Positions 1 to 64,000 of a stretch of 64,000 nt of DNA are shown piece after piece. How positions within the stretch are numbered: the stretch's first letter is position 1; each line of letters starts with the position of its first letter. This stretch comes from Acidimicrobiales bacterium (GTDB lineage: Bacteria; Actinomycetota; Acidimicrobiia; Acidimicrobiales; VFJN01). Where the stretch lies: positions 23,941 to 87,940 of the forward strand of contig JBBDWQ010000038.1 in the NCBI GenBank assembly GCA_040902805.1, written 5' to 3'. Position numbers and translations under genes: made by a program. The notes under the pieces were generated by a model, which was not told the origin of the DNA, did not search any database, and saw only the letters and a list, made by a program, of their open reading frames with translations.

Positions 1-1040
1 ACGATGTAGCCACCGAGACCCGCTGTCACGTTGCGGCCGATTCGGTGATAGCCGCCACGGGTGAACGACACACCGGTCATGTGGTTCTCGGGCCGACCCA
101 CGATCACGTCCGACCAGAACGTCGTCACCTCTGGCTCGCGATCGGTATCCATCAACGGGTCCTGCTTGAAGAACCCCTTGTACCCGACCATCACCGATCG
201 GTCGACGCCTTCGAGTCGAACCTGCCAAAGCGATGTGTTTCCGGACAGGAACGCTGCATTCCCACCCTGAGCAATGAACGCTTCGACCGTGTCGCGCATG
301 CCGCTCGACCAGTACTCGTCGTGACCGACCGACAGGTACAGGCTGGCGCCCTCGAGCACCTCCGGATGTTCCTCCAGATCGGCGTTCGTGCACACGCCGA
401 TCTCGAATCCTTCTCGCTCGGCCCACTCGATGAGCGGGAGCTCCCAGTCGGGCCACCCCGCTGAGCCGGCATAGCCCGAGAGGTGGTTCAGCTGGACATA
501 GCCGACGTGGGCGGCGTTTTGGGGATCGGGCGCACCCGTTCCTGTCACGCGGCGCCCCTTTCCCGGCGGCTTGAAGAGATACCCGGCCGCCATCGGACGT
601 TGCATCGACACGTGGGTGCCGCCGGTGTACAGATTCGGGCCGCCGAAGTCGTTGTAGGCATGCCAGGTGTTCGTCGCCAGTGCGAGCACGATGTGAGTGC
701 CGGCGGCCGGACGGACGACGAAGAAGGCGTAGTCACGTCGTGTCTTGTCACCCACGTCGATCTCCAGGACGACTTCGTAGTACCCGGACCGCCACGACGC
801 GTCGACGTCGAGCACGAGGGCGGCCGGCCAGCCGCACCCCCGCGCCGCCGCGTCCTTCGGGGTCTCGTGCTCGTCCGCCTCGACCGAGCCGGAGCTGAAC
901 ACCACGTCGCGCGTGGCACCGACCCGCGCCACCTCAACTCGCACAGGCCGTCCACCGGATGACGACAGATGTAGGCCCACCTGCCCGCCGGCCTTGGCCG
1001 ATTGCGGCCAGCAGTACCCCGTCACCACCTCGCGACCCAT
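1..1040 (-). CDS. N,N-dimethylformamidase beta-subunit-like domain protein; only the N-terminal ~346 codons (gene runs off the left edge)
   Basis: Not in the ORF track because it is open to the window edge. Reverse-strand ATG at 1038-1040. My hand translation: [41 protein letters not shown]...[23 protein letters not shown]...[26 protein letters not shown]...[14 protein letters not shown]...[20 protein letters not shown], with no in-frame stop seen down to nt 3. Motifs match my memory of the DMFase large-subunit-like family. Confidence 0.7.
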
Positions 1041-1060
1041 GGCGCGACCCTAACGGGGAC

Positions 1061-1118
1061 CATTTGTCCGGGCTGATCGCCAGGACAGGCCCAAACCGCC
1101 CGCGCCGCGGCATTTGTC
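1061..1118. promoter_or_regulatory. Direct repeat CATTTGTC x2 (1061-1068 and 1111-1118) in the divergent intergenic region
   Basis: An AT-rich 8-mer occurs twice, exactly 50 bp apart, in the 158-bp gap between the divergent DMFase-like gene (start 1040) and the kinase gene (start 1199). The function is only inferred. Confidence 0.2.
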
Positions 1119-1198
1119 TACCGAAGCTCCAGCGGGTGAGGCGATGTTGGGAGGGAAAGGCCTCCAGATCTCGCACCGCAGCGCCGAAACAACCACCC

Positions 1199-3430
1199 AT
1201 GGAGGCGGACCTGGCACCCCGTGAAGTTGACCCGCGCGGGCGTCTCGCCGCCGCCGCGCTGGCCGTTTCGCGCGTGATCGACAACGTTCCCGGCACCTCC
1301 GTCGCGGCAGCGTCCGGTGCGGTCCTCATCACCTTCATGCTGGGAGCCGGTGGCGCGACGTCGGGCGTGGTGACGGCAGTCGCCGCGGCTGCCGCCGGAG
1401 TCCTTGCGCTCGTCGCCGCGGCCGCCGCCGATCGGCTGCGCGTCGCGTGGGCAGCACTGTCGCTCGGCGTCGCGCTGTGGAGTGCAGGCCTTGAGGCCCG
1501 ACCCATCTGGGCCACCGTCGATCCAGTCAGCAGGGCGGGGATGTTCCTCCGTGAGCTCGCATCGGTGGGGTCCACCTTGTTCCTGCTCGTGGGGATCGGG
1601 CTGCTTCTGGAGCGTCCGGCTCGCCGTGTAGCGCGCCTTCGGATTCTCACCGAGGGGCTGATGATCGCGGGAAGCATCCTGTTCGCGAGCTGGGCCCTCA
1701 TCCTGCCCGACGCCATCGACGCCGCTCGCGGACTCGACACCGTCGACCGCCTCTTGGTCCTCTCCTATCCAATCGGTGATGTCCTACTGGTGAGCATGAT
1801 CATCCTCGCCGCCACCCGCACCCCTCACGAGCGGAGCTGGCAGCTGCTCCTGCTGGGTGGCCTCGGCACCGTTGCGCTCTCAGGTGTGGCTCTGAGCCAG
1901 CTGAGCACGGCCGAAGGACTGCGCGGTGGCGCTGTCGAGGGCCTCTACGCCGTTGGCATCTTCCTCATCATCGTGTCGGCCACCCGATCGACTCACGAGC
2001 CATCAGACACGGCGGGCGCCGTGTCCACACATGCGCGGCGACTTCTCCTGTCGGCTCCAGGGCTGGCCGTCCTGATCGTGATTGGGACGACGATCCGGCA
2101 GGTAACCGGGCAACCTGTGGCGGCCAACCTGACCTGGATCACCATCGGCGTCCTTGGTCTGAGCGTCATCTTGCATCTGACTGTCGTATCCGAGAACCAG
2201 GGCCTCAGCGCGGATCTCGCGCTGGCACGCGACGAGGCCATCCGCGCGTCCAAGCTCAAGTCCTACTTCCTCGCCAACATGAGTCACGAGATGCGCACCC
2301 CGATGAACGCCGTCATCGGCCTGACCGGGTTGCTGCTCGACACCGACATCGACGCCGAACAACGAGAGCTCGCCCAGGGAGTGACGACCTCCGCCGAGGG
2401 ACTTCTGAGCCTGATCAGCGACATCCTGGACTTCTCCAAGATAGAAGCCGGGAAGATGGAGCTCGAGGAGATCGATCTCGACCTCGAAGACCTCATCGAT
2501 GAGGTGGCCATGATCGTGGGGGACGGAGCGCGCCGCAAGGGCGTCGAGCTGAACGCCTACTGCGCTCCGGGGCTCATCACCGTGCGCCAAGGGGACCCGG
2601 TTCGCCTGCGGCAGATCCTCCTCAATCTCGCCACCAATGCAGTCAAGTTCACCGAGTCGGGCTCGGTCACGCTGCGGGCGGTCCCCGTCGACGGCGACAT
2701 CGACAGCGTGACGCTCGAGGTGATCGACACCGGGATGGGAATCGCACCCGAAGAACAGGCTCGCCTGTTCGAGCCCTTCTCGCAGCTCGACGAGACCGTG
2801 ACCCGAAAGTCCGGGGGAACTGGACTCGGACTCGCCATCGTCACCGACCTGGTGAAGCTCCAGGGAGGCACACTCGAGCTACAAAGCGCCAAGCACGCCG
2901 GGACCACGTTTCGAGTCACCCTTCCGCTGCATGCTGGAAAGCAACGACCAGTCGAGAGTGCCCTCGGCGCGCTTGTGGGTCTGCGGGCACTCGTCGTCGA
3001 CAGCAACGCGGTCAACCGATCGGTTCTCGCCCACACACTTCACACCTGGGGCTTCCGCGTCGATCAGGCCGCCTCCGCAGATGAAGTCCTGGACCAGCAC
3101 TGCTGGAGCCGAGACCCCGATCATGGCTTTGCGCTGGCCCTCATCGAGCATCAGATGGAAGGCGACATGAACGGCATCCAACTGGCGGAGGTGCTCCGGT
3201 CTCAGCCAGCGACAGCCTCGACGGTGATTCTCCTTCTCACCTCGATCGCACAGCTCTCCCGTCAAGATGCGCACGACGCTGGCATCCAGTCTGTGCTCAT
3301 CAAGCCGGTGCGGAACACCTACCTCCTACGCCGGATCATGGACACCCTGCTCACCAACGAACCACCCGGGTCCCACGACCCCACCAACCACGGAAAGGAT
3401 GCATCCAATGCATCGAGTCCTGCTCGCTGA
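1199..3430 (+). CDS. Hybrid sensor histidine kinase: polytopic membrane sensor + HisKA + HATPase + C-terminal degenerate receiver
   Basis: ORF 959-3430. Start moved to ATG 1199 ([10 protein letters not shown]) because 959 would overlap the divergent gene at 1-1040. About 8-10 hydrophobic segments precede H-box [14 protein letters not shown]-box [16 protein letters not shown] and GGTGLGLAI. The receiver-like end has VVDSN...LLLTS...LIKP. Confidence 0.85.
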
Positions 3431-3797
3431 GGACAACAAGCTCAACCAGATCGTCGCCGCCGGCACCCTGCAGAAGCTCGGCTACGAGGTCGAGATCGTC
3501 GATGGCGGCACTGCCGCCGTCGAGGCCTGTCGGAACAACGACTTCGACGCGATCCTGATGGACGTGATGATGCCGGACATGGATGGCTACCAGGCCACCG
3601 CGGAGATCCGATCGCTCGAAGCCGTGCGGGGCGGCGCCCACACGCCCGTGATCGGACTCAGTGCACGCGCCATGGACGGCGACCGGGAGATTGCGCTGGC
3701 CGCTGGATTCAACGACTACCTGACCAAACCCCTTCGGGAGGATGAGCTCAAGGAGAGCCTGGAGCGCTGGATCGGCGCCCCCGTCGTTCTCCGCTAG
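3408..3797 (+). CDS. Single-domain response regulator (receiver only, CheY-like)
   Basis: Inside ORF 3267-3797. [10 protein letters not shown]...[12 protein letters not shown]...GLSA...LTKP has the canonical acidic pocket, Asp, Ser and Lys. GGAAAGG at 3392-3398 is well spaced for ATG 3408; ATG 3399 is the alternative. It overlaps the kinase stop (3428-3430). Confidence 0.85.
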
Positions 3798-3840
3798 CCC
3801 CTCAGCGATTCCGGTAGTGCAGCCGTGGGAGCATGCCTTG

Positions 3841-4518
3841 GTGAGCGACCCCCACAACCCTCCCGCCACTCCGGCGGCAACCGTCATCCTTCTCCGGGAC
3901 AGCTCTGCCGGTGTTGAGACGTTGATGCTCCACCGCACCTCCAAGGTTGCCTTCGGTGGCATGTGGGTCTTCCCCGGCGGGCGCGTCGATGAAGGCGACT
4001 CGCTCCCCGAAGACCCCGATGACCAGCACAGCGCCCGGCGGGCCGCTGTCCGAGAGGCGGCCGAGGAGTGCTCACTGCTCGTGGACCCCAGTGAGCTCGT
4101 GGCGTTTTCCCACTGGACGCCACCCCCGGACACACCGCGGCGCTACGCCACCTGGTTCTTCGTGGCCCGTGCCTCGACCGGTGAGGTGCTTGTCGACGGC
4201 GGAGAGATTCGGGATCACGCGTGGCTCACGCCACAAGAGGTCCTCGATCGCCGCGCCCGAGGCGAGGTCGACCTGGCCCCGCCTACCTTCGTGACGCTGT
4301 CGGACCTCGCTGCGCAGTCCAGCGTCGAAGCCGCTCTCGCCAGTGCAGCCCGTCGAGACCCGGTGCCCCGCTACGAAACACGCTGGGGCGCGGTCGATGG
4401 AGGGGTGGTCGCCCTCTGGCACGGGGATGCTGGTTACGAATCGAACGATCCCGAAGCGTCAGGCCCTCGCCATCGGCTGTGGATGCGGGCCGATGGCTGG
4501 GTGCTCGAGCGGGACTGA
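3841..4518 (+). CDS. NUDIX hydrolase
   Basis: ORF 3742-4518. Nudix box GGRVDEGD...AAVREAAEECSL. GTG 3841 (VSDPHNPP) is the likely start, because the 5' part of the ORF overlaps the receiver gene. Confidence 0.75.
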   Translation: MSDPHNPPATPAATVILLRDSSAGVETLMLHRTSKVAFGGMWVFPGGRVDEGDSLPEDPDDQHSARRAAVREAAEECSLLVDPSELVAFSHWTPPPDTPRRYATWFFVARASTGEVLVDGGEIRDHAWLTPQEVLDRRARGEVDLAPPTFVTLSDLAAQSSVEAALASAARRDPVPRYETRWGAVDGGVVALWHGDAGYESNDPEASGPRHRLWMRADGWVLERD

Positions 4519-4538
4519 CGCACTCCCGGCTCACGCCG

Positions 4539-5348
4539 TCAATGCGGTCGGCCGCTCCGGTCGAGCCAGCGATCGATGAGCGTGCGGGCGATGCTCATAC
4601 CTGGCGGGATCATCGGCAGATCGTCCGGACGGAACCACTGTGCGTCCACGATCTCTGTCTCGTCGATGACGATGTCACCCGATTCCCAAGCGGCCTCGAA
4701 CCCAATCATCAACGAGTGCGGGAAGGGCCAGGGCTGGCTAGCCATATAGCGAACCTCACCCAGCTCGACGCCGACCTCCTCGTGCACTTCCCGACGAACC
4801 GCCTCCTCGAGCGTCTCCCCAGGTTCCACGAAGCCGGCCACGCAGCTGTACATGGGCACGGGGAAGGTCCGCCCGCGAGCGAGAAGTGCCTCGCCTTCGC
4901 GTTCGATGAGGGTTATCACCGCCGGGGCCAGCCGCGGGAAGGCGAGGAGCCCGCAGGCAGGGCAGCGTCGAGCGCGCTCCCCCGGGGCGGGTTCGGTGGG
5001 CGTCGCACATCGTCCGCAGTACCGCGTGGTGCGATCCCACTCGATCAGCTGCACGGCTCGGCCCGCCAGCGTCCAACGCAGGTCATCCACTCGCCCATAG
5101 AGCCCCATCAACGGCAACAGGCCGTCGATGCTCACATCGGGCACACCGTCGCCGTCGAGGTCGATGGCCCAACAACCGGCTCCATCGAGCATCCCGAGCA
5201 CGATCGCCGCGGCACCCGGTGCCACGTCCTCAGGGTGCTCGTCCAGAACAAGCACCTGTCCGCCCTGGACAACGACCGTGACCGCGCCGCTCCAGTCGTC
5301 AGGGAGCTCGAGCACCGGCACGAAATGGGCCGATCGGCGGTGGTTCAC
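4539..5348 (-). CDS. nudC: NAD+ diphosphatase / NADH pyrophosphatase NudC
   Basis: C-terminal 270 aa of ORF 4539-6335. Zinc ribbon CGRC...CPACG; Nudix box GFVEPGETLEEAVRREVHEEVGV; NudC signature SQPWPFPHSLM. GTG start at 5346-5348 overlaps the upstream TGA (GTGA). Confidence 0.85.
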   Translation of the reverse strand: MNHRRSAHFVPVLELPDDWSGAVTVVVQGGQVLVLDEHPEDVAPGAAAIVLGMLDGAGCWAIDLDGDGVPDVSIDGLLPLMGLYGRVDDLRWTLAGRAVQLIEWDRTTRYCGRCATPTEPAPGERARRCPACGLLAFPRLAPAVITLIEREGEALLARGRTFPVPMYSCVAGFVEPGETLEEAVRREVHEEVGVELGEVRYMASQPWPFPHSLMIGFEAAWESGDIVIDETEIVDAQWFRPDDLPMIPPGMSIARTLIDRWLDRSGRPH

Positions 5349-6286
5349 GTGATGACGCCTCCTGGTTCGACGAGGTCCGCCGCATCTTCGCCGGAACGCA
5401 CGACCACCACCACTCCCGCGCCGATGAGCAGCGCCGCAGGCCACGCCGCCACGGGGGGCGACTCGCCGAACGCCACCCTCGCTATCAGTGATGCGCCAAG
5501 GATCTCGAAGAGGATCGCGACCGACACGATCGTGGGAGTGATCGCTCTCAGCACACGGTTGAGGAGCGTGTGACCGAGAAGCTGGGCGCCGACCACGAGC
5601 CCCACGATCGCCCACCACGTGCCAGCGTCGTGTCCCACGAGTGGCTGCCGACCGACGATGCACACCACCAGCAGCGCCAGAGCGGAGACTGCGTAGCACG
5701 ACAGCGCATACCCGCCCGTTGACACCGTGCGACGGACCTCGGCGCCCACCGTGACGTATGCGGCGGCCAACATGCCACCGACCAGGGCGAGAAGGTCCCC
5801 GAACAGCGCGCTCCGCGAGATCGAGAAGTCCACGCCAGTCAGTAGCACCGCACCGGCCAGAGCCAGCCCGATGCCCAGCCACGTCCCGCGGGACACGTGC
5901 TCCCCGCGGTGGCGCGCGATGACGGCGGCCCAGACGGGCTGTGTGGCTACGAGCGCGACGGAAGACGCGACCGAAGTGAACGACACGCTGGGGATCCATG
6001 TCGCGAAGTGCGCCGCAAGCAGCAGACCCGCGAGACGGCTCAGTCGCCGCTCGCGCGGTGTCCGGGTCGTCCAACCCGCTCGATCGCTCTCCCGGAGGGC
6101 GACCCACGCGCCAACCACCGGTACGGACAGCGCGTTGCGCCAGAACGCGATCACCAAGGTCGGTCCGGCCGCCCCCTTGATCAACGGGGCCGAGGTCGAC
6201 ACGGCCGCGACGGCCACCGCAAGGAGTGCGAGCTCGCCCACGGGTGGGGCGCCCGGCCGCTCGGCCGCTCGTTGGGGGACGGTCAT
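5345..6286 (-). CDS. EamA/DMT-family transporter (10-TM type)
   Basis: Part of ORF 5345-6898. ATG at 6284-6286 (MTVPQRAAERPG). The protein is hydrophobic throughout with two similar halves. The upstream part of the ORF is Arg-rich shadow antisense to the gene at 6353-7261. Confidence 0.8.
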   Translation of the reverse strand: MTVPQRAAERPGAPPVGELALLAVAVAAVSTSAPLIKGAAGPTLVIAFWRNALSVPVVGAWVALRESDRAGWTTRTPRERRLSRLAGLLLAAHFATWIPSVSFTSVASSVALVATQPVWAAVIARHRGEHVSRGTWLGIGLALAGAVLLTGVDFSISRSALFGDLLALVGGMLAAAYVTVGAEVRRTVSTGGYALSCYAVSALALLVVCIVGRQPLVGHDAGTWWAIVGLVVGAQLLGHTLLNRVLRAITPTIVSVAILFEILGASLIARVAFGESPPVAAWPAALLIGAGVVVVVRSGEDAADLVEPGGVIT

Positions 6287-6352
6287 GCCGCTGTAGCGTC
6301 GCACGTCGACGGCCCATGCTCGTCTGCGGGCCCACTCCTGGGAGAATCGACC

Positions 6353-7261
6353 ATGCCGACTGCAGCGGCCACAGAGCTCACCCGCGACAAGGCGCGAGCG
6401 CTCGCTCGTGCGATCGAGCCGGTGGTGGGACAGGTGTACTTCGCCCCCGAATGCCATGATCGCTACGCCAAGCTGGGCTTCAGCGCGAGCCCGGGAAGCA
6501 GCAAGGAAGGGGTCGCCTACCCCGACGGACCTGCCTACTTCACCAGTCGGGGATCGGCGCTCGGCCAAGTACCGGGAGAGCTCGTGGCTGCGGCCTTCGG
6601 GGTGTTCAACCCAGAGGTGGTCATCCCGGCCGTCTCGTACGGGTGGACGTTGACCGATGCGCGCACCATTGCCGAAGAGCGCCTGCTTGGAGCCACTGAG
6701 CAGCTCGTCCGACTCTTGGGTGAGGAACCCCCCGGTGTGGAGCGAACCAAGGAGCTGCTCACGCGAGCCCTCGCTCCGCTTGCTCCGGCGGGCCGGGCCC
6801 TCTTCGCAGGGACCCTGTCCCAGCCGCTTCCCGGCACGCCACTGGGCGACCTCTTCCGCCTGGGCGATCAGCTGCGAGAGTTCCGCGGTGACAGTCACAT
6901 CGCCGCGTGGGTTGCGGCAGGGTACGACGCCGTCGAGATCGGGCTCCTGACCGAGTCCTACTGGGGTGTTCCGGCCCGCACCTATGTGCGCACGCGGGCC
7001 TGGAGCGATGCTCAGCTCGACGGCGCGGAGGAGCGACTCCGGTCGATGGGCTTGGTCGATGCCTCGGGGGGTACGACGGACGCGGGGCGGACCGCCCGGG
7101 AGGAGATCGAGCTGGCGACCGATGCGCAGATGGCGCCGGCTCTAGCGGCCCTGGCGGACGACGTCGAGGAGCTCATCTCTCTGCTCACGCACATGTCCCG
7201 GCAGGTGATGGCCGGCGCTGGCTACCCGCCCAGCCCGCTGGCCATCTCGCCCGGGCGCTGA
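6353..7261 (+). CDS. Conserved actinobacterial hypothetical protein (SCO6745-like / SalK-type helical family, from memory)
   Basis: Part of ORF 5897-7261. ATG 6353 is preceded by GGAGA (6341-6345). ARALARAIEPVVGQVYFAPECHDRYAKLGF...YFTSRGSALGQVPGELVAAAFGVFNP resembles that family. The family name is uncertain. Confidence 0.6.
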   Translation: MPTAAATELTRDKARALARAIEPVVGQVYFAPECHDRYAKLGFSASPGSSKEGVAYPDGPAYFTSRGSALGQVPGELVAAAFGVFNPEVVIPAVSYGWTLTDARTIAEERLLGATEQLVRLLGEEPPGVERTKELLTRALAPLAPAGRALFAGTLSQPLPGTPLGDLFRLGDQLREFRGDSHIAAWVAAGYDAVEIGLLTESYWGVPARTYVRTRAWSDAQLDGAEERLRSMGLVDASGGTTDAGRTAREEIELATDAQMAPALAALADDVEELISLLTHMSRQVMAGAGYPPSPLAISPGR

Positions 7262-7267
7262 ACCAGA

Positions 7268-8164
7268 TCAGACGTCGAGGAACCGAGACACCGCCACCGC
7301 CGAGCCGATGGCACCGATCAGGGCGGCCACGACCACAACGATCACGTTTGTGTAGATGAGGTTCGAGTCGGTGATGACGAAGCCCTGGAAGATCGGGAGC
7401 ACCCGATCACGCGAAAGCTCATCGATGAAGGGACGGATCAGGAACGTCATGAACCCGACGGCCACGGCCGCGCCCAGCAACGTCTGGATGATGCCCTCGA
7501 CGATGAACGGAATCCGAATGAACCAGTTCGTGGCGCCGACGAGCTTCATCACCTCGATCTCGCGACGACGGGCGAACATCGCCACCCGGATCGTGTTGAG
7601 GATGAGCATGAGCGCGGCAACGAGAAGCAGGACCGCCGCGGCGAGGAACCGCACGCCGATCTTGTTGAAGGTCTCCTGGATGCGCTGCACGACCTCGAAC
7701 GCGAACACCACCTCGTAGACACCAGGCTTCCCCTGGAACTGATCACCGAGCGCCTTGACGACCTCTGGGTCCTGGATGCGCGGCGCCACCCTGAACGACG
7801 GCGGAAGGATGTCCGGAGTGACCGTCTCGACGAGCTGCGGAGAGTTCTGGAAGAGCCGCTTGAACTCCTCGTAGGTCTCGTCCTGGTTCACGAACGTGAA
7901 GCTCTTCACGTCAGGATTGGAGTCGAGGTCCCGCTGGACCGACGCCTTCTGGTCCTCGGTGATCTGCGGCTGCAGGTAGACGATGAACTCGATGCCACCC
8001 TTGAAGCGGTCGTTGGCGTTCTCGACTCCCTGGCGCAGGAGCAGAGCGGAGCCGAACAGCGTGAGCGACACCACCACCGTGAGGACTGACGCGAGGGTCA
8101 GGGTGACGTTGCGAAGAAGGTTCGCCGCTGTCTCGCGGGCGACATAGTCGATCTTGATGGCCAT
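7268..8164 (-). CDS. ftsX: Cell-division ABC transporter permease-like protein FtsX
   Basis: 298-aa ORF with MAIKIDYVARETAANLLRN, one N-terminal TM, a large extracytoplasmic loop and three C-terminal TMs. It lies directly downstream of ftsE. Confidence 0.9.
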   Translation of the reverse strand: MAIKIDYVARETAANLLRNVTLTLASVLTVVVSLTLFGSALLLRQGVENANDRFKGGIEFIVYLQPQITEDQKASVQRDLDSNPDVKSFTFVNQDETYEEFKRLFQNSPQLVETVTPDILPPSFRVAPRIQDPEVVKALGDQFQGKPGVYEVVFAFEVVQRIQETFNKIGVRFLAAAVLLLVAALMLILNTIRVAMFARRREIEVMKLVGATNWFIRIPFIVEGIIQTLLGAAVAVGFMTFLIRPFIDELSRDRVLPIFQGFVITDSNLIYTNVIVVVVAALIGAIGSAVAVSRFLDV

Positions 8165-8178
8165 CGATCAGCAGCCCG

Positions 8179-8856
8179 TCATTCGTAGACGCCCCGGCTC
8201 TGATCGCGGATGATCGACCCGCGATCGAGCTCGATCACCCGTCGACGCATGGTGTCGACGATCGAGCGGTCGTGGGTAGCCATGAGCACCGTGGTACCCG
8301 TTCGGTTGATGCGATCGAGCAGCCGCATGATGCCTACCGAGGTGGCAGGGTCGAGGTTGCCAGTGGGTTCATCGGCTAGGAGGATCAGCGGCCGGTTGAC
8401 GAATGCCCGTGCGATCGACACACGCTGCTGCTCGCCACCGGACAGCTCGTTCGGGAAGTTGTCGACCTTCTTGGCCAGCCCGACGAGCTCGAGAATCGCC
8501 GGCACCTGAGTCTTTACAACATGACGTGGCCGTCCGATCACCTCGAGGGCGAAGGCGACGTTCTCGTAGACGGTCTTGTTCGTGAGCAGCTTGAAGTCTT
8601 GGAACACGCTGCCGATGTTGCGGCGGAGGTGTGGCACCTTCCAGGAGGGCAGGGCGCCGATGTCCTTCCCGGCCACGAAGATCTGCCCCTCCTCGGGCTG
8701 CTCTTCCTTGTTCACCAGGCGGAGGAAGGTCGACTTGCCCGACCCTGACGCGCCGACCAAGAACACGAACTCGCCGCGGTTCACCTCGACGGACGCGTCA
8801 GACAGGGCGACGACATCGCCCTTGTAGATCTTGGAGACGTTCTCAAGCTTGATCAT
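8179..8856 (-). CDS. ftsE: Cell-division ATP-binding protein FtsE
   Basis: Walker [13 protein letters not shown] signature [14 protein letters not shown], Walker [13 protein letters not shown]. 225 aa. Confidence 0.92.
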
Positions 8857-8871
8857 GGAGTGAGACCGAGG

Positions 8872-9984
8872 CTAGTTGGAGGTCGACGACGCTCGGCGCC
8901 ACTGCAGATAGGCCTCCATGAACGGGTCCAGATCCCCGTCGAGCACCCCCTGGATGTTGCCCGCCTCGTGCTCGGTTCGCAGATCCTTCACCATCTGGTA
9001 CGGCTGCATGACATAGCTGCGGATCTGGCTGCCGAAGCCCACCCGCTGCTGCTCACCACGGATGTCGGTCAGCTCCTCCTCGCGCTTCTGGCGCTCCAGA
9101 TCGGCCAGCTTGACCTTGAGCATCGCCATGGCCCGGTCTCGGTTCTGGAACTGCGATCGCTCGTTCTGACACGAGACCACGATCCCCGTGGGCACGTGCG
9201 TGAGCCGGACAGCGGAGGACGTCTTGTTGATGTGCTGGCCGCCGGCGCCCGACGCGCGGAAGACGTCCATCTTGATGTCGGCCTCGTCGACCTCCACGTG
9301 CACCTCGTCGTCGTGAAGCACCGGCACGACGTCGAGCGCGGCGAACGCGGTCTGACGCTTTCCCTGCGCGTTGAAAGGGCTCATCCGGACGAGGCGGTGC
9401 ACACCCCGCTCGGCCTGCAGGTAGCCGTAGGCGTAGCGACCCTTGACCAGGAACTCCACCGACGACACGCCTGCCTCGGAGCCCGGGGTCGACCCCTCTT
9501 CCTCCACCTCGAACCCACGACGCTCAGCCCATCGCCCGTACATCCGGTAGAGCATCTCGGCCCAGTCCTGCGCGTCGGCGCCGCCCTCCCCCGCCTGGAC
9601 AGTGCAGAGGGCATCTCGTTCGTCGTGGTCACCAGAGAACATCGATCGCAGCTCGAGCCCGTGCAGCTCTTGGTCGAGCGACACGAGCGCTGCCTCGATC
9701 TCAGGCTCTTGGCTGGCATCGTCGACTTCTCGAGCCAGCTCGTGCAACGTCTCGGCATCCGCGAGCTCGGCCAGCAGACGTTCGTACAGCTCCAGGTCCG
9801 CGAGCACCGTGGAGAGCTCCCCGGTCACCCGCTTGGCGACCTCAGCGTCATCCCAGAGGTCCGGGCGCGAGGCCTCGGTCTCGAGCAGGGGACGCCGTGC
9901 GCGGAGCTCCTCGACCTGTAGATAGGTCGCAGCATCCGCGATGCGCTTTCCGGTCTCGGTCAGCTGATCGGAGAAGTCGCGCAC
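8872..9984 (-). CDS. prfB: Peptide chain release factor 2
   Basis: RF2-specific SPF (VRMSPFNAQG) and GGQ (SGAGGQHINKTSSAVRLTH). A single uninterrupted 370-codon frame. GTG start lies 3 nt after the secA stop. Confidence 0.92.
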   Translation of the reverse strand: MRDFSDQLTETGKRIADAATYLQVEELRARRPLLETEASRPDLWDDAEVAKRVTGELSTVLADLELYERLLAELADAETLHELAREVDDASQEPEIEAALVSLDQELHGLELRSMFSGDHDERDALCTVQAGEGGADAQDWAEMLYRMYGRWAERRGFEVEEEGSTPGSEAGVSSVEFLVKGRYAYGYLQAERGVHRLVRMSPFNAQGKRQTAFAALDVVPVLHDDEVHVEVDEADIKMDVFRASGAGGQHINKTSSAVRLTHVPTGIVVSCQNERSQFQNRDRAMAMLKVKLADLERQKREEELTDIRGEQQRVGFGSQIRSYVMQPYQMVKDLRTEHEAGNIQGVLDGDLDPFMEAYLQWRRASSTSN

Positions 9985-9987
9985 CGT

Positions 9988-12762
9988 TCAGGCCCTGCCG
10001 TGGCAGAGCTTGAACTTCTTCCCGCTGCCGCACGGGCACGGGGCATTGCGGGGGGTCTTGTCCCACTCGGACTTCACGATCGGGGTCATCGTCGCGGGCT
10101 CCGCGGCGCTTGCCGGGCCCGGAGCAACTCCGCCGTCGTCGGCCATGGTCTGTGATGCGGCCGCCGCCATCCGCCCACCCACGCTTGGGTCGTCGGGTGC
10201 CGAGTACTGGACGTTCTGGACCAGCGCTTCGTCACCACCAACAGGGGCTGCGAGCGTGGGCGCCTGGCTCCCTGCACCGGCCACGGGCTCCTCGACCTGA
10301 ACCTGCACGTGCATCACATAGCGGACGAGATCCTGGGCGATGCCCTTCATCATCATCCCGAACATGTCGTAGCCCTCGCGCTGCCACTCGGTGAGCGGAT
10401 CGCGCTGACCCATCGCCCGTAGGTTGATGCCCTCTTGGAGGTAATCCATCTCGAAGAGGTGCTCACGCCAGCGGGTGTCGATGATCCGCAACATGACCTG
10501 ACGCTCGACCTGCCGCAGGACCTCTGCACCGAGCTCCTCCTCGCGCTGCTCGTAGTGCGTCGTAGCGTCATCCACGAGTGCGGCATAGAGGTCATCGGTG
10601 GTGCTCGACGCCGCCATCTGCTCCAGCGTGAGCGATGTGGGCCAATAGGTGAGGACATCCGCATGCAGGCCGGTGAGGTCCCACTCCTCGTGGAAGTCGG
10701 CGACGCAGTACGTCTCGACGAGCGCTTCGACGGCCTCAGGCAGATGTTCGCCGAGGATCTTCTCCCGCAGGTCGGCCTGGTCGAGGATCTGATCGCGAAG
10801 CGCGTAGATGACCTTGCGCTGTGCGTTCATCACCTCGTCGTACTTGAGGACGTTCTTACGGATCTCACCGTTCTTCTGCTCGACGGTGGTCTGCGCTCGC
10901 TCGATCGCCTTCGTCACCATCTTCGCTTCGAGGGGCACGTCGTCGGGGAGCGCCTTGCCCATCACCCAGTTGATGGCACCGGTGGCGAAGAGTCGCATGA
11001 GGTCGTCCTCGAGGGACAGGTAGAAGCGGCTCGCCCCCGGGTCGCCCTGGCGGCCCGACCGGCCTCGGAGCTGGTTGTCGATCCGGCGGGAGTCGTGACG
11101 CTCCGTGCCGAGCACGTAGACGCCTCCCAGCTCGCGGACCTTGTCGCCCTCGGCCTTGGTGTCATGCTCGTACTTCGCGACGAGCTCGGCTAGCTGTGCC
11201 CGACCCTCATCACTCTCGAGATCCACCTCTTGGGCCCGCAGGTCGCGGGTGGCCAGGATCTCAGGGTTACCGCCGAGCAGGATGTCGACGCCTCGACCGG
11301 CCATGTTGGTGGCCACCGTGACAGCTTGGAGCCGTCCGGCCTGAGCCACGATCTCCGCCTCACGGGTGTGCTGCTTCGCATTCAGCACCTCATGGACGAT
11401 TCCTCGCTTGTCGAGGAGCCGGGAGAGCTTCTCGGACTTCTCGACCGAGATCGTGCCCACAAGCACGGGCTGACCGGCTGCGTAGCGTTCGCCGATGTCC
11501 TCCACGACCGCGTCGAACTTGCCGTCCTCGGTCTTGTAGATGAGGTCCGCGTGATCCAGCCGAACGATGGGTCGGTTCGTCGGCACGGGAACGACCTGCA
11601 GCTCGTAGGTGTTCGCGAACTCCGCCGCCTCGGTGGTGGCGGTACCGGTCATCCCCGCAAGCTTCTTGTACATGCGGAAGTAGTTCTGGAGCGTGATCGT
11701 GGCCAGAGTCTGATTCTCCTCCTTGATCTTCACGCCCTCCTTCGCTTCAACCGCTTGATGGAGTCCCTCCGACCATCGGCGACCTTCGAGCACCCGACCG
11801 GTGAACTCATCGACGATCTTCACCTCGCCGTTGGCGATGATGTAGTCCTTGTCCCGCTTGAAGAGCTCCTTGGCTCGCAGGGCGGCCTGCAGCTGGTGCA
11901 CGAGGTTCTGGGCGACCGCGTCATAGAGGTTGTCGATCCCGAGGGCCTGCTCGACCTTCTCGATGCCGGCCTCGGTGGGCGACACGCTGCGCTTTTGCTC
12001 GTCGACCTCATAGTCCTCGTCGCGGTGCAAGGAGCGAATGATCGAGGCGAACTTGTAGTACAGCTGCGCGGCATCGGCGGCCCGACCGGAGATGATCAAT
12101 GGCGTGCGTGCTTCATCGATCAAGATCGAATCGACCTCGTCCACGATCGCGTAGTTGAACCCCCGCTGAGTCTGTCGTTCACGCGTCATGGCCATGTTGT
12201 CACGGAGGTAATCGAATCCGAACTCGTTGTTTGTGCCGTAGGTGATGTCCGCGGCGTACTGCGCCCGCTTGTGGTCGGGGCTGTCCTCACCCGGAACGAT
12301 GAGACCCACCTCGAGCCCAAGCCACCGGTGCAGGCGTCCCATCCACTCGGCGTCGCGGCGAGCTAGATACTCGTTGACCGTGATCAGGTGGGCGCCCTTG
12401 CTGGACAGGCCGTTGAGGTACGCCGGGAGAGTGGACACCAGGGTCTTGCCCTCGCCGGTCTTCATCTCCGCGATCCACCCGAAGTGAAGTGCCGCGCCGC
12501 CAATGAGCTGCACGTCGTAGTGACGCTGGCCCAGTACCCGTTTGCCTGCCTCGCGAACCACGGCGTATGCCTCGATGAGGATGTCATCGAGGTCCTCGCC
12601 GTTGGTGAGACGCTGACGGAACTCGGGCGTCTTGGCCTGAAGGGCGGCGTCGTTCAGCGACTCCATCTCCGGCTCCAGGGCCGTGATGTCGGGCGCGATG
12701 GCCTGGAGGGCCTTCAGCTTCTTTCCCTCGCCGGAGCGGAGGATCTTGTCGAAGATGCTCAT
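9988..12762 (-). CDS. secA: Preprotein translocase ATPase SecA
   Basis: 924 aa. MSIFDKILRSGEGKKLK; DEAD-like AIVDEVDSILIDEARTPLIISG; C-terminal zinc motif CPCGSGKKFKLCHG. Confidence 0.95.
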   Translation of the reverse strand: MSIFDKILRSGEGKKLKALQAIAPDITALEPEMESLNDAALQAKTPEFRQRLTNGEDLDDILIEAYAVVREAGKRVLGQRHYDVQLIGGAALHFGWIAEMKTGEGKTLVSTLPAYLNGLSSKGAHLITVNEYLARRDAEWMGRLHRWLGLEVGLIVPGEDSPDHKRAQYAADITYGTNNEFGFDYLRDNMAMTRERQTQRGFNYAIVDEVDSILIDEARTPLIISGRAADAAQLYYKFASIIRSLHRDEDYEVDEQKRSVSPTEAGIEKVEQALGIDNLYDAVAQNLVHQLQAALRAKELFKRDKDYIIANGEVKIVDEFTGRVLEGRRWSEGLHQAVEAKEGVKIKEENQTLATITLQNYFRMYKKLAGMTGTATTEAAEFANTYELQVVPVPTNRPIVRLDHADLIYKTEDGKFDAVVEDIGERYAAGQPVLVGTISVEKSEKLSRLLDKRGIVHEVLNAKQHTREAEIVAQAGRLQAVTVATNMAGRGVDILLGGNPEILATRDLRAQEVDLESDEGRAQLAELVAKYEHDTKAEGDKVRELGGVYVLGTERHDSRRIDNQLRGRSGRQGDPGASRFYLSLEDDLMRLFATGAINWVMGKALPDDVPLEAKMVTKAIERAQTTVEQKNGEIRKNVLKYDEVMNAQRKVIYALRDQILDQADLREKILGEHLPEAVEALVETYCVADFHEEWDLTGLHADVLTYWPTSLTLEQMAASSTTDDLYAALVDDATTHYEQREEELGAEVLRQVERQVMLRIIDTRWREHLFEMDYLQEGINLRAMGQRDPLTEWQREGYDMFGMMMKGIAQDLVRYVMHVQVQVEEPVAGAGSQAPTLAAPVGGDEALVQNVQYSAPDDPSVGGRMAAAASQTMADDGGVAPGPASAAEPATMTPIVKSEWDKTPRNAPCPCGSGKKFKLCHGRA

Positions 12763-12807
12763 GAGGGAGCCGAGTCTACCGATGGCCCCCCAACACGAGG
12801 ATTCGGC

Positions 12808-13236
12808 TCAGCTGTGAGCGTGGGCGGGCTCCGCGACGAGGTGCACGACGTCGATCTTGGGGTAGGTCTTGCGCATCCGAGAGGGCACGTCGAGGTGCAG
12901 CCAGCGGGATGGCCCAGCCGGGAGCGTCGAGAGGATGATGCTGGTGAACGCGTCCTCGCCCTCGCGCCGCAGGACCACCCCGGCCGCGTAGATGGGGTTG
13001 GCGTCGCCGATCTCGCCGTCCGCGATGATGCGCTCGTCGTTGAAGCGGTCGAGCCCCTCCTGCAGCGTGCGCTTGGCGGCCGCCTTCACCATGCCATCGG
13101 TCCACGCACCCATGGGGTGCTCGACAGGGACGAGGAGGTGGAACCGACAGGGCCCCTCGTCCCGCAACCTGAGCACATGCTCCATCAGGTGGGGTCCGCC
13201 CAGCGTGCGGTGGGCGATGATGAGATATCGAGGCAT
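12808..13236 (-). CDS. Hypothetical protein, possibly USP-like alpha/beta fold
   Basis: Part of ORF 12808-13434. ATG at 13234-13236 (MPRYLIIAHRTLGG) is preceded by GGAGG on the reverse strand. No catalytic motif recognised. Confidence 0.55.
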   Translation of the reverse strand: MPRYLIIAHRTLGGPHLMEHVLRLRDEGPCRFHLLVPVEHPMGAWTDGMVKAAAKRTLQEGLDRFNDERIIADGEIGDANPIYAAGVVLRREGEDAFTSIILSTLPAGPSRWLHLDVPSRMRKTYPKIDVVHLVAEPAHAHS

Positions 13237-13306
13237 TGGCGCCTCCGTTCGGTCCGGGGCCCGGTGCTGCCACCGTAGGCCCCGATAGCCCCGCTTGGGA
13301 AGGCCC

Positions 13307-14011
13307 TCAGTGCAGGTCGAGGAGCTTTTCGCGGACGGCGTAGACCACGGCCTCCATGCGGGAGTGCAGGTGGAGCTTCTCCAAGATGTTGCGCACGTGG
13401 TTCTTGACGGTGTTCTCTGAGATGAACAGCTCACCAGCGATCTCGCGGTTGCTCATGCCTTCGGCGACGAGCTTGAGGACCTCGAGCTCGCGGTCGGTCA
13501 GACGCGGCGTCGAGACGCTCTGGCGATCCTCTGCCTTCTTGGTGAGGCTCGTGAACTCCGTAAGGAGCTTGGAGGCCATCGATGGGGAGATGAGGCTCTG
13601 TCCGCCCACAACCGCCCGGATCGCCGTCGCCACCTCCTCGATTGAGATCTCCTTCAGGAGATACCCCGTGGCGCCGGCCTTGATGGCCTCGTAGAGGTCC
13701 TCCTCCTCGTCGCTCACCGTGAGCATCAGGATCTTGGCCGCGGGGACTCGCTCCGCTATGGCCCTGGTGGCCTCGATGCCGCTCACGCGCGGCATTCGGA
13801 TGTCCATGAGGACAACGTCGGGGGCCATGTCCTCGACCTTGGCGATGGCGTCTTCGCCGTCCTCGGCCTCTCCCACGACCTCGATGCCCTCTTCGGTCTC
13901 GAGCACCATCACCAGCCCGCGTCGGAACAGTGCGTGGTCGTCACAGATCATCACCCTGATGGCATCATCGGACGACTGCTGAGCCTGACTCGGCGCGGTG
14001 GCGTCGGTCAT
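13307..14011 (-). CDS. NarL/LuxR-family response regulator (REC + HTH)
   Basis: IRVMICDDH...VVLMDIRMPRVSG; HTH LTDRELEVLKLVAEGMSNREIAGELFISENTVKNHVRNILEKL. Strong GAGGAGGAAC before ATG 14009-14011. No adjacent kinase. Confidence 0.9.
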   Translation of the reverse strand: MTDATAPSQAQQSSDDAIRVMICDDHALFRRGLVMVLETEEGIEVVGEAEDGEDAIAKVEDMAPDVVLMDIRMPRVSGIEATRAIAERVPAAKILMLTVSDEEEDLYEAIKAGATGYLLKEISIEEVATAIRAVVGGQSLISPSMASKLLTEFTSLTKKAEDRQSVSTPRLTDRELEVLKLVAEGMSNREIAGELFISENTVKNHVRNILEKLHLHSRMEAVVYAVREKLLDLH

Positions 14012-14104
14012 GTTCCTCCTCGCGCTCCGACGACACCCGCCGGATTAGCCAGGCCAGCGTAGCCCGATCGAGCTACTCAACCCATGACGCTCAGGGACCA
14101 TCCT

Positions 14105-14479
14105 CTAGGCGAGGAGATCAGTGCCGATCGATTCCGCGTCGGCCAGAACCTGGTCACTGTGGCGCGGGCCCTGGTGGGTGCGCAGCACCGTCTTGGTCTT
14201 CAGCTTGTGCAGCTGCTGCTCGAGCTTGGCCACCGCGAGGTCGATCGCTGCGAAGGGATCCGCCGCTGCAACCTTGCAGCGAAGGTGATGACCCCCGCCC
14301 TCCAGGGAGACCTCACACACCTCTTTGTCGGATATGCGCGGGTTGCGCTCCTCCGAGAAGTGCACCTCGCCGCGATGCAAGTCGTCCTGAAAACGACTGA
14401 GGCGGCCGATCTTGTCTTCGGCCGCCGCTCGCAGAGCAGGTGAGATGTCCATGTGCCTGGCACTGACGGTGATGTCCAC
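14105..14479 (-). CDS. hpf: Ribosome hibernation-promoting factor / RaiA family (short form)
   Basis: ORF 14105-14518. VDITVSARHMDISPALRAAAEDKIGRLSRF is a typical HPF N-terminus. GTG 14477-14479 has GGAGG 10 nt upstream; ATG 14518 is the alternative start. Confidence 0.8.
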   Translation of the reverse strand: MDITVSARHMDISPALRAAAEDKIGRLSRFQDDLHRGEVHFSEERNPRISDKEVCEVSLEGGGHHLRCKVAAADPFAAIDLAVAKLEQQLHKLKTKTVLRTHQGPRHSDQVLADAESIGTDLLA

Positions 14480-14547
14480 GAACTGGGAACCTCCGGGTCT
14501 GGTGCGTTGCACAGTCATCGTAGGCTCGATTCAGCGGGCGCGGATCG

Positions 14548-15195
14548 TCAGGGCCGACCTGGCCCGCAGGACCGTGCGGCCACCACCGCCGTAACCCGTT
14601 TCGCGCCGCCCTCGCGCAACGCGCGGGCCGCGGCGGTGACGGTCGCCCCCGTGGTCAGCACGTCATCGATCACGATCACGTCGCGCGGGCACTCGCGGCG
14701 AGTCCGAAACGCTGGCCCTGTCCGGCGCTGGGCGCCTGATCGCCCGACCTGCGGGGGTCCCGGCACGCGCCGCAGCAGCCTGTGGCACGGGAGGTCACAA
14801 CGGCGCGCGACGGCGCGCGCCAGGAGCTCAGCCTGGTCGAACCCACGGGCCCGGACCCGTTGAACCCCGGTTGGGGCCCAGGTGACGACCGCACCAGGCC
14901 CGGGTTCGAGCAACACGGCCATCTCCGCTGCCAACCACCCGACGAGGTCTCGACGGCCGCCGTTCTTCAGCGACGTCACAAGGCCGCGCGCCGATCCGTA
15001 GTGGAGCAGGGCGCTGCACGCATCCAGCCGCAGTGGTGGGGCGAGGCTGCGCGCCCGCTCGAGCCCGGCGGCACAACCCGAGCACACGGCAGGTCCGGGC
15101 CGATCACACAGCGCACAGTCGGAACGGAGGAGCACGGGTCGGCACGCTACGCATGGCCTGTGACGGGCCAGATGGCCGGACGCAACCAACCACAC
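14548..15195 (-). CDS. ComF-family phosphoribosyltransferase-domain protein
   Basis: C-terminal part of ORF 14548-15843. Cys clusters CVAC...CALC...CSGC and PRTase motif VIVIDDVLTTGATV. The GTG 15193-15195 start is tentative. The rest of the ORF is shadow antisense to 15272-16012. Confidence 0.75.
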   Translation of the reverse strand: MWLVASGHLARHRPCVACRPVLLRSDCALCDRPGPAVCSGCAAGLERARSLAPPLRLDACSALLHYGSARGLVTSLKNGGRRDLVGWLAAEMAVLLEPGPGAVVTWAPTGVQRVRARGFDQAELLARAVARRCDLPCHRLLRRVPGPPQVGRSGAQRRTGPAFRTRRECPRDVIVIDDVLTTGATVTAAARALREGGAKRVTAVVAARSCGPGRP

Positions 15196-15271
15196 CTGCT
15201 CAGCGTCTGAAAGGCTGACGAAGTCGCACCGGCTGTCGCCGCGGCCGGCCGGCCTGCCCAAGGAGATCGTG

Positions 15272-16012
15272 ATGGACGCACAGGAAGCCAACGCCCGGAG
15301 CTCCCGCCTGGCGATCCTCGCGCTGGTCGTGGCGCTCATCGCGCTCGTCGTTGCCGCGATCGCCTTCATTGGAGACGACGACGATGAGGAGGACGCCCCC
15401 TCGACCTCCACAACCCTGCCGGCGGGCACGAGCACCACTACCCCGAGCTCAACCACCGCTCCCGCCGCGGATCTCAGCGGCGCCGTGTTCCCCGACGCCA
15501 CGACCTCGCGCCGGTTCGACGACCCGCTGGCCGCCACCCGCGCCTTCGCCACCGAGCTCCTCGGGTTCAACGCTCCACTCGTCGGTGAGTTCGCCGCTGG
15601 CGACAGTCGTTCGGGCGAGGTCGAGGTGCGCGGCTTCGAGGGCGGGAGGCCGACGACGGTGCTGGTACGACAGCTCGAGAACGACACCTGGTTCGTTCTG
15701 GGTGCCATCGCTGAGTCCATTCGCCTCGACGTGCCCACCGCTCGAGATCGGATGGCATCGCCGTCCGATCTTCGAGGCGCCGCCTCTGCGTTTGAAGGCC
15801 ATGTCGTCGTCCACCTCTTCGCAGACGGCGTCGCTGAGCCCATCGGCGTGAGCTACGTGACCGGACGAGGCGACGGAGAGCTGGGCGACTTCGAGGGCTC
15901 GATCAGCTTCGATGTCCCGGACGGCGTGACCGACGGCGTCCTCGTACTGTTCGAACCCAGTGCCCGAGACGGCTCGACGGTCGCGGCGACGGTGATCCGC
16001 GTCCACTTCTGA
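15272..16012 (+). CDS. Membrane-anchored protein with C-terminal Gmad2-type Ig-like domain
   Basis: AAGGAGA at 15260-15266 precedes ATG 15272. It has an N-terminal TM (LAILALVVALIALVVAAIAF), an acidic then Ser/Thr/Pro linker, and then ASPSDLRGAASAFEGHVVVHLFADG...GDFEGSISFDVP...VLVLFEPSARDGS, which resembles the Gmad2 pattern (from memory). Confidence 0.7.
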   Translation: MDAQEANARSSRLAILALVVALIALVVAAIAFIGDDDDEEDAPSTSTTLPAGTSTTTPSSTTAPAADLSGAVFPDATTSRRFDDPLAATRAFATELLGFNAPLVGEFAAGDSRSGEVEVRGFEGGRPTTVLVRQLENDTWFVLGAIAESIRLDVPTARDRMASPSDLRGAASAFEGHVVVHLFADGVAEPIGVSYVTGRGDGELGDFEGSISFDVPDGVTDGVLVLFEPSARDGSTVAATVIRVHF

Positions 16013-16043
16013 ACTGGGATCACCGTCGCACCGCGACGAGCCG

Positions 16044-17492
<1,449 letters not shown>

Positions 17493-17577
17493 GGTTCCTC
17501 CGTGCACGCGCGCCGAAGCGATTCGCATGCTGTCGTGGTGTGGGAGGGCCGGCTGCAGCTGGCAGCACCCTGATCAG

Positions 17578-17614
17578 CCCGGGCCACGAGCGTAGCCGGA
17601 CACAGCGGCCCGGG
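17578..17614 (-). terminator. Stem-loop abutting the stop of the SIS gene (8-bp GC stem CCCGGGCC/GGCCCGGG with a 21-nt loop)
   Basis: Arms at 17578-17585 and 17607-17614, immediately 3' of the TAG at 17616-18 on the reverse strand. No U-tract follows, so intrinsic-terminator function is uncertain. Confidence 0.3.
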
Positions 17615-17615
17615 A

Positions 17616-18647
17616 CTACTGCGCCAGGGCCGCTTTCAGGTCGAGGAGCACGGGAATGGGGCCCGGATCCACGCCGGCATCCGCCGCCAGGTGCAGGCTG
17701 ACGAAGTCACCCTGGATGATGAGATCGAACAGCTGGGCCAACGGGCCGTCGCCCTCGGCCTGCACATCGGTGACGGCGTGCACGACCTCATCCAGCACGT
17801 CGAAGGTGAGGTCGAATCGCCGCGAGACCTGCGGATGCTCGAAGTCGTGTCGGAACCGGACAACCGTCATGACCTGACGAGTCATGTCGCCGTGCTGACC
17901 CCAACCACAGATCTCGTTGTGGCACATCTCAGGAAGCGAGCCAGCGAACGCGGGCGCCTTGGCGTTCTCGTTGACCTGGCACTTGAAGCGATAGGCCGCC
18001 ACCGCACCCAGGGCATCCCCGCCGTACACGATCGGCATCGTGCGCCCGATCTCTCGAGCAAGAAGCTGAGCCGAGCTACCGTCCTTGATCAGCGCATCTC
18101 GTCGCTTGCTGAGCTGGTTCTGCGCGGCCGTTATGTAGGTGCGTCCGCCGGGGAACAGTCCGACTCGCTCGAGGACGCCGAGGATCGGGACGCTGACAGC
18201 ACCGACGCCAGCGCGTGGCATCGGGATGTCGGGGAGCACGATGTGGGGTGCGCTCACGGAGGCGGCGAGCGCACCAAGCGTCCCACCGGTGCTCAGCACA
18301 ACGAGCTTGGCGCCGGCTTCGACCGCGCCCTGTGCAGCTTCGAGGGTTTCCTCGGTGTTCCCGGAGTAGGAGACGGCGAAGCACAACGTGCCGGGACCCA
18401 CGAAGGACGGCGTCTCATAGCCCTTCACGACCGTGACCGGTACGGACATGAGCGGACCGGCGATCGCCGTGACGATGTCCCCCGCGATGCCACTGCCACC
18501 CATGCCGAGGACGACGACGTTCTCGATGTCCTCGTGTTCCGGGAGGCCGCGCGCGACGTCGTCGACCAATGTCGACACCTGCGCTACCTGCTCCGGGAGC
18601 GCGGCGGCCAGGTCGAACATGCCGACTGAGTCGAGGACCTCCGTCAC
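17616..18647 (-). CDS. SIS-domain bifunctional phosphoglucose/phosphomannose isomerase
   Basis: Part of ORF 17616-18809. The GTG 18645-18647 start lies 4 nt after the Trm112 stop, with GAGGGA upstream. VVVLGMGGSGIAGD and SYSGNTEETL are SIS motifs. Confidence 0.8.
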   Translation of the reverse strand: MTEVLDSVGMFDLAAALPEQVAQVSTLVDDVARGLPEHEDIENVVVLGMGGSGIAGDIVTAIAGPLMSVPVTVVKGYETPSFVGPGTLCFAVSYSGNTEETLEAAQGAVEAGAKLVVLSTGGTLGALAASVSAPHIVLPDIPMPRAGVGAVSVPILGVLERVGLFPGGRTYITAAQNQLSKRRDALIKDGSSAQLLAREIGRTMPIVYGGDALGAVAAYRFKCQVNENAKAPAFAGSLPEMCHNEICGWGQHGDMTRQVMTVVRFRHDFEHPQVSRRFDLTFDVLDEVVHAVTDVQAEGDGPLAQLFDLIIQGDFVSLHLAADAGVDPGPIPVLLDLKAALAQ

Positions 18648-18651
18648 CTCG

Positions 18652-18888
18652 TCATCCCTCGAACGTGGGCGAGATGCCCTGCGCTTCCGCCTTAGCGACG
18701 AGTCGCTGGTGCTCGCCGTCGTCCACCGTCTCAGCCTCATCCACGAGCATGATCGGGATGTCATCTCGGATGGCGTAGCGCCGCTTGAGGCGAGGGTTGT
18801 ACAGCGCATCCTCGTCTTCGAAGTAGAGCAGTGGCCCCTTGTCGTCGGGGCAGGCGAGGATCTCGAGGAGCTGAGGGTCTAGGGCCAT
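18652..18888 (-). CDS. Trm112-family small protein (DUF343)
   Basis: 78 aa. MALDPQLLEILACPDDKGPLLYFEDEDALYNP...DDIPIML is typical of the Trm112/UPF0434 family. Confidence 0.8.
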   Translation of the reverse strand: MALDPQLLEILACPDDKGPLLYFEDEDALYNPRLKRRYAIRDDIPIMLVDEAETVDDGEHQRLVAKAEAQGISPTFEG

Positions 18889-18941
18889 GGGAGGGACTCC
18901 TTGCGGGCGGGGTGGTGGATGGATTCAGTGCGGCAGACGGT

Positions 18942-20300
18942 TCAAGATGCGGCGGCAATGAGGTCTTGCACCTCGCGCACTCGCAATGCACAGGATGCCG
19001 GATCTGGCGCTTCGAGGTTCAACCGGAGCAAGGGCTCGGTATTGGACGCTCGAAGGTTGAACCACCAGTCCCCCAGGTCGACCGTCAGACCATCGAGGCG
19101 GTCTTGGGACTCGAGGGGGTACGCGCCGCTCACCGATTCGATGACAGCTTGCGGGTCGGGGACCTTGGTGTTGATCTCGCCGGAATCGGCGTAGCGATCG
19201 AACGGTCGGCGTAGCTCGGACAGGGCGACACCGGCCTTGGAGAGCTGCTCCAACACGACCAGCGCCGCGATGGACCCTGAATCGGCTCGCCAGTTGTCAG
19301 CGAAGTAGTAGTGCGCAGAGTGCTCGCCGCCGAAGGCCGCTCCGGTCTCGGCCATCACGGCCTTGATGAAGCTGTGGCCGACGCGGGTGCGCACCGCAGT
19401 GCCCCCACGTTCGCGGATGACCTCCGGCACGGCCTTGGAACAGATGCAGTTGTGCAAGATCGTCGATCCAGGGTGCTTCTCGAGAACCCCGGCCGCCACG
19501 ATGGCCGTGGTCAGGGAGCCGGAGAGCAGCGCTCCCTGATCGTCGACGAGGAACACACGATCTGCGTCGCCGTCGAAAGCCAGGCCCACGTCGGCACCGA
19601 CCTCGATGACGCGAGCCTGCAGGTCTCGGAGGTTTTCGGGCTGGATGGGGTCGGCCGGGTGGTTCGGAAAGGAGCCGTCGAGATCGCCGTACATGATCTC
19701 GAGCGACATCGGGAGGCCCTCGAACACGGCGGGCACGACGAGACCGCCCATCCCATTCGCGGTGTCCGCGACCACCTTGAGCGGACGGAGCACCCCCAGG
19801 TCGACGAACGAGCGGACGTGGGCTCCGAACTCTTGAAGCAGATCGAGGCGCTCGAGGCCTCCGGCGGGGCTCGAGCTGGCTGGAACGCCGGCCGCGGCCA
19901 AGTCTCTGATCTCGGTGAGCCCAGAGTCCTCACCGATGGGGCGAGCGCCTGGCAGGCACATCTTCATCCCGTTGTACTGGGCGGGGTTGTGGGACGCAGT
20001 GAGCATCACTCCGGGAGCATCGAGCTTCCCGGATGCGAAGTAGAGGAGGTCAGTCGACGCCAGCCCGAGGTCGATGACGTTGAGCCCCTGTTCCTGGACA
20101 CCGCGGGCGAACGCTGCTGCCAGCTCGACTCCGGACTCGCGCATGTCACGGGCCACGAGCACCCGAGCGACGCCGGGGGTCTGCGCGGCGGCGAACCTTG
20201 CGAACGCCCCGCCGATGACGTGCGCGAGTGGCGGGTCGAGCTGGTCGGGGGTCGTCCCACGAATGTCGTAGGCCTTGAAGATCGCAGCGAGGTCAGCCAT
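18942..20300 (-). CDS. manB: Phosphomannomutase/phosphoglucomutase
   Basis: Active-site loop TASHNPAQYNGMK and metal loop FDGDADR. 452 aa. Confidence 0.9.
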   Translation of the reverse strand: MADLAAIFKAYDIRGTTPDQLDPPLAHVIGGAFARFAAAQTPGVARVLVARDMRESGVELAAAFARGVQEQGLNVIDLGLASTDLLYFASGKLDAPGVMLTASHNPAQYNGMKMCLPGARPIGEDSGLTEIRDLAAAGVPASSSPAGGLERLDLLQEFGAHVRSFVDLGVLRPLKVVADTANGMGGLVVPAVFEGLPMSLEIMYGDLDGSFPNHPADPIQPENLRDLQARVIEVGADVGLAFDGDADRVFLVDDQGALLSGSLTTAIVAAGVLEKHPGSTILHNCICSKAVPEVIRERGGTAVRTRVGHSFIKAVMAETGAAFGGEHSAHYYFADNWRADSGSIAALVVLEQLSKAGVALSELRRPFDRYADSGEINTKVPDPQAVIESVSGAYPLESQDRLDGLTVDLGDWWFNLRASNTEPLLRLNLEAPDPASCALRVREVQDLIAAAS

Positions 20301-20353
20301 GGCCGAGCCACCCTACGTGAGGCGACCCGGTCCGGCGCTACGGTTGCGTCTCC

Positions 20354-21079
20354 ATGCCTGCTGACGAGCCTGGCGCGCCACTACAGGTCACCGTGGTGCT
20401 TCCCGCCCACAACGAGGAGGACATCCTCGCCAACACTGTTGCCGAGATCATGGCCGGCCTTCGCGCTCGCGGTGCCGCGTTCGAGGTGGTGATCGTCGAA
20501 AATGGGTCCAGAGACGCCACCCTTCGGGTCGCACAGGACCTGGCCGCATTGCATCCTGAGCTGGTGGTGCTGACGAGCTCGACCGCCGACTACGGGGAGG
20601 CGTTGCGCCGAGGTTTGCAGGCCGCCCGCGGTGACGTCGTCGTGAACTTCGACGTCGACTACTACGACCTCGGGTTCTTCGATGACGCCGTCGCGATGGT
20701 TCGCGCCGGGAAGGCGGGCATCGTGGTGGGCACCAAGCGCGGCCTGGGCGCGCAGGACGATCGTCCGTGGCCACGCCGCGTCGTGACGGGTGGGTTCAGC
20801 TGGATCCTTCGCTTCGGATTCGGACTGCAGGCGTCAGACACGCACGGCATGAAGGCGCTTGACCGGCACCGGCTGGCACCTCTGGCCGACCGATGTCAGC
20901 TCGGCGCGGATCTCTTCGACACCGAGCTCGTGCTACGTGCGGAACGGGAGGGCATCGTCGTCGCCGAGCTCCCGGTGCAGGTCATCGAGCTTCGCCCCGC
21001 CCGCTCCCCCATCGCTCGGCGCGTCATCCGAACCGTCGTCGGGCTCCGGCGACTCCATCGCGCTCTCCGGAACCCGTAA
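20354..21079 (+). CDS. Glycosyltransferase family 2, polyprenyl-phosphate sugar synthase-like (soluble type)
   Basis: LQVTVVLPAHNEEDIL...VIVENGSRD...NFDVDYYD. 241 aa with no C-terminal TM segments. The acceptor is not identifiable from sequence. Confidence 0.75.
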   Translation: MPADEPGAPLQVTVVLPAHNEEDILANTVAEIMAGLRARGAAFEVVIVENGSRDATLRVAQDLAALHPELVVLTSSTADYGEALRRGLQAARGDVVVNFDVDYYDLGFFDDAVAMVRAGKAGIVVGTKRGLGAQDDRPWPRRVVTGGFSWILRFGFGLQASDTHGMKALDRHRLAPLADRCQLGADLFDTELVLRAEREGIVVAELPVQVIELRPARSPIARRVIRTVVGLRRLHRALRNP

Positions 21080-23392
21080 GCGCCTCGGGAAGTGGACCGG
21101 GCCGCGGCGGGCGAGCAGGCCAAGCGCCAGCAGAGCCGCCAAGGTGGTGCCCCAGCCGAGGTACTCCACGGAGGTCTCGCCGTAAGAGAGCTCCACGTGG
21201 CGCTCGGTCGGGATGACAACCATCAAGTTGGGTGTTACGCGATACGGCCCGTCCGCGCCCTTCACTGACCAGTTGGGGAAGTACGACACCTTCACGAGCA
21301 TGGGCTGGCCCACCCGGTCGACGTCGAAGCTCAGCGACTGGTCCTGAGGATCGATGTTCGATACGCGAGTGGACGGAAGCGCACGCCGCTCGGGTTGTTC
21401 GCCTGCCTCGATGCGCTGCCAACCGAGCGGGCCGTTGGAAGCGAGGACAACATCGAGTGACGCGGCGTCGTTGTACCAAGCCACCGCGTCCCGTTGCCAG
21501 GCGGGGTTCTCGTTGCGCATGCCCTGCAGTACTGCCGGTTCGTTGGCGAGCGGCTCGACCAGCTCGCTTCCCGACACCTCGTAGACCGTCCACGGAGCAG
21601 AGCTGGCGACCTCGCGCAGGTCTGGGTGGGCAGCAGCCGCCAGCGTGGCCTCGGGGGAGAAGGCCATGTAGTAACGCACGCCCATCAGCTGCAGATGTTG
21701 CACGCCGGCGGTGAGGTCGAGTCCGCTGTAGTGCATGGGGCGCTCAGGGGTGTCGCGGACCGGGTTCGATGGCGCCGCAGAGAGCTCAGCGGCGTTGAGG
21801 AAGTGAAATGGCGTCGTGGCCGACGACTCGAAGTACAGACCCTCCATCGAGGCGATGCAGCCGCTAGTCCAGAACGGAAGCAGCATCAGCGCCATCGGCG
21901 TGCCGTACCTGTTGAGGTCGGACTCGTACTCCCAATGGGCTCGACCGCAGCCCTCGGTCTCGCCCACCCGCTGCATCGTCGACACAATCCCGCGGTACTC
22001 CGGGTAGGCATCCTTGCGCTCATACCCCGAGTAGTTCCACGCTGCCCAGCTGTCCACAAAGCTGTCATCGTTCGTCTCGAGCGGGCCCCATCGGTAGGTG
22101 CTGCCGTCAAGGTGCCCGAAAGGCAGGACGTGGAGAGGCAGCGCCACGGTGACGATCGCCGCGCTCGCAACCAAGACGGTTCCTGCTCCCCGCACCGTTC
22201 GCTGCACGACCTCCCCGCCCGATCCGATGAGCAGGGCTATCGATCGGATCACCTCGGAGACGCCGATCGCGGCCAGCAGGTACAACGCGAGGTAGTAGAA
22301 GGGCAGCAACCGCGCGTTCCAGATGTGAACAGCTCCCGCAGCGTCCCCCCAGAACCCGACGGCGGCGAGCACGCCGACGATGGCGACAAAGATGCCCACG
22401 CGGACGCGCAAGGCAAACGACATCACGACACCGACCAGCGCAAGTGCGAACACCCAGCGCGTCGCGTCGGGGAGGAGCCCTTCTTTCAGCCCGTCGAGTC
22501 GCTCCCAGCCCATGTCGGTGAGCAGACCGCGCCGAAGCACGAAGGGCACCGACCAGAACGCGGTGAGCAGGCAGCCGAGCGCCAGGATTGGTGCCGCAAA
22601 GCGTACGCGGGCCCAGTTGGCGCGGAGAGCGACCATCACCACTGCTCCCACGACTGCGAAGAAGGCAGGGATGGCGTGACACAGGATGACCAGCGCGAGC
22701 AGAAGTGTGGCTTTGCCGCGGTGATGGCCGGAGTCGAGGGCTCTCGACAGCACGCCGAAGAACAGCAGCGCCAGGGACAAGCTGATCGAGAAGCTGTACT
22801 CGCCGGCCAGCGTGGAGGCGAGATTGCCGCCGTAGATCGTCCAGCTTCGGTCGAACAGGAACAAGGTGAGCGCCACGGCAAGGAGGGCCGGACCAGGCGG
22901 CGGTAGCCGAAACAGGCGGCCCATCACGTATGCGCAGATCGGCATCGCCACTACGCCCAGAACGGTGACGAGCTTCAGCGCGATGCCATAGGGGAGCACG
23001 AGGTCGAGCAGCACCACGAGCAGCGCAGGGGGCAGCATGTAGAACTGGAACGCCGGGAAGCCGGCGTACCAATCGGGGGTCCATCCCGTCAGCCGGAAGT
23101 GCGGCAACAGGCTGTCCCGAAGGTAGGCGGGCCCCCACACGTGTGCGCCCATGTCGCCGCCAGCGGGCGTCGTGCGCGCCAGGATCAGGTCTGGGTGCAG
23201 CTGCAAGAGGACGAACACCGAGCAGCCGACTGCTATCGCCGCTCCGCCCCACGACTCCACGGGCGCGCTCGCCGCCGCGTTCTGCCACCGCCGGAGCAAG
23301 CTGCGCTTTGGCGCTACGTGAGCAGGGGCCGCCGTGGGGGGCTCGGCCAGCGGCTGTTCTGTGATCGAGGACACGACACTCGATCTTTCCAT
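20933..23392 (-). CDS. Large polytopic membrane protein, GT-C/YfhO-like architecture (uncharacterised)
   Basis: C-terminal 820 aa of ORF 20933-24235; ATG 23390-23392 (MERSSVVSS). The first loop has TTPAGGDMGAHVWGPAYL...WTPDWYAGFPAFQFYMLPP. Many TM segments are followed by a ~350-aa non-hydrophobic domain ending SYFPNWSVKGADGPYRVTPNLMVVIPTERHVELSYGETSVEY plus a final TM. Confidence 0.7.
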   Translation of the reverse strand: MERSSVVSSITEQPLAEPPTAAPAHVAPKRSLLRRWQNAAASAPVESWGGAAIAVGCSVFVLLQLHPDLILARTTPAGGDMGAHVWGPAYLRDSLLPHFRLTGWTPDWYAGFPAFQFYMLPPALLVVLLDLVLPYGIALKLVTVLGVVAMPICAYVMGRLFRLPPPGPALLAVALTLFLFDRSWTIYGGNLASTLAGEYSFSISLSLALLFFGVLSRALDSGHHRGKATLLLALVILCHAIPAFFAVVGAVVMVALRANWARVRFAAPILALGCLLTAFWSVPFVLRRGLLTDMGWERLDGLKEGLLPDATRWVFALALVGVVMSFALRVRVGIFVAIVGVLAAVGFWGDAAGAVHIWNARLLPFYYLALYLLAAIGVSEVIRSIALLIGSGGEVVQRTVRGAGTVLVASAAIVTVALPLHVLPFGHLDGSTYRWGPLETNDDSFVDSWAAWNYSGYERKDAYPEYRGIVSTMQRVGETEGCGRAHWEYESDLNRYGTPMALMLLPFWTSGCIASMEGLYFESSATTPFHFLNAAELSAAPSNPVRDTPERPMHYSGLDLTAGVQHLQLMGVRYYMAFSPEATLAAAAHPDLREVASSAPWTVYEVSGSELVEPLANEPAVLQGMRNENPAWQRDAVAWYNDAASLDVVLASNGPLGWQRIEAGEQPERRALPSTRVSNIDPQDQSLSFDVDRVGQPMLVKVSYFPNWSVKGADGPYRVTPNLMVVIPTERHVELSYGETSVEYLGWGTTLAALLALGLLARRGPVHFPRRLRVPESAMESPEPDDGSDDAPSDGGAGGAKLDDLHRELGDDDALPFRT

Positions 23393-23412
23393 CCGGGGCG
23401 CGTCAGGTTGGG

Positions 23413-24153
23413 TCACCCGAGCAACAGGAGGCTGACGACGGTGACCATGTTGAACGTCACGTGGGCGGCGATGGCCGGTCCCAGCCGTCCGGCACGGTGA
23501 GCCAGCACCCCAGCGACGGCACCGAACAGGACCAGCGCCGGCAGCTGCAGCAGCTCGAAGTGGCTGGCGCCGAACACCAACGACGTAACTGCGATGGCGG
23601 CGGCCGGGTGGAGCCCGCGCTTCAGGAGTGCCCCTTGCAGCAGGCCGCGGTAGAAGATCTCCTCCACGACCGGCGCGCCGACCCCCACGATCAAGACCAG
23701 CAAGATGACGCCAATGGCACCGTCGGCCCGGTCGGTCATGGCACGCGCGGGGCCTTCGAGGTCCGAGGTGTCCTTCTGCAGCAGCCGGAGCAACGGCCAG
23801 TAGAGCAACGGCAGGGCGACCAGCTGCAGCAACGCACCAATCAGGCCACCGCGCCAGAGGTCGGCTCCCCGCGCGCGGAGCTGCAGATCTCGCACAAGGC
23901 CGTTGCCCTTCAGCCGCGTTGCGACGACGGGCACACCCAGCAGTCCAACCCAAAGCCCGAGCTGAGCAAGGGCCACGAGGGACAGCGGCAAGTCGTCGAT
24001 CTGATCGACGGAGCGGTCGGTCGCGGCCAGGATCGTGGCGAGCGCCAGCTGAGACCCGGTCAGCCCGATCAAGAACCCGAGCACCGCGTCCCCAAACCCC
24101 CAACGGGTAGGCCGCGCAGTGCTGACAGCGGACGCGGAGGGGACCTCGATCAC
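23413..24153 (-). CDS. CPBP-family intramembrane glutamic endopeptidase (CAAX protease-like)
   Basis: Motifs EEIFYRGLL, FGASH and HVTFN in a polytopic protein. GTG start at 24151-24153. Confidence 0.85.
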   Translation of the reverse strand: MIEVPSASAVSTARPTRWGFGDAVLGFLIGLTGSQLALATILAATDRSVDQIDDLPLSLVALAQLGLWVGLLGVPVVATRLKGNGLVRDLQLRARGADLWRGGLIGALLQLVALPLLYWPLLRLLQKDTSDLEGPARAMTDRADGAIGVILLVLIVGVGAPVVEEIFYRGLLQGALLKRGLHPAAAIAVTSLVFGASHFELLQLPALVLFGAVAGVLAHRAGRLGPAIAAHVTFNMVTVVSLLLLG

Positions 24154-24179
24154 CCGGGCAGGCTATTGGTTGTCCGCCC

Positions 24180-24413
24180 TCAGGACGCCAGCGCGTGCGA
24201 CAACGCGGCCGGGTAACGCACGCGTCGATCGGCAAGCGCCCAGCCCTGCGGCACCTTGAGGCCGTCGGCGTGCTCCGTGCAGAGGTCGTAGGCCATGGGA
24301 TGGGCCTCGCTGTCGAGGAGCTCGACCCAGGCGGTACGAGCCGAGTAGTCGTAGGTCAGCGTGGCGCTGGCACTGGCATTGCAACTGGGCTTGGCGCACG
24401 TGCGGCTGCTCAT
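24180..24413 (-). CDS. DUF3499-like small Cys/His protein
   Basis: ORF 24180-24446. MSSRTCAKPSCNASASATLTYDYSARTAWVELL...YDLCTEHAD matches my memory of actinobacterial DUF3499. The ATG 24411-24413 start is preferred; GTG 24446 and ATG 24437 are alternatives. Confidence 0.7.
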   Translation of the reverse strand: MSSRTCAKPSCNASASATLTYDYSARTAWVELLDSEAHPMAYDLCTEHADGLKVPQGWALADRRVRYPAALSHALAS

Positions 24414-24509
24414 GGCGGGAGACGCTAACCATGCCATTCCTGCCACTCGTGGATCCCCGATCGACCCGCATGGTCGCCGTTCCCGTGAGACGACCCGTAT
24501 CCTGGCGGG

Positions 24510-26531
24510 ATGTCGCCCGAGGGTCTACCGCCACCGCCACCGCCGCCTCCGCGCGGGCCCAAGGGTCCTGGCCGCTCCGGTCGGCCGGTCTTTGGAGGGC
24601 AGGGCATCCCCCGGTGGGGGATCTGGGTCCTCCTCGGCCTGACGCTGGTGATCATCGTGTCCTCCGGACTCGCTGCATCACCGAAGCGCGAGAAGGTCTC
24701 GTACTCGGACTTCATGGCGCAGGTGCGCGACGCGAAGGTCGCGGCTGTCGAGATCGACAACACCAACGGTGCCATCACGGGAAAGCTCGACGACGGCTCG
24801 ACGTTCCGCACGACCGGACCGCTCGACGGCGGGATCCCCGACAGCGATCTGACCGTGCTCCGCGACCAGAACGTCACGGTCGAGTACAAGACGCCGGAGC
24901 CCTCATGGCTGGTGAGCCTTCTGCCGTTCCTGATCCCCGTCGCCATCTTCGTCGCGTTCTTCTGGTTCATGCAGCGGCGGGCGCAGAGCCAGATGGGCGG
25001 CATCATGTCCATCGGCCGATCCCGCGCCAAGACCTACTCCACGGAGCGCCCGGGCACGACCTTCGCTGACGTTGCTGGCTACGACGGGGTGAAGCAGGAC
25101 ATCAAGGAGGTCGTCGACTTCCTCAAGACACCCGAGCGGTTCCAGGAGATCGGAGCGCGCATCCCCAAGGGCGTGCTGCTCGTGGGCCCACCGGGCACCG
25201 GCAAGACACTGATCGCCCGAGCGGTGGCAGGTGAGGCGGGAGTGCCGTTCCTCTCCGTCACCGGCTCCGACTTCATGGAGATGTTCGTCGGCGTCGGCGC
25301 GAGTCGTGTGCGTGACCTCTTCGCCAGCGCCCGCAAGATGGGCCGAGCGATCATCTTCGTCGACGAGCTCGACTCCATCGGCCGAAAGCGCGGCGCTGGT
25401 CTCGGTGGCGGCCACGACGAGCGCGAGCAGACGCTCAATCAGATGCTGTCCGAGATGGATGGGTTCGAGGCCACTGAGGGCATCGTCATGATGGCAGCCA
25501 CCAACCGGCCTGACATCCTCGATCCCGCGCTGCTCCGACCGGGACGATTCGACCGACAGGTAGTTGTGCCTCTGCCCGAGCTGAGCGAGCGGGAGGCAAT
25601 CCTGCGGGTGCACTCGAAGTCGAAGCGAATGAACGCCGACGTCGATCTGGCCGTCGTCGCGCGCGGTACGCCGGGCATGTCCGGCGCCGATCTGTCGAAC
25701 CTCGTGAATGAGGCGGCGCTGTTCGCGGTGCGCGGCGGCGACGACGAGATCTTCATGCGTCACTTCGAGATGGCACGCGATCGAGTCCTGATGGGTCAAC
25801 GACGCGAGTCGATGGCGTTGGCTGACAACGAGAAGGAAGCCATCGCCTACCACGAGGCCGGTCACGCCGTGGCCGCGGCGGTGGTGCCGAACGCCGATCC
25901 GGTCCACAAGGTGACGATCCTGCCGATGGGCATGGCACTCGGCGTCACCCAACAGCTTCCGGTCGACGAGAAGCACATCTACCGACAGGACTACATCGAG
26001 GACAGCCTGGTCGTTCGCATGGGCGGCCGCATCGCGGAGGACCTTGTGTTCGGTGTGATCTCGACAGGCGCCAACAACGACCTGGTGGGGTCCACGGAGC
26101 TCGCTCGGAAGATGGTGCGGGAGTGGGGCATGTCCACGCGCGTCGGGCCCATGGCGTGGGGTTCACAAGGCGCCGTGTTCCTCGGTGACGACCTCATGCA
26201 CACACGTGACTACTCGGACGAGACCGCCCGCATCATCGACGAAGAGGTCGAGCGGATCCTGCGCGAGCAGGAGGAACGGTGCCGTGGGGTGCTTACCGAG
26301 CATCGCCTCAGCCTCGACCTCGTGGCACGAGCACTGCTCGAGCACGAGACCATCGACGGCGAAGAGGTGTACCGCCTCGTCCAGCTCGGCCAGGATGGCC
26401 GCACTGCGATCGAGGAGTTCGGCGAGTGGCGAACCACCGACGGCCGCGGCGAGGGGTCCGGAACCTTTGCCGGTGAGGCTGCTGTGTCTCACGCCACCAA
26501 CGACACCGAAGCACCGCCGGCGTCGTCGTAG
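24510..26531 (+). CDS. ftsH: ATP-dependent zinc metalloprotease FtsH
   Basis: Two TMs; Walker [10 protein letters not shown]; Walker B IIFVDELD; [23 protein letters not shown]; zinc site HEAGHAV. 673 aa. Confidence 0.95.
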
Positions 26532-26541
26532 GGGCGACCTG

Positions 26542-27006
26542 TCAGTGGCAGGCGTCGGGCGTGCTGCCTGGCTCCCGAGCCTCCGCGACCGCCGCCCACA
26601 GATCGGTCGCGGTCACTGGACCCACCCAGCTCGCCATCACCACCCCATCGGGATCGATCACCAGCGACGTCGGCACGGCGTCTATGCCGTAGCGGTCGTG
26701 CACACCACGAGCGGTGGAGTACTCGATCTCCACCACCGCCACCTGGGCGCTCTCCAGCGGCCGGGCTCGCTCCCACACCCCCGCGCACACCGTGCAGGTC
26801 GCCGACGTGAACACGGCGACCAACCACGGCACTTCGGGGCTCTCGAAGTCGGCGCGATCGACCTGTAGCGGGACGGCGTAGGTCCGTCCCGCGGGGGCGT
26901 CCGGGCGCTGGCGTCGCTGGATGACAGCGGCGACGCCAACGGCGACGAGCGCGAGCACCACGGCGACAACGACCCGTTCCACGCACAGAGCATGCCGCTC
27001 CTGCAT
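26542..27006 (-). CDS. Membrane-anchored thioredoxin-fold protein (CxxC = CTVC)
   Basis: ORF 26542-27075. ATG 27004-27006 (MQERHALCVERVVVAVVLALVAV) gives an N-terminal TM. WLVAVFTSATCTVCAGVW is thioredoxin-like. Confidence 0.6.
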   Translation of the reverse strand: MQERHALCVERVVVAVVLALVAVGVAAVIQRRQRPDAPAGRTYAVPLQVDRADFESPEVPWLVAVFTSATCTVCAGVWERARPLESAQVAVVEIEYSTARGVHDRYGIDAVPTSLVIDPDGVVMASWVGPVTATDLWAAVAEAREPGSTPDACH

Positions 27007-27073
27007 CAGGCCCGGCCACCCGCCGCACCCCCGATGGGGAGGAGCTCGCACGCGTCGTGCAGAATGTCCGGCC

Positions 27074-28495
27074 ATGCGACGCGGACGCCTGCCCCGGATC
27101 TTTCAGGAGCCCATGTGGGTGCTCGGCCTCGTCCTCTTCATGGACGAGGTCGACAAGAACGTCGTCCGAGGGTTGATCACGCCACTCAAGGCCGAGTTTG
27201 GCGTCGGCGACCTCGGCATCGGCGTTCTCCTGTCGCTTGCGCTCCTCTTCAACGGTCTCATCACCGTTCCGGCGGGCTACCTCGCCGATCGGTGGAACCG
27301 TTCTCGGGCCATTGGCCAGACCGTGATCGGCTGGTCGGTGCTGAGCGCCGGTGGCGCCGCGTCGGTCGGGTTCCCGATGCTCGTCGGCATGCGATCGGCG
27401 CTCGGCTTCGGCCAGGCGATCACCGAACCCTCGGCGGCGAGTCTCATCGGCGACTACTACCCGCCCGATCAGCGCGGGAAGGCCTTCTCGGTGCAGCAAG
27501 TGATGCTGCTGGCCGGCACTGGCTTTGGCGTTGGGCTGGGTGGCTTCATCGGCACCAACTGGGGCTGGCGGCCGGCCCTCATCGTCGTCGCCATCCCCGG
27601 CCTACTCGTGTCGTGGCTCGTCTTCCAGCTGCGCGAGCCTCGGCGCGGCACCGCCGACATGATGGCGGCCATCGGTGCGGGCTCTATCGAGCATGCCGAA
27701 GACGGCGAACACCCCGCGCTCTTCGAGAACGGTTTCCGTCAATTCCTTCGCGACATGATCGCCGGTCTGCGCGAGGACATGCGGGTGATCCTCGACATCC
27801 GGACGATGCGCTACGCGCTCGCCGGGGTGGCCGCCCTGCTGTTCACCGTCACCGCCCTGGCGGCGTGGCTCCCCCAGTACTTCGAGCGTCACCTGCACAT
27901 GGCCGAAGGCACTGGGGAAGCGCTCTTCTTCGCCCTCATCATCTTCGGAGGCATCCCGGGCGTGCTGATGGGCGGCCGAGTTGCCGACCGGTACGCACAG
28001 AAGATCCAGGGCGGTCGACTGGCCCTCCCGGCCATCTTCATCGCGGTCGGCAACGTGCTCTTCACCGGCGCCTACATGCTGCGCAGCGACACCTACTCGC
28101 GGTCGCTCGTCACCGTGGTGTTCCTGCTGCAGCTCGTTGGCATCTTCGTGATGACCATGGCCATCCCCGGCTTGCGCGCCGGGCTGACCGACGCCATCCC
28201 CGCGCACCTGCGTGGTGCGGGGTTCGGCGCCTTCAACCTGGTCGCTGTCGTGTGCGGGCAGGCTGCCGCGCCGTTCATCGTCTCGCTGATCTCCAACCAG
28301 TTCGACGAGAACCTCCGCGTGGCGTTCCTGGCCTGCTCCCCGCTGCTGTTCCTCGGTGCGGCCATCTTGTTCCGGGCCCGGAAGTACCTCGACGAGGACA
28401 TGAACAAGATCATGATGGCGGTGTTGCAGGCGCTCCAGGATGAGCAGACCCGTGCCCAGGAGAAGGCCGCTGAGCACGGAGCCGACCCCGCCTGA
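27074..28495 (+). CDS. MFS transporter
   Basis: Part of ORF 26921-28495; ATG 27074. MFS motif-A-like GYLADRWNRSRA and about 12 hydrophobic segments. Confidence 0.85.
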   Translation: MRRGRLPRIFQEPMWVLGLVLFMDEVDKNVVRGLITPLKAEFGVGDLGIGVLLSLALLFNGLITVPAGYLADRWNRSRAIGQTVIGWSVLSAGGAASVGFPMLVGMRSALGFGQAITEPSAASLIGDYYPPDQRGKAFSVQQVMLLAGTGFGVGLGGFIGTNWGWRPALIVVAIPGLLVSWLVFQLREPRRGTADMMAAIGAGSIEHAEDGEHPALFENGFRQFLRDMIAGLREDMRVILDIRTMRYALAGVAALLFTVTALAAWLPQYFERHLHMAEGTGEALFFALIIFGGIPGVLMGGRVADRYAQKIQGGRLALPAIFIAVGNVLFTGAYMLRSDTYSRSLVTVVFLLQLVGIFVMTMAIPGLRAGLTDAIPAHLRGAGFGAFNLVAVVCGQAAAPFIVSLISNQFDENLRVAFLACSPLLFLGAAILFRARKYLDEDMNKIMMAVLQALQDEQTRAQEKAAEHGADPA

Positions 28496-28500
28496 CCCGT

Positions 28501-28538
28501 GGGTCGGTGTCGCCGACCCCCGGAACGAGAGTCGGGGG
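28501..28538. terminator. Two partly overlapping GC hairpins between convergent genes
   Basis: GGGTCGG-tgtcg-CCGACCC (28501-28519) and CCCCCG-gaacgagagt-CGGGGG (28517-28538), lying 6 nt after the MFS stop in the 121-bp convergent gap. No U-tract. Confidence 0.3.
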
Positions 28539-28616
28539 CACCAGGGCACCGATTCGGTACCCCCATGCCCCCAACCCGCTGTGGGGTGGGCTGACGGCAA
28601 GCGGCAGCTGCTCCGC

Positions 28617-30206
28617 TCAGTCGTTGACGGGATCAGGGACGAAGATGTCGCGGTCGAGGGGGATGCCCATGGCTTGCGACATGCCGCCCCCACCAATTCG
28701 ATAGAGGCCGCGCTCGGCGACGATCGGACCGTCGGCCACGACAACGACGGGGAGCACGTCTCGAGCGATGTGGTCGCCTAGTCGAATGACGGCCCGGCCA
28801 CCCGGCTCGATCGACCGGCCCTGCAGGTCTTGGATGGCGATCGTCTGCCCGCCGGCAAGGCCCGTCACGCTGTAGGTCACCGCGTTCTCGTTGTCGAGGT
28901 TCACCAGAACGAGGAACTCGTCGCGACTCTCTGTCGGCCCGCCACCGGCGAAGTACCAGATCGGCGCCCCCACGGGTGATCCGGTGGTGACGGTGATCCC
29001 ACGCCGCGGGGCGGGTGACGCTGACGAGTTCACGCGCTCGGCCGCGATGGGGACGTCGTTCAGGGATCGCACGAACAGAGCGTGGCCGACGCCTTCGGGT
29101 ACCCGGTCCTCCGCGTGGACGTCGACGATCGAATAGCGACCGGGCGGGATCGTCAGCTCGAACGGCTCGGGAAGTGTGTTCGTGTCCGGATCGTCGAGGC
29201 GCACCTCGACCTCTACCTCGGCTACGTCGTCGCTCGGGTTGAAGACCACGACCTGCTCGGTGAGACCAGGTCCGGTCTCACCGACCGGGAACACCCATTC
29301 GAGGGCTGGCTCCGGCACACCGAGCGCGAGCGTGATCCCCTCGCGCCCGTCGGTGCCGTCGAGCGTCTGGATCCGGTCCACCACGACACGACCGCTGCGG
29401 ACGCGCACGTTGGCGGAAACCTGAGCCTTGCGCGTGACATCCCGCTCCAAGGAGGCCCCCACGACGCTGCGGCCTGGGACGATGAAGCCCTGGTAGCGAG
29501 CCGTGTCGCGAACACCTTCGTCCGTGGCAAAGGAGATGTCGACTGTCGCGTCGTCCGGGAACGGGTTCATGAACACCAGGAGATCGCGAGCCCCGCGCGT
29601 CGTGACTCCCCATGGGAAGGACCACGTTGTGGACGCCGTGGTGCTGCAGGGGGCCGTCGCCCGACCGAGCGGACCGGTGACGTGGTGCTCGACCGCGATC
29701 TCACCGCCGTCGACCTCGACGATCGCGCCCACGAGCGATGCCACGGCCAGATCGCCGAGTCGGGCCTCGACGCGACTCTGGGCCGGCAGTGGCCAAGAGC
29801 TCTCAATGGGCTTGTACGGGAGCGTTGTGGTGGTCGGCGCCGGAGTGGTGGTGGGCGCGGTGGGCGCGGTGGCCGTCGTGGCGGTTGAATCGGTGGAAAC
29901 GGGTGGCGGCGAGTCCGCCACGGATCCCGTCAGCACGGTGATCGTGGCGGTGCGGGCACGGTCGGTCGGGTTGGCGAGCACCAGCACATGGTCGGCAAAG
30001 CCACCGCGTCGACCGGTTCCTCCCGCGCAGTACCACGTGGATGACAGCGTGGGCTCGTCCCGAGCGGCAGGAATCGCGACGCCCGCCTGCACCACCGGAG
30101 CGGCCGAGGTCGGCGAGGCGGTATCCCGCTCGGCGACCTGGATGACCAACCCAGCCGCCATGAGGCCGACGATGAGTAGCAGCGACGTGACCCGGGCCGA
30201 CTTCAC
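28617..30206 (-). CDS. DUF5719-like exported protein with four internal repeats (uncharacterised)
   Basis: C-terminal 529 aa of ORF 28617-30425. GTG 30204-30206 overlaps the upstream TGA (GTGA), with GGAGGAG upstream. It has an N-terminal TM and then four modules starting STWYCAGG, TTWSFPWG, LEWVFPVG and PIWYFAGG. Confidence 0.75.
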   Translation of the reverse strand: MKSARVTSLLLIVGLMAAGLVIQVAERDTASPTSAAPVVQAGVAIPAARDEPTLSSTWYCAGGTGRRGGFADHVLVLANPTDRARTATITVLTGSVADSPPPVSTDSTATTATAPTAPTTTPAPTTTTLPYKPIESSWPLPAQSRVEARLGDLAVASLVGAIVEVDGGEIAVEHHVTGPLGRATAPCSTTASTTWSFPWGVTTRGARDLLVFMNPFPDDATVDISFATDEGVRDTARYQGFIVPGRSVVGASLERDVTRKAQVSANVRVRSGRVVVDRIQTLDGTDGREGITLALGVPEPALEWVFPVGETGPGLTEQVVVFNPSDDVAEVEVEVRLDDPDTNTLPEPFELTIPPGRYSIVDVHAEDRVPEGVGHALFVRSLNDVPIAAERVNSSASPAPRRGITVTTGSPVGAPIWYFAGGGPTESRDEFLVLVNLDNENAVTYSVTGLAGGQTIAIQDLQGRSIEPGGRAVIRLGDHIARDVLPVVVVADGPIVAERGLYRIGGGGMSQAMGIPLDRDIFVPDPVND

Positions 30207-33200
30207 GACGTCTCCTCCGCAGCGCGCGCCGGGTTCAGCCGCGACCGCAACAAGCGCCGCCCGACCCAGAGCCAGGCGAGCACCTGCAGGAGCAGCAGCC
30301 CGTACCTGACGGGCGAGGTGGCGTAGCGAAGCGTTGCGTCGCCGGCACTCGTGACATCGAAGCCATTGGCCCACCCGTACGGCTTGGTGTGCGCCATCGA
30401 GCGCCCGTCCACCGAAAGCGTCCACCGATCAGAATGGGCCGCAGCCCAGAGCAGCGTCTTGTCAGGTTGTACGGGTCCCGACCAGCGAAACGTGCCTGCG
30501 TCCTTCGGAAGAAGTGCACCGAGGCCTGACAGGTCGACGCCGGCCGCGGCCACCACACCGGCGGCTGCCGGCGGGGCCTTGGCCGTGGTGATCTGTGCTC
30601 GCATCGGATAGAAGGCTTGGTTTCGGAAGACGAGCACCCCAGCCGGGAGGTCCAACGGTTCCAGATCCAGCTGGCCGTCAAGCGTGTCGGCGAGCGCTTC
30701 GGGGATCGGGAGGGCGTCGCTCGCAAACGGAGCCGGAGCCAGGCGTTCCGGCACCACGATGTAACGGACTCCCATCGGGGCCAGCAACCGACCGAGCCGG
30801 GCCGTCTGTCCAGTCCGGGCCAGATCGATCACATCAGCCAGGAGCCCGGTGACGCCATCATCAGACCCGACCCACAGGTCCTCGAGTCGGGGCGTGCCGT
30901 GGTCGGTGGTCGAGTAGGCGACGCCGTCGGTGAGCTCCCAGCTTCCCAACGGCAGCGCGGCGGGATCGCCGAGCCACAGGATCCTGAACGGCACGGTCTC
31001 GTTGTCGAGGTCGATGAAGCTGAGCGCGCGCTGATGATCGCCCCCTGGCATCGACCACCGTCCGTCGAAGGCGGCGCCGAGCACCGGGATCGTGGCCAGT
31101 GCTACGGCCACGGCGGCAACTCCCGAGGCAATCTGTCGCCACCCGAACCGGTAGCCGGGGAGGTCCACCTCGAAGGCAGCCACACCCATGGCGGTGGCGA
31201 GGGCCAACCCGACCGCACTGGGGGCGAGCAGCACCTCGGGCGCCGGAAGCGAAGACGGTGCCCACCCGCTCTGCGAGATCCAGGCCAGCGCCCAGAACAC
31301 GAGAGCAAGCACCCAGCCCCGGACCGCCCAGGCATGTCGCTCGGCCCGTGCGATCAGCAATGGCAGCGCGGCCGCGATGAGCAACGCCCATCCAAGCGGC
31401 GCCACCCCCATCGGACCGACCTGGAACCGAAGCAGCGCCCCGAGGTCAGAAGAGTGCGAGCCACGGTCAACCCCCACGATCGCCGACCACGGCGTTCCGG
31501 GGAGGAGCAGGTCGGCACTCCAGGGCAGGTGGAGGGCTATGGCCAGGACCGCGCCGCCGAATGCCACGGCGACCATTCGACTCGTCCCGAAGACGCGGTA
31601 GGTGAACAGCGATCCGAGCCCGAGGGCCAGAGCCAGACCCGGAAGGATGAGCACTGCGGCCGGGATGAGGGTGGCGAGCAGGGCCGTGGTCGCGCCGAGT
31701 GCGAGCACGGGGGTACGCAGGGAAGGGCGCGGCGCGGCGCGATCGTCGGTTGTCACGGGGGTGAACGGCGGGATGCCCCCGGCCCGGGCCAGCATGCCGA
31801 TGAGCGCTGGGACTCCGGCGTAGAGCGCCAGCGCACCCCATCGCCCGTTGGCAAGCGCGTTGTACGGCAGTGGGTTGCACACGTACACGACAAGCGCCGC
31901 GATCTGTGCATGGCGCGAACCGACCGGAGCCGCCAGTCGATAGATCGTCAACGCACCAAGGGGTAGCAGCCCGAGTGTGAGCACGGTGCGGAGGAGCCCC
32001 ATCGAACCGAAGCTGAGGATGCCCAGGAAGCCACCGAGCCCGTAGGCGGTGGGCGCAGGGGCCTCCGAGCCCAGGCCCGCGGATCGCCAACCGCTGACCC
32101 ATGCTCGCAAGAGCTCGATCGATGAGGATCGAAACGGGACGAGCTCCCCTACCGCCGGCACACCACGGGTGATGAGATGCCGGCTCCCCGCGAGGAGCAC
32201 GAACGCAATGACGGACCACACGATGGCCGTGTTTCGCAGTGAGCCCGTACGAAGGGCTCCCGCGACGTCACGTCCGCTGCGGGCCCACCCCGTCAGCCGG
32301 TCCTCGCCTCCGCCGATCTGTCCCCGCGCGAACTGCCTGAACCGGGCGCTCCCGCCGACCATGAACCGACGGATCTCCCGATCGGGAACGACTCGGAACT
32401 CGTCAACCTGACGGCGCGCTTCACGCAGCTCACCCGGGTTCCGCAGATTCCACGTCCAGGCGGCCGCCGTATCCCGGGCCTGTGCGGTGCGCCCGACCAC
32501 CAGCGAATAGAGGATCTCCACCACATGAAGGGCGACCATCTTCGGGACGATGCGGACAAGCCCAACCGCGGAGTAGCAGCTCAGCACAACTCGCAATCGG
32601 TGCCGAGCTTGGAGACGACGACGATCGTCCACCGGTCGGCGTATCGATAGCGCCTCTAGGTGCCGCACCCGCGCCGACGGAGCCACGATGACGCGCGCGC
32701 CGGCGAGGTGCACGCGCCAGCAGAGGCTGATGTCATCGAGGAGGTAGTCGATCCCCTCGTCGAACCCCCCCACTGCGGCGAACAGATCCGCCCGCACCAA
32801 GGTGCACGCGCCGGGGATCGCGAACACGTCGCGCACGCCGTCGTGCTGCTCCTGGTCAAGCTCTCCTCGCTCGACCAGCGGGGCGACGTAGCCCGCGTGA
32901 TCGATGCCCACGCCCACATCGAGCAGATGGCGTGGATCGTCCCAGGACACCAGCTTGGGACCGACGACCGCCGCGTTGGACCGGAATGCCTCCTCGACGA
33001 GGAGTCGGACGACATCGGGATCCAGTGCGACATCGTCGTGGCAGAAGAGGTAGAACGCTGCACCTTCGACGACCTCGAGCACCTCGTTGGCGGCCGCCCC
33101 GAACCCTGGGTTCTCGTCGAGGCGACGCACGAACGCGCTGGGGGCGACCGCCGCGACGCGTGCTCGCACCTCCACCGCACTCGCCGTGTCGATCACCAGG

Positions 33201-33376
33201 ACGGACAGGCTCGGGTAGTCCTGAGCCGTGAGCGAGGCGATGGTGGCCTCAAACCACTCCCCTGGGTCGTGCGCCACCACGACCGCCACCACAGCGGGCG
33301 CCACCAGCTGCGCCACCTCAGGCGCGTCGTCGAGCGCGTCGTCGGGCGCGTCCACGCCTGGGGTGAGGTCCTCCAC
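30203..33376 (-). CDS. Fusion protein: N-terminal GT2 glycosyltransferase + large polytopic membrane domain + extracytoplasmic domain + terminal TM
   Basis: ORF 30203-33469. GT2 part: VVAVVVAHDPGEW...LSVLVIDTAS...NPGFGAAANE...FCHDDV...GACTLVRADLF...DDISLCWR. It is followed by many TM segments and ends with WTLSVDGRS...ATLRYATSPVRYGLLLLQVLAWLWVGRR. The start is ambiguous: GTG 33376 (VEDLTPG) or GTG 33469. Confidence 0.8.
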   Translation of the reverse strand: MEDLTPGVDAPDDALDDAPEVAQLVAPAVVAVVVAHDPGEWFEATIASLTAQDYPSLSVLVIDTASAVEVRARVAAVAPSAFVRRLDENPGFGAAANEVLEVVEGAAFYLFCHDDVALDPDVVRLLVEEAFRSNAAVVGPKLVSWDDPRHLLDVGVGIDHAGYVAPLVERGELDQEQHDGVRDVFAIPGACTLVRADLFAAVGGFDEGIDYLLDDISLCWRVHLAGARVIVAPSARVRHLEALSIRRPVDDRRRLQARHRLRVVLSCYSAVGLVRIVPKMVALHVVEILYSLVVGRTAQARDTAAAWTWNLRNPGELREARRQVDEFRVVPDREIRRFMVGGSARFRQFARGQIGGGEDRLTGWARSGRDVAGALRTGSLRNTAIVWSVIAFVLLAGSRHLITRGVPAVGELVPFRSSSIELLRAWVSGWRSAGLGSEAPAPTAYGLGGFLGILSFGSMGLLRTVLTLGLLPLGALTIYRLAAPVGSRHAQIAALVVYVCNPLPYNALANGRWGALALYAGVPALIGMLARAGGIPPFTPVTTDDRAAPRPSLRTPVLALGATTALLATLIPAAVLILPGLALALGLGSLFTYRVFGTSRMVAVAFGGAVLAIALHLPWSADLLLPGTPWSAIVGVDRGSHSSDLGALLRFQVGPMGVAPLGWALLIAAALPLLIARAERHAWAVRGWVLALVFWALAWISQSGWAPSSLPAPEVLLAPSAVGLALATAMGVAAFEVDLPGYRFGWRQIASGVAAVAVALATIPVLGAAFDGRWSMPGGDHQRALSFIDLDNETVPFRILWLGDPAALPLGSWELTDGVAYSTTDHGTPRLEDLWVGSDDGVTGLLADVIDLARTGQTARLGRLLAPMGVRYIVVPERLAPAPFASDALPIPEALADTLDGQLDLEPLDLPAGVLVFRNQAFYPMRAQITTAKAPPAAAGVVAAAGVDLSGLGALLPKDAGTFRWSGPVQPDKTLLWAAAHSDRWTLSVDGRSMAHTKPYGWANGFDVTSAGDATLRYATSPVRYGLLLLQVLAWLWVGRRLLRSRLNPARAAEETS

Positions 33377-33452
33377 GGTCGTCCGAGGGTAGCCGCCGTT
33401 CCACGGGCCTCTGCGGCACCAATCACCGCTCCCCACGCCCCGCGCACCACCC

Positions 33453-33490
33453 CTTGCGAAGTAGTGCACAACCGCTTGCGATAGTTCGCA
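33453..33490. promoter_or_regulatory. Repeat cluster: CTTGCGA x2 (33453, 33475) plus inverted TGCGAA/TTCGCA (33455-60 / 33485-90)
   Basis: Seen in the relatively AT-rich divergent region between the GT2-fusion gene and the small gene at 33511. The direct repeats are 22 bp apart. Function is inferred only. Confidence 0.2.
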
Positions 33491-33510
33491 GACCCCCCTA
33501 CGGTCCTCGC

Positions 33511-33744
33511 ATGGCCCACACTCCCGTCGAGGACCTCGCAGAGATCGTCAAGGATGCCGCCTACGTGTCCGTGGGCCTCGGGCTCATTGCCTTCCAGCGC
33601 ATCCAGGTGCGACGAAACGACCTTGCCAAGGCCATGAGCACCCCCGTCGAAGAGACCAAGGGCACCCTCGATCTCATCGGCGCTCTCGTGGGCGAGCGAG
33701 TAAAGCTCGTCGAAGAGCGCGTCAGCTCCGTCATTCGTCGCTGA
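33511..33744 (+). CDS. Small helical hypothetical protein (77 aa)
   Basis: Part of ORF 33454-33744; ATG 33511 (MAHTPVEDLAEIVKDAAYVSVGLGLIAF...). No obvious SD and no family recognised. Confidence 0.45.
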   Translation: MAHTPVEDLAEIVKDAAYVSVGLGLIAFQRIQVRRNDLAKAMSTPVEETKGTLDLIGALVGERVKLVEERVSSVIRR

Positions 33745-33800
33745 GCCCACGTCCGGCATGCTCCGCTCACCGGACTGACCCGACTCCCTAGGCTCACAAG

Positions 33801-34925
33801 GTGCCCGCTCCTCTGCGCGTCGCGCTCGACGCCACCTCTCTCTACGACACACGAAGTGGCGTCGGCCGGTTCACCGAGGAGGTGCTCCACGGCGTCGGCG
33901 TCGACAATTCCATCGATGCGATCGCCTACGCCGTGACGTTTCGGGGCGCGGGCCATCTAGCTGACCTGCTACCGCCCGGTGTGCGTCCCGCGCGCCGCCG
34001 CCGCATGGCCGCCCTGCCCCTCCGTCAGGCTTGGGCCCGATCGGATCACCCCAGCATCGAGCGCTGGACGGGCGCCATCGACGTCGTGCACGGAACCAAC
34101 TTCGTGGTCCCTCCCACCCGGGCGGCGGCGGTGGTCACGATCCACGATCTGACCTATGTCCACTTCCCGCAGATGTGCACGGCAGACGTGCTCCAGTACC
34201 CCGAGCTCGTAAGGCGGGCGCTGCATCGAGGCGCTGTCGTCCACACCGTCTCTGAGTTCGTCCGTGACGAGGTGATCGACCACTACCACCTGCCTGCAGA
34301 TCGTGTCGTTGCGGTACCCAACGGCATCACCGCCACTGCTCCGGGAGACCCTGCCAGCGGCAGCCGACTCGCCGGCGGGGACCGATACCTGATCGCCGTC
34401 GGCACGGTGGAGCCCCGCAAGGACTACCCGGGCCTCGTGCAGGCTTTCGACCAGATGGCAGCCACCGACGCCGACCTTCGCCTGGTGATCGCCGGGTCCG
34501 ATGGGTGGGGAGCCGACGCCCTCACAGCTGCCATCGACGCCGCGCACCACAAGACCCGGATCGTTCGACTCGGCTGGATTGACGACCCGGCACGAGCCGA
34601 CCTGCTCGCGGGCGCCGAGGCGCTCGTCCTCGCATCTCGCTATGAGGGCTTCGGGCTCACTGCAGGCGAAGCGATGGCCGCCGGGGTGCCCGTCGTGGCG
34701 ACTGCCGTGGGTGCCATACCGGAAGTGGTCGGCGACGCGGCCGTCCTGGTGCCGGTGGCGGACGTCGACGCCCTCGCTGAGGCGCTCTCCCTCCTCGTCG
34801 CCGACGACATCCGCCGCTCGCAGCTCATCGAAGCCGGGCGTGAGCGAAGTGCCATGTTCACGTGGTCGCGCACCGTCGAAGGACTCGTGGCCCTGTGGCG
34901 CTCGGTGGTGGACGCGGCCCGGTAG
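33801..34925 (+). CDS. Glycosyltransferase family 4 (GT-B, Glycos_transf_1)
   Basis: 374 aa. RVALDATSL N-terminus and the E-x7-E region YEGFGLTAGEAMAAGVPVV. Confidence 0.85.
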   Translation: MPAPLRVALDATSLYDTRSGVGRFTEEVLHGVGVDNSIDAIAYAVTFRGAGHLADLLPPGVRPARRRRMAALPLRQAWARSDHPSIERWTGAIDVVHGTNFVVPPTRAAAVVTIHDLTYVHFPQMCTADVLQYPELVRRALHRGAVVHTVSEFVRDEVIDHYHLPADRVVAVPNGITATAPGDPASGSRLAGGDRYLIAVGTVEPRKDYPGLVQAFDQMAATDADLRLVIAGSDGWGADALTAAIDAAHHKTRIVRLGWIDDPARADLLAGAEALVLASRYEGFGLTAGEAMAAGVPVVATAVGAIPEVVGDAAVLVPVADVDALAEALSLLVADDIRRSQLIEAGRERSAMFTWSRTVEGLVALWRSVVDAAR

Positions 34926-34942
34926 GCCGTAGTGTCCGCTCG

Positions 34943-37780
<2,838 letters not shown>

Positions 37781-37784
<4 letters not shown>

Positions 37785-38479
37785 CCCTCACGATCAGCCC
37801 CATCGAAGGCATCCCGGAGATCCGGGCGGGTGACGACTTGGCGGGGCTCATCGCGGTCGCCAAGCCCGACCTCGCGGACGGTGACGTCCTCGTCGTCACG
37901 CAGAAGGTCGTCTCGAAGGCCGAGAACGCCATGGCGCGCATCGACCCCGACGACCCGAACGGCCACAAGACGATCGTCGAGGATCAGTCGGTTCGCATCG
38001 TCCGGCGGCGGGGCGACCTGATCATCAGTGAGACCCGCCACGGGTTCGTGTGTGCGAACGCGGGTGTCGACCTCTCCAATGTGGATGAGGGCTGGGCCGC
38101 ACTCCTACCGGTGGACAGCGACCGGTCGGCGCGACGGATACGCGACGGAATCCGCGGCACGCTCGGCGTCGAGGTTGCCGTCATCGTTTCCGATACGTTC
38201 GGCCGACCGTGGCGGCGAGGCCTCACGGACGTCGCGATCGGGTGCGCGGGCATCAAGGCAGTGGTGGATCTCCGGGGCACCGAGGACAGCCGAGGTCGCG
38301 TGCTGCAAGTCACCGAGGTGTGCGTGGTCGACGAGCTAGCGGCGGCAGCCGAGCTCGTGATGGGGAAGGCAACAAACGTTGCTGCGGCAGTCGTGCGTGG
38401 TGTCGATCCCCAGTGGCTCGGACGCGGCAACGTACGGTCCGAGATCATCCGACCACCTCAGGAGGACTTGTTCCGGTGA
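37781..38479 (+). CDS. cofE: Coenzyme F420:L-glutamate ligase CofE (single-domain, no nitroreductase-like C-terminal domain)
   Basis: Part of ORF 37709-38479. ATG 37781 overlaps the cofD stop (ATGA). MTLTISPIEGIPEIRAGDDLAGLI...VVTQKVVSKAEN...CANAGVDLSN...VSDTFGRPWRRG. 232 aa. Confidence 0.85.
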
Positions 38480-39183
38480 CACCTCCCGAACCCACTCGGT
38501 GCCTCACGGTCGTGATGCCGTGCTTCAACGAGCAGGCAACGGTCGAGGCGATCGTCCGCGCTGTACTCGCTTCGCCATGGGTCGGCGAGCTGGTCATCGT
38601 GGATGATGGCTCGACCGACGATACGCCGGAGATCCTGGCCAGCATCAGCGATCCACGAGCGAAGGTGCTCCTTCAGGACACAAACCAGGGCAAGGGGGCA
38701 GCCCTTCGCCGCGGCTTCGCCGAAGCATCAATGCCCTTCACCATCGTGCAGGACGCCGACCTCGAGTATGACCCGGGGGAGTATGCCCGGCTGATCGAGC
38801 CGCTCATCGACGAACGGGCCGATGTGGTCTTCGGCAGCCGGTTCATGGGAGCTGACGCCCACCGTGTCCTCTTCTTCTGGCATTCGTTGGGAAATCGGCT
38901 CTTGACGCTCCTCTCCAACGCCGTGACGGATCTGAACCTGACCGACATGGAGACCTGCTACAAGGCGTTCCGCACAGAGGTCCTCCAGTCGATCGAGCTG
39001 AAGGAGGACAGGTTCGGCTTCGAACCCGAGATCACCGCCAAGATCGCCCGCCGCCGTCTGCGAGTGTTCGAAGTGGGCATCTCGTACAGCGGCCGTACCT
39101 ACGATGAGGGGAAGAAGATCGGTTGGCGCGACGGGGTTCGCGCGCTCTGGTGCATTGCCAAGTACGGGCTCCTTGGCCGCTGA
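38476..39183 (+). CDS. Glycosyltransferase family 2 (polyprenyl-phosphate sugar synthase-like, soluble)
   Basis: Part of ORF 38209-39183. GTG 38476 overlaps the cofE stop (GTGA), with GGAGGA at 38461-66. VVMPCFNEQATV...IVDDGSTDDT...VQDADLEYDPGEY...FGSRF. Confidence 0.85.
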   Translation: MTPPEPTRCLTVVMPCFNEQATVEAIVRAVLASPWVGELVIVDDGSTDDTPEILASISDPRAKVLLQDTNQGKGAALRRGFAEASMPFTIVQDADLEYDPGEYARLIEPLIDERADVVFGSRFMGADAHRVLFFWHSLGNRLLTLLSNAVTDLNLTDMETCYKAFRTEVLQSIELKEDRFGFEPEITAKIARRRLRVFEVGISYSGRTYDEGKKIGWRDGVRALWCIAKYGLLGR

Positions 39184-39190
39184 GGGCCCG

Positions 39191-40132
39191 TCAGCCCTCG
39201 AACCATCGCAACGTCTCTCCCACACCGTCTGCGAGGGTCGTCCACGGAGTCCAGCCGAGGTGCAGGCCGGCGCGAGCCGGATCAAGTGCGCTGCGGGCCA
39301 GCTCACCCGCCCGCGCCGAGGCATGTACCGCCGGCGCCGAGGAGCCTGCGGCCGTCGCCATCGCCGTGTAGAGCTCGTTCACGGACGTCTCGATGCCCGT
39401 CCCGACGTTGCAGAGCAAGCCGCTGCCGCGATCGGCAGCACGCACGAACGCGTCCACCGCGTCGTCGACGTAAACGAAGTCTCGGGTCTGGTTTCCATCC
39501 CCGAAGATCGTGCAGGGCTTCCCGGCGAGCAAGAGCCCGGCAAAGATCGCGACTACGCCGGCCTCGCCATGCGGGTCCTGTCGCGGACCGTAGATGTTGG
39601 CCATGGCCAGCGACGTGAACTCGAGAGCGTGGAGCTCTCGGTACACGTGCAGGTAGTCGGTGACCACCCGCTTGGCAACTCCGTAGGGACTGAGCGGCTG
39701 CTGTGGGTGCGATTCGCGCACCGGGAGATCAGCCGGTCCTGGCTCTCCGTAGATCGTGCCTCCGCTCGATGCAAAGACCACCTTACGAGTGCCCCCCTTG
39801 CGGGCACCTTCGAGGACGTTGATGCTCCCCAGGATGTTGACCTGCGCGTCGAAGGCGGGCCTGGCCACCGAGACACGCACGTCGGCCTGCGCGGCGAGAT
39901 GAAAGATGACCTCTGGCGCACGACGGGCGATCAGATCCACAACAGCGTCCTCGCGGAGGTCGAGCTGATGGACCTTGAGGTCGTGATCGCGGTTGCCGCG
40001 AGCCTCCGCCAGGTTGGCCAGCGTTCCGGTTGAAAGATCGTCGACCACGTCGACCGCATGACCTTCCGCGAGGAGGCGGTCCACCAGTGTCGAGCCGATG
40101 AACCCCGCTCCCCCGGTCACGAGGGCCCTCAC
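39191..40132 (-). CDS. galE: NAD-dependent sugar epimerase (UDP-glucose 4-epimerase-like)
   Basis: MRALVTGGAGFIGSTLV and SPYGVAKRVV. GTG start 40130-40132 overlaps the manC stop (GTGA). Confidence 0.8.
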   Translation of the reverse strand: MRALVTGGAGFIGSTLVDRLLAEGHAVDVVDDLSTGTLANLAEARGNRDHDLKVHQLDLREDAVVDLIARRAPEVIFHLAAQADVRVSVARPAFDAQVNILGSINVLEGARKGGTRKVVFASSGGTIYGEPGPADLPVRESHPQQPLSPYGVAKRVVTDYLHVYRELHALEFTSLAMANIYGPRQDPHGEAGVVAIFAGLLLAGKPCTIFGDGNQTRDFVYVDDAVDAFVRAADRGSGLLCNVGTGIETSVNELYTAMATAAGSSAPAVHASARAGELARSALDPARAGLHLGWTPWTTLADGVGETLRWFEG

Positions 40133-41130
40133 GCGACCTCTTCCGGAACCCGCTTCCCTGTGACGCGCTCCCCGGCGGCCACGACGACGTCATCTCCGAT
40201 CACGGAGCCATCCTGCACGACCGCGCCGGCCTCCACCGTGACCCTCGGACCGATGATCGAATCGTGCACCGAGGCGCCGGCGCGAACGACGGCACCCGCG
40301 AGTACCAGCGATCCGCAGACCGTCGCACCCGACTCCACACGGGCGCCAGCGCCCACGACCGAGCCGTCAACTGCTCCCCGCACGATCGCGTCGGGATGAA
40401 CTCCCTCCTCTGCTGCCCCCCGTAGCCCAGCGATCAGGTCGAGGTTCGCGGCGAGATAGGTGCTCGGAGTGCCTGCGTCGATCCAGTAGGTGTCGCCGTC
40501 GACCGCGAAGAGCGATCCGTCAGCGACCATCGCAGGAAACGTCACTCGCTCCACGTTGACCGGACGATCTGGCGCGATGCGGGCCAGCACCGAGGGCTCC
40601 AGCACATAGGTACCCGCGTTGATGAGGTCGGTCGGCGCCTCGCCAGGAGGCGGCTTCTCGATGAAGGCCGTGACACGACCATCGGCGTCCGTAGGCACCA
40701 CGCCGAATGCAGATGGATCGTCAACTCGATGCAGCGCCAGGGTGCCCTCAGCACCATTGCGCTCGTGGGTCGCAATCAAGGCTGTCACGTCGAGGTCCGT
40801 GAGCACGTCGCCGTTGAGCACCAGGAACCGTTCGTCGATGCCAGCGTCCAACGCTGCGAAGCGGATCGCTCCAGCGGTGTCCCTCGGCTCGGGTTCGATC
40901 GCGTAGTGCAGCTCGACCCCCGCACAGTGACCATCGGGATAGGCGGCCGTAAATGCGTCAGGTCGGTACCCGAGGGCGAGAACGGCGGTGTCGATGCCAT
41001 GGCGGCCGAGGTGCGCCACGACGCGCTCGATCATGGTCCGGTGTACGACCGGGAGCATCTGCTTGGGCGTACTGAGGGTGAGAGGTCGAAGACGCGTGCC
41101 GAAGCCTCCGACCAGCACGACCGCCTTCAT
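40129..41130 (-). CDS. manC: Mannose-1-phosphate guanylyltransferase (GDP-mannose pyrophosphorylase)
   Basis: C-terminal 333 aa of ORF 40129-41619; ATG 41128-41130. MKAVVLVGGFGTRLRPLTLSTPKQMLPV, then a left-handed beta-helix-like hexapeptide repeat tail. Confidence 0.85.
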   Translation of the reverse strand: MKAVVLVGGFGTRLRPLTLSTPKQMLPVVHRTMIERVVAHLGRHGIDTAVLALGYRPDAFTAAYPDGHCAGVELHYAIEPEPRDTAGAIRFAALDAGIDERFLVLNGDVLTDLDVTALIATHERNGAEGTLALHRVDDPSAFGVVPTDADGRVTAFIEKPPPGEAPTDLINAGTYVLEPSVLARIAPDRPVNVERVTFPAMVADGSLFAVDGDTYWIDAGTPSTYLAANLDLIAGLRGAAEEGVHPDAIVRGAVDGSVVGAGARVESGATVCGSLVLAGAVVRAGASVHDSIIGPRVTVEAGAVVQDGSVIGDDVVVAAGERVTGKRVPEEVA

Positions 41131-41146
41131 TGCTGGAGCGTCCGCC

Positions 41147-41911
41147 TCATGGGGCTTCCGTCGTTGACGTCCCTGAGTCCTCTGTCGACGTCGACGTCGA
41201 AGAGTTCGCCGGAGTCGTGGTGCTGCTGCTGTCGGGCGGGACGGCGCCACCATCCTTGGCGCCCAGCTCAGCGAGCTGATCGGCGTGCGGAGGCTTCGGG
41301 ATGTCCGCTTTGCGGTCGCCGTAGAAGATCGTGAAGCCCCCACCGTTCTCCGCCAGGCGCAGACTGCTGAACCCGCCGGTGGTGACCGCGGGCTTCGATG
41401 CGGCATCGCCGACGTCCAGCCAATGGGCCACGCGCAAGACGGGGTCGTCGATGCCGTCACACTTGGTCTCGCCCTCCTCGACGGTCTCCGCGAGGTACTC
41501 GAGCTTCGATCCTGTGATCGACAGGTTGAGCCCTGCTTCGCTGCCGTCTTGGAAGAACCGGCCAAGCGTGGCGTTCGCACCGACACCCAGCTGGGAGAAC
41601 GGGTGGATGTGGAGCACACCGTCGCCGTGGGTGTGGATGCCCACGGAGCTCTCGAACTCAGGGATGTCTGGGAGCCACTCGCCGCAGACGTTGACGCCTA
41701 GCGCCTCGTGGATGTGTTCGCCCAGCTGCGGCACGCCGCCGAGATCGTCGTTCCGACGATCTTCCCGTGCCCAGACCACAAGTACGGTCCCTAGTACGAG
41801 GATGAGCGCGAGAACGCCTGGGAACAGAAGGCTCCGGGGCTGCCGACCGGAGACTCGACCCCCGGCGCGGGCCGCGCGGGCCACTTTCTTGGACGACGAT
41901 GCCTTACCCAT
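41147..41911 (-). CDS. Membrane-anchored hypothetical protein with His/Cys cluster and Ser/Thr-rich tail
   Basis: 254 aa. A basic N-terminus plus TM (LLFPGVLALILVLGTVLVVW), then GEHIHEALGVNVCGEW...HTHGDGVLHIHP, and the tail SSSTTTPANSSTSTSTEDSGTSTTEAP. No family recognised. Confidence 0.6.
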   Translation of the reverse strand: MGKASSSKKVARAARAGGRVSGRQPRSLLFPGVLALILVLGTVLVVWAREDRRNDDLGGVPQLGEHIHEALGVNVCGEWLPDIPEFESSVGIHTHGDGVLHIHPFSQLGVGANATLGRFFQDGSEAGLNLSITGSKLEYLAETVEEGETKCDGIDDPVLRVAHWLDVGDAASKPAVTTGGFSSLRLAENGGGFTIFYGDRKADIPKPPHADQLAELGAKDGGAVPPDSSSTTTPANSSTSTSTEDSGTSTTEAP

Positions 41912-41927
41912 AGGGTTGCGAACCCTA
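41911..41927. promoter_or_regulatory. Perfect 17-bp palindrome TAGGGTT-GCG-AACCCTA overlapping the start codon of the gene at 41147-41911
   Basis: Read directly from the sequence. It has 7-bp arms and a 3-nt centre and is relatively AT-rich. On the reverse strand its last base is the A of the ATG. Confidence 0.35.
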
Positions 41928-41962
41928 CAAGAGCCGTCCGCCCCGACCCAGTCGCGACGACG

Positions 41963-43081
41963 TCAGAGGGCCTGTCGGTACACCGCGGCCAGCGCCGCGG
42001 CGTTGGCCGCCCAGGTGTAGCGAGCCGCTCGGCGGAGGCCGGCGGCGACCAGTCGAGACCGCTCCTCGGGCCGATCGAGGAGCTCGATGAGCGCTTGGGC
42101 CCACTCGGCAGGCGCGTCAGGCGAGACGAGCAGTCCTGCCTCCCCCACGACCTCTGGGAGCGCTGTCGCGTCCGCCGCAACCAGTGCCGTGCCGTAGGCC
42201 ATGGCCTCCGCGGCAGGAAGCCCAAACCCCTCATAGCGGGATGGAACAGCCACCGCGATGGCCTCCCGGTACAGCCCGGCCACGTCTGCCGCCGAGATGC
42301 GGCCGGTCCTACGAACCCGGTCGCCCAATCCGAGCCTCTCAACCTGCGTGCGCACCCGATCCTCTGCGTCGCCCCGTCCGCCTGGGAGCACGAGCAGTGC
42401 ATCCGGACGACGACGGACGACCTCGGCGAAGGCGTCGATGAGCACGGCATGGTTCTTGTGCGGGTACGTGATGGCCGGATACAAGATGACGGGCCCGTCC
42501 AGCCGATATCGCTCAATGAGCACATCAGCGGGCGTCGGGTCAGGGCGAGGACCCACCCCATGTGGGACCACGACGACACGGTCCGGGTCGATCCGCCATC
42601 GCGCCAGCACCGACCGGCGCACAAACTCGCTTGGCACAACCGTGACACGTGCATTGCGAACCGAAGGAGGGATCGCAACACCCAGGTAAGCCCGCTTGAG
42701 GGCTCCATGGGTGGCGCGCTGCTCGATCGGTTGGATGTCGTGCAGCGTCAAGACGTAGGGCGCCCCGCGCACCGGCGGAGCGGTACCGCCCGCGTGATGG
42801 ACGAGGTCGAGTCCGCGTGATCGCGCGGCCAGCCACGTCGTCTCAGCCGCGATCCTCCCCCAGCGAGCACGCCCGGACATCGCCAGCACGTCGGTGGGGA
42901 GCGCGGCCACGACATCCGGATGCGCGCTGCGCAGCGAGTCGAGCACGAACAGACGGATGTCGAGGGCTGGATCCCCGAGCGCTATCAGCGCGCGGATGCT
43001 GGCCAGCGTCGACTCCTCGCTTCCGCCAACCTCACCCGGCACCAACCAGAGCAAGTTGATCCCGACCGCGGAGCGAGTCAC
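41963..43081 (-). CDS. Glycosyltransferase family 4
   Basis: Part of ORF 41963-43141. GTG 43079-43081 overlaps the upstream TGA (GTGA). GINLLWLVPGEVGGSE...YEGFGLPAAEAMAYGTALV. Confidence 0.85.
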   Translation of the reverse strand: MTRSAVGINLLWLVPGEVGGSEESTLASIRALIALGDPALDIRLFVLDSLRSAHPDVVAALPTDVLAMSGRARWGRIAAETTWLAARSRGLDLVHHAGGTAPPVRGAPYVLTLHDIQPIEQRATHGALKRAYLGVAIPPSVRNARVTVVPSEFVRRSVLARWRIDPDRVVVVPHGVGPRPDPTPADVLIERYRLDGPVILYPAITYPHKNHAVLIDAFAEVVRRRPDALLVLPGGRGDAEDRVRTQVERLGLGDRVRRTGRISAADVAGLYREAIAVAVPSRYEGFGLPAAEAMAYGTALVAADATALPEVVGEAGLLVSPDAPAEWAQALIELLDRPEERSRLVAAGLRRAARYTWAANAAALAAVYRQAL

Positions 43082-44160
43082 GGCGCAAGCCCGATGGCAT
43101 CGCGGTACGCGGCAACGACCAGAGCAGCAGTGCGCTCCCACGTGAACGTGGCCGCCCGCGCCCGTGCCGCTGCACCCAGTCGTGCGGCCAGGTCTCGATC
43201 GCTCAGCAGCAGCGCCAGCCCTCCGGCGATCGCGTCGACGTCGAACGGATCGATGAGCACAGCCGCATCTCCGGCCACCTCCGCTGTCGACGTGGTCGCA
43301 GAGGTGAGGACGGCCGCCCCCTGGGCCATCGCGTCAAGCACCGGAAGCCCGAACCCCTCTCGCAGGCTCGGGTAGGCAACGACGGCGGCGGCTGCGTACA
43401 GGGCCTCAAGATCAGCACGCGGCACGAAGCCCAGTCGGCGCGCGTTCGACGGCGGGAGCTCTGAGCCCCATCCGTCCGGGCCAACGAGCACCAGCTCTGC
43501 GTCGACGTCGCCGAGTCGACCGAACGCCTCAATGAGCCGGCCGAGGTTCTTGCGGGGCTCGACGGTGCCGTTGAACAAGACGATCGGCCGATCGAGGCCG
43601 TAGACGGCCCGGACTCGCTCGACCTCGGCAGCCGCTGTCAGGCGTGCAGCGGTGCCAAGCGGTGCCACCCGCAACCGTTCCGAGTCGATGCCGGCCGCCA
43701 GGCAGTCCGTCCTCGTGGCTTCCGACGGGCAGATGACCACGGCCGCGTCCGTGCGGATCACGTCGAGAAAGCGCGTGAACACGGATATCCCTCGAGCGGT
43801 GAAGTGAGTGGGATCATGCAGGAAGCTCAAGTCCCACACGCTGGCCACCAGGGGTGCCCGGCCCGGTGCCGCCACATGCCCAGTGGCGTGCACAACATCG
43901 ACGGGGCCTGACGCCCGCTCCACCCGAGGTCGGTGGAGGCGCTGCCATGCGTCGTAGAGGGCAATCCGAGGGAGCGGGAGCTGTCGTACCTCGATGCAGG
44001 GCCGCCACGGCCCGGGGGGAGGCGACCGGTGCCACGCGCTGACCCCAATCTGGGTCACGTCACCTCGAGCGGCAACGGCGGCGACCGTGTCCAAGGTGGC
44101 GCGAGCCGTCCCACCGGGAACCCGGTGCCAGCACTGCTCGAGGGTCACGGCTGCTCGCAT
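43078..44160 (-). CDS. Glycosyltransferase family 4
   Basis: ORF 43078-44187. [19 protein letters not shown]. The start is ambiguous: ATG 44160, ATG 44181 or GTG 44187. Confidence 0.8.
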
Positions 44161-44239
44161 CGCCGCTTCGGAGTCTGGCATGCGCACCGATAGGCTCCCG
44201 GCTCATGTCGTTCACCCGCTTCGTCGTGCAGGTGACGCG

Positions 44240-45292
44240 TTGAAGGTCCTCGTCACGGGCAGCGCAGGCCTCATCGGGTCTGAGGCAGTCGAGTACTTCG
44301 ACGGCCTCGACTTCGACGTGCATGGACTGGACAACAACATGCGCGCCGACTTCTTCGGGCCCGGCGGCGACACAACCTGGAACCGCCAGCGTTTGGAGGC
44401 GGTCTGTCGCCGCTACACGCATCACGACGTAGACATCCGCGATCGCGCCGCCGTCGACCACCTGTTCCAGCGCCACAGGTACGACCTCGTGATCCACGCC
44501 GCAGCGCAGCCCAGTCACGACCTCGCCGCGTCGCGCCCATTCGACGACTTCGACGTCAACGCAACGGGCACCCTCAACCTGCTCGAGGCATGCCGACTCC
44601 ATGCGCCCGACGCCGTCTTCATCACCGTGTCCACGAACAAGGTGTACGGCGACAGCCCCAACCGCGTGCCACTCGTGGAGCTCGAGACACGCTGGGATTA
44701 CGCCGATCCGGCCATGGATCAGGGGATCGACGAGACCATGTCCATCGATCGCTGCCTCCACTCGCTCTTCGGAGCATCGAAGGTGGCCGCCGATGTGCTC
44801 ACCCAGGAGTACGGCCGCTACTTCGGGCTTCGCACTGGCACCTTCCGCGGCGGCTGTCTCACCGGCCCGCGCCACTCGGGCGTGGAGCTCCACGGCTTCC
44901 TCAGCTACCTCGTGCACACCGCACTTCGCGAGGGTCCGTACACGATCTTCGGATACAAGGGGAAGCAGGTCCGTGACCAGATCCACTCCGCGGATGTGAT
45001 CGACGCGTTCTGGGCCTTCGCCCAGAGCCCACGACCGGGTGAGGTGTACAACCTCGGGGGTGGCAAGGCGAACGCCGCGAGCCTGCTCGAGTGCGTCGAG
45101 CTGATCGCCACCGCAAGCGGGGGGAAGCGACCCGGGCTCACCTACAACGACACCAACCGCGTCGGGGACCACATCTGCTACTACACCGACATGACTCGAT
45201 TCCGCTCCCACTTCCCCGCTTGGGAGCAGCGGTACTCGCTCGATGCCATCGTCGAGGAGATGGTGGCGGCAGTCGCTGCGCAGCTCGACTGA
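44240..45292 (+). CDS. NAD-dependent epimerase/dehydratase, CDP-paratose 2-epimerase-like
   Basis: Part of ORF 43994-45292. [13 protein letters not shown]; STNKVYGD; FGASKVAAD; [16 protein letters not shown]; [14 protein letters not shown], which parallels Salmonella RfbE/Tyv as I remember it. A TTG 44240 start gives the usual SDR N-terminus; ATG 44180 (GGAG upstream) is the alternative. Confidence 0.75.
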
Positions 45293-45305
45293 TGGGTGCG
45301 ACACC

Positions 45306-46505
45306 ATGCGCATGACGTTGGTCAACCAGTTCTACGCGCCCGACATCAGCCCCACCGCGCAGCTTGCAGCGTCGCTGGCGGAGCATCGGGCGGCGCTGGG
45401 TGACGACGTCACGGTGATCACGGGTCGGGCCGGCTACCTGGAAGGCCTGGCGCGCACTGAGCCGAGCAGTCCGAGGCCAGCCGTGCGAGTTCGGCGCGTC
45501 TGGACGCCGGACGTCGGCAAGTCGGCATTGTGGCGTCGCCTACTTGGCTACCTGACGTTCCTCATCGGCGCCACGACTCGGTTGATCCTGCTCGGGCGTC
45601 AGGACGTGATCGTCTCGATGACGACCCCGCCGTTCCTGGTCACCGGCGCTGTGCTCCACAAGCTCCTCCGCCGCGACACCCGGGTCGTGCTCTGGAGCAT
45701 GGACTGCTACCCAGATGCGGCGGAGCGTCTCGGGGAGCTCCGGCCTGGAGGCATCGCGAGCCGAGCCCAGCGGCGCCTCAACCGATGGGTGTTCGCTCAC
45801 ATCGACGATGTCGTGGTGCTCGATGGTGCGATGCGCGAGCTCTTGGAGCGGCAGTACGCGGCCGGACCGGGGAAGCCCGTGTTCTCCGTGATTCCCAACT
45901 GGGAGCGCCTCGAGGCCTTCCCCACGGCTGCGGAGCTCCCTCCGTGGTCCGGCTACGCGGACCTGCCCATCAACGGGAGGAAGGTCGTCCTCTACCTGGG
46001 AAACACCGGGGTGGGTCATCGGTTCGACACGGTGCTCGACGCGGCCGTGAAGCTCAGTGATGAGGCGGTGTTCCTGTTCGTGGGGGGAGGTGCTCGCACG
46101 GGATCGCTCGTGGATGCAGTGGCGCACCGCGGGCTCACCAATGTCCTCATGCACGGTTACGTGCGCAAGGACATCACCCCCGCCGTCATGGCGGGGGCGG
46201 ACGCGGCGCTGATCACGCTCGATGACCGCTCACTCGGGGTGATGAGCCCGTCCAAGCTTCATGCGACGTTGGCGGCCGGCTTGCCGATCCTCTATGTCGG
46301 CCCCGAGGGAAGCAATGTTGACGAAGCGATCTCTCAATTCGCATGCGGAACGAGCCTCCGCAACGGGGACACAGATGGCTTGGCGAGCTCCGTGCGGTCG
46401 CTCCACAACGATCCGACAGCACACGAGCGCTCGCGGCAAGCCTTCGAGCTCCACTACAGCGACCACGCGACGCTCCCGCAGTGGGACCGGGTGCTGGACA
46501 GCTGA
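45306..46505 (+). CDS. Glycosyltransferase family 4 (WcaI/WbuB-like)
   Basis: Part of ORF 45243-46505; ATG 45306 (MRMTLVNQFYAPDISPTAQL). C-terminal GT-B half with PSKLHATLAAGLPILYVG. Confidence 0.8.
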   Translation: MRMTLVNQFYAPDISPTAQLAASLAEHRAALGDDVTVITGRAGYLEGLARTEPSSPRPAVRVRRVWTPDVGKSALWRRLLGYLTFLIGATTRLILLGRQDVIVSMTTPPFLVTGAVLHKLLRRDTRVVLWSMDCYPDAAERLGELRPGGIASRAQRRLNRWVFAHIDDVVVLDGAMRELLERQYAAGPGKPVFSVIPNWERLEAFPTAAELPPWSGYADLPINGRKVVLYLGNTGVGHRFDTVLDAAVKLSDEAVFLFVGGGARTGSLVDAVAHRGLTNVLMHGYVRKDITPAVMAGADAALITLDDRSLGVMSPSKLHATLAAGLPILYVGPEGSNVDEAISQFACGTSLRNGDTDGLASSVRSLHNDPTAHERSRQAFELHYSDHATLPQWDRVLDS

Positions 46506-46512
46506 GGCTGGC

Positions 46513-47454
46513 TCAGCGCCCCAGCTTCTGGATGAAGTAGGCAGCCGTTCGTTCCAGGCCATCGCGCAGCTCGACCCGTGGCTCCCATCCGAGCAGCTCT
46601 TGGGCAAGCGTGATGTCGGGCTGCCGTTGCGTGGGGTCATCGACCGGTAGTGGCTCGAACACGATCTCGCTCTGCGAGCCCGTGACCTCAATGGCCAGCT
46701 GCGCCAGCTCGAGGATCGTTCGTTCCGTGTTGGGGTTGCCGATGTTCACAGGCGTAGCGACGTCGCTGTCGAGCAGCGACAGGAAGCCGCGGATCTCGTC
46801 ATCGACGTAGGTGAACGATCGAGTCTGCAATCCATCGCCGAAGACGGTGATGGGCTTCCCCTCGATCGCTTGGGTCAGGAAGTTGGAGACAGACCGCCCG
46901 TCATCGGGCCGCATGTTGGGCCCGTAGGTGTTGAAGATCCGCACGATTCGGACGTCGATCTCATGATGGCGGTGGTACGCCATCGTCATCGCCTCGGCGT
47001 AGCGCTTTGCCTCGTCATACACGCCTCGCGGTCCGATCGGGTTCACATTCCCCCAGTAGGTCTCCGGCTGCGGGTGAACCAGCGGATCGCCATACACCTC
47101 GCTGGTGGAGGCGAGGAAGAAGGTCGCGCCCTTGGCTCTCGCCAGCCCAAGGCCGTTGTGCGTGCCCAGACCCCCGACCTTGAGAATCTGGATGGGTATG
47201 CGCTCGAAGTCGATCGGCGACGCCGGGCTCGCGAGGTGCATCACGGCGTCGACCTCACCCGGCACCCACAGATAGCTGCTGACGTCGTGATGGACGAACG
47301 TGAACCCTGTGCGGGTGAACAGCCGCTCGATGTTGTCGACGGACCCGGTGATCAGGTTGTCGATTGCGATGACCTCGTCGCCTCGTTCGAGCAGGGCCTC
47401 ACAGAGATGCGACCCGAGGAAGCCGGCACCGCCGGTGACCACGACGCGGGCCAT
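46513..47454 (-). CDS. uxs: UDP-glucuronate decarboxylase (UDP-xylose synthase)
   Basis: C-terminal 313 aa of ORF 46513-47793. [17 protein letters not shown]; YDEAKRYAE; [16 protein letters not shown]. The ATG shares 1 nt with the ugd stop (TGATG). Confidence 0.88.
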
Positions 47455-48725
47455 CAGCTCACACCCACACCGCGGTACTCGAACCCGCGCCGGCTGAACA
47501 CCGTTCGATCCAGGAGGTTGCGGGCGTCGACGACCCTGCGGGACGCCATGAGACCGGCAACCTTGTCGATGTCGAGCCACCGGAACTCGTCCCACTCCGT
47601 GAGCACGGCGAGCACCTCGGCGTCCTCGACGGCCGCATACGGGTCGTCGACCACCTCGATGCCCTCGATGCGCCCCGGGCGCGACGGGTCGTACCCCCGC
47701 ACCACCGCTCCGTGCGCGACAAGGCGTCGCAGGATCTCCAGGGCGGGCGAGTCCCGAAGGTCGTCCGTCCGTGCCTTGAAGGTCAGACCCCACGCGGCAA
47801 TGCGCACACCCTCCACCGAACCCCCGGCCAGACCGATGATCTTCTGGGTGACACGCTCGAACTGCTCAGCGTTCACCGTGATCACACCCTTCAGCAGACC
47901 GAAGTCGTAGCCCGCCTTCTCCGCGATGCGCACGAGCGCCCTCGAGTCCTTCGGGAAGCACGAGCCGCCGAAGCCGGGCCCGGGCTTGAGGAACTCGTGT
48001 CCGATGCGGGAGTCGTACCCCATGCCGAGGGCGACGTCCTTGATGTCGGCGCCCACGGCCTCGCAAACGGCGGCCACCGCGTTGATGAACGAGATCTTGG
48101 TGGCCAGGAAGGCGTTGGCCGCGTACTTGATGGTCTCCGCGCTGGCCGGATCGGTGACGATGACCGGAGCAGTGATGCCGAGGTACAGCGATGACACGCG
48201 AACCGCGGCCCCCTGATCCTCGGCGCCGATCACGATCCGATCTGGGTGCAGGAAGTCGTGGATGGCCGAACCCTCCCGAAGGAACTCCGGGTTCGACACG
48301 ACCGAGACATCGGCACGACCAAGGGCGCGCTCCACGACCCGCGTGGAGCCCACGGGCACAGTCGACTTGTTGACGACCACCGCCTCGCTCGGCAGCACCG
48401 GGCCGATCTGACGCGCAGCTGCTTCGATGTACGACAGATCGGCCGACCCATCGTCCGCCTGTGGGGTCGGCACGCACAGGTAGGCGAACTCACAGTCCGC
48501 AACAGCGGCCTCCGCGCCGACCACGAAGGTCAGGCGCCCACTGTCGATGCCTTCTGTGACCAGGTTGTCGAGGCCCGCCTCGAGGATCGGGATCTCGCCC
48601 TTCTGGAGACGAGCGATCTTGTCTGCATCGATGTCGGCACACACGACCTCATGGCCGATGTGCGCGAAGCACGCGCCGGTGGTGAGGCCTACGTACCCGG
48701 TACCGATCACGGCGATCTTGCTCAT
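47454..48725 (-). CDS. ugd: UDP-glucose 6-dehydrogenase
   Basis: ORF 47454-48746; ATG 48723-48725 ([21 protein letters not shown]). Catalytic Cys in [10 protein letters not shown]. Confidence 0.92.
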
Positions 48726-48776
48726 TGCGGTAGCTCCATCGGTCAAGTGTGGCAGGCGATCGTGATGCGGAACTGG

Positions 48777-49631
48777 TTACCGGTGGTCCAGGTCCTGCAG
48801 AAGTCTCTCGAGGGACTCGCGATAGTGCGGAAGAAGTGGGACACCGCCCAGTCGCAGCGCCGCGTTGTCGAGCACGGAGTTGGACGGCCGTGGCGCGGGG
48901 CGTGGCGGATCAAGGTCTGCCGTGGCGATCGGGCGGACCTTGTCGGGATCGTGGCCGGCCAGCGCGAGGATGTCCCGCACGAACCCGTACCAGGTGGTCT
49001 CCCCTTGATTGGTGACGTGGTGGACGCCGGCCCGTCGCTCGACGGCAAGCCGTCGGATCATCGGCGCCACATCGAAGGTGAAGCTCGGGCAGCCTCGCTG
49101 GTCATCCACAAAGGCCAGGCCCGGGTGGTCGAGCAGGCCGAGCACCGTCTTCACGATGTTTTGCCCGTGCTCGCCGCACAACCAGGCCGTTCGAACGATG
49201 GCCGAACCGGGCGCGTGCACGGCAACCGCCTGCTCCCCTGCCCACTTCGAACGTCCGTAGACCGATTGCGGGTTCGGACGGTCCCACTCGGCGTAGGCCG
49301 AATCCTTGGTGCCGTCGAAGACGTAGTCGGTGGACACCGCGACGAGGTGGGCGCCGATTCGTCGCGACGCATCGGCCACCCACTCCGTCGCCATGGCATT
49401 GGTGAGGAAGGCGCGCTCCGCGTCGGCTTCGCAAGCATCCACCGCCGTCCAGGCACCGGCGTGAAGGACGGTGTCCGGAGCCGTGCCCAAGATGGCTTGG
49501 TACACCGCATCGCGATTCGTGAGGTCGAACTGGGCTCGATCGCACGCGATGACGTCGTCGCCAGCGATCTCACATGCTCGCACCAGATCGCTTCCGAGCT
49601 GGCCACTCGCGCCCGTGATGAAGACCCGCAT
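48777..49631 (-). CDS. rmlD: dTDP-4-dehydrorhamnose reductase
   Basis: Part of ORF 48777-49682; ATG 49629-49631 (MRVFITGASGQLGSDL). STDYVFDG and YGRSKWAGE. Confidence 0.9.
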   Translation of the reverse strand: MRVFITGASGQLGSDLVRACEIAGDDVIACDRAQFDLTNRDAVYQAILGTAPDTVLHAGAWTAVDACEADAERAFLTNAMATEWVADASRRIGAHLVAVSTDYVFDGTKDSAYAEWDRPNPQSVYGRSKWAGEQAVAVHAPGSAIVRTAWLCGEHGQNIVKTVLGLLDHPGLAFVDDQRGCPSFTFDVAPMIRRLAVERRAGVHHVTNQGETTWYGFVRDILALAGHDPDKVRPIATADLDPPRPAPRPSNSVLDNAALRLGGVPLLPHYRESLERLLQDLDHR

Positions 49632-50590
49632 CAGTGCGCCGGCTTCAGGGGCCGCCACCACCACTCGTTGGCCCGATACCACGCGACCGTCGCCTCGAGC
49701 GCCTCGTCGAGAGAGCGCGCCCTCGACCAGCCCAGAGCAGTGATCTTCTCGATGTCGACGGAGTAGCGGCGGTCGTGCCCCAGCCGATCCTCGACGTAGT
49801 CCACAGCCGACTCGTCTTTGCCGAGGAGGGCGAGCAGCTTGTCGACGAGGATCCGATTGGGGATCTCGTTGCCGGCCCCGATGTTGTAGATCCCGCCCGG
49901 CTCGCCGCGGCGAAGCACAAGGTCGACACCCGCGCAGTGGTCATCCACGTAGAGCCAGTCGCGCTCGTTCAGCCCATCGCCATAGAGCGGGACCTTCTCG
50001 CCGTCGAGCAGGTTCGTCGTGAACAGCGGAATGGCCTTCTCGGGATATTGGTAGGGGCCGAAGTTGTTCGTGCACCTCGTCACGACAACCGGCAGCCCGT
50101 GCGTGTGGTGATAGCTGAGCGCGATCAGATCGGACCCAGCCTTGGATGCGGAGTACGGCGAGCGTGGCTCAAGGGGATCTCCCTCCTTCGATGATCCAGT
50201 CTCCACGGAGCCATAGACCTCGTCTGTGCCGATGTGGACCACGCGTCCGACCTCAAGCTGGCGGGCGGTGTCCATCACGACGTTGGTGCCAAAGCAGTTG
50301 GTCGTCACAAAGTCATCGGAGCCCACGATCGACCGATCCACGTGGCTCTCCGCCGCGAAGTGGACGACAGCATCGGCGCCCTGCATCGCGTCGGCGAGAC
50401 TCAGCGCGTCGCAGATGTCACCCTGCACGAACGTGAACCGCGGGTCAGGGTCGACGTCGCGGAGCGTGGACAGGTTCCCGGCATAGGTGAGAGCGTCAAA
50501 GACGACGACCTCGTCGTCGGAGTGGGCCAGGGCGTAGCGAACGTAGTTGGACCCGATGAAGCCCGCTCCCCCGGTGACGAGCTGCTTCAT
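49631..50590 (-). CDS. rmlB: dTDP-glucose 4,6-dehydratase
   Basis: Part of ORF 49631-50740; ATG 50588-50590 (MKQLVTGGAGFIGSNYV). SPYSASKAGSD. Confidence 0.92.
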   Translation of the reverse strand: MKQLVTGGAGFIGSNYVRYALAHSDDEVVVFDALTYAGNLSTLRDVDPDPRFTFVQGDICDALSLADAMQGADAVVHFAAESHVDRSIVGSDDFVTTNCFGTNVVMDTARQLEVGRVVHIGTDEVYGSVETGSSKEGDPLEPRSPYSASKAGSDLIALSYHHTHGLPVVVTRCTNNFGPYQYPEKAIPLFTTNLLDGEKVPLYGDGLNERDWLYVDDHCAGVDLVLRRGEPGGIYNIGAGNEIPNRILVDKLLALLGKDESAVDYVEDRLGHDRRYSVDIEKITALGWSRARSLDEALEATVAWYRANEWWWRPLKPAH

Positions 50591-51156
50591 CGATCGTCGC
50601 TCCTGGGCGCGAACATCGGTGCATCTCGGTCCTTGAGCGAGATCTGCGCGCGGTCCTCGTCGTCGATGGCGAGTGGCCACTGGATGCCCAGACCTGGATC
50701 TAGCGGGCTGCACGCCCGTCCCCCCATGCCGGGCTGCCACTCCTTGTCGAACACGTACAGATACTGCGTCACTCCCGGTGCGACGGCCTGGAACCCGTTG
50801 GCGACGCCCCGGGGAACGAAGACCTGAACGCCAGGAACGAGCTCCGCCGTCTCGACCCCCCCATGGGTCGGCGACTCGGGGCGCATGTCCAAGTAGACGC
50901 CAAAAGCAGCTCCGGCCACCACCGCGACGAGCTTGTTCATGTCCTCAGCGTGGAGTCCCCGGACTGCGCCTCGCTTCGACTCGGTGACGTTGACCTGGAC
51001 CCATGGGCCCAGGGGCAACCCTGCGACGTCGAAGGCCGACGCTCGATAGACCTCGCGCACAGCGCCGCGCTCGTCGGCCGCTTGCTTCATCGTGAGGTGC
51101 AACAGACCGTCGATCGATCCCGGATGTACCTCGAACTCAACGAATGCCGAGGACAT
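50587..51156 (-). CDS. rmlC: dTDP-4-dehydrorhamnose 3,5-epimerase
   Basis: 189 aa cupin with RGAVRGLH...VFVPRGVANGFQ. Its stop overlaps the rmlB start (ATGA). Confidence 0.88.
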   Translation of the reverse strand: MSSAFVEFEVHPGSIDGLLHLTMKQAADERGAVREVYRASAFDVAGLPLGPWVQVNVTESKRGAVRGLHAEDMNKLVAVVAGAAFGVYLDMRPESPTHGGVETAELVPGVQVFVPRGVANGFQAVAPGVTQYLYVFDKEWQPGMGGRACSPLDPGLGIQWPLAIDDEDRAQISLKDRDAPMFAPRSDDR

Positions 51157-52058
51157 CAGGCCTGGGACCCTCCCGCCTCGAACTCGAGAACGCGCAGGAG
51201 GTTGGCCCCATAGCCGCTCTTCGCGAGGTCACCACCGTCGTCGGCCGCACTGGCCAGGGCCCGGAGCTCTGCCGCGGTGATGAAGCCCTCCCGATAGGCC
51301 GCCGACTCGGGTGCTCCGATCAGCAGACCCTTGCGACGCTGCTGTCCGGCGACCCACTGCTGCGCGTCGAGCAGAGCGTCAAAGGTCCCCACATCGAACC
51401 ACTCCGTAGAGAACGGGAGCTTCGACACATGGAGGCGTCCGTGGCGCAGATACTGACTGTTGACTTCGCTGATCTCCAGCTCACCGCGTCCGCTGGGAGT
51501 GATCGCCTTCGCGATGTCCACGACGTGGTTGTCGTAGAAGTACAGCCCGGGGATCATGTAGTTCGACGGAGGCTCTTCGGGCTTCTCGTGCACAGCGACC
51601 ACCCCCCCGGCATCGTCGAGCTCGAGCACGCCGTACCGCTCCGGGTCGGGAACCCAAAGCCCGAACACGACGGCCCCTTCAGGGTTGGTGTAGCGCTGCA
51701 GCTGCTCACCGAGGCCCACGCCATAGAAGATGTTGTCCCCCAGGATGAGAGCGACGCCGTCGCCGCCGATGAACTCCTCGCCGATCAGAAAGGCAGCTGC
51801 GATCCCGTTCGGCTCGGGTTGCGTCGCGTACGAGAACGACGCACCCCACCGGCTGCCGTCACCCAACAACCCCTCGAAGAGACCGATCTGCTCAGGCGTG
51901 GAGATCACGAGGATCTCGTTGATGCGGGCGTGCAGCAACGTCGAGATCGGGTAATACACAAGTGGCTTGTCGTACACGTGCATCAGCTGCTTCGAGGTGG
52001 CACGACTCGCGGGAGCAAGTCTCGTCGCGCGACCGCCAGCGAGCACGATCCCCTTCAT
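51156..52058 (-). CDS. rmlA: Glucose-1-phosphate thymidylyltransferase
   Basis: Part of ORF 51156-52175. ATG 52056-52058 is preceded by GAGGTGG. MKGIVLAGGRATRLAP...SKQLMHVYDKPLVYYPISTL...LGDNIFYG. Confidence 0.92.
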   Translation of the reverse strand: MKGIVLAGGRATRLAPASRATSKQLMHVYDKPLVYYPISTLLHARINEILVISTPEQIGLFEGLLGDGSRWGASFSYATQPEPNGIAAAFLIGEEFIGGDGVALILGDNIFYGVGLGEQLQRYTNPEGAVVFGLWVPDPERYGVLELDDAGGVVAVHEKPEEPPSNYMIPGLYFYDNHVVDIAKAITPSGRGELEISEVNSQYLRHGRLHVSKLPFSTEWFDVGTFDALLDAQQWVAGQQRRKGLLIGAPESAAYREGFITAAELRALASAADDGGDLAKSGYGANLLRVLEFEAGGSQA

Positions 52059-52168
52059 GGTCGCCACCTCAAGCACCCGATGACGCTGCAGGTGGCGAGG
52101 AAGGCGCTCATATAGGGAGGGATTCTGGCACGCGGCATCAAGCCGCCCAAGGGAGTGAGGCATCGACA
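52059..52168 (-). promoter_or_regulatory. Probable promoter/leader region of the rmlA-D-ugd-uxs gene string (AT-rich TATATG at 52109-52114, reverse strand)
   Basis: This is the only sizeable gap (110 bp) upstream of six tightly linked reverse-strand genes. The reverse strand has TTGATG...TATATG, but the spacing is 21 nt, which is non-canonical. Confidence 0.2.
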
Positions 52169-53608
52169 TCAGCACTGAGCGGCTTGTGGCTCCATCTCCG
52201 TCTCTCCAGCAGGAGCTGAGGTGGTCGTCGCCACCAGGGGCAGCGACGACGGCGGGGAGGGTATGACGGCCGGTTCGACGGTGGATGCTGTGGCGGGCAG
52301 TGGTGTCGAGCGCACGCCGGCGAACTGGTCGCCTGTGACCACGACGACGTCGGCCCCGAGCGAGTCGGTGACCTCATCGAGCTCGACCGGGCCAGACAGA
52401 TACCGGGCGACGAGGCTGGCCACGGACCGTCCGCCGGGCCGGTAGCGAACGACCGTGTGCGAGAACGCAAAGGTCTCGGCTTCTCCCGTGCCCGCGGCGG
52501 TGAACCCGGCCGCTACCAGCGCATCGGCGGCTCGCCCCGCCTCCCCCGGAACGCCCGAGCCGTTCAACACGCGTATTCGCACCGCCGCTGGCGTCAGCGT
52601 GGCGTGGTCGGTACCGCGGAAGAGGTCGAGGACCGGCTGGGCGTCGTCGTCGAGGAGTCGCAGGACAGCCGCGCCGCCGATCGTGTCGTTGACCACCGGC
52701 AGCGCGTACAGGTTGAGATCGGTCGGATCGAACCCCCGGAACTGCCGAGCCAGCTCAACGATCTGATCCCCAGTGAGGAGATCATCGACCGTCACCGTCT
52801 TGAGGGCTGCATCGACCAGTCGATCGAGCGTGACTGGATTGCGGATGCCGAGGTCGGCGGCACGCCGAAGGGCGCGGACGATGAAGTCCTGCTGCCGCTC
52901 GATGCGGCCCAGATCGCCCGTGGGATCGGTCCGCCACCGACCACGGTCCGCTGTCTGATAGTGGCGAGCCCGTACGTACGCCAACGCCTGATCTGGATCC
53001 AGGGTCACACATCCTGCCTGTGCCACCACCAGACCCGAATGTCGATCTCGAGCGGGCTCATCGAACCAGACGCTCACGCCATCGACGACCCGCACAAGAT
53101 CGCGAAACCCCGCGAAGTCGATCTGCACGTAGTGATTGATCGGAATGCCGAGGTACTCCTCGATCGTGTCGATGAGCTCACTGGCGCCACCGATCTGGAT
53201 GGCGGTGTTGATGCGATTGCGCCCGCCACCTGCCATTGGCACCCACAGATCCCGTGGCAGTGAGAGCAGCGCTGCGCGGCCTGCACTCGGATCAGTGCGC
53301 AACACCATGATGGTGTCGGACCTGAGCCCACCCACGTCATCGCGACCGGTCCGTGCCGGATCGTCCGCCGACAGGGTCGCGGCGCTGTCCACCCCGACGA
53401 GGAGGAAGTTCTGGGGACTCGCATCCGACGCCGGGCCCGTAAGGGACGACCTCAGCTCCACTCGTGCCAGCCGGCTGTACTTGGCGTAGGCGTAGCCCAG
53501 TCCCCCGGCGGCAACCAGCAGCGCGCACGCGAGCGCACTCGTCAGAAGCAGGATCGTCCGCTGGCCCCACGTGCGGGGAGCGCGCTGCGCCCGGCCCCCA
53601 CGGCTCAC
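52169..53608 (-). CDS. LytR-CpsA-Psr (LCP) family glycopolymer ligase with C-terminal LytR_C-like domain
   Basis: C-terminal 479 aa of ORF 52169-53998. GTG 53606-53608 overlaps the upstream TGA (GTGA). It has a TM, then NFLLVGVDS...RSDTIMVLR...LLSLPRDLWV...INHYVQIDFAGF. The C-terminus has RIRVLNGSGVPGEAG. Confidence 0.88.
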   Translation of the reverse strand: MSRGGRAQRAPRTWGQRTILLLTSALACALLVAAGGLGYAYAKYSRLARVELRSSLTGPASDASPQNFLLVGVDSAATLSADDPARTGRDDVGGLRSDTIMVLRTDPSAGRAALLSLPRDLWVPMAGGGRNRINTAIQIGGASELIDTIEEYLGIPINHYVQIDFAGFRDLVRVVDGVSVWFDEPARDRHSGLVVAQAGCVTLDPDQALAYVRARHYQTADRGRWRTDPTGDLGRIERQQDFIVRALRRAADLGIRNPVTLDRLVDAALKTVTVDDLLTGDQIVELARQFRGFDPTDLNLYALPVVNDTIGGAAVLRLLDDDAQPVLDLFRGTDHATLTPAAVRIRVLNGSGVPGEAGRAADALVAAGFTAAGTGEAETFAFSHTVVRYRPGGRSVASLVARYLSGPVELDEVTDSLGADVVVVTGDQFAGVRSTPLPATASTVEPAVIPSPPSSLPLVATTTSAPAGETEMEPQAAQC

Positions 53609-54789
53609 TGGACGGGCAGGCCGAGCTCGCGGCTGATGACCAGGCGCTGGATCTCGCTCGTACCCTCGCCGATCTCGAGGATCTTCGCATCCCGGTAGAA
53701 CCGCGCCACTGGCGTCTCGTCCATGAAGCCGTAGCCGCCGAAGATCTGCGTGGCGATGCGCGTCGCGCTGACCGCCGCTTCGGTGGTGTGAAGCTTGGCG
53801 ATGGCCGCGGCTCGCTTGTAGGGCCGGCCGGAGTCGTGCAGCCAAGCCGCCTGGTAGGTCACGAGGCGAGCCGTTTCGACCATCACGGCGAGGTCTGCCA
53901 CCTGGAAGGCCACGCCCTGGTTGGCACCGATGGGCTTCCCGAAGGCCGATCGGTCCTGGGCATACCGCACACTGTGGTCGAGGCATGCCTGGATGCAACC
54001 CACGGCCAGGGCCGAGATCGCGATGCGGCCCTCATCGAGGATCTCGAGGAACTGAGCGAACCCTCGGCCGCGTTCGCCGAGCAAGTTCGCGGCCGGAACC
54101 TTGCAGTCGGTGAAGGTGAGCCCGTGCGTGTCCGACGCGTGCCAGCCCATCTTCCGGTACGCAGGCTGCACATCGAAGCCGGGGGTGCCCGAGGGCACGA
54201 TCACGGCGCTTATCTCACCTGGATCTGTGCGGGCGGTGACCGTCACCAGTGACGTCATCTCGGTGCCCGAGTTGGTGATGAAGGCCTTTTCACCGTTCAG
54301 CACCCACTGTCCCGTGGCGTCATCCAGATGCGCTGTGGTTCGAGTGCCGCCCGCATCGCTGCCCGCTTCGGGCTCGGTGAGCCCAAAGCCCCCCAAGGTC
54401 CGGCCGGCGCACAGATCGGGAAGCCAGGTCTGCTTCTGCTCCTCGGTGCCGAACCGATGGATCGGGTTCGCCCCTAGCCCGACCCCGGCCTCGAGGGTGA
54501 CGGCAACCGAGTGGTCGACGCGGGCCAGCTCCTCGATGGCGATGCAGAGCATCGTCAGATCACCGCCACCTCCGCCGTACTCCTCGGGAAACGGGATGCC
54601 GAAAAGCCCAAGATCCCCCATCGCCCGCACAGCCTCGATCGGGAAGTGATGGTCACGATCCCAAGCTTCCGCGTGGGGGGCGATCTCCCGTTCGGCAAAA
54701 TCACGCACGACCGTGCGCAGGGCCTCTTGCTCTTCGGTGAACTCGATCTGCACGGTCCGACGAGCCTTCCTGCGAGCGGGTGACGGCAT
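53605..54789 (-). CDS. Acyl-CoA dehydrogenase
   Basis: Part of ORF 53605-55173. VQIEFTEEQEALR...GFGLTEPEAGSD...GGYGFMDETPVARFYRDAKILEIGEGTSEIQR. The start is ATG 54789 or GTG 54753. Confidence 0.9.
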   Translation of the reverse strand: MPSPARRKARRTVQIEFTEEQEALRTVVRDFAEREIAPHAEAWDRDHHFPIEAVRAMGDLGLFGIPFPEEYGGGGGDLTMLCIAIEELARVDHSVAVTLEAGVGLGANPIHRFGTEEQKQTWLPDLCAGRTLGGFGLTEPEAGSDAGGTRTTAHLDDATGQWVLNGEKAFITNSGTEMTSLVTVTARTDPGEISAVIVPSGTPGFDVQPAYRKMGWHASDTHGLTFTDCKVPAANLLGERGRGFAQFLEILDEGRIAISALAVGCIQACLDHSVRYAQDRSAFGKPIGANQGVAFQVADLAVMVETARLVTYQAAWLHDSGRPYKRAAAIAKLHTTEAAVSATRIATQIFGGYGFMDETPVARFYRDAKILEIGEGTSEIQRLVISRELGLPVQ

Positions 54790-54817
54790 GGGCCGAACCT
54801 GATCGTACGCTGCGGCC

Positions 54818-55843
54818 ATGCGCGGCTCGTTCGGTTCTGCTCCGCCCCTAGCGGTCGTGGGCGGTCGTCTGGCTACTGATCTCGTCGACCTCACCTCAGA
54901 CCTGGGGGCCTTGGACACGGTCGGCTTCTGGGCTGTCGTGCTCCCCTTCGAGGGTGATCCCATCTGCGCTCGGTTCGGCAACGTACGACCGGCGCGGCCC
55001 TGGCCGGGGCCCGCGTGGCACGGACCCGATCCAAGCGACTGGACCAGCTCGCTATCGGAATCCGGGTTTCGGGCTGGAGTCGAGGCGATTCGAGGTGCCA
55101 TCGCAGCAGGCGACGTGTACCAGGTGAACCTCACCCGTCGGCTGTCGGCACCGTTGCCGATGGGCGCGGACATCGCTGCTCTCGGCGCCGCTCTCGCCGA
55201 GGGGAACCCGGCCCCCTACAGCGCGGTCGTGCGCATCCCGAGCATCGACTGCCAGGTCGCGTCCGCGTCACCGGAACGGTTCCTCTGGCGCGACGGCGAC
55301 CTCGTCAGCTCTGCGCCGATCAAGGGCACCGCACCGGAAGCTTCCGGGCTCACCGCGAAGGACCGCGCCGAGAACATCATGATCGTCGACCTCGTGCGCA
55401 ACGACCTGGGCCGAGTGTGCGACGTCGGATCCATCGAGGTTCCGGCGCTACTCGCGGTTGAAGCCCACCCTGGCCTCGTCCACCTCGTCTCCACGGTCAC
55501 CGGCCGCCTTCGCCCGGGCGTCGGCTGGGCGGAAGCGATCGATGCCACGTTCCCGCCCGGCTCGGTGACTGGTGCCCCCAAGATCGCCGCGCTCGAGCAC
55601 ATCAAGGCCCTCGAGCCCGTCGGCCGAGGCGTGTACTGCGGCGCGGTGGGGTGGGTGGACGCCGATCGTCGTCAGGGGGATCTCAACGTCGCCATCAGGA
55701 CCTTCTGGGCCCAAGAAGGGATGCTCCACCTCGGAACCGGCGGCGGCATCACGTGGGATAGCGACCCCGCCGACGAGTGGGCCGAGACGGAGCTCAAGGC
55801 TCGCCAACTCCTGCGCGTCGCGTCAGGATCGTGGCATGCCTGA
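54818..55843 (+). CDS. pabB: Chorismate-binding enzyme, aminodeoxychorismate synthase component I-like (short form)
   Basis: 341 aa. ASPERFL...IKGTAP...ENIMIVDLVRND...PGSVTGAPK...GVYCGAVGW...GGGIT. Confidence 0.8.
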   Translation: MRGSFGSAPPLAVVGGRLATDLVDLTSDLGALDTVGFWAVVLPFEGDPICARFGNVRPARPWPGPAWHGPDPSDWTSSLSESGFRAGVEAIRGAIAAGDVYQVNLTRRLSAPLPMGADIAALGAALAEGNPAPYSAVVRIPSIDCQVASASPERFLWRDGDLVSSAPIKGTAPEASGLTAKDRAENIMIVDLVRNDLGRVCDVGSIEVPALLAVEAHPGLVHLVSTVTGRLRPGVGWAEAIDATFPPGSVTGAPKIAALEHIKALEPVGRGVYCGAVGWVDADRRQGDLNVAIRTFWAQEGMLHLGTGGGITWDSDPADEWAETELKARQLLRVASGSWHA

Positions 55844-56663
55844 GCTCGTCTGGATCAACGGTGCCGTGGTGTCCGCCGATGATGCAACCATCTCGGTGTT
55901 CGACCACGGGCTGACGGTCGGCGACGGCGTCTTCGAGACGCTCAAGGCCGTCGCCGGCGAACCATTCGCGGTGAGACGTCACCTCGAGCGGTTGCGGCGG
56001 AGCGCGTCGGCGCTCGGGCTCGAGGTTCCTGTGGGCGACCACGAGCTCCGCGCCGCCATGACCGAGGTGCTGGCCTCACACGCCCTGCCACTGGCACGCG
56101 TTCGGATCACGGTCACAGGAGGCGCCGCGCCGCTCGGCTCAGAGCGCGGACCAGCCGCAACGACGATCGTCGTCGCGGCGGGGCGCCTTGGCGAGCCAGC
56201 GGCATCGACAGCCGTGTGCGTGGCGCCTTGGCCACGGAACGAACGAGGCGCGCTCGCTGGAGTCAAGACGACGTCCTACGCCGAGAACGTGGTCGCGCTC
56301 GCCTTTGCGAAGGAGCGCGGGTGCTCCGAGTCCATCGTCGCGACCACGACCGGACTCCTGTGCGAGGGCACGGGTTCGAACGTCTTCGTCGTCGTCGATG
56401 GCGAGCTGTCCACCCCGCCCCTGTCCTCGGGGTGCCTGGCCGGGGTCACGCGCGAGCTCGTGCTCGAGATCACCGATGCGATCGAGCGGGACATCCCCAT
56501 CACGGCGTTGCTCACCGCCGAGGAGGTGTTCCTCACCTCTACCGGGCGGGACGTTCAGGCCGTCCATCAGGTCGATGACCGAACGCTACCCGGGTCCGGT
56601 CCCCACACCGCCAGAGCCCACGCTGCATTGTCGGAACTGATGACGCGCACGTTCGATCCCTGA
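55836..56663 (+). CDS. pabC: Class IV aminotransferase-fold protein, aminodeoxychorismate lyase-like
   Basis: Part of ORF 55572-56663. ATG 55836 (MPELVWINGAVVSADDATISVFDHGLTVGDGVFET) overlaps the pabB end by 8 nt. Confidence 0.75.
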   Translation: MPELVWINGAVVSADDATISVFDHGLTVGDGVFETLKAVAGEPFAVRRHLERLRRSASALGLEVPVGDHELRAAMTEVLASHALPLARVRITVTGGAAPLGSERGPAATTIVVAAGRLGEPAASTAVCVAPWPRNERGALAGVKTTSYAENVVALAFAKERGCSESIVATTTGLLCEGTGSNVFVVVDGELSTPPLSSGCLAGVTRELVLEITDAIERDIPITALLTAEEVFLTSTGRDVQAVHQVDDRTLPGSGPHTARAHAALSELMTRTFDP

Positions 56664-56677
56664 GCCGGCGGATTCGA

Positions 56678-57502
56678 TCAGCCGGGCCGCAGGTGCACCA
56701 CGTCACCCACGGCAACCTCCCGTGGGCCTTCCGAGGTGGCCACCACCAGATGACCGGAGTCGGTGAGGTCCGTAGCCGTGCCGACAAGCTCCTCATGACC
56801 GAGGTCCACCCTCACCAAGCGCCCAAGCGTGGCCGACCGTGCCCTCCAACGGTCCAGGACCGAGGCGCGGTCGCCCGCGATCAGCGTCGCGTAGTGGACG
56901 TCGAGTCGGCGGAGCATGGCGATGAGAAGGTCCTCGCGATCGACCGTCGTGGCACAGATGTGATTGCACGCCACCGCAATGTCGGCGAGGTCGTGGGGAA
57001 GGTCGGCGGGCCAGTCGACGTTGATGCCGATTCCGACGACCACGGAGACCTCGGCCGCATCCGGCGCTGTGCCGGGCCAGTCTGCCTCCGCGAGGATCCC
57101 GGCGAGCTTCCGATCGTCGACACTGCCATCGCCTGGCCACACCAGATCGTTTGGCCACTTGAGTCGAGGAACGAAGCCGCCAATCGCTTCCAGTGCTTCA
57201 GCGGCGGCGAGGGCGACGACCATCGTGCTGAGATCCATCAGGTCCACCGGCGGGCGAAACAGGATCGAGCAGAGCAGCGACGCTCCAGGCGGAGCGCTCC
57301 AAGTCCGGCCGGCTCGACCTCGACCCGCCGTCTGGTGGTCGGCGACCAGGACCACTCCTTCGGGAGCTCCCGCCCGCGCGAGAGCCATGAGGTCTGCATT
57401 CGTGGACTCGGTCTCCGCCACCCAGCGCACGTCGACGAAGCGAGCGCCAGGGTCGCCTCCGAGGGTTGATCTGGCACGTCCACCCGACACGCAAGTAACC
57501 AT
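56678..57502 (-). CDS. birA: Biotin--[acetyl-CoA-carboxylase] ligase (class I, no N-terminal HTH)
   Basis: ETESTNADL...GRGRAGRTW (BPL signature). 274 aa. The ATG 57500-57502 start leaves about 30 aa before the ETESTN strand, as in mycobacterial BirA from memory. Confidence 0.88.
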   Translation of the reverse strand: MVTCVSGGRARSTLGGDPGARFVDVRWVAETESTNADLMALARAGAPEGVVLVADHQTAGRGRAGRTWSAPPGASLLCSILFRPPVDLMDLSTMVVALAAAEALEAIGGFVPRLKWPNDLVWPGDGSVDDRKLAGILAEADWPGTAPDAAEVSVVVGIGINVDWPADLPHDLADIAVACNHICATTVDREDLLIAMLRRLDVHYATLIAGDRASVLDRWRARSATLGRLVRVDLGHEELVGTATDLTDSGHLVVATSEGPREVAVGDVVHLRPG

Positions 57503-57507
57503 ATGGC

Positions 57508-59271
57508 GTGCTCACCAAGGTCCTCATCGCCAATCGGGGCGAAATCGCCGTCCGAGTCATCCGCGCCTGCAAGGAGATGGGAATCTCCACGGTGGCCGTC
57601 TACTCCGACCTCGATCGCAACGCCCTGCACGTCCGTCTGGCCGACGAGGCCTACTCGCTCGGGGGGCAGACCGCAGCCGAGAGCTACCTGAACACCGAAC
57701 GCATCCTCGAGGTCATCGAGCAGTCCGGGGCCGACGCAGTGCATCCCGGGTACGGATTCTTCTCGGAGAACACCGAGTTCGCTCGCGCTATCACGGAGCG
57801 CGGGGTCACGTTCATCGGCCCGCCGCCCGAGGCCATCGAGGTCATGGGCGACAAGGTGTCGAGCCGCATCGCGGCCCAAGCCGCCGGCGTCGCTGGCGTG
57901 CCGGGCACCACGGAGTTCCTCACGTCTGCCGACGAGGTCATCGCGTTCGGGGAGGAGTTCGGCTGGCCCATCGCCATCAAGGCCGCCTACGGCGGCGGGG
58001 GTCGCGGCATGCGCGTGGTGGCGTCGGCAGACGAGGCCGCCAGCGCCCTTGACTCGGCGCAGTCTGAGGCGCTCAAGGGATTCGGCCGTGCAGAGTGCTA
58101 CGTGGAGCGCTACCTGACTTGGCCACGCCATGTAGAGATGCAGATCGTCGGCGACACGCACGGAAACGTCGTGTGGATCGGTGAGCGCGACTGCTCGGTC
58201 CAGCGCCGGCACCAGAAGCTGGTGGAGGAGAGCCCCGCTCCCGCGTTCCCGGCCGAAACCCGTCAGGCGATGGGTGAGGCCGCGGTGAAGGTGGCCAAGG
58301 CGTGCGGGTACTACAACGCTGGCACCGTCGAGTTCCTCTATCAGGACGGCGAGTTCTGGTTCCTCGAGATGAACACCCGGCTGCAGGTCGAGCATCCAGT
58401 CACCGAGCTCGTGTCGAGCATCGACTTGGTCCGGGAACAGATCCTCGTGGCGTCCGGCGAGCCCCTGTCGTTCACCCAGGACGACATCCGGCTGCAAGGG
58501 CACGCGATCGAGGTCAGGATCAACGCGGAGGACCCGGCGGAGGGCAAGTTCCTCCCCTCGCCCGGCACGATCGGTGAGCTCGTCCCTCCGGACGGGTTCG
58601 GCGTGCGATGGGATGGAGGCTACGAATCCGGCGACGAGGTCAGCCAGTACTACGACAACCTCGTCGGCAAGCTCATTGTGTGGGGTCGGGATCGTCCGAC
58701 AGCGATTGCTCGCATGCTCCGGGCGCTTGGCGAGATGCGCATATCGGGGATCGCCACGACGATCCCTGCGGACCTTGCGATTCTCGGACACGCGGACTTC
58801 GCCGCTGCGGAGCACTCAACGAGATGGGTCGAGACCAAGCTCGACCTCACCGGCGTACGGGCCACGCAGTCGCCCTCCGCCGGAGCCGACGAGCAAGACA
58901 AGGTCCAGCGAGACGTGGATGTCGAGATCAACGGCAAGCGGTTCGCCGTAAAGCTGTGGATGCCTGACGTGCCGATCGCAGTGAGCGGCGCGACGGCTGG
59001 GGCGGCAAGTCCCAGGCCACGCCGAGCGGCGGCCGGGGGCAGCGGGGCCAGCGTCGGCAGCGGAAAGGTGACCGTGCCGATGCAGGGAACCATCGTCAAG
59101 CTGCTCGTGGTCGTGGGCGACGCCGTCGAGGCGGGTCAGCCCGTGTGCGTGCTCGAAGCCATGAAGATGGAGAACAACATCGCGGCCGACAAAGCCGGCA
59201 CCATCACCGAGGTCAAGGTCGAGACGGGACAGTCGGTCGGTGCCGGCGACGTGGTTGTCGTCATCGAGTAG
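57508..59271 (+). CDS. accA: Acyl-CoA carboxylase alpha subunit (biotin carboxylase + BCCP)
   Basis: The GTG 57508 start is forced by the conserved N-terminus LTKVLIANRGEIAVRVIRA. It has an ATP-grasp core and the C-terminal biotinylation motif CVLEAMKMEN. Confidence 0.93.
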   Translation: MLTKVLIANRGEIAVRVIRACKEMGISTVAVYSDLDRNALHVRLADEAYSLGGQTAAESYLNTERILEVIEQSGADAVHPGYGFFSENTEFARAITERGVTFIGPPPEAIEVMGDKVSSRIAAQAAGVAGVPGTTEFLTSADEVIAFGEEFGWPIAIKAAYGGGGRGMRVVASADEAASALDSAQSEALKGFGRAECYVERYLTWPRHVEMQIVGDTHGNVVWIGERDCSVQRRHQKLVEESPAPAFPAETRQAMGEAAVKVAKACGYYNAGTVEFLYQDGEFWFLEMNTRLQVEHPVTELVSSIDLVREQILVASGEPLSFTQDDIRLQGHAIEVRINAEDPAEGKFLPSPGTIGELVPPDGFGVRWDGGYESGDEVSQYYDNLVGKLIVWGRDRPTAIARMLRALGEMRISGIATTIPADLAILGHADFAAAEHSTRWVETKLDLTGVRATQSPSAGADEQDKVQRDVDVEINGKRFAVKLWMPDVPIAVSGATAGAASPRPRRAAAGGSGASVGSGKVTVPMQGTIVKLLVVVGDAVEAGQPVCVLEAMKMENNIAADKAGTITEVKVETGQSVGAGDVVVVIE

Positions 59272-59782
59272 CGCGGCCGGCGGTCAGCGCACGAGGCAGA
59301 TCGACGTAGGCGGCGTAGAGCAAGTAGAGCGACGCCGCCGAGATGATGGCGACAACTGCTCCTTGTCCTGGGTGATCGACCAGCTCATCGAGCACCACGC
59401 CGGAGGAGGCCGAGGCGGCCGCGGCCACCGTTGCCAGGACGACGTTGAGCGCCACATGGCTGGGGTGCGGGGGCGTTTCGTCGCGACCGAAGCAGCCGCA
59501 GGAGCCGATCATCGTTCCCTTGCGGAGTGCCGCGATCACGAAGCCTGCTAACCCCAGGTAGCTCACCGCGACGAGCCACCAGGTCACGCGGCCTCCCACG
59601 GCGATGGCGGCCACACCCAGGACGAGCTCGGCGGCCGCGCCGGCCCGCACCGCAAGCGGTCCCAGCGGCAGGCCCAGTGCGCGGAGCGCACCGACCGTCA
59701 TCGTCGGGTCCAGCAGCTTCTGTGCCCCAGCGAGGGCCAGGAGAGCGGCAACCACCAAGGCGGGACCAGTGATCGCGGGCAT
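59261..59782 (-). CDS. MauE/DoxX-like membrane protein
   Basis: 173 aa, about 4-5 TMs, with an SCGCFG motif typical of MauE as I remember it. Its 3' end overlaps the accA 3' end by 11 nt. Confidence 0.65.
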   Translation of the reverse strand: MPAITGPALVVAALLALAGAQKLLDPTMTVGALRALGLPLGPLAVRAGAAAELVLGVAAIAVGGRVTWWLVAVSYLGLAGFVIAALRKGTMIGSCGCFGRDETPPHPSHVALNVVLATVAAAASASSGVVLDELVDHPGQGAVVAIISAASLYLLYAAYVDLPRALTAGRATR

Positions 59783-59786
59783 GGTC

Positions 59787-61157
59787 CTACTCCGCGGCTT
59801 CCGCGAGGGCCTCGGACAACGACGGGTGCACCAGCAGGCTGTCGACGATGTCTGTCACGGTCAGCCCATTGGTGACCGCCACGGCGAGCACGGCGACGAG
59901 CTCGGCTGCGTGCCGACCGACCACGGAGCCTCCGAGCACCACCCCCGTTGCTGGGTCGCTGACGATCTTGACGAACCCACGGGTGTGGCTCTCGATGAGC
60001 GCCTTGGGGGACACCGAGAATGGCACCTTGGTGACGCGGACCTTGCGACCCTCCGCGAAGGCGTCTGCCTCGGCGAGACCGACGTCCGCGATCTCGGGAA
60101 CTGTGAAGATCGCGGAGGCGGCCTTGTCGTAGTCCAGATCTCGGTGGGCCCGGGACTGCACCCCCATGAGGTGTTCCGCGATCTTGCGACCCTGCATGGA
60201 TGCCACCGACGACAGCGGGAGCTTTCCGGACAGGTCACCCGCGGCATAGATGTGACTCACGTTGGTGAGGCAGTGCCGGTCGACGGGCACGTAGCCCCCA
60301 TTGTCGACGTACACGCCCGCGGCGTCGAGATCGAGGCCGTCGCTGTTTGGCACGGACCCGATCGCGAGCAGCGCGTGGGAGCCGGCTGCGATGCGGCCGT
60401 CGTCGCAGCGGACGACCACACCCGAAGAGGTGCGGTCGATTCCCATGCCCCTGGCCCCCTTCAGCAGATGGACGCCGCGCCGGAGAAGCTCGTCCTCCAG
60501 CGCCGCGGCCACCTCGGGATCCTTCTGGGGCAGGACGTGCTGACGGGAGACGATCAGGGTGACCTCTGTCCCGAGCGACGAGAACATGTGCACGAACTCG
60601 ACGCCGGTGACCCCGGAGCCGATCACGACAAGATGCTCCGGCCACACCGTTGGTGGGTAGGCATCGCGGGTGGACAGCACCCGCTGACCATCGACCTCGG
60701 CCCAGTCGGGCAGGCGGGGACGGCTACCCGTGGCGAGGAGGATCGCGTCAGCCTCCACCTCGACCGAGCCGTCGGAGGTCTCCACGACCACCTCGTGGCC
60801 TCCTCGCATCCGACCCACGCCCCGAATGATCCGCACGCCCTGGCTGTCCAGCAGCCGTCGGGTGCCGTGCTCGAGCGTCTCTTCGATCGTCGAGATGCGA
60901 GCGCGCAGCGCGTCGGCGTCCACCGTTGCCGTCGCCGGGGTGAGACCCATCTCGGGTGAGCGGTGCACCGCCGCGAGGGCGCCGCCCGTGGCGATCATCG
61001 CCTTGGACGGGATGCAGTCGCGCAGGTGGGCCGCACCGCCGATGATGTCGCGTTCGATCAGGGTCACCTCGGCACCGAGGCGCGCCGCGTGGGAAGCCGC
61101 GACGTTGCCCGCCGGGCCGCCTCCGAGGATCACGAAACGAAGCGCCATGGCTGTCAT
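59787..61157 (-). CDS. Flavoprotein disulfide-reductase-family NAD(P)H dehydrogenase, LpdA (Rv3303c)-like
   Basis: FVILGGGPAGNVAA (FAD) and VVIGSGVTGVEF (NAD). The redox-centre region reads GGAAHLRDCIPSK and has only one Cys. Confidence 0.8.
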   Translation of the reverse strand: MTAMALRFVILGGGPAGNVAASHAARLGAEVTLIERDIIGGAAHLRDCIPSKAMIATGGALAAVHRSPEMGLTPATATVDADALRARISTIEETLEHGTRRLLDSQGVRIIRGVGRMRGGHEVVVETSDGSVEVEADAILLATGSRPRLPDWAEVDGQRVLSTRDAYPPTVWPEHLVVIGSGVTGVEFVHMFSSLGTEVTLIVSRQHVLPQKDPEVAAALEDELLRRGVHLLKGARGMGIDRTSSGVVVRCDDGRIAAGSHALLAIGSVPNSDGLDLDAAGVYVDNGGYVPVDRHCLTNVSHIYAAGDLSGKLPLSSVASMQGRKIAEHLMGVQSRAHRDLDYDKAASAIFTVPEIADVGLAEADAFAEGRKVRVTKVPFSVSPKALIESHTRGFVKIVSDPATGVVLGGSVVGRHAAELVAVLAVAVTNGLTVTDIVDSLLVHPSLSEALAEAAE

Positions 61158-61219
61158 CGTAGGTGGGCTGCCGGTCCGTCCGTTTTCCTCAGTGATCCGG
61201 CCCCTCGTAGGCTCGAAGG

Positions 61220-63360
<2,141 letters not shown>

Positions 63361-63364
<4 letters not shown>

Positions 63365-64000
63365 GCGAGCCGCTGGCCGCCGCCGTTCGATCGGGCGACC
63401 GGCGGGCGCTGTCGCAGGCCATCACGCTGGTGGAGTCGACCCGGCCTGACCACCGTCGCGAGGCCCGCACTCTCATCGACGAGCTCCTCCCCGAGACGGG
63501 TACGTCGATGCGGGTGGGCGTGTCGGGCGCTCCGGGGGCCGGCAAGTCGACGCTCATCGAGGCGCTCGGGTTGGACGGTGTGCGCCAGGGCCATCGGGTG
63601 GCCGTGCTGGCCGTTGATCCATCGAGCACCCGTAGCGGGGGCTCCATCCTCGGCGACAAGACTCGCATGGCCGAGCTGGGTCGCACCCCGCAGGCCTACA
63701 TCCGACCCTCCCCGACCGGCGGCACGCTCGGGGGCGTGGCCCGTCACACGCGGGAAGCCGTGCTGCTCTGCGAGGCCGCCGGATTCGACGTCGTACTGGT
63801 CGAGACCGTCGGCGTGGGTCAGTCCGAGGTCGCTGTTGCAGATCTCGTGGACCTCTTCGTGCTCGTAGCGTCTCCAACGGGTGGCGACGAGCTGCAGGGG
63901 ATCAAGCGCGGGATCATGGAGCTCGCAGATCTGATCGTGGTGAACAAGGCCGACGGCGACCTCGTCGACGCCGCTCAGCGAGCGTGCGCTGATCTGCGCA
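63361..64000 (+). CDS. meaB: Methylmalonyl-CoA mutase-associated GTPase MeaB (N-terminal ~213 codons; runs off the right edge)
   Basis: Not in the ORF track. GTG 63361 overlaps the mutase TGA (GTGA). My translation: [26 protein letters not shown]...[17 protein letters not shown]...[18 protein letters not shown]...[12 protein letters not shown]...VVNKADGD, with no stop to nt 64000. Confidence 0.88.

Follow-up and report, generated by a model that had tools for sequence, protein, structure and literature searches.

A conserved fusion of a GT2 glycosyltransferase and a predicted GT-C-fold membrane module in an actinobacterial cell-wall glycan locus

In the window (the whole 64,000-nucleotide stretch analyzed, from an Acidimicrobiales contig), we identified a gene whose single polypeptide product joins a cytoplasmic GT2 glycosyltransferase to a large polytopic module modeled with a GT-C fold, as the original prediction had proposed. 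Both enzyme types are known; what is new is their combination, and the protein does not represent a novel kind of machine. We infer that the protein may be a bifunctional, two-sided glycosyltransferase acting on one cell-wall glycopolymer, a reading to which we assign a probability of roughly 0.4. A full-text literature search found no functional study of this architecture, in agreement with the earlier statement that none was known. The features discussed below are listed in Table 1.

Table 1. Features of the fusion gene and its surroundings, in coordinates of the window
Feature	Position	Strand	Basis or remark
Fusion gene, GT2 to GT-C, whole	30203..33376	-	1057 aa; GTG start at 33376, TGA stop; translation
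GT2 (GT-A) catalytic domain, residues 27-258, cytoplasmic	32603..33298	-	Pfam and Foldseek
DxD-type motif H113-D114-D115 (in CHDDV)	33032..33040	-	93-96% conserved in 101 diverse members
Family signature G171-E-L-D-Q-E-Q-H-D179	32840..32866	-	Loop modeled at low confidence
ED-type motif D214-D215, then LCWR (W220, R221)	32714..32737	-	Conservation in 101 members
Basic linker with amphipathic/interface helices, residues 249-372	32261..32632	-	Invariant R321, R328, D332
GT-C-fold membrane region, 11 predicted TM helices, residues 373-771	31064..32260	-	AF2 model and Foldseek
R399, invariant arginine at outer end of TM1	32180..32182	-	101/101
First extracytoplasmic loop (EL1), residues 405-458	32003..32164	-	Short helices 419-427 and 443-454 (models)
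Motif F-E-V-D-L-P-G-Y-R-F-G-W-R-Q, residues 735-748	31133..31174	-	Predicted cytoplasmic TM10-TM11 turn
Extracytoplasmic mixed alpha/beta domain, residues 772-1021	30314..31063	-	Secondary structure, conservation, net charge -8.9
C-terminal TM helix, residues 1022-1047	30236..30313	-	Model; W1035 90%, R1046 96% conserved
Basic cytoplasmic tail, stop codon included	30203-30235	-	After terminal TM helix
DUF5719 partner gene	28617..30206	-	529 aa; PF18986, 66.7 bits (cutoff 26.2)
Small thioredoxin-like protein	26542..27075	-	Weak PF00085 match, E 8.6e-4, below cutoff
PF10131 (PTPS_related) membrane protein, second large one of the window	20933-23392	-	Pfam
Divergent GT4, NDP-sugar epimerase/reductase and GDP-mannose 4,6-dehydratase (GMD) genes	33801..36867	+	Pfam, NCBIfam

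The fusion gene and its conservation

The protein is identical (100% identity and coverage) to NCBI entry P0001, annotated as 'glycosyltransferase family 2 protein [Acidimicrobiales bacterium]', for which NCBI's own call gives the same GTG start and 1057 aa. P0001 comes from an Acidimicrobiales metagenome-assembled genome (MAG). The open reading frame and the motifs quoted in the original prediction (VVVAHDPGEW, NPGFGAAANE, CHDDV, GACTLVRADLF, and DDISLCWR) are all present in the translation, as is the ending, in which WTLSVDGRS...ATLRYATSPVRY precedes a hydrophobic helix and RR.

The architecture is common to 3,596 full-length homologues of about 1,050 aa, found in many independent assemblies, complete genomes included, and the membrane module forms 1,714 representative clusters at 50% identity. 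Among the 150 module representatives listed, most are 1,000-1,300 aa long, with the match starting near residue 340, and 90 have at least 1,000 aa. A single continuous match of about 3 kb to the fusion gene was found in 80 genome loci. The junction between GT2 and module is itself conserved among 101 family members (R321 99%, R328 97%, D332 96%).

These data bear on the reading that a frameshift, introduced in sequencing or assembly of this MAG, merged two adjacent genes, one for a GT2 and one for a membrane protein, a concern raised in the original prediction and one to which we give practically no weight. The source is a metagenome-assembled genome, and a few family representatives, P0183 and P0189 among them, are about 700 aa long and start close to the module. 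However, an initiator methionine is missing from most of the short sequences that were examined, which marks these as contig-edge fragments, and the homologues, the continuous matches, and the conserved junction residues all argue against it. Because the full-length architecture is conserved in relatives, the fusion is not an assembly artefact, and the frameshift reading is already refuted.

The GT2 domain and the linker

Residues 27-258 scored above the gathering cutoffs of PF13641 (48.5 bits, cutoff 27), PF00535 (42.9 bits, cutoff 23.3), and PF13632 (29.5 bits, cutoff 27), and GT2 profile HMMs matched all 17 diverse family members. Foldseek matches of the domain include PcManGT, ppGalNAc-T2, RmlT, TarS/TarP, and K4CP. 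Judged by its sequence, the domain belongs to the GT2 family, carrying both the DxD and the acidic catalytic-base motifs in addition to the profile match. Position 214 is D or E in 91 of 101 members, with D215 in 89, W220 in 98, and R221 in 99. The signature residues E172, D174, Q177, and D179 are 97-100% conserved in the same set and lie in a stretch (residues 168-189) modeled with pLDDT below 50. The linker that follows forms helices at 249-267, 270-294, 297-312, and 314-327 in the structure model; its net charge is positive, and it is therefore predicted to be cytoplasmic.

Fold, topology, and conserved residues of the membrane module

Residues 372-1057 matched no Pfam or NCBIfam family, and the module lies outside every sequence-defined GT-C family. 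A module-only AF2 model (pLDDT 86.1, pTM 0.89) was compared with the PDB using Foldseek. The best 20 matches were all GT-C proteins (AftD, AglB, AftA, STT3, ArnT, PglB, EmbB, and Pmt4), with E values from 7e-8 to 5e-2 and a probability of at least 0.98 in 19 of the 20 (EmbB, rank 17, 0.54). The E value was 7e-8 for AftD, 7.5e-5 for AglB, and 1.7e-4 for AftA, the last with TM-scores of 0.40 (query) and 0.45 (target). TM-scores to solved GT-C structures were modest overall, at 0.31-0.46, with EmbB at 0.22. Transporters, a fold that the original prediction had named as speaking against a GT-C assignment, appeared only after the top 20, at probabilities below 0.3. In this model, the module has a GT-C fold.

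The predicted layout comprises 11 TM helices, an outside domain of about 250 aa, and a last TM helix, 12 TM helices in total, which agrees with the 8-13 or more expected of GT-C proteins. Across 101 family members, the charge of the loops is in keeping with an inside N-terminus and an outside location of domain 772-1021. The succession of hydrophobic segments, non-hydrophobic domain, TM helix, and basic tail described earlier thus holds, although the first two parts measure about 400 and 250 aa, not about 450 and 300.

GT-C enzymes classically carry a conserved acidic residue, or a DXD-like motif, in their first outside loop. While the polytopic GT-C fold is present in the model, no invariant Asp or Glu was found in EL1 among the 101 family members. 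The candidate acid, E411, lies at a position occupied by E in 48, Q in 19, D in 10, T in 10, and G in 6 of the 101, so that D or E accounts for 58%. The invariant acids of the module are instead D738, in a predicted cytoplasmic turn, and D904, in the outside domain. D738 (97/101), G745 (96/101), and R747 (95/101) belong to the TM10-TM11 motif, modeled with pLDDT 56-75 and placed on the cytoplasmic side because of helix count and loop charge.

In the membrane helices, the invariant charged residues are predicted to lie mostly on the cytoplasmic face (R480, R600, R680, R686, D738, and R747). The outside domain, which ends in a beta-sandwich-like part in the models, has its own invariant residues, namely G772, R798, W801, G803, G862, Q902, D904, N919, and W985. 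R399, R798, W801, Q902, D904, and N919 are 97-100% conserved.

Comparison with AftD, AftA, YfhO, and the PF10131 protein

Among the structural matches of the module, AftD (PDB 6w98) held ranks 1-3 and AftA (PDB 8if8) rank 7. In AftD, an N-terminal bundle of TM helices precedes a periplasmic domain, which is followed by a C-terminal TM region; both termini are cytoplasmic, and the candidate catalytic residues lie outside the first loop (bioRxiv 10.1101/2019.12.22.885152). The order of parts is the same as in the fusion module. AftD has 16 TM helices in total and a shorter C-terminal TM region after its periplasmic domain, whereas the fusion module has a single C-terminal TM helix. Like the fusion family, AftD and AftA occur in Actinomycetota, where they act on wall polysaccharide; their locus, the M. 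tuberculosis Rv3261-Rv3267 region, is presumably of the same type as the fusion locus (Rml, LCP). Neither AftD nor AftA has a fused GT2 domain. A 17-sequence profile searched against PDB sequences with E up to 10 gave no match to the module, and the modeled likeness to AftD and AftA is at the level of fold only. As further differences, no carbohydrate-binding modules were identified in the fusion protein, and the window showed no genes for making decaprenyl-phospho-arabinose.

YfhO, which works with CsbB in Firmicutes three-component glycosylation, has been described as carrying a large extracytoplasmic domain between its last two TM helices and as lacking a conserved DXD motif (PMC5836110). 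The YfhO-like layout previously proposed agrees with this published description: both proteins are polytopic, and fusion residues 772-1021 lie between TM11 and TM12. Thus YfhO and AftD, like the fusion module, depart from the GT-C rule of a first-loop acid. At the sequence level, a YfhO-type assignment did not hold up: neither PF09586 nor PF10131 nor any further Pfam or NCBIfam family includes the module, and PF09586 gave no match in 17 family members with E up to 10. Moreover, YfhO is paired with a separate GT2, whereas that of the fusion protein is covalently joined.

The PF10131 protein belongs to a family that we take to be a member of the GT-C clan. It lies in the same conserved neighborhood as the fusion gene in Acidimicrobiia and resembles the fusion protein in gross layout, with an ending of beta strands, a terminal TM helix, and RR. 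The ending noted earlier, PNWSVKGADG...VELSYGETSVEY plus a TM helix and RR, is present, but its resemblance to the fusion ending is not significant. Aligned with hhalign in the register of the original prediction, the C-terminal 96-aa profiles of both proteins gave P = 0.039 and a probability of 1.3%, so that a common C-terminal pattern is statistically marginal. Whole-profile hhalign gave a probability of 0.2%, and BLASTP of the two proteins found no similarity. After TM1, the PF10131 protein also carries the invariant motif GGDMGAH, which includes D80; at that place the fusion protein has only the variable E411. It has no fused GT2, and a small PpgS/GpgS-like GT2 gene converges on its gene.

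Subtype of the GT2 domain

Searches of the 17 diverse members against subtype models returned PgaC for 15, MftF for 14, EpsD for 11, and GlfT1 and rhamnosyltransferase for 8 each, all far below the family cutoffs (GlfT1, 29.9 bits against 330; PgaC, the NCBIfam model most often matched, about 37 bits against 422). The PpgS, ArnC (PRK10714), AglJ, and Dol-P-hexose models matched none of the 17 at E up to 0.01 but did match two stand-alone GT2 genes of the window, 20354-21079 and 38209-39183 (E 1e-8 to 1e-34). Neither DPMS nor GtrB ranked in the top 50 structural matches of the domain. These results, with all subtype matches sub-cutoff, point to a glycan-elongating GT2 similar to GlfT1, rhamnosyltransferase, PgaC, and MftF, and not to the CsbB/GtrB type.

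GlfT1, GlfT2, and WbbL-type enzymes have in common with the fused domain the DxD and ED motifs and a '...D-x-Q-x-D ... DDxxLCWR ... H' layout. The likeness extends to weak model matches to GlfT1 (E 3e-7), rhamnosyltransferase, EpsD, and AglG, to a weak sequence match with GlfT2 in the PDB (E 0.003), and to the dTDP-rhamnose genes and LCP ligase of the fusion locus. Glycan-elongating GT2 enzymes are, however, soluble or peripheral and lack the 700-aa membrane module of the fusion protein.

The Firmicute CsbB/GtrB analogy of the original prediction is weakened because the fused GT2 is not of that type; the suggested coupling of inside and outside transfer was conjectural, and the fusion protein probably does not work in the CsbB-to-YfhO mode. 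The idea behind it was a single chain combining the roles of CsbB/GtrB and of YfhO/Gtr. Such a self-supplying protein would charge polyprenyl phosphate inside with its GT2, the lipid-sugar would be flipped, possibly by the module, and the fused GT-C would use it outside. The fusion is obligate across the family, which counts for this mechanism because fusions usually unite consecutive steps. The best structural match of the GT2, the membrane-embedded PcManGT (PDB 6yv7), aligned over 342 columns against its 346 residues, and therefore the match may reach the PcManGT C-terminal helices. The invariant R321, R328, and D332 of the linker and the six cytoplasmic-face Arg and Asp residues of the module could bind a polyprenyl phosphate head group beside the GT2 site, and no separate flippase was seen near the fusion gene. 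We nevertheless consider the mechanism unlikely, given the model searches and structural matches above and a signature (GExDQxQHD, DDxxLCWR) that, with the weak matches, points to a glycan-elongating enzyme.

BcsA, hyaluronan synthase, PgaC, and PcManGT all have a GT-A core followed by interface and TM helices, as in the fusion protein. Processive synthases have a synthase channel and carry a Q(Q/R)xRW motif in the interface helix that follows the GT-A core, whereas in the fusion protein the TM part is modeled as a GT-C fold and no QxxRW was found, the equivalent region reading R254-L-x-x-R258-H259-R260-L-R262, then W307-x-W309-N310. BcsA, HAS, and chitin synthases were absent among the best structural matches of the GT2 domain.

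This comparison bears on a further possibility, that the module is no transferase and serves as a platform presenting a lipid-linked acceptor to the GT2, perhaps also translocating or handing over the product, with the outside domain and DUF5719 binding wall or polymer. The variable EL1, the concentration of conserved charges on the cytoplasmic face, the window's glycan locus with no dedicated exporter gene, and the weak but repeated matches of the GT2 core to PgaC, a processive synthase (15/17), and to MftF (14/17) are consistent with it. Against it stand the missing QxxRW and the missing structural matches to synthases. In addition, the solved relatives of the module are all active transferases, and its most strictly conserved residues (R399, R798, W801, Q902, D904, and N919) lie outside, which suggests a functional outer site. 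We regard this possibility, too, as doubtful.

DUF5719 partner and the cell-wall glycan locus

The predicted co-occurrence with DUF5719 was confirmed by tblastn, which placed a DUF5719 gene directly downstream of the fusion gene in 71 of 80 related loci. Its product has an N-terminal membrane anchor, a Thr/Pro-rich linker, and a beta-rich outside domain. In the window, the DUF5719 GTG start overlaps the fusion gene TGA (GTGA), with GGAGGAG just upstream, an arrangement by which the two genes are predicted to be translationally coupled. The thioredoxin-like gene was found in 56 of the 80 loci, usually right after DUF5719; GMD and epimerase genes were adjacent in 43 and GT4 in 37.

The wider locus encodes RmlABCD, an LCP ligase, UDP-glucose dehydrogenase, GT4 enzymes, a ManC-like enzyme, GMD and its reductase, PMM, and PMI. 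It is a locus of cell-wall glycan synthesis, covering nucleotide-sugar synthesis and wall attachment and including genes for a GDP-6-deoxyhexose. No exporter for the presumed lipid-linked intermediate was evident in the window. Cultivated carriers of the fusion include Actinospongicola halichondriae and Aquihabitans daechungensis (loci L014 and L022).

A tentative two-sided mechanism

Mycobacterial arabinogalactan is built by cytoplasmic GT2 enzymes, GlfT1/2, which make the backbone, and decorated outside by the GT-C enzymes AftA, AftD, and Emb. This is the nearest analogy to the two-sided reading, under which one fusion polypeptide would carry out both the inside and the outside steps. The cytoplasmic GT2 would extend a polyprenyl-diphosphate-linked glycan from a nucleotide sugar, as do the GlfT- and WbbL-type enzymes to which it is most similar. 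After export, the same polymer would receive sugars on the outer face from the GT-C module, with a polyprenyl-phosphate sugar as a donor that would probably come from a separate DPM/PpgS-like GT2 of the locus (the two stand-alone genes above being candidates). Candidate outer-face residues are R399, G772-R773-W774, R798, W801, Q902, D904, and N919; the canonical first-loop acid is not among them. DUF5719 may help to hold or measure the acceptor polymer outside.

Several findings count against this two-sided reading: EL1 has no invariant acid, the invariant charges of the cytoplasmic face could mean a job on that face, the TM-scores to solved GT-C structures are modest, no exporter is evident in the window, and the GT2 subtype matches are all far below cutoff. 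A more far-reaching possibility, which we consider quite improbable, is a self-contained machine in which the GT2 loads or extends a polyprenyl-linked sugar at a site formed by R480, R600, R680, R686, D738, and R747, and the module translocates it and, with DUF5719, transfers it outside, so that neither flippase nor exporter would be needed. If true, this would give a GT-C-fold protein a role in translocation and add a fourth glycan export route beside the Wzx/Wzy, ABC-transporter, and synthase routes.

Significance

GT-A enzymes act inside the cell and GT-C enzymes outside, normally as distinct proteins whose sole connection is a lipid carrier that diffuses between them. Here, the two are joined in nearly every complete family member examined, across more than 1,700 clusters at 50% identity and in a conserved actinobacterial cell-wall locus. 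The modeling assigns a predicted fold to a domain of about 700 aa for which there is no Pfam or NCBIfam model, and DUF5719 gains a concrete context. Cultivated carrier species exist, and experiments are therefore possible. The fusion family is a natural system for asking how both faces of glycopolymer assembly are coordinated, and the division of labor seen in mycobacterial arabinogalactan synthesis, a drug target pathway, may appear here in an early form.

The fusion gene is intact and conserved

The minus-strand ORF at 30203-33469 holds the fusion gene, whose translation from a GTG at 33376 gives a product of 1057 aa, in a window with a G+C content of 64-70%. Every motif originally quoted for the protein is found in this translation, and NCBI holds an identical 1057-aa entry (P0001, 'MAG: glycosyltransferase family 2 protein [Acidimicrobiales bacterium]'). 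A word-indexed search returned 3,596 homologues; the best 120, at 57-100% identity, are with few exceptions 1,000-1,120 aa long. Using residues 340-1057 alone, an exhaustive HMMER search gave matches in 1,714 representative clusters (E up to 1e-3; 675 of them reach 1e-30), and the module match nearly always begins near residue 340 of a 1,000-1,300-aa protein. An initiator Met is missing from most of the shorter representatives that were examined, which are therefore contig-edge fragments. Scanning one genome per species confirmed at least 565 loci. Among the best 80, almost all belong to Acidimicrobiia, with Actinospongicola halichondriae and Aquihabitans daechungensis represented by complete genomes. 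The names of 10 distant representatives obtained by cluster look-up were only Acidimicrobiia or Actinomycetota MAGs.

The junction between the GT2 domain and the module is likewise conserved (R321, 99%; R328, 97%; D332, 96%). An assembly-derived fusion of two genes, which had been raised as a way in which the original prediction could fail, is excluded by the full-length architecture and junction kept across thousands of homologues. We rejected an assembly artefact given the conserved ~1,050-aa architecture, including that in complete genomes, and regard an artefactual origin of the gene as extremely improbable.

The gene also occurs, at 41-44% identity, in three MAG contigs (loci L033, L043, and L074) that bear the label 'Bifidobacterium sp.' or 'Gammaproteobacteria'. 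Its neighbourhoods there are close to the typical Acidimicrobiia arrangement, and the contigs are probably mis-binned or mislabelled.

The membrane module is predicted to adopt a GT-C fold

By sequence comparison, the module falls in no described family. GT2 Pfam models cover residues 27-258 above gathering scores; Pfam gave no match over the remaining ~800 residues of the protein, and NCBIfam added weak GT2 matches only. Across 17 diverse members, Pfam and NCBIfam at permissive E-values identified no family for residues 340-1057, and Pfam at E up to 10 left the module without a match. PDB sequences searched by phmmer and with a 17-sequence profile returned GT2 matches only, none in the module.

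Nor did the module show a significant relation to the PF10131 (PTPS_related) protein, the window's second large membrane protein, or to its family (BLASTP; hhalign probability 0.2%). The top hhalign alignment, which is not significant, pairs TM1 and the first outside loop (EL1) of both, setting PAVGEL of the fusion protein against GGDMGAH of PF10131. When the C-terminal endings that the two were proposed to share are compared by hhalign, they do fall into the suggested register, but the match is marginal (P = 0.039). The two proteins have a common architecture; homology is not demonstrated.

The AF2 model of the full-length protein has a mean pLDDT of 78.8, with 80-95 in the membrane part and several low-confidence loops in the GT2 core, while residues 372-1057 modelled alone reached a pLDDT of 86.1 and a pTM of 0.89. 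When this module-only model was compared with the PDB using Foldseek, all 20 best matches were GT-C enzymes: AftD (6w98; E 7e-8; query TM-score 0.44), archaeal AglB (3wak; E 7.5e-5; query 0.38), AftA (8if8; E 1.7e-4; query 0.40, target 0.45), and STT3 (several entries), ArnT, PglB, EmbB, and Pmt4 (E up to 5e-2; query 0.22-0.44). Nineteen of the 20 had a match probability of 0.98 or more, the exception being EmbB at rank 17 (0.54). From rank 21 onward the matches were MFS transporters and aquaporins with probabilities below 0.3, and the transporter-type fold that would have told against the original prediction is therefore not what the search returned. As modelled, the module is a GT-C fold. 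With the full-length model, AftD again ranked first, followed by the GT2 structures PcManGT, ppGalNAc-T2, RmlT, TarS/TarP, and K4CP.

Layout of the fusion protein (residues) and window positions of the genes discussed
Feature	Position	Strand	Source
GT2 domain	27-258		AF2 model
Four basic or amphipathic helices	249-336		AF2 model
TM1	373-404		AF2 model
EL1, 54 aa, two short helices	405-458		AF2 model
Ten more TM helices	459-771		AF2 model
Mixed alpha/beta domain	772-1021		AF2 model
Last TM helix, then basic tail	1022-1047		AF2 model
GT2 gene converging on PF10131 gene	20354-21079	+	
PF10131 gene	20933-23392	-	
CAAX/Rce1-like protease gene	23413-24153	-	
MFS transporter gene	26921-28495	+	
DUF5719 gene	28617-30206	-	
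Fusion gene	30203-33376	-	
77-aa ORF	33511-33744	+	
GT2 gene after CofE	38209-39183	+	
RmlD, RmlB, RmlC, RmlA, and LCP ligase genes	48777-53998	-	

An EL1 with two short helices is the usual GT-C arrangement. Among 101 diverse members, net charge is positive in the loops predicted to lie inside and negative in those predicted outside; for the large C-terminal domain it is -8.9. The module shares the layout of YfhO, in which a large outside domain is placed between the last two TM helices (PMC5836110), and resembles AftD in having a periplasmic domain after an N-terminal TM region and before a C-terminal one (bioRxiv 10.1101/2019.12.22.885152).

Invariant residues lie on both predicted faces: R399 (100%), G772-R773-W774, R798, W801, G803, G862, Q902, D904, N919, and W985 on the outer face, and R480, R600, R680, R686, D738, and R747 on the cytoplasmic face. 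The classical GT-C acid in EL1 is not among them, position 411 being D or E in 58% of members. This weakens but does not remove the case for an active GT-C. AftD (bioRxiv 10.1101/2019.12.22.885152) and YfhO (PMC5836110) also have no clear catalytic motif in the first loop. A non-catalytic module with a platform or translocation role is in our estimate unlikely.

The fused GT2 domain resembles glycan-extending transferases

The DxD (H113-D114-D115) and ED (D214-D215) motifs are conserved in the fusion family. A family-specific motif, G-E-L-D-Q-E-Q-H-D (171-179; E172, D174, Q177, and D179 97-100% conserved), sits in a low-confidence modelled loop. The NCBIfam models matched by the 17 diverse members were PgaC (15), MftF (14), EpsD (11), GlfT1 (8), rhamnosyltransferase (8), AglG (7), and PglI (2), all far under family cutoffs. 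None of the 17 matched a polyprenyl-phosphate sugar synthase model, and the QxxRW motif is absent. With these features, the fused GT2 resembles a glycan-extending transferase; because of the low scores, this is a lean, not a classification.

A canonical processive synthase was rejected for want of QxxRW, and a CsbB/GtrB-type donor synthase for want of synthase matches. The original analogy to CsbB/GtrB acting with YfhO is accordingly weakened at the GT2: it is the two stand-alone GT2 genes of the window that match PpgS, ArnC, AglJ, and Dol-P-hexose transferase models. A self-supplying relay, in which the GT2 would feed the GT-C module of its own chain, would preserve the inside-outside coupling first proposed; given the GT2 matches, we consider it improbable.

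A DUF5719 protein accompanies the fusion gene

The next gene matches PF18986 (66.7 bits), and its GTG start, with GGAGGAG just upstream, overlaps the TGA of the fusion gene. DUF5719 directly follows the fusion gene in 71 of the best 80 related loci, and most of the nine others have little or no downstream sequence; in L057 and L062, no DUF5719 was detected in ~6 kb of downstream flank. Streptomyces and other Actinomycetes presumably carry an orthologous GT2-DUF5719 pair near whiB.

In the DUF5719 protein, a membrane anchor at the N-terminus is followed by a Thr/Pro-rich linker (residues ~85-125, e.g. TTATAPTAPTTTPAPTTTT) and a beta-rich remainder; the protein has no match among PDB sequences. 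Such Thr/Pro-rich segments are O-glycosylated in actinobacterial lipoproteins and secreted proteins. Two Cys of the protein, in WYCAGG and APCSTT, and the thioredoxin-like gene conserved downstream are hints of an extracytoplasmic disulfide.

In Acidimicrobiia, CofE-CofD-GMD-epimerase-GT4 is divergent from [GT2/GT-C]-DUF5719-thioredoxin-like, beyond which lie FtsH (opposite strand), a CAAX protease, and the PF10131 membrane protein. In this genome, DUF5719 and the thioredoxin-like gene are separated by an inserted MFS transporter gene; it occupies that site in only 6 of 80 related loci and thus probably lies outside the conserved unit. Between the fusion gene and the divergent GT4 lies a putative 77-aa ORF (MAHTPVEDLAEIVKDAAYVSVGLGLIAF...) with no Pfam match.

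The window holds a wider glycan locus

Elsewhere in the window are genes for PMM, a bifunctional PGI/PMI, a ManC-like enzyme, UDP-glucose dehydrogenase, and several GT4 enzymes and epimerases. The complete dTDP-rhamnose set, RmlA-D, is located beside the gene for an LCP ligase (LytR-CpsA-Psr plus LytR_C). We take the M. tuberculosis equivalent of this locus to be the fbiAB-manB-wbbL1-rmlD-lcp1 region. Genes for Wzx, Wzm/Wzt, or a stand-alone WbbL were not recognised within the window; speculatively, the missing transferase, of rhamnosyl or Galf type, could be the fused GT2.

One stand-alone GT2, small and soluble, shows weak matches to GpgS, PpgS, ArnC, and Dol-P-hexose transferase models. Its gene converges on that of the PF10131 polytopic protein, the 3' ends overlapping by ~146 nt, and the two look like a classical pair of donor-synthase GT2 and separate GT-C. 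Immediately after TM1, members of the PF10131 family carry an invariant GGDMGAH motif (D80). The mechanical ORF 20933-24235 (-; 1100 aa) is an over-extension, the real gene beginning near 23392 (MERSS...); the CAAX/Rce1-like protease is encoded separately in a different frame, and the two genes remain neighbours in many Acidimicrobiia loci.

The other stand-alone GT2, directly after CofE, has AglJ, PpgS, Dol-P-hexose transferase, and ArnC-like matches and is a candidate supplier of lipid-linked sugar donor for GT-C proteins. Its true start is probably later than listed, because the ORF overlaps CofE by ~270 nt and its Pfam match begins at residue 100.

AT skew is unusually high at 22001-24000 (+0.26) and 30001-32000 (+0.22). 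These intervals fall exactly on the two large membrane-protein genes of the minus strand, and the skew probably reflects the codon and amino-acid composition of TM segments rich in Leu, Ala, and Val.

A possible two-sided transferase

Our tentative reading, to which we give a probability of about 0.4, is that the fusion protein is a two-sided transferase with a single wall glycopolymer as its target. Inside the cell, the GT2 domain would extend a lipid-diphosphate-linked glycan; outside, the GT-C module and DUF5719 would decorate or extend the polymer, using a polyprenyl-phosphate sugar from a neighbouring DPM-like GT2. The proposed analogy is to mycobacterial GlfT and AftA/AftD, which the fusion protein would join in one chain.

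Full-text literature searches yielded no study of the GT2/GT-C fusion architecture or of DUF5719, in line with the original remark that no functional study of this architecture was known. The two halves each come from known superfamilies, and the function of the family is one that we infer. This large, conserved fusion family is unstudied; a predicted fold can now be assigned to its ~700-aa membrane domain.
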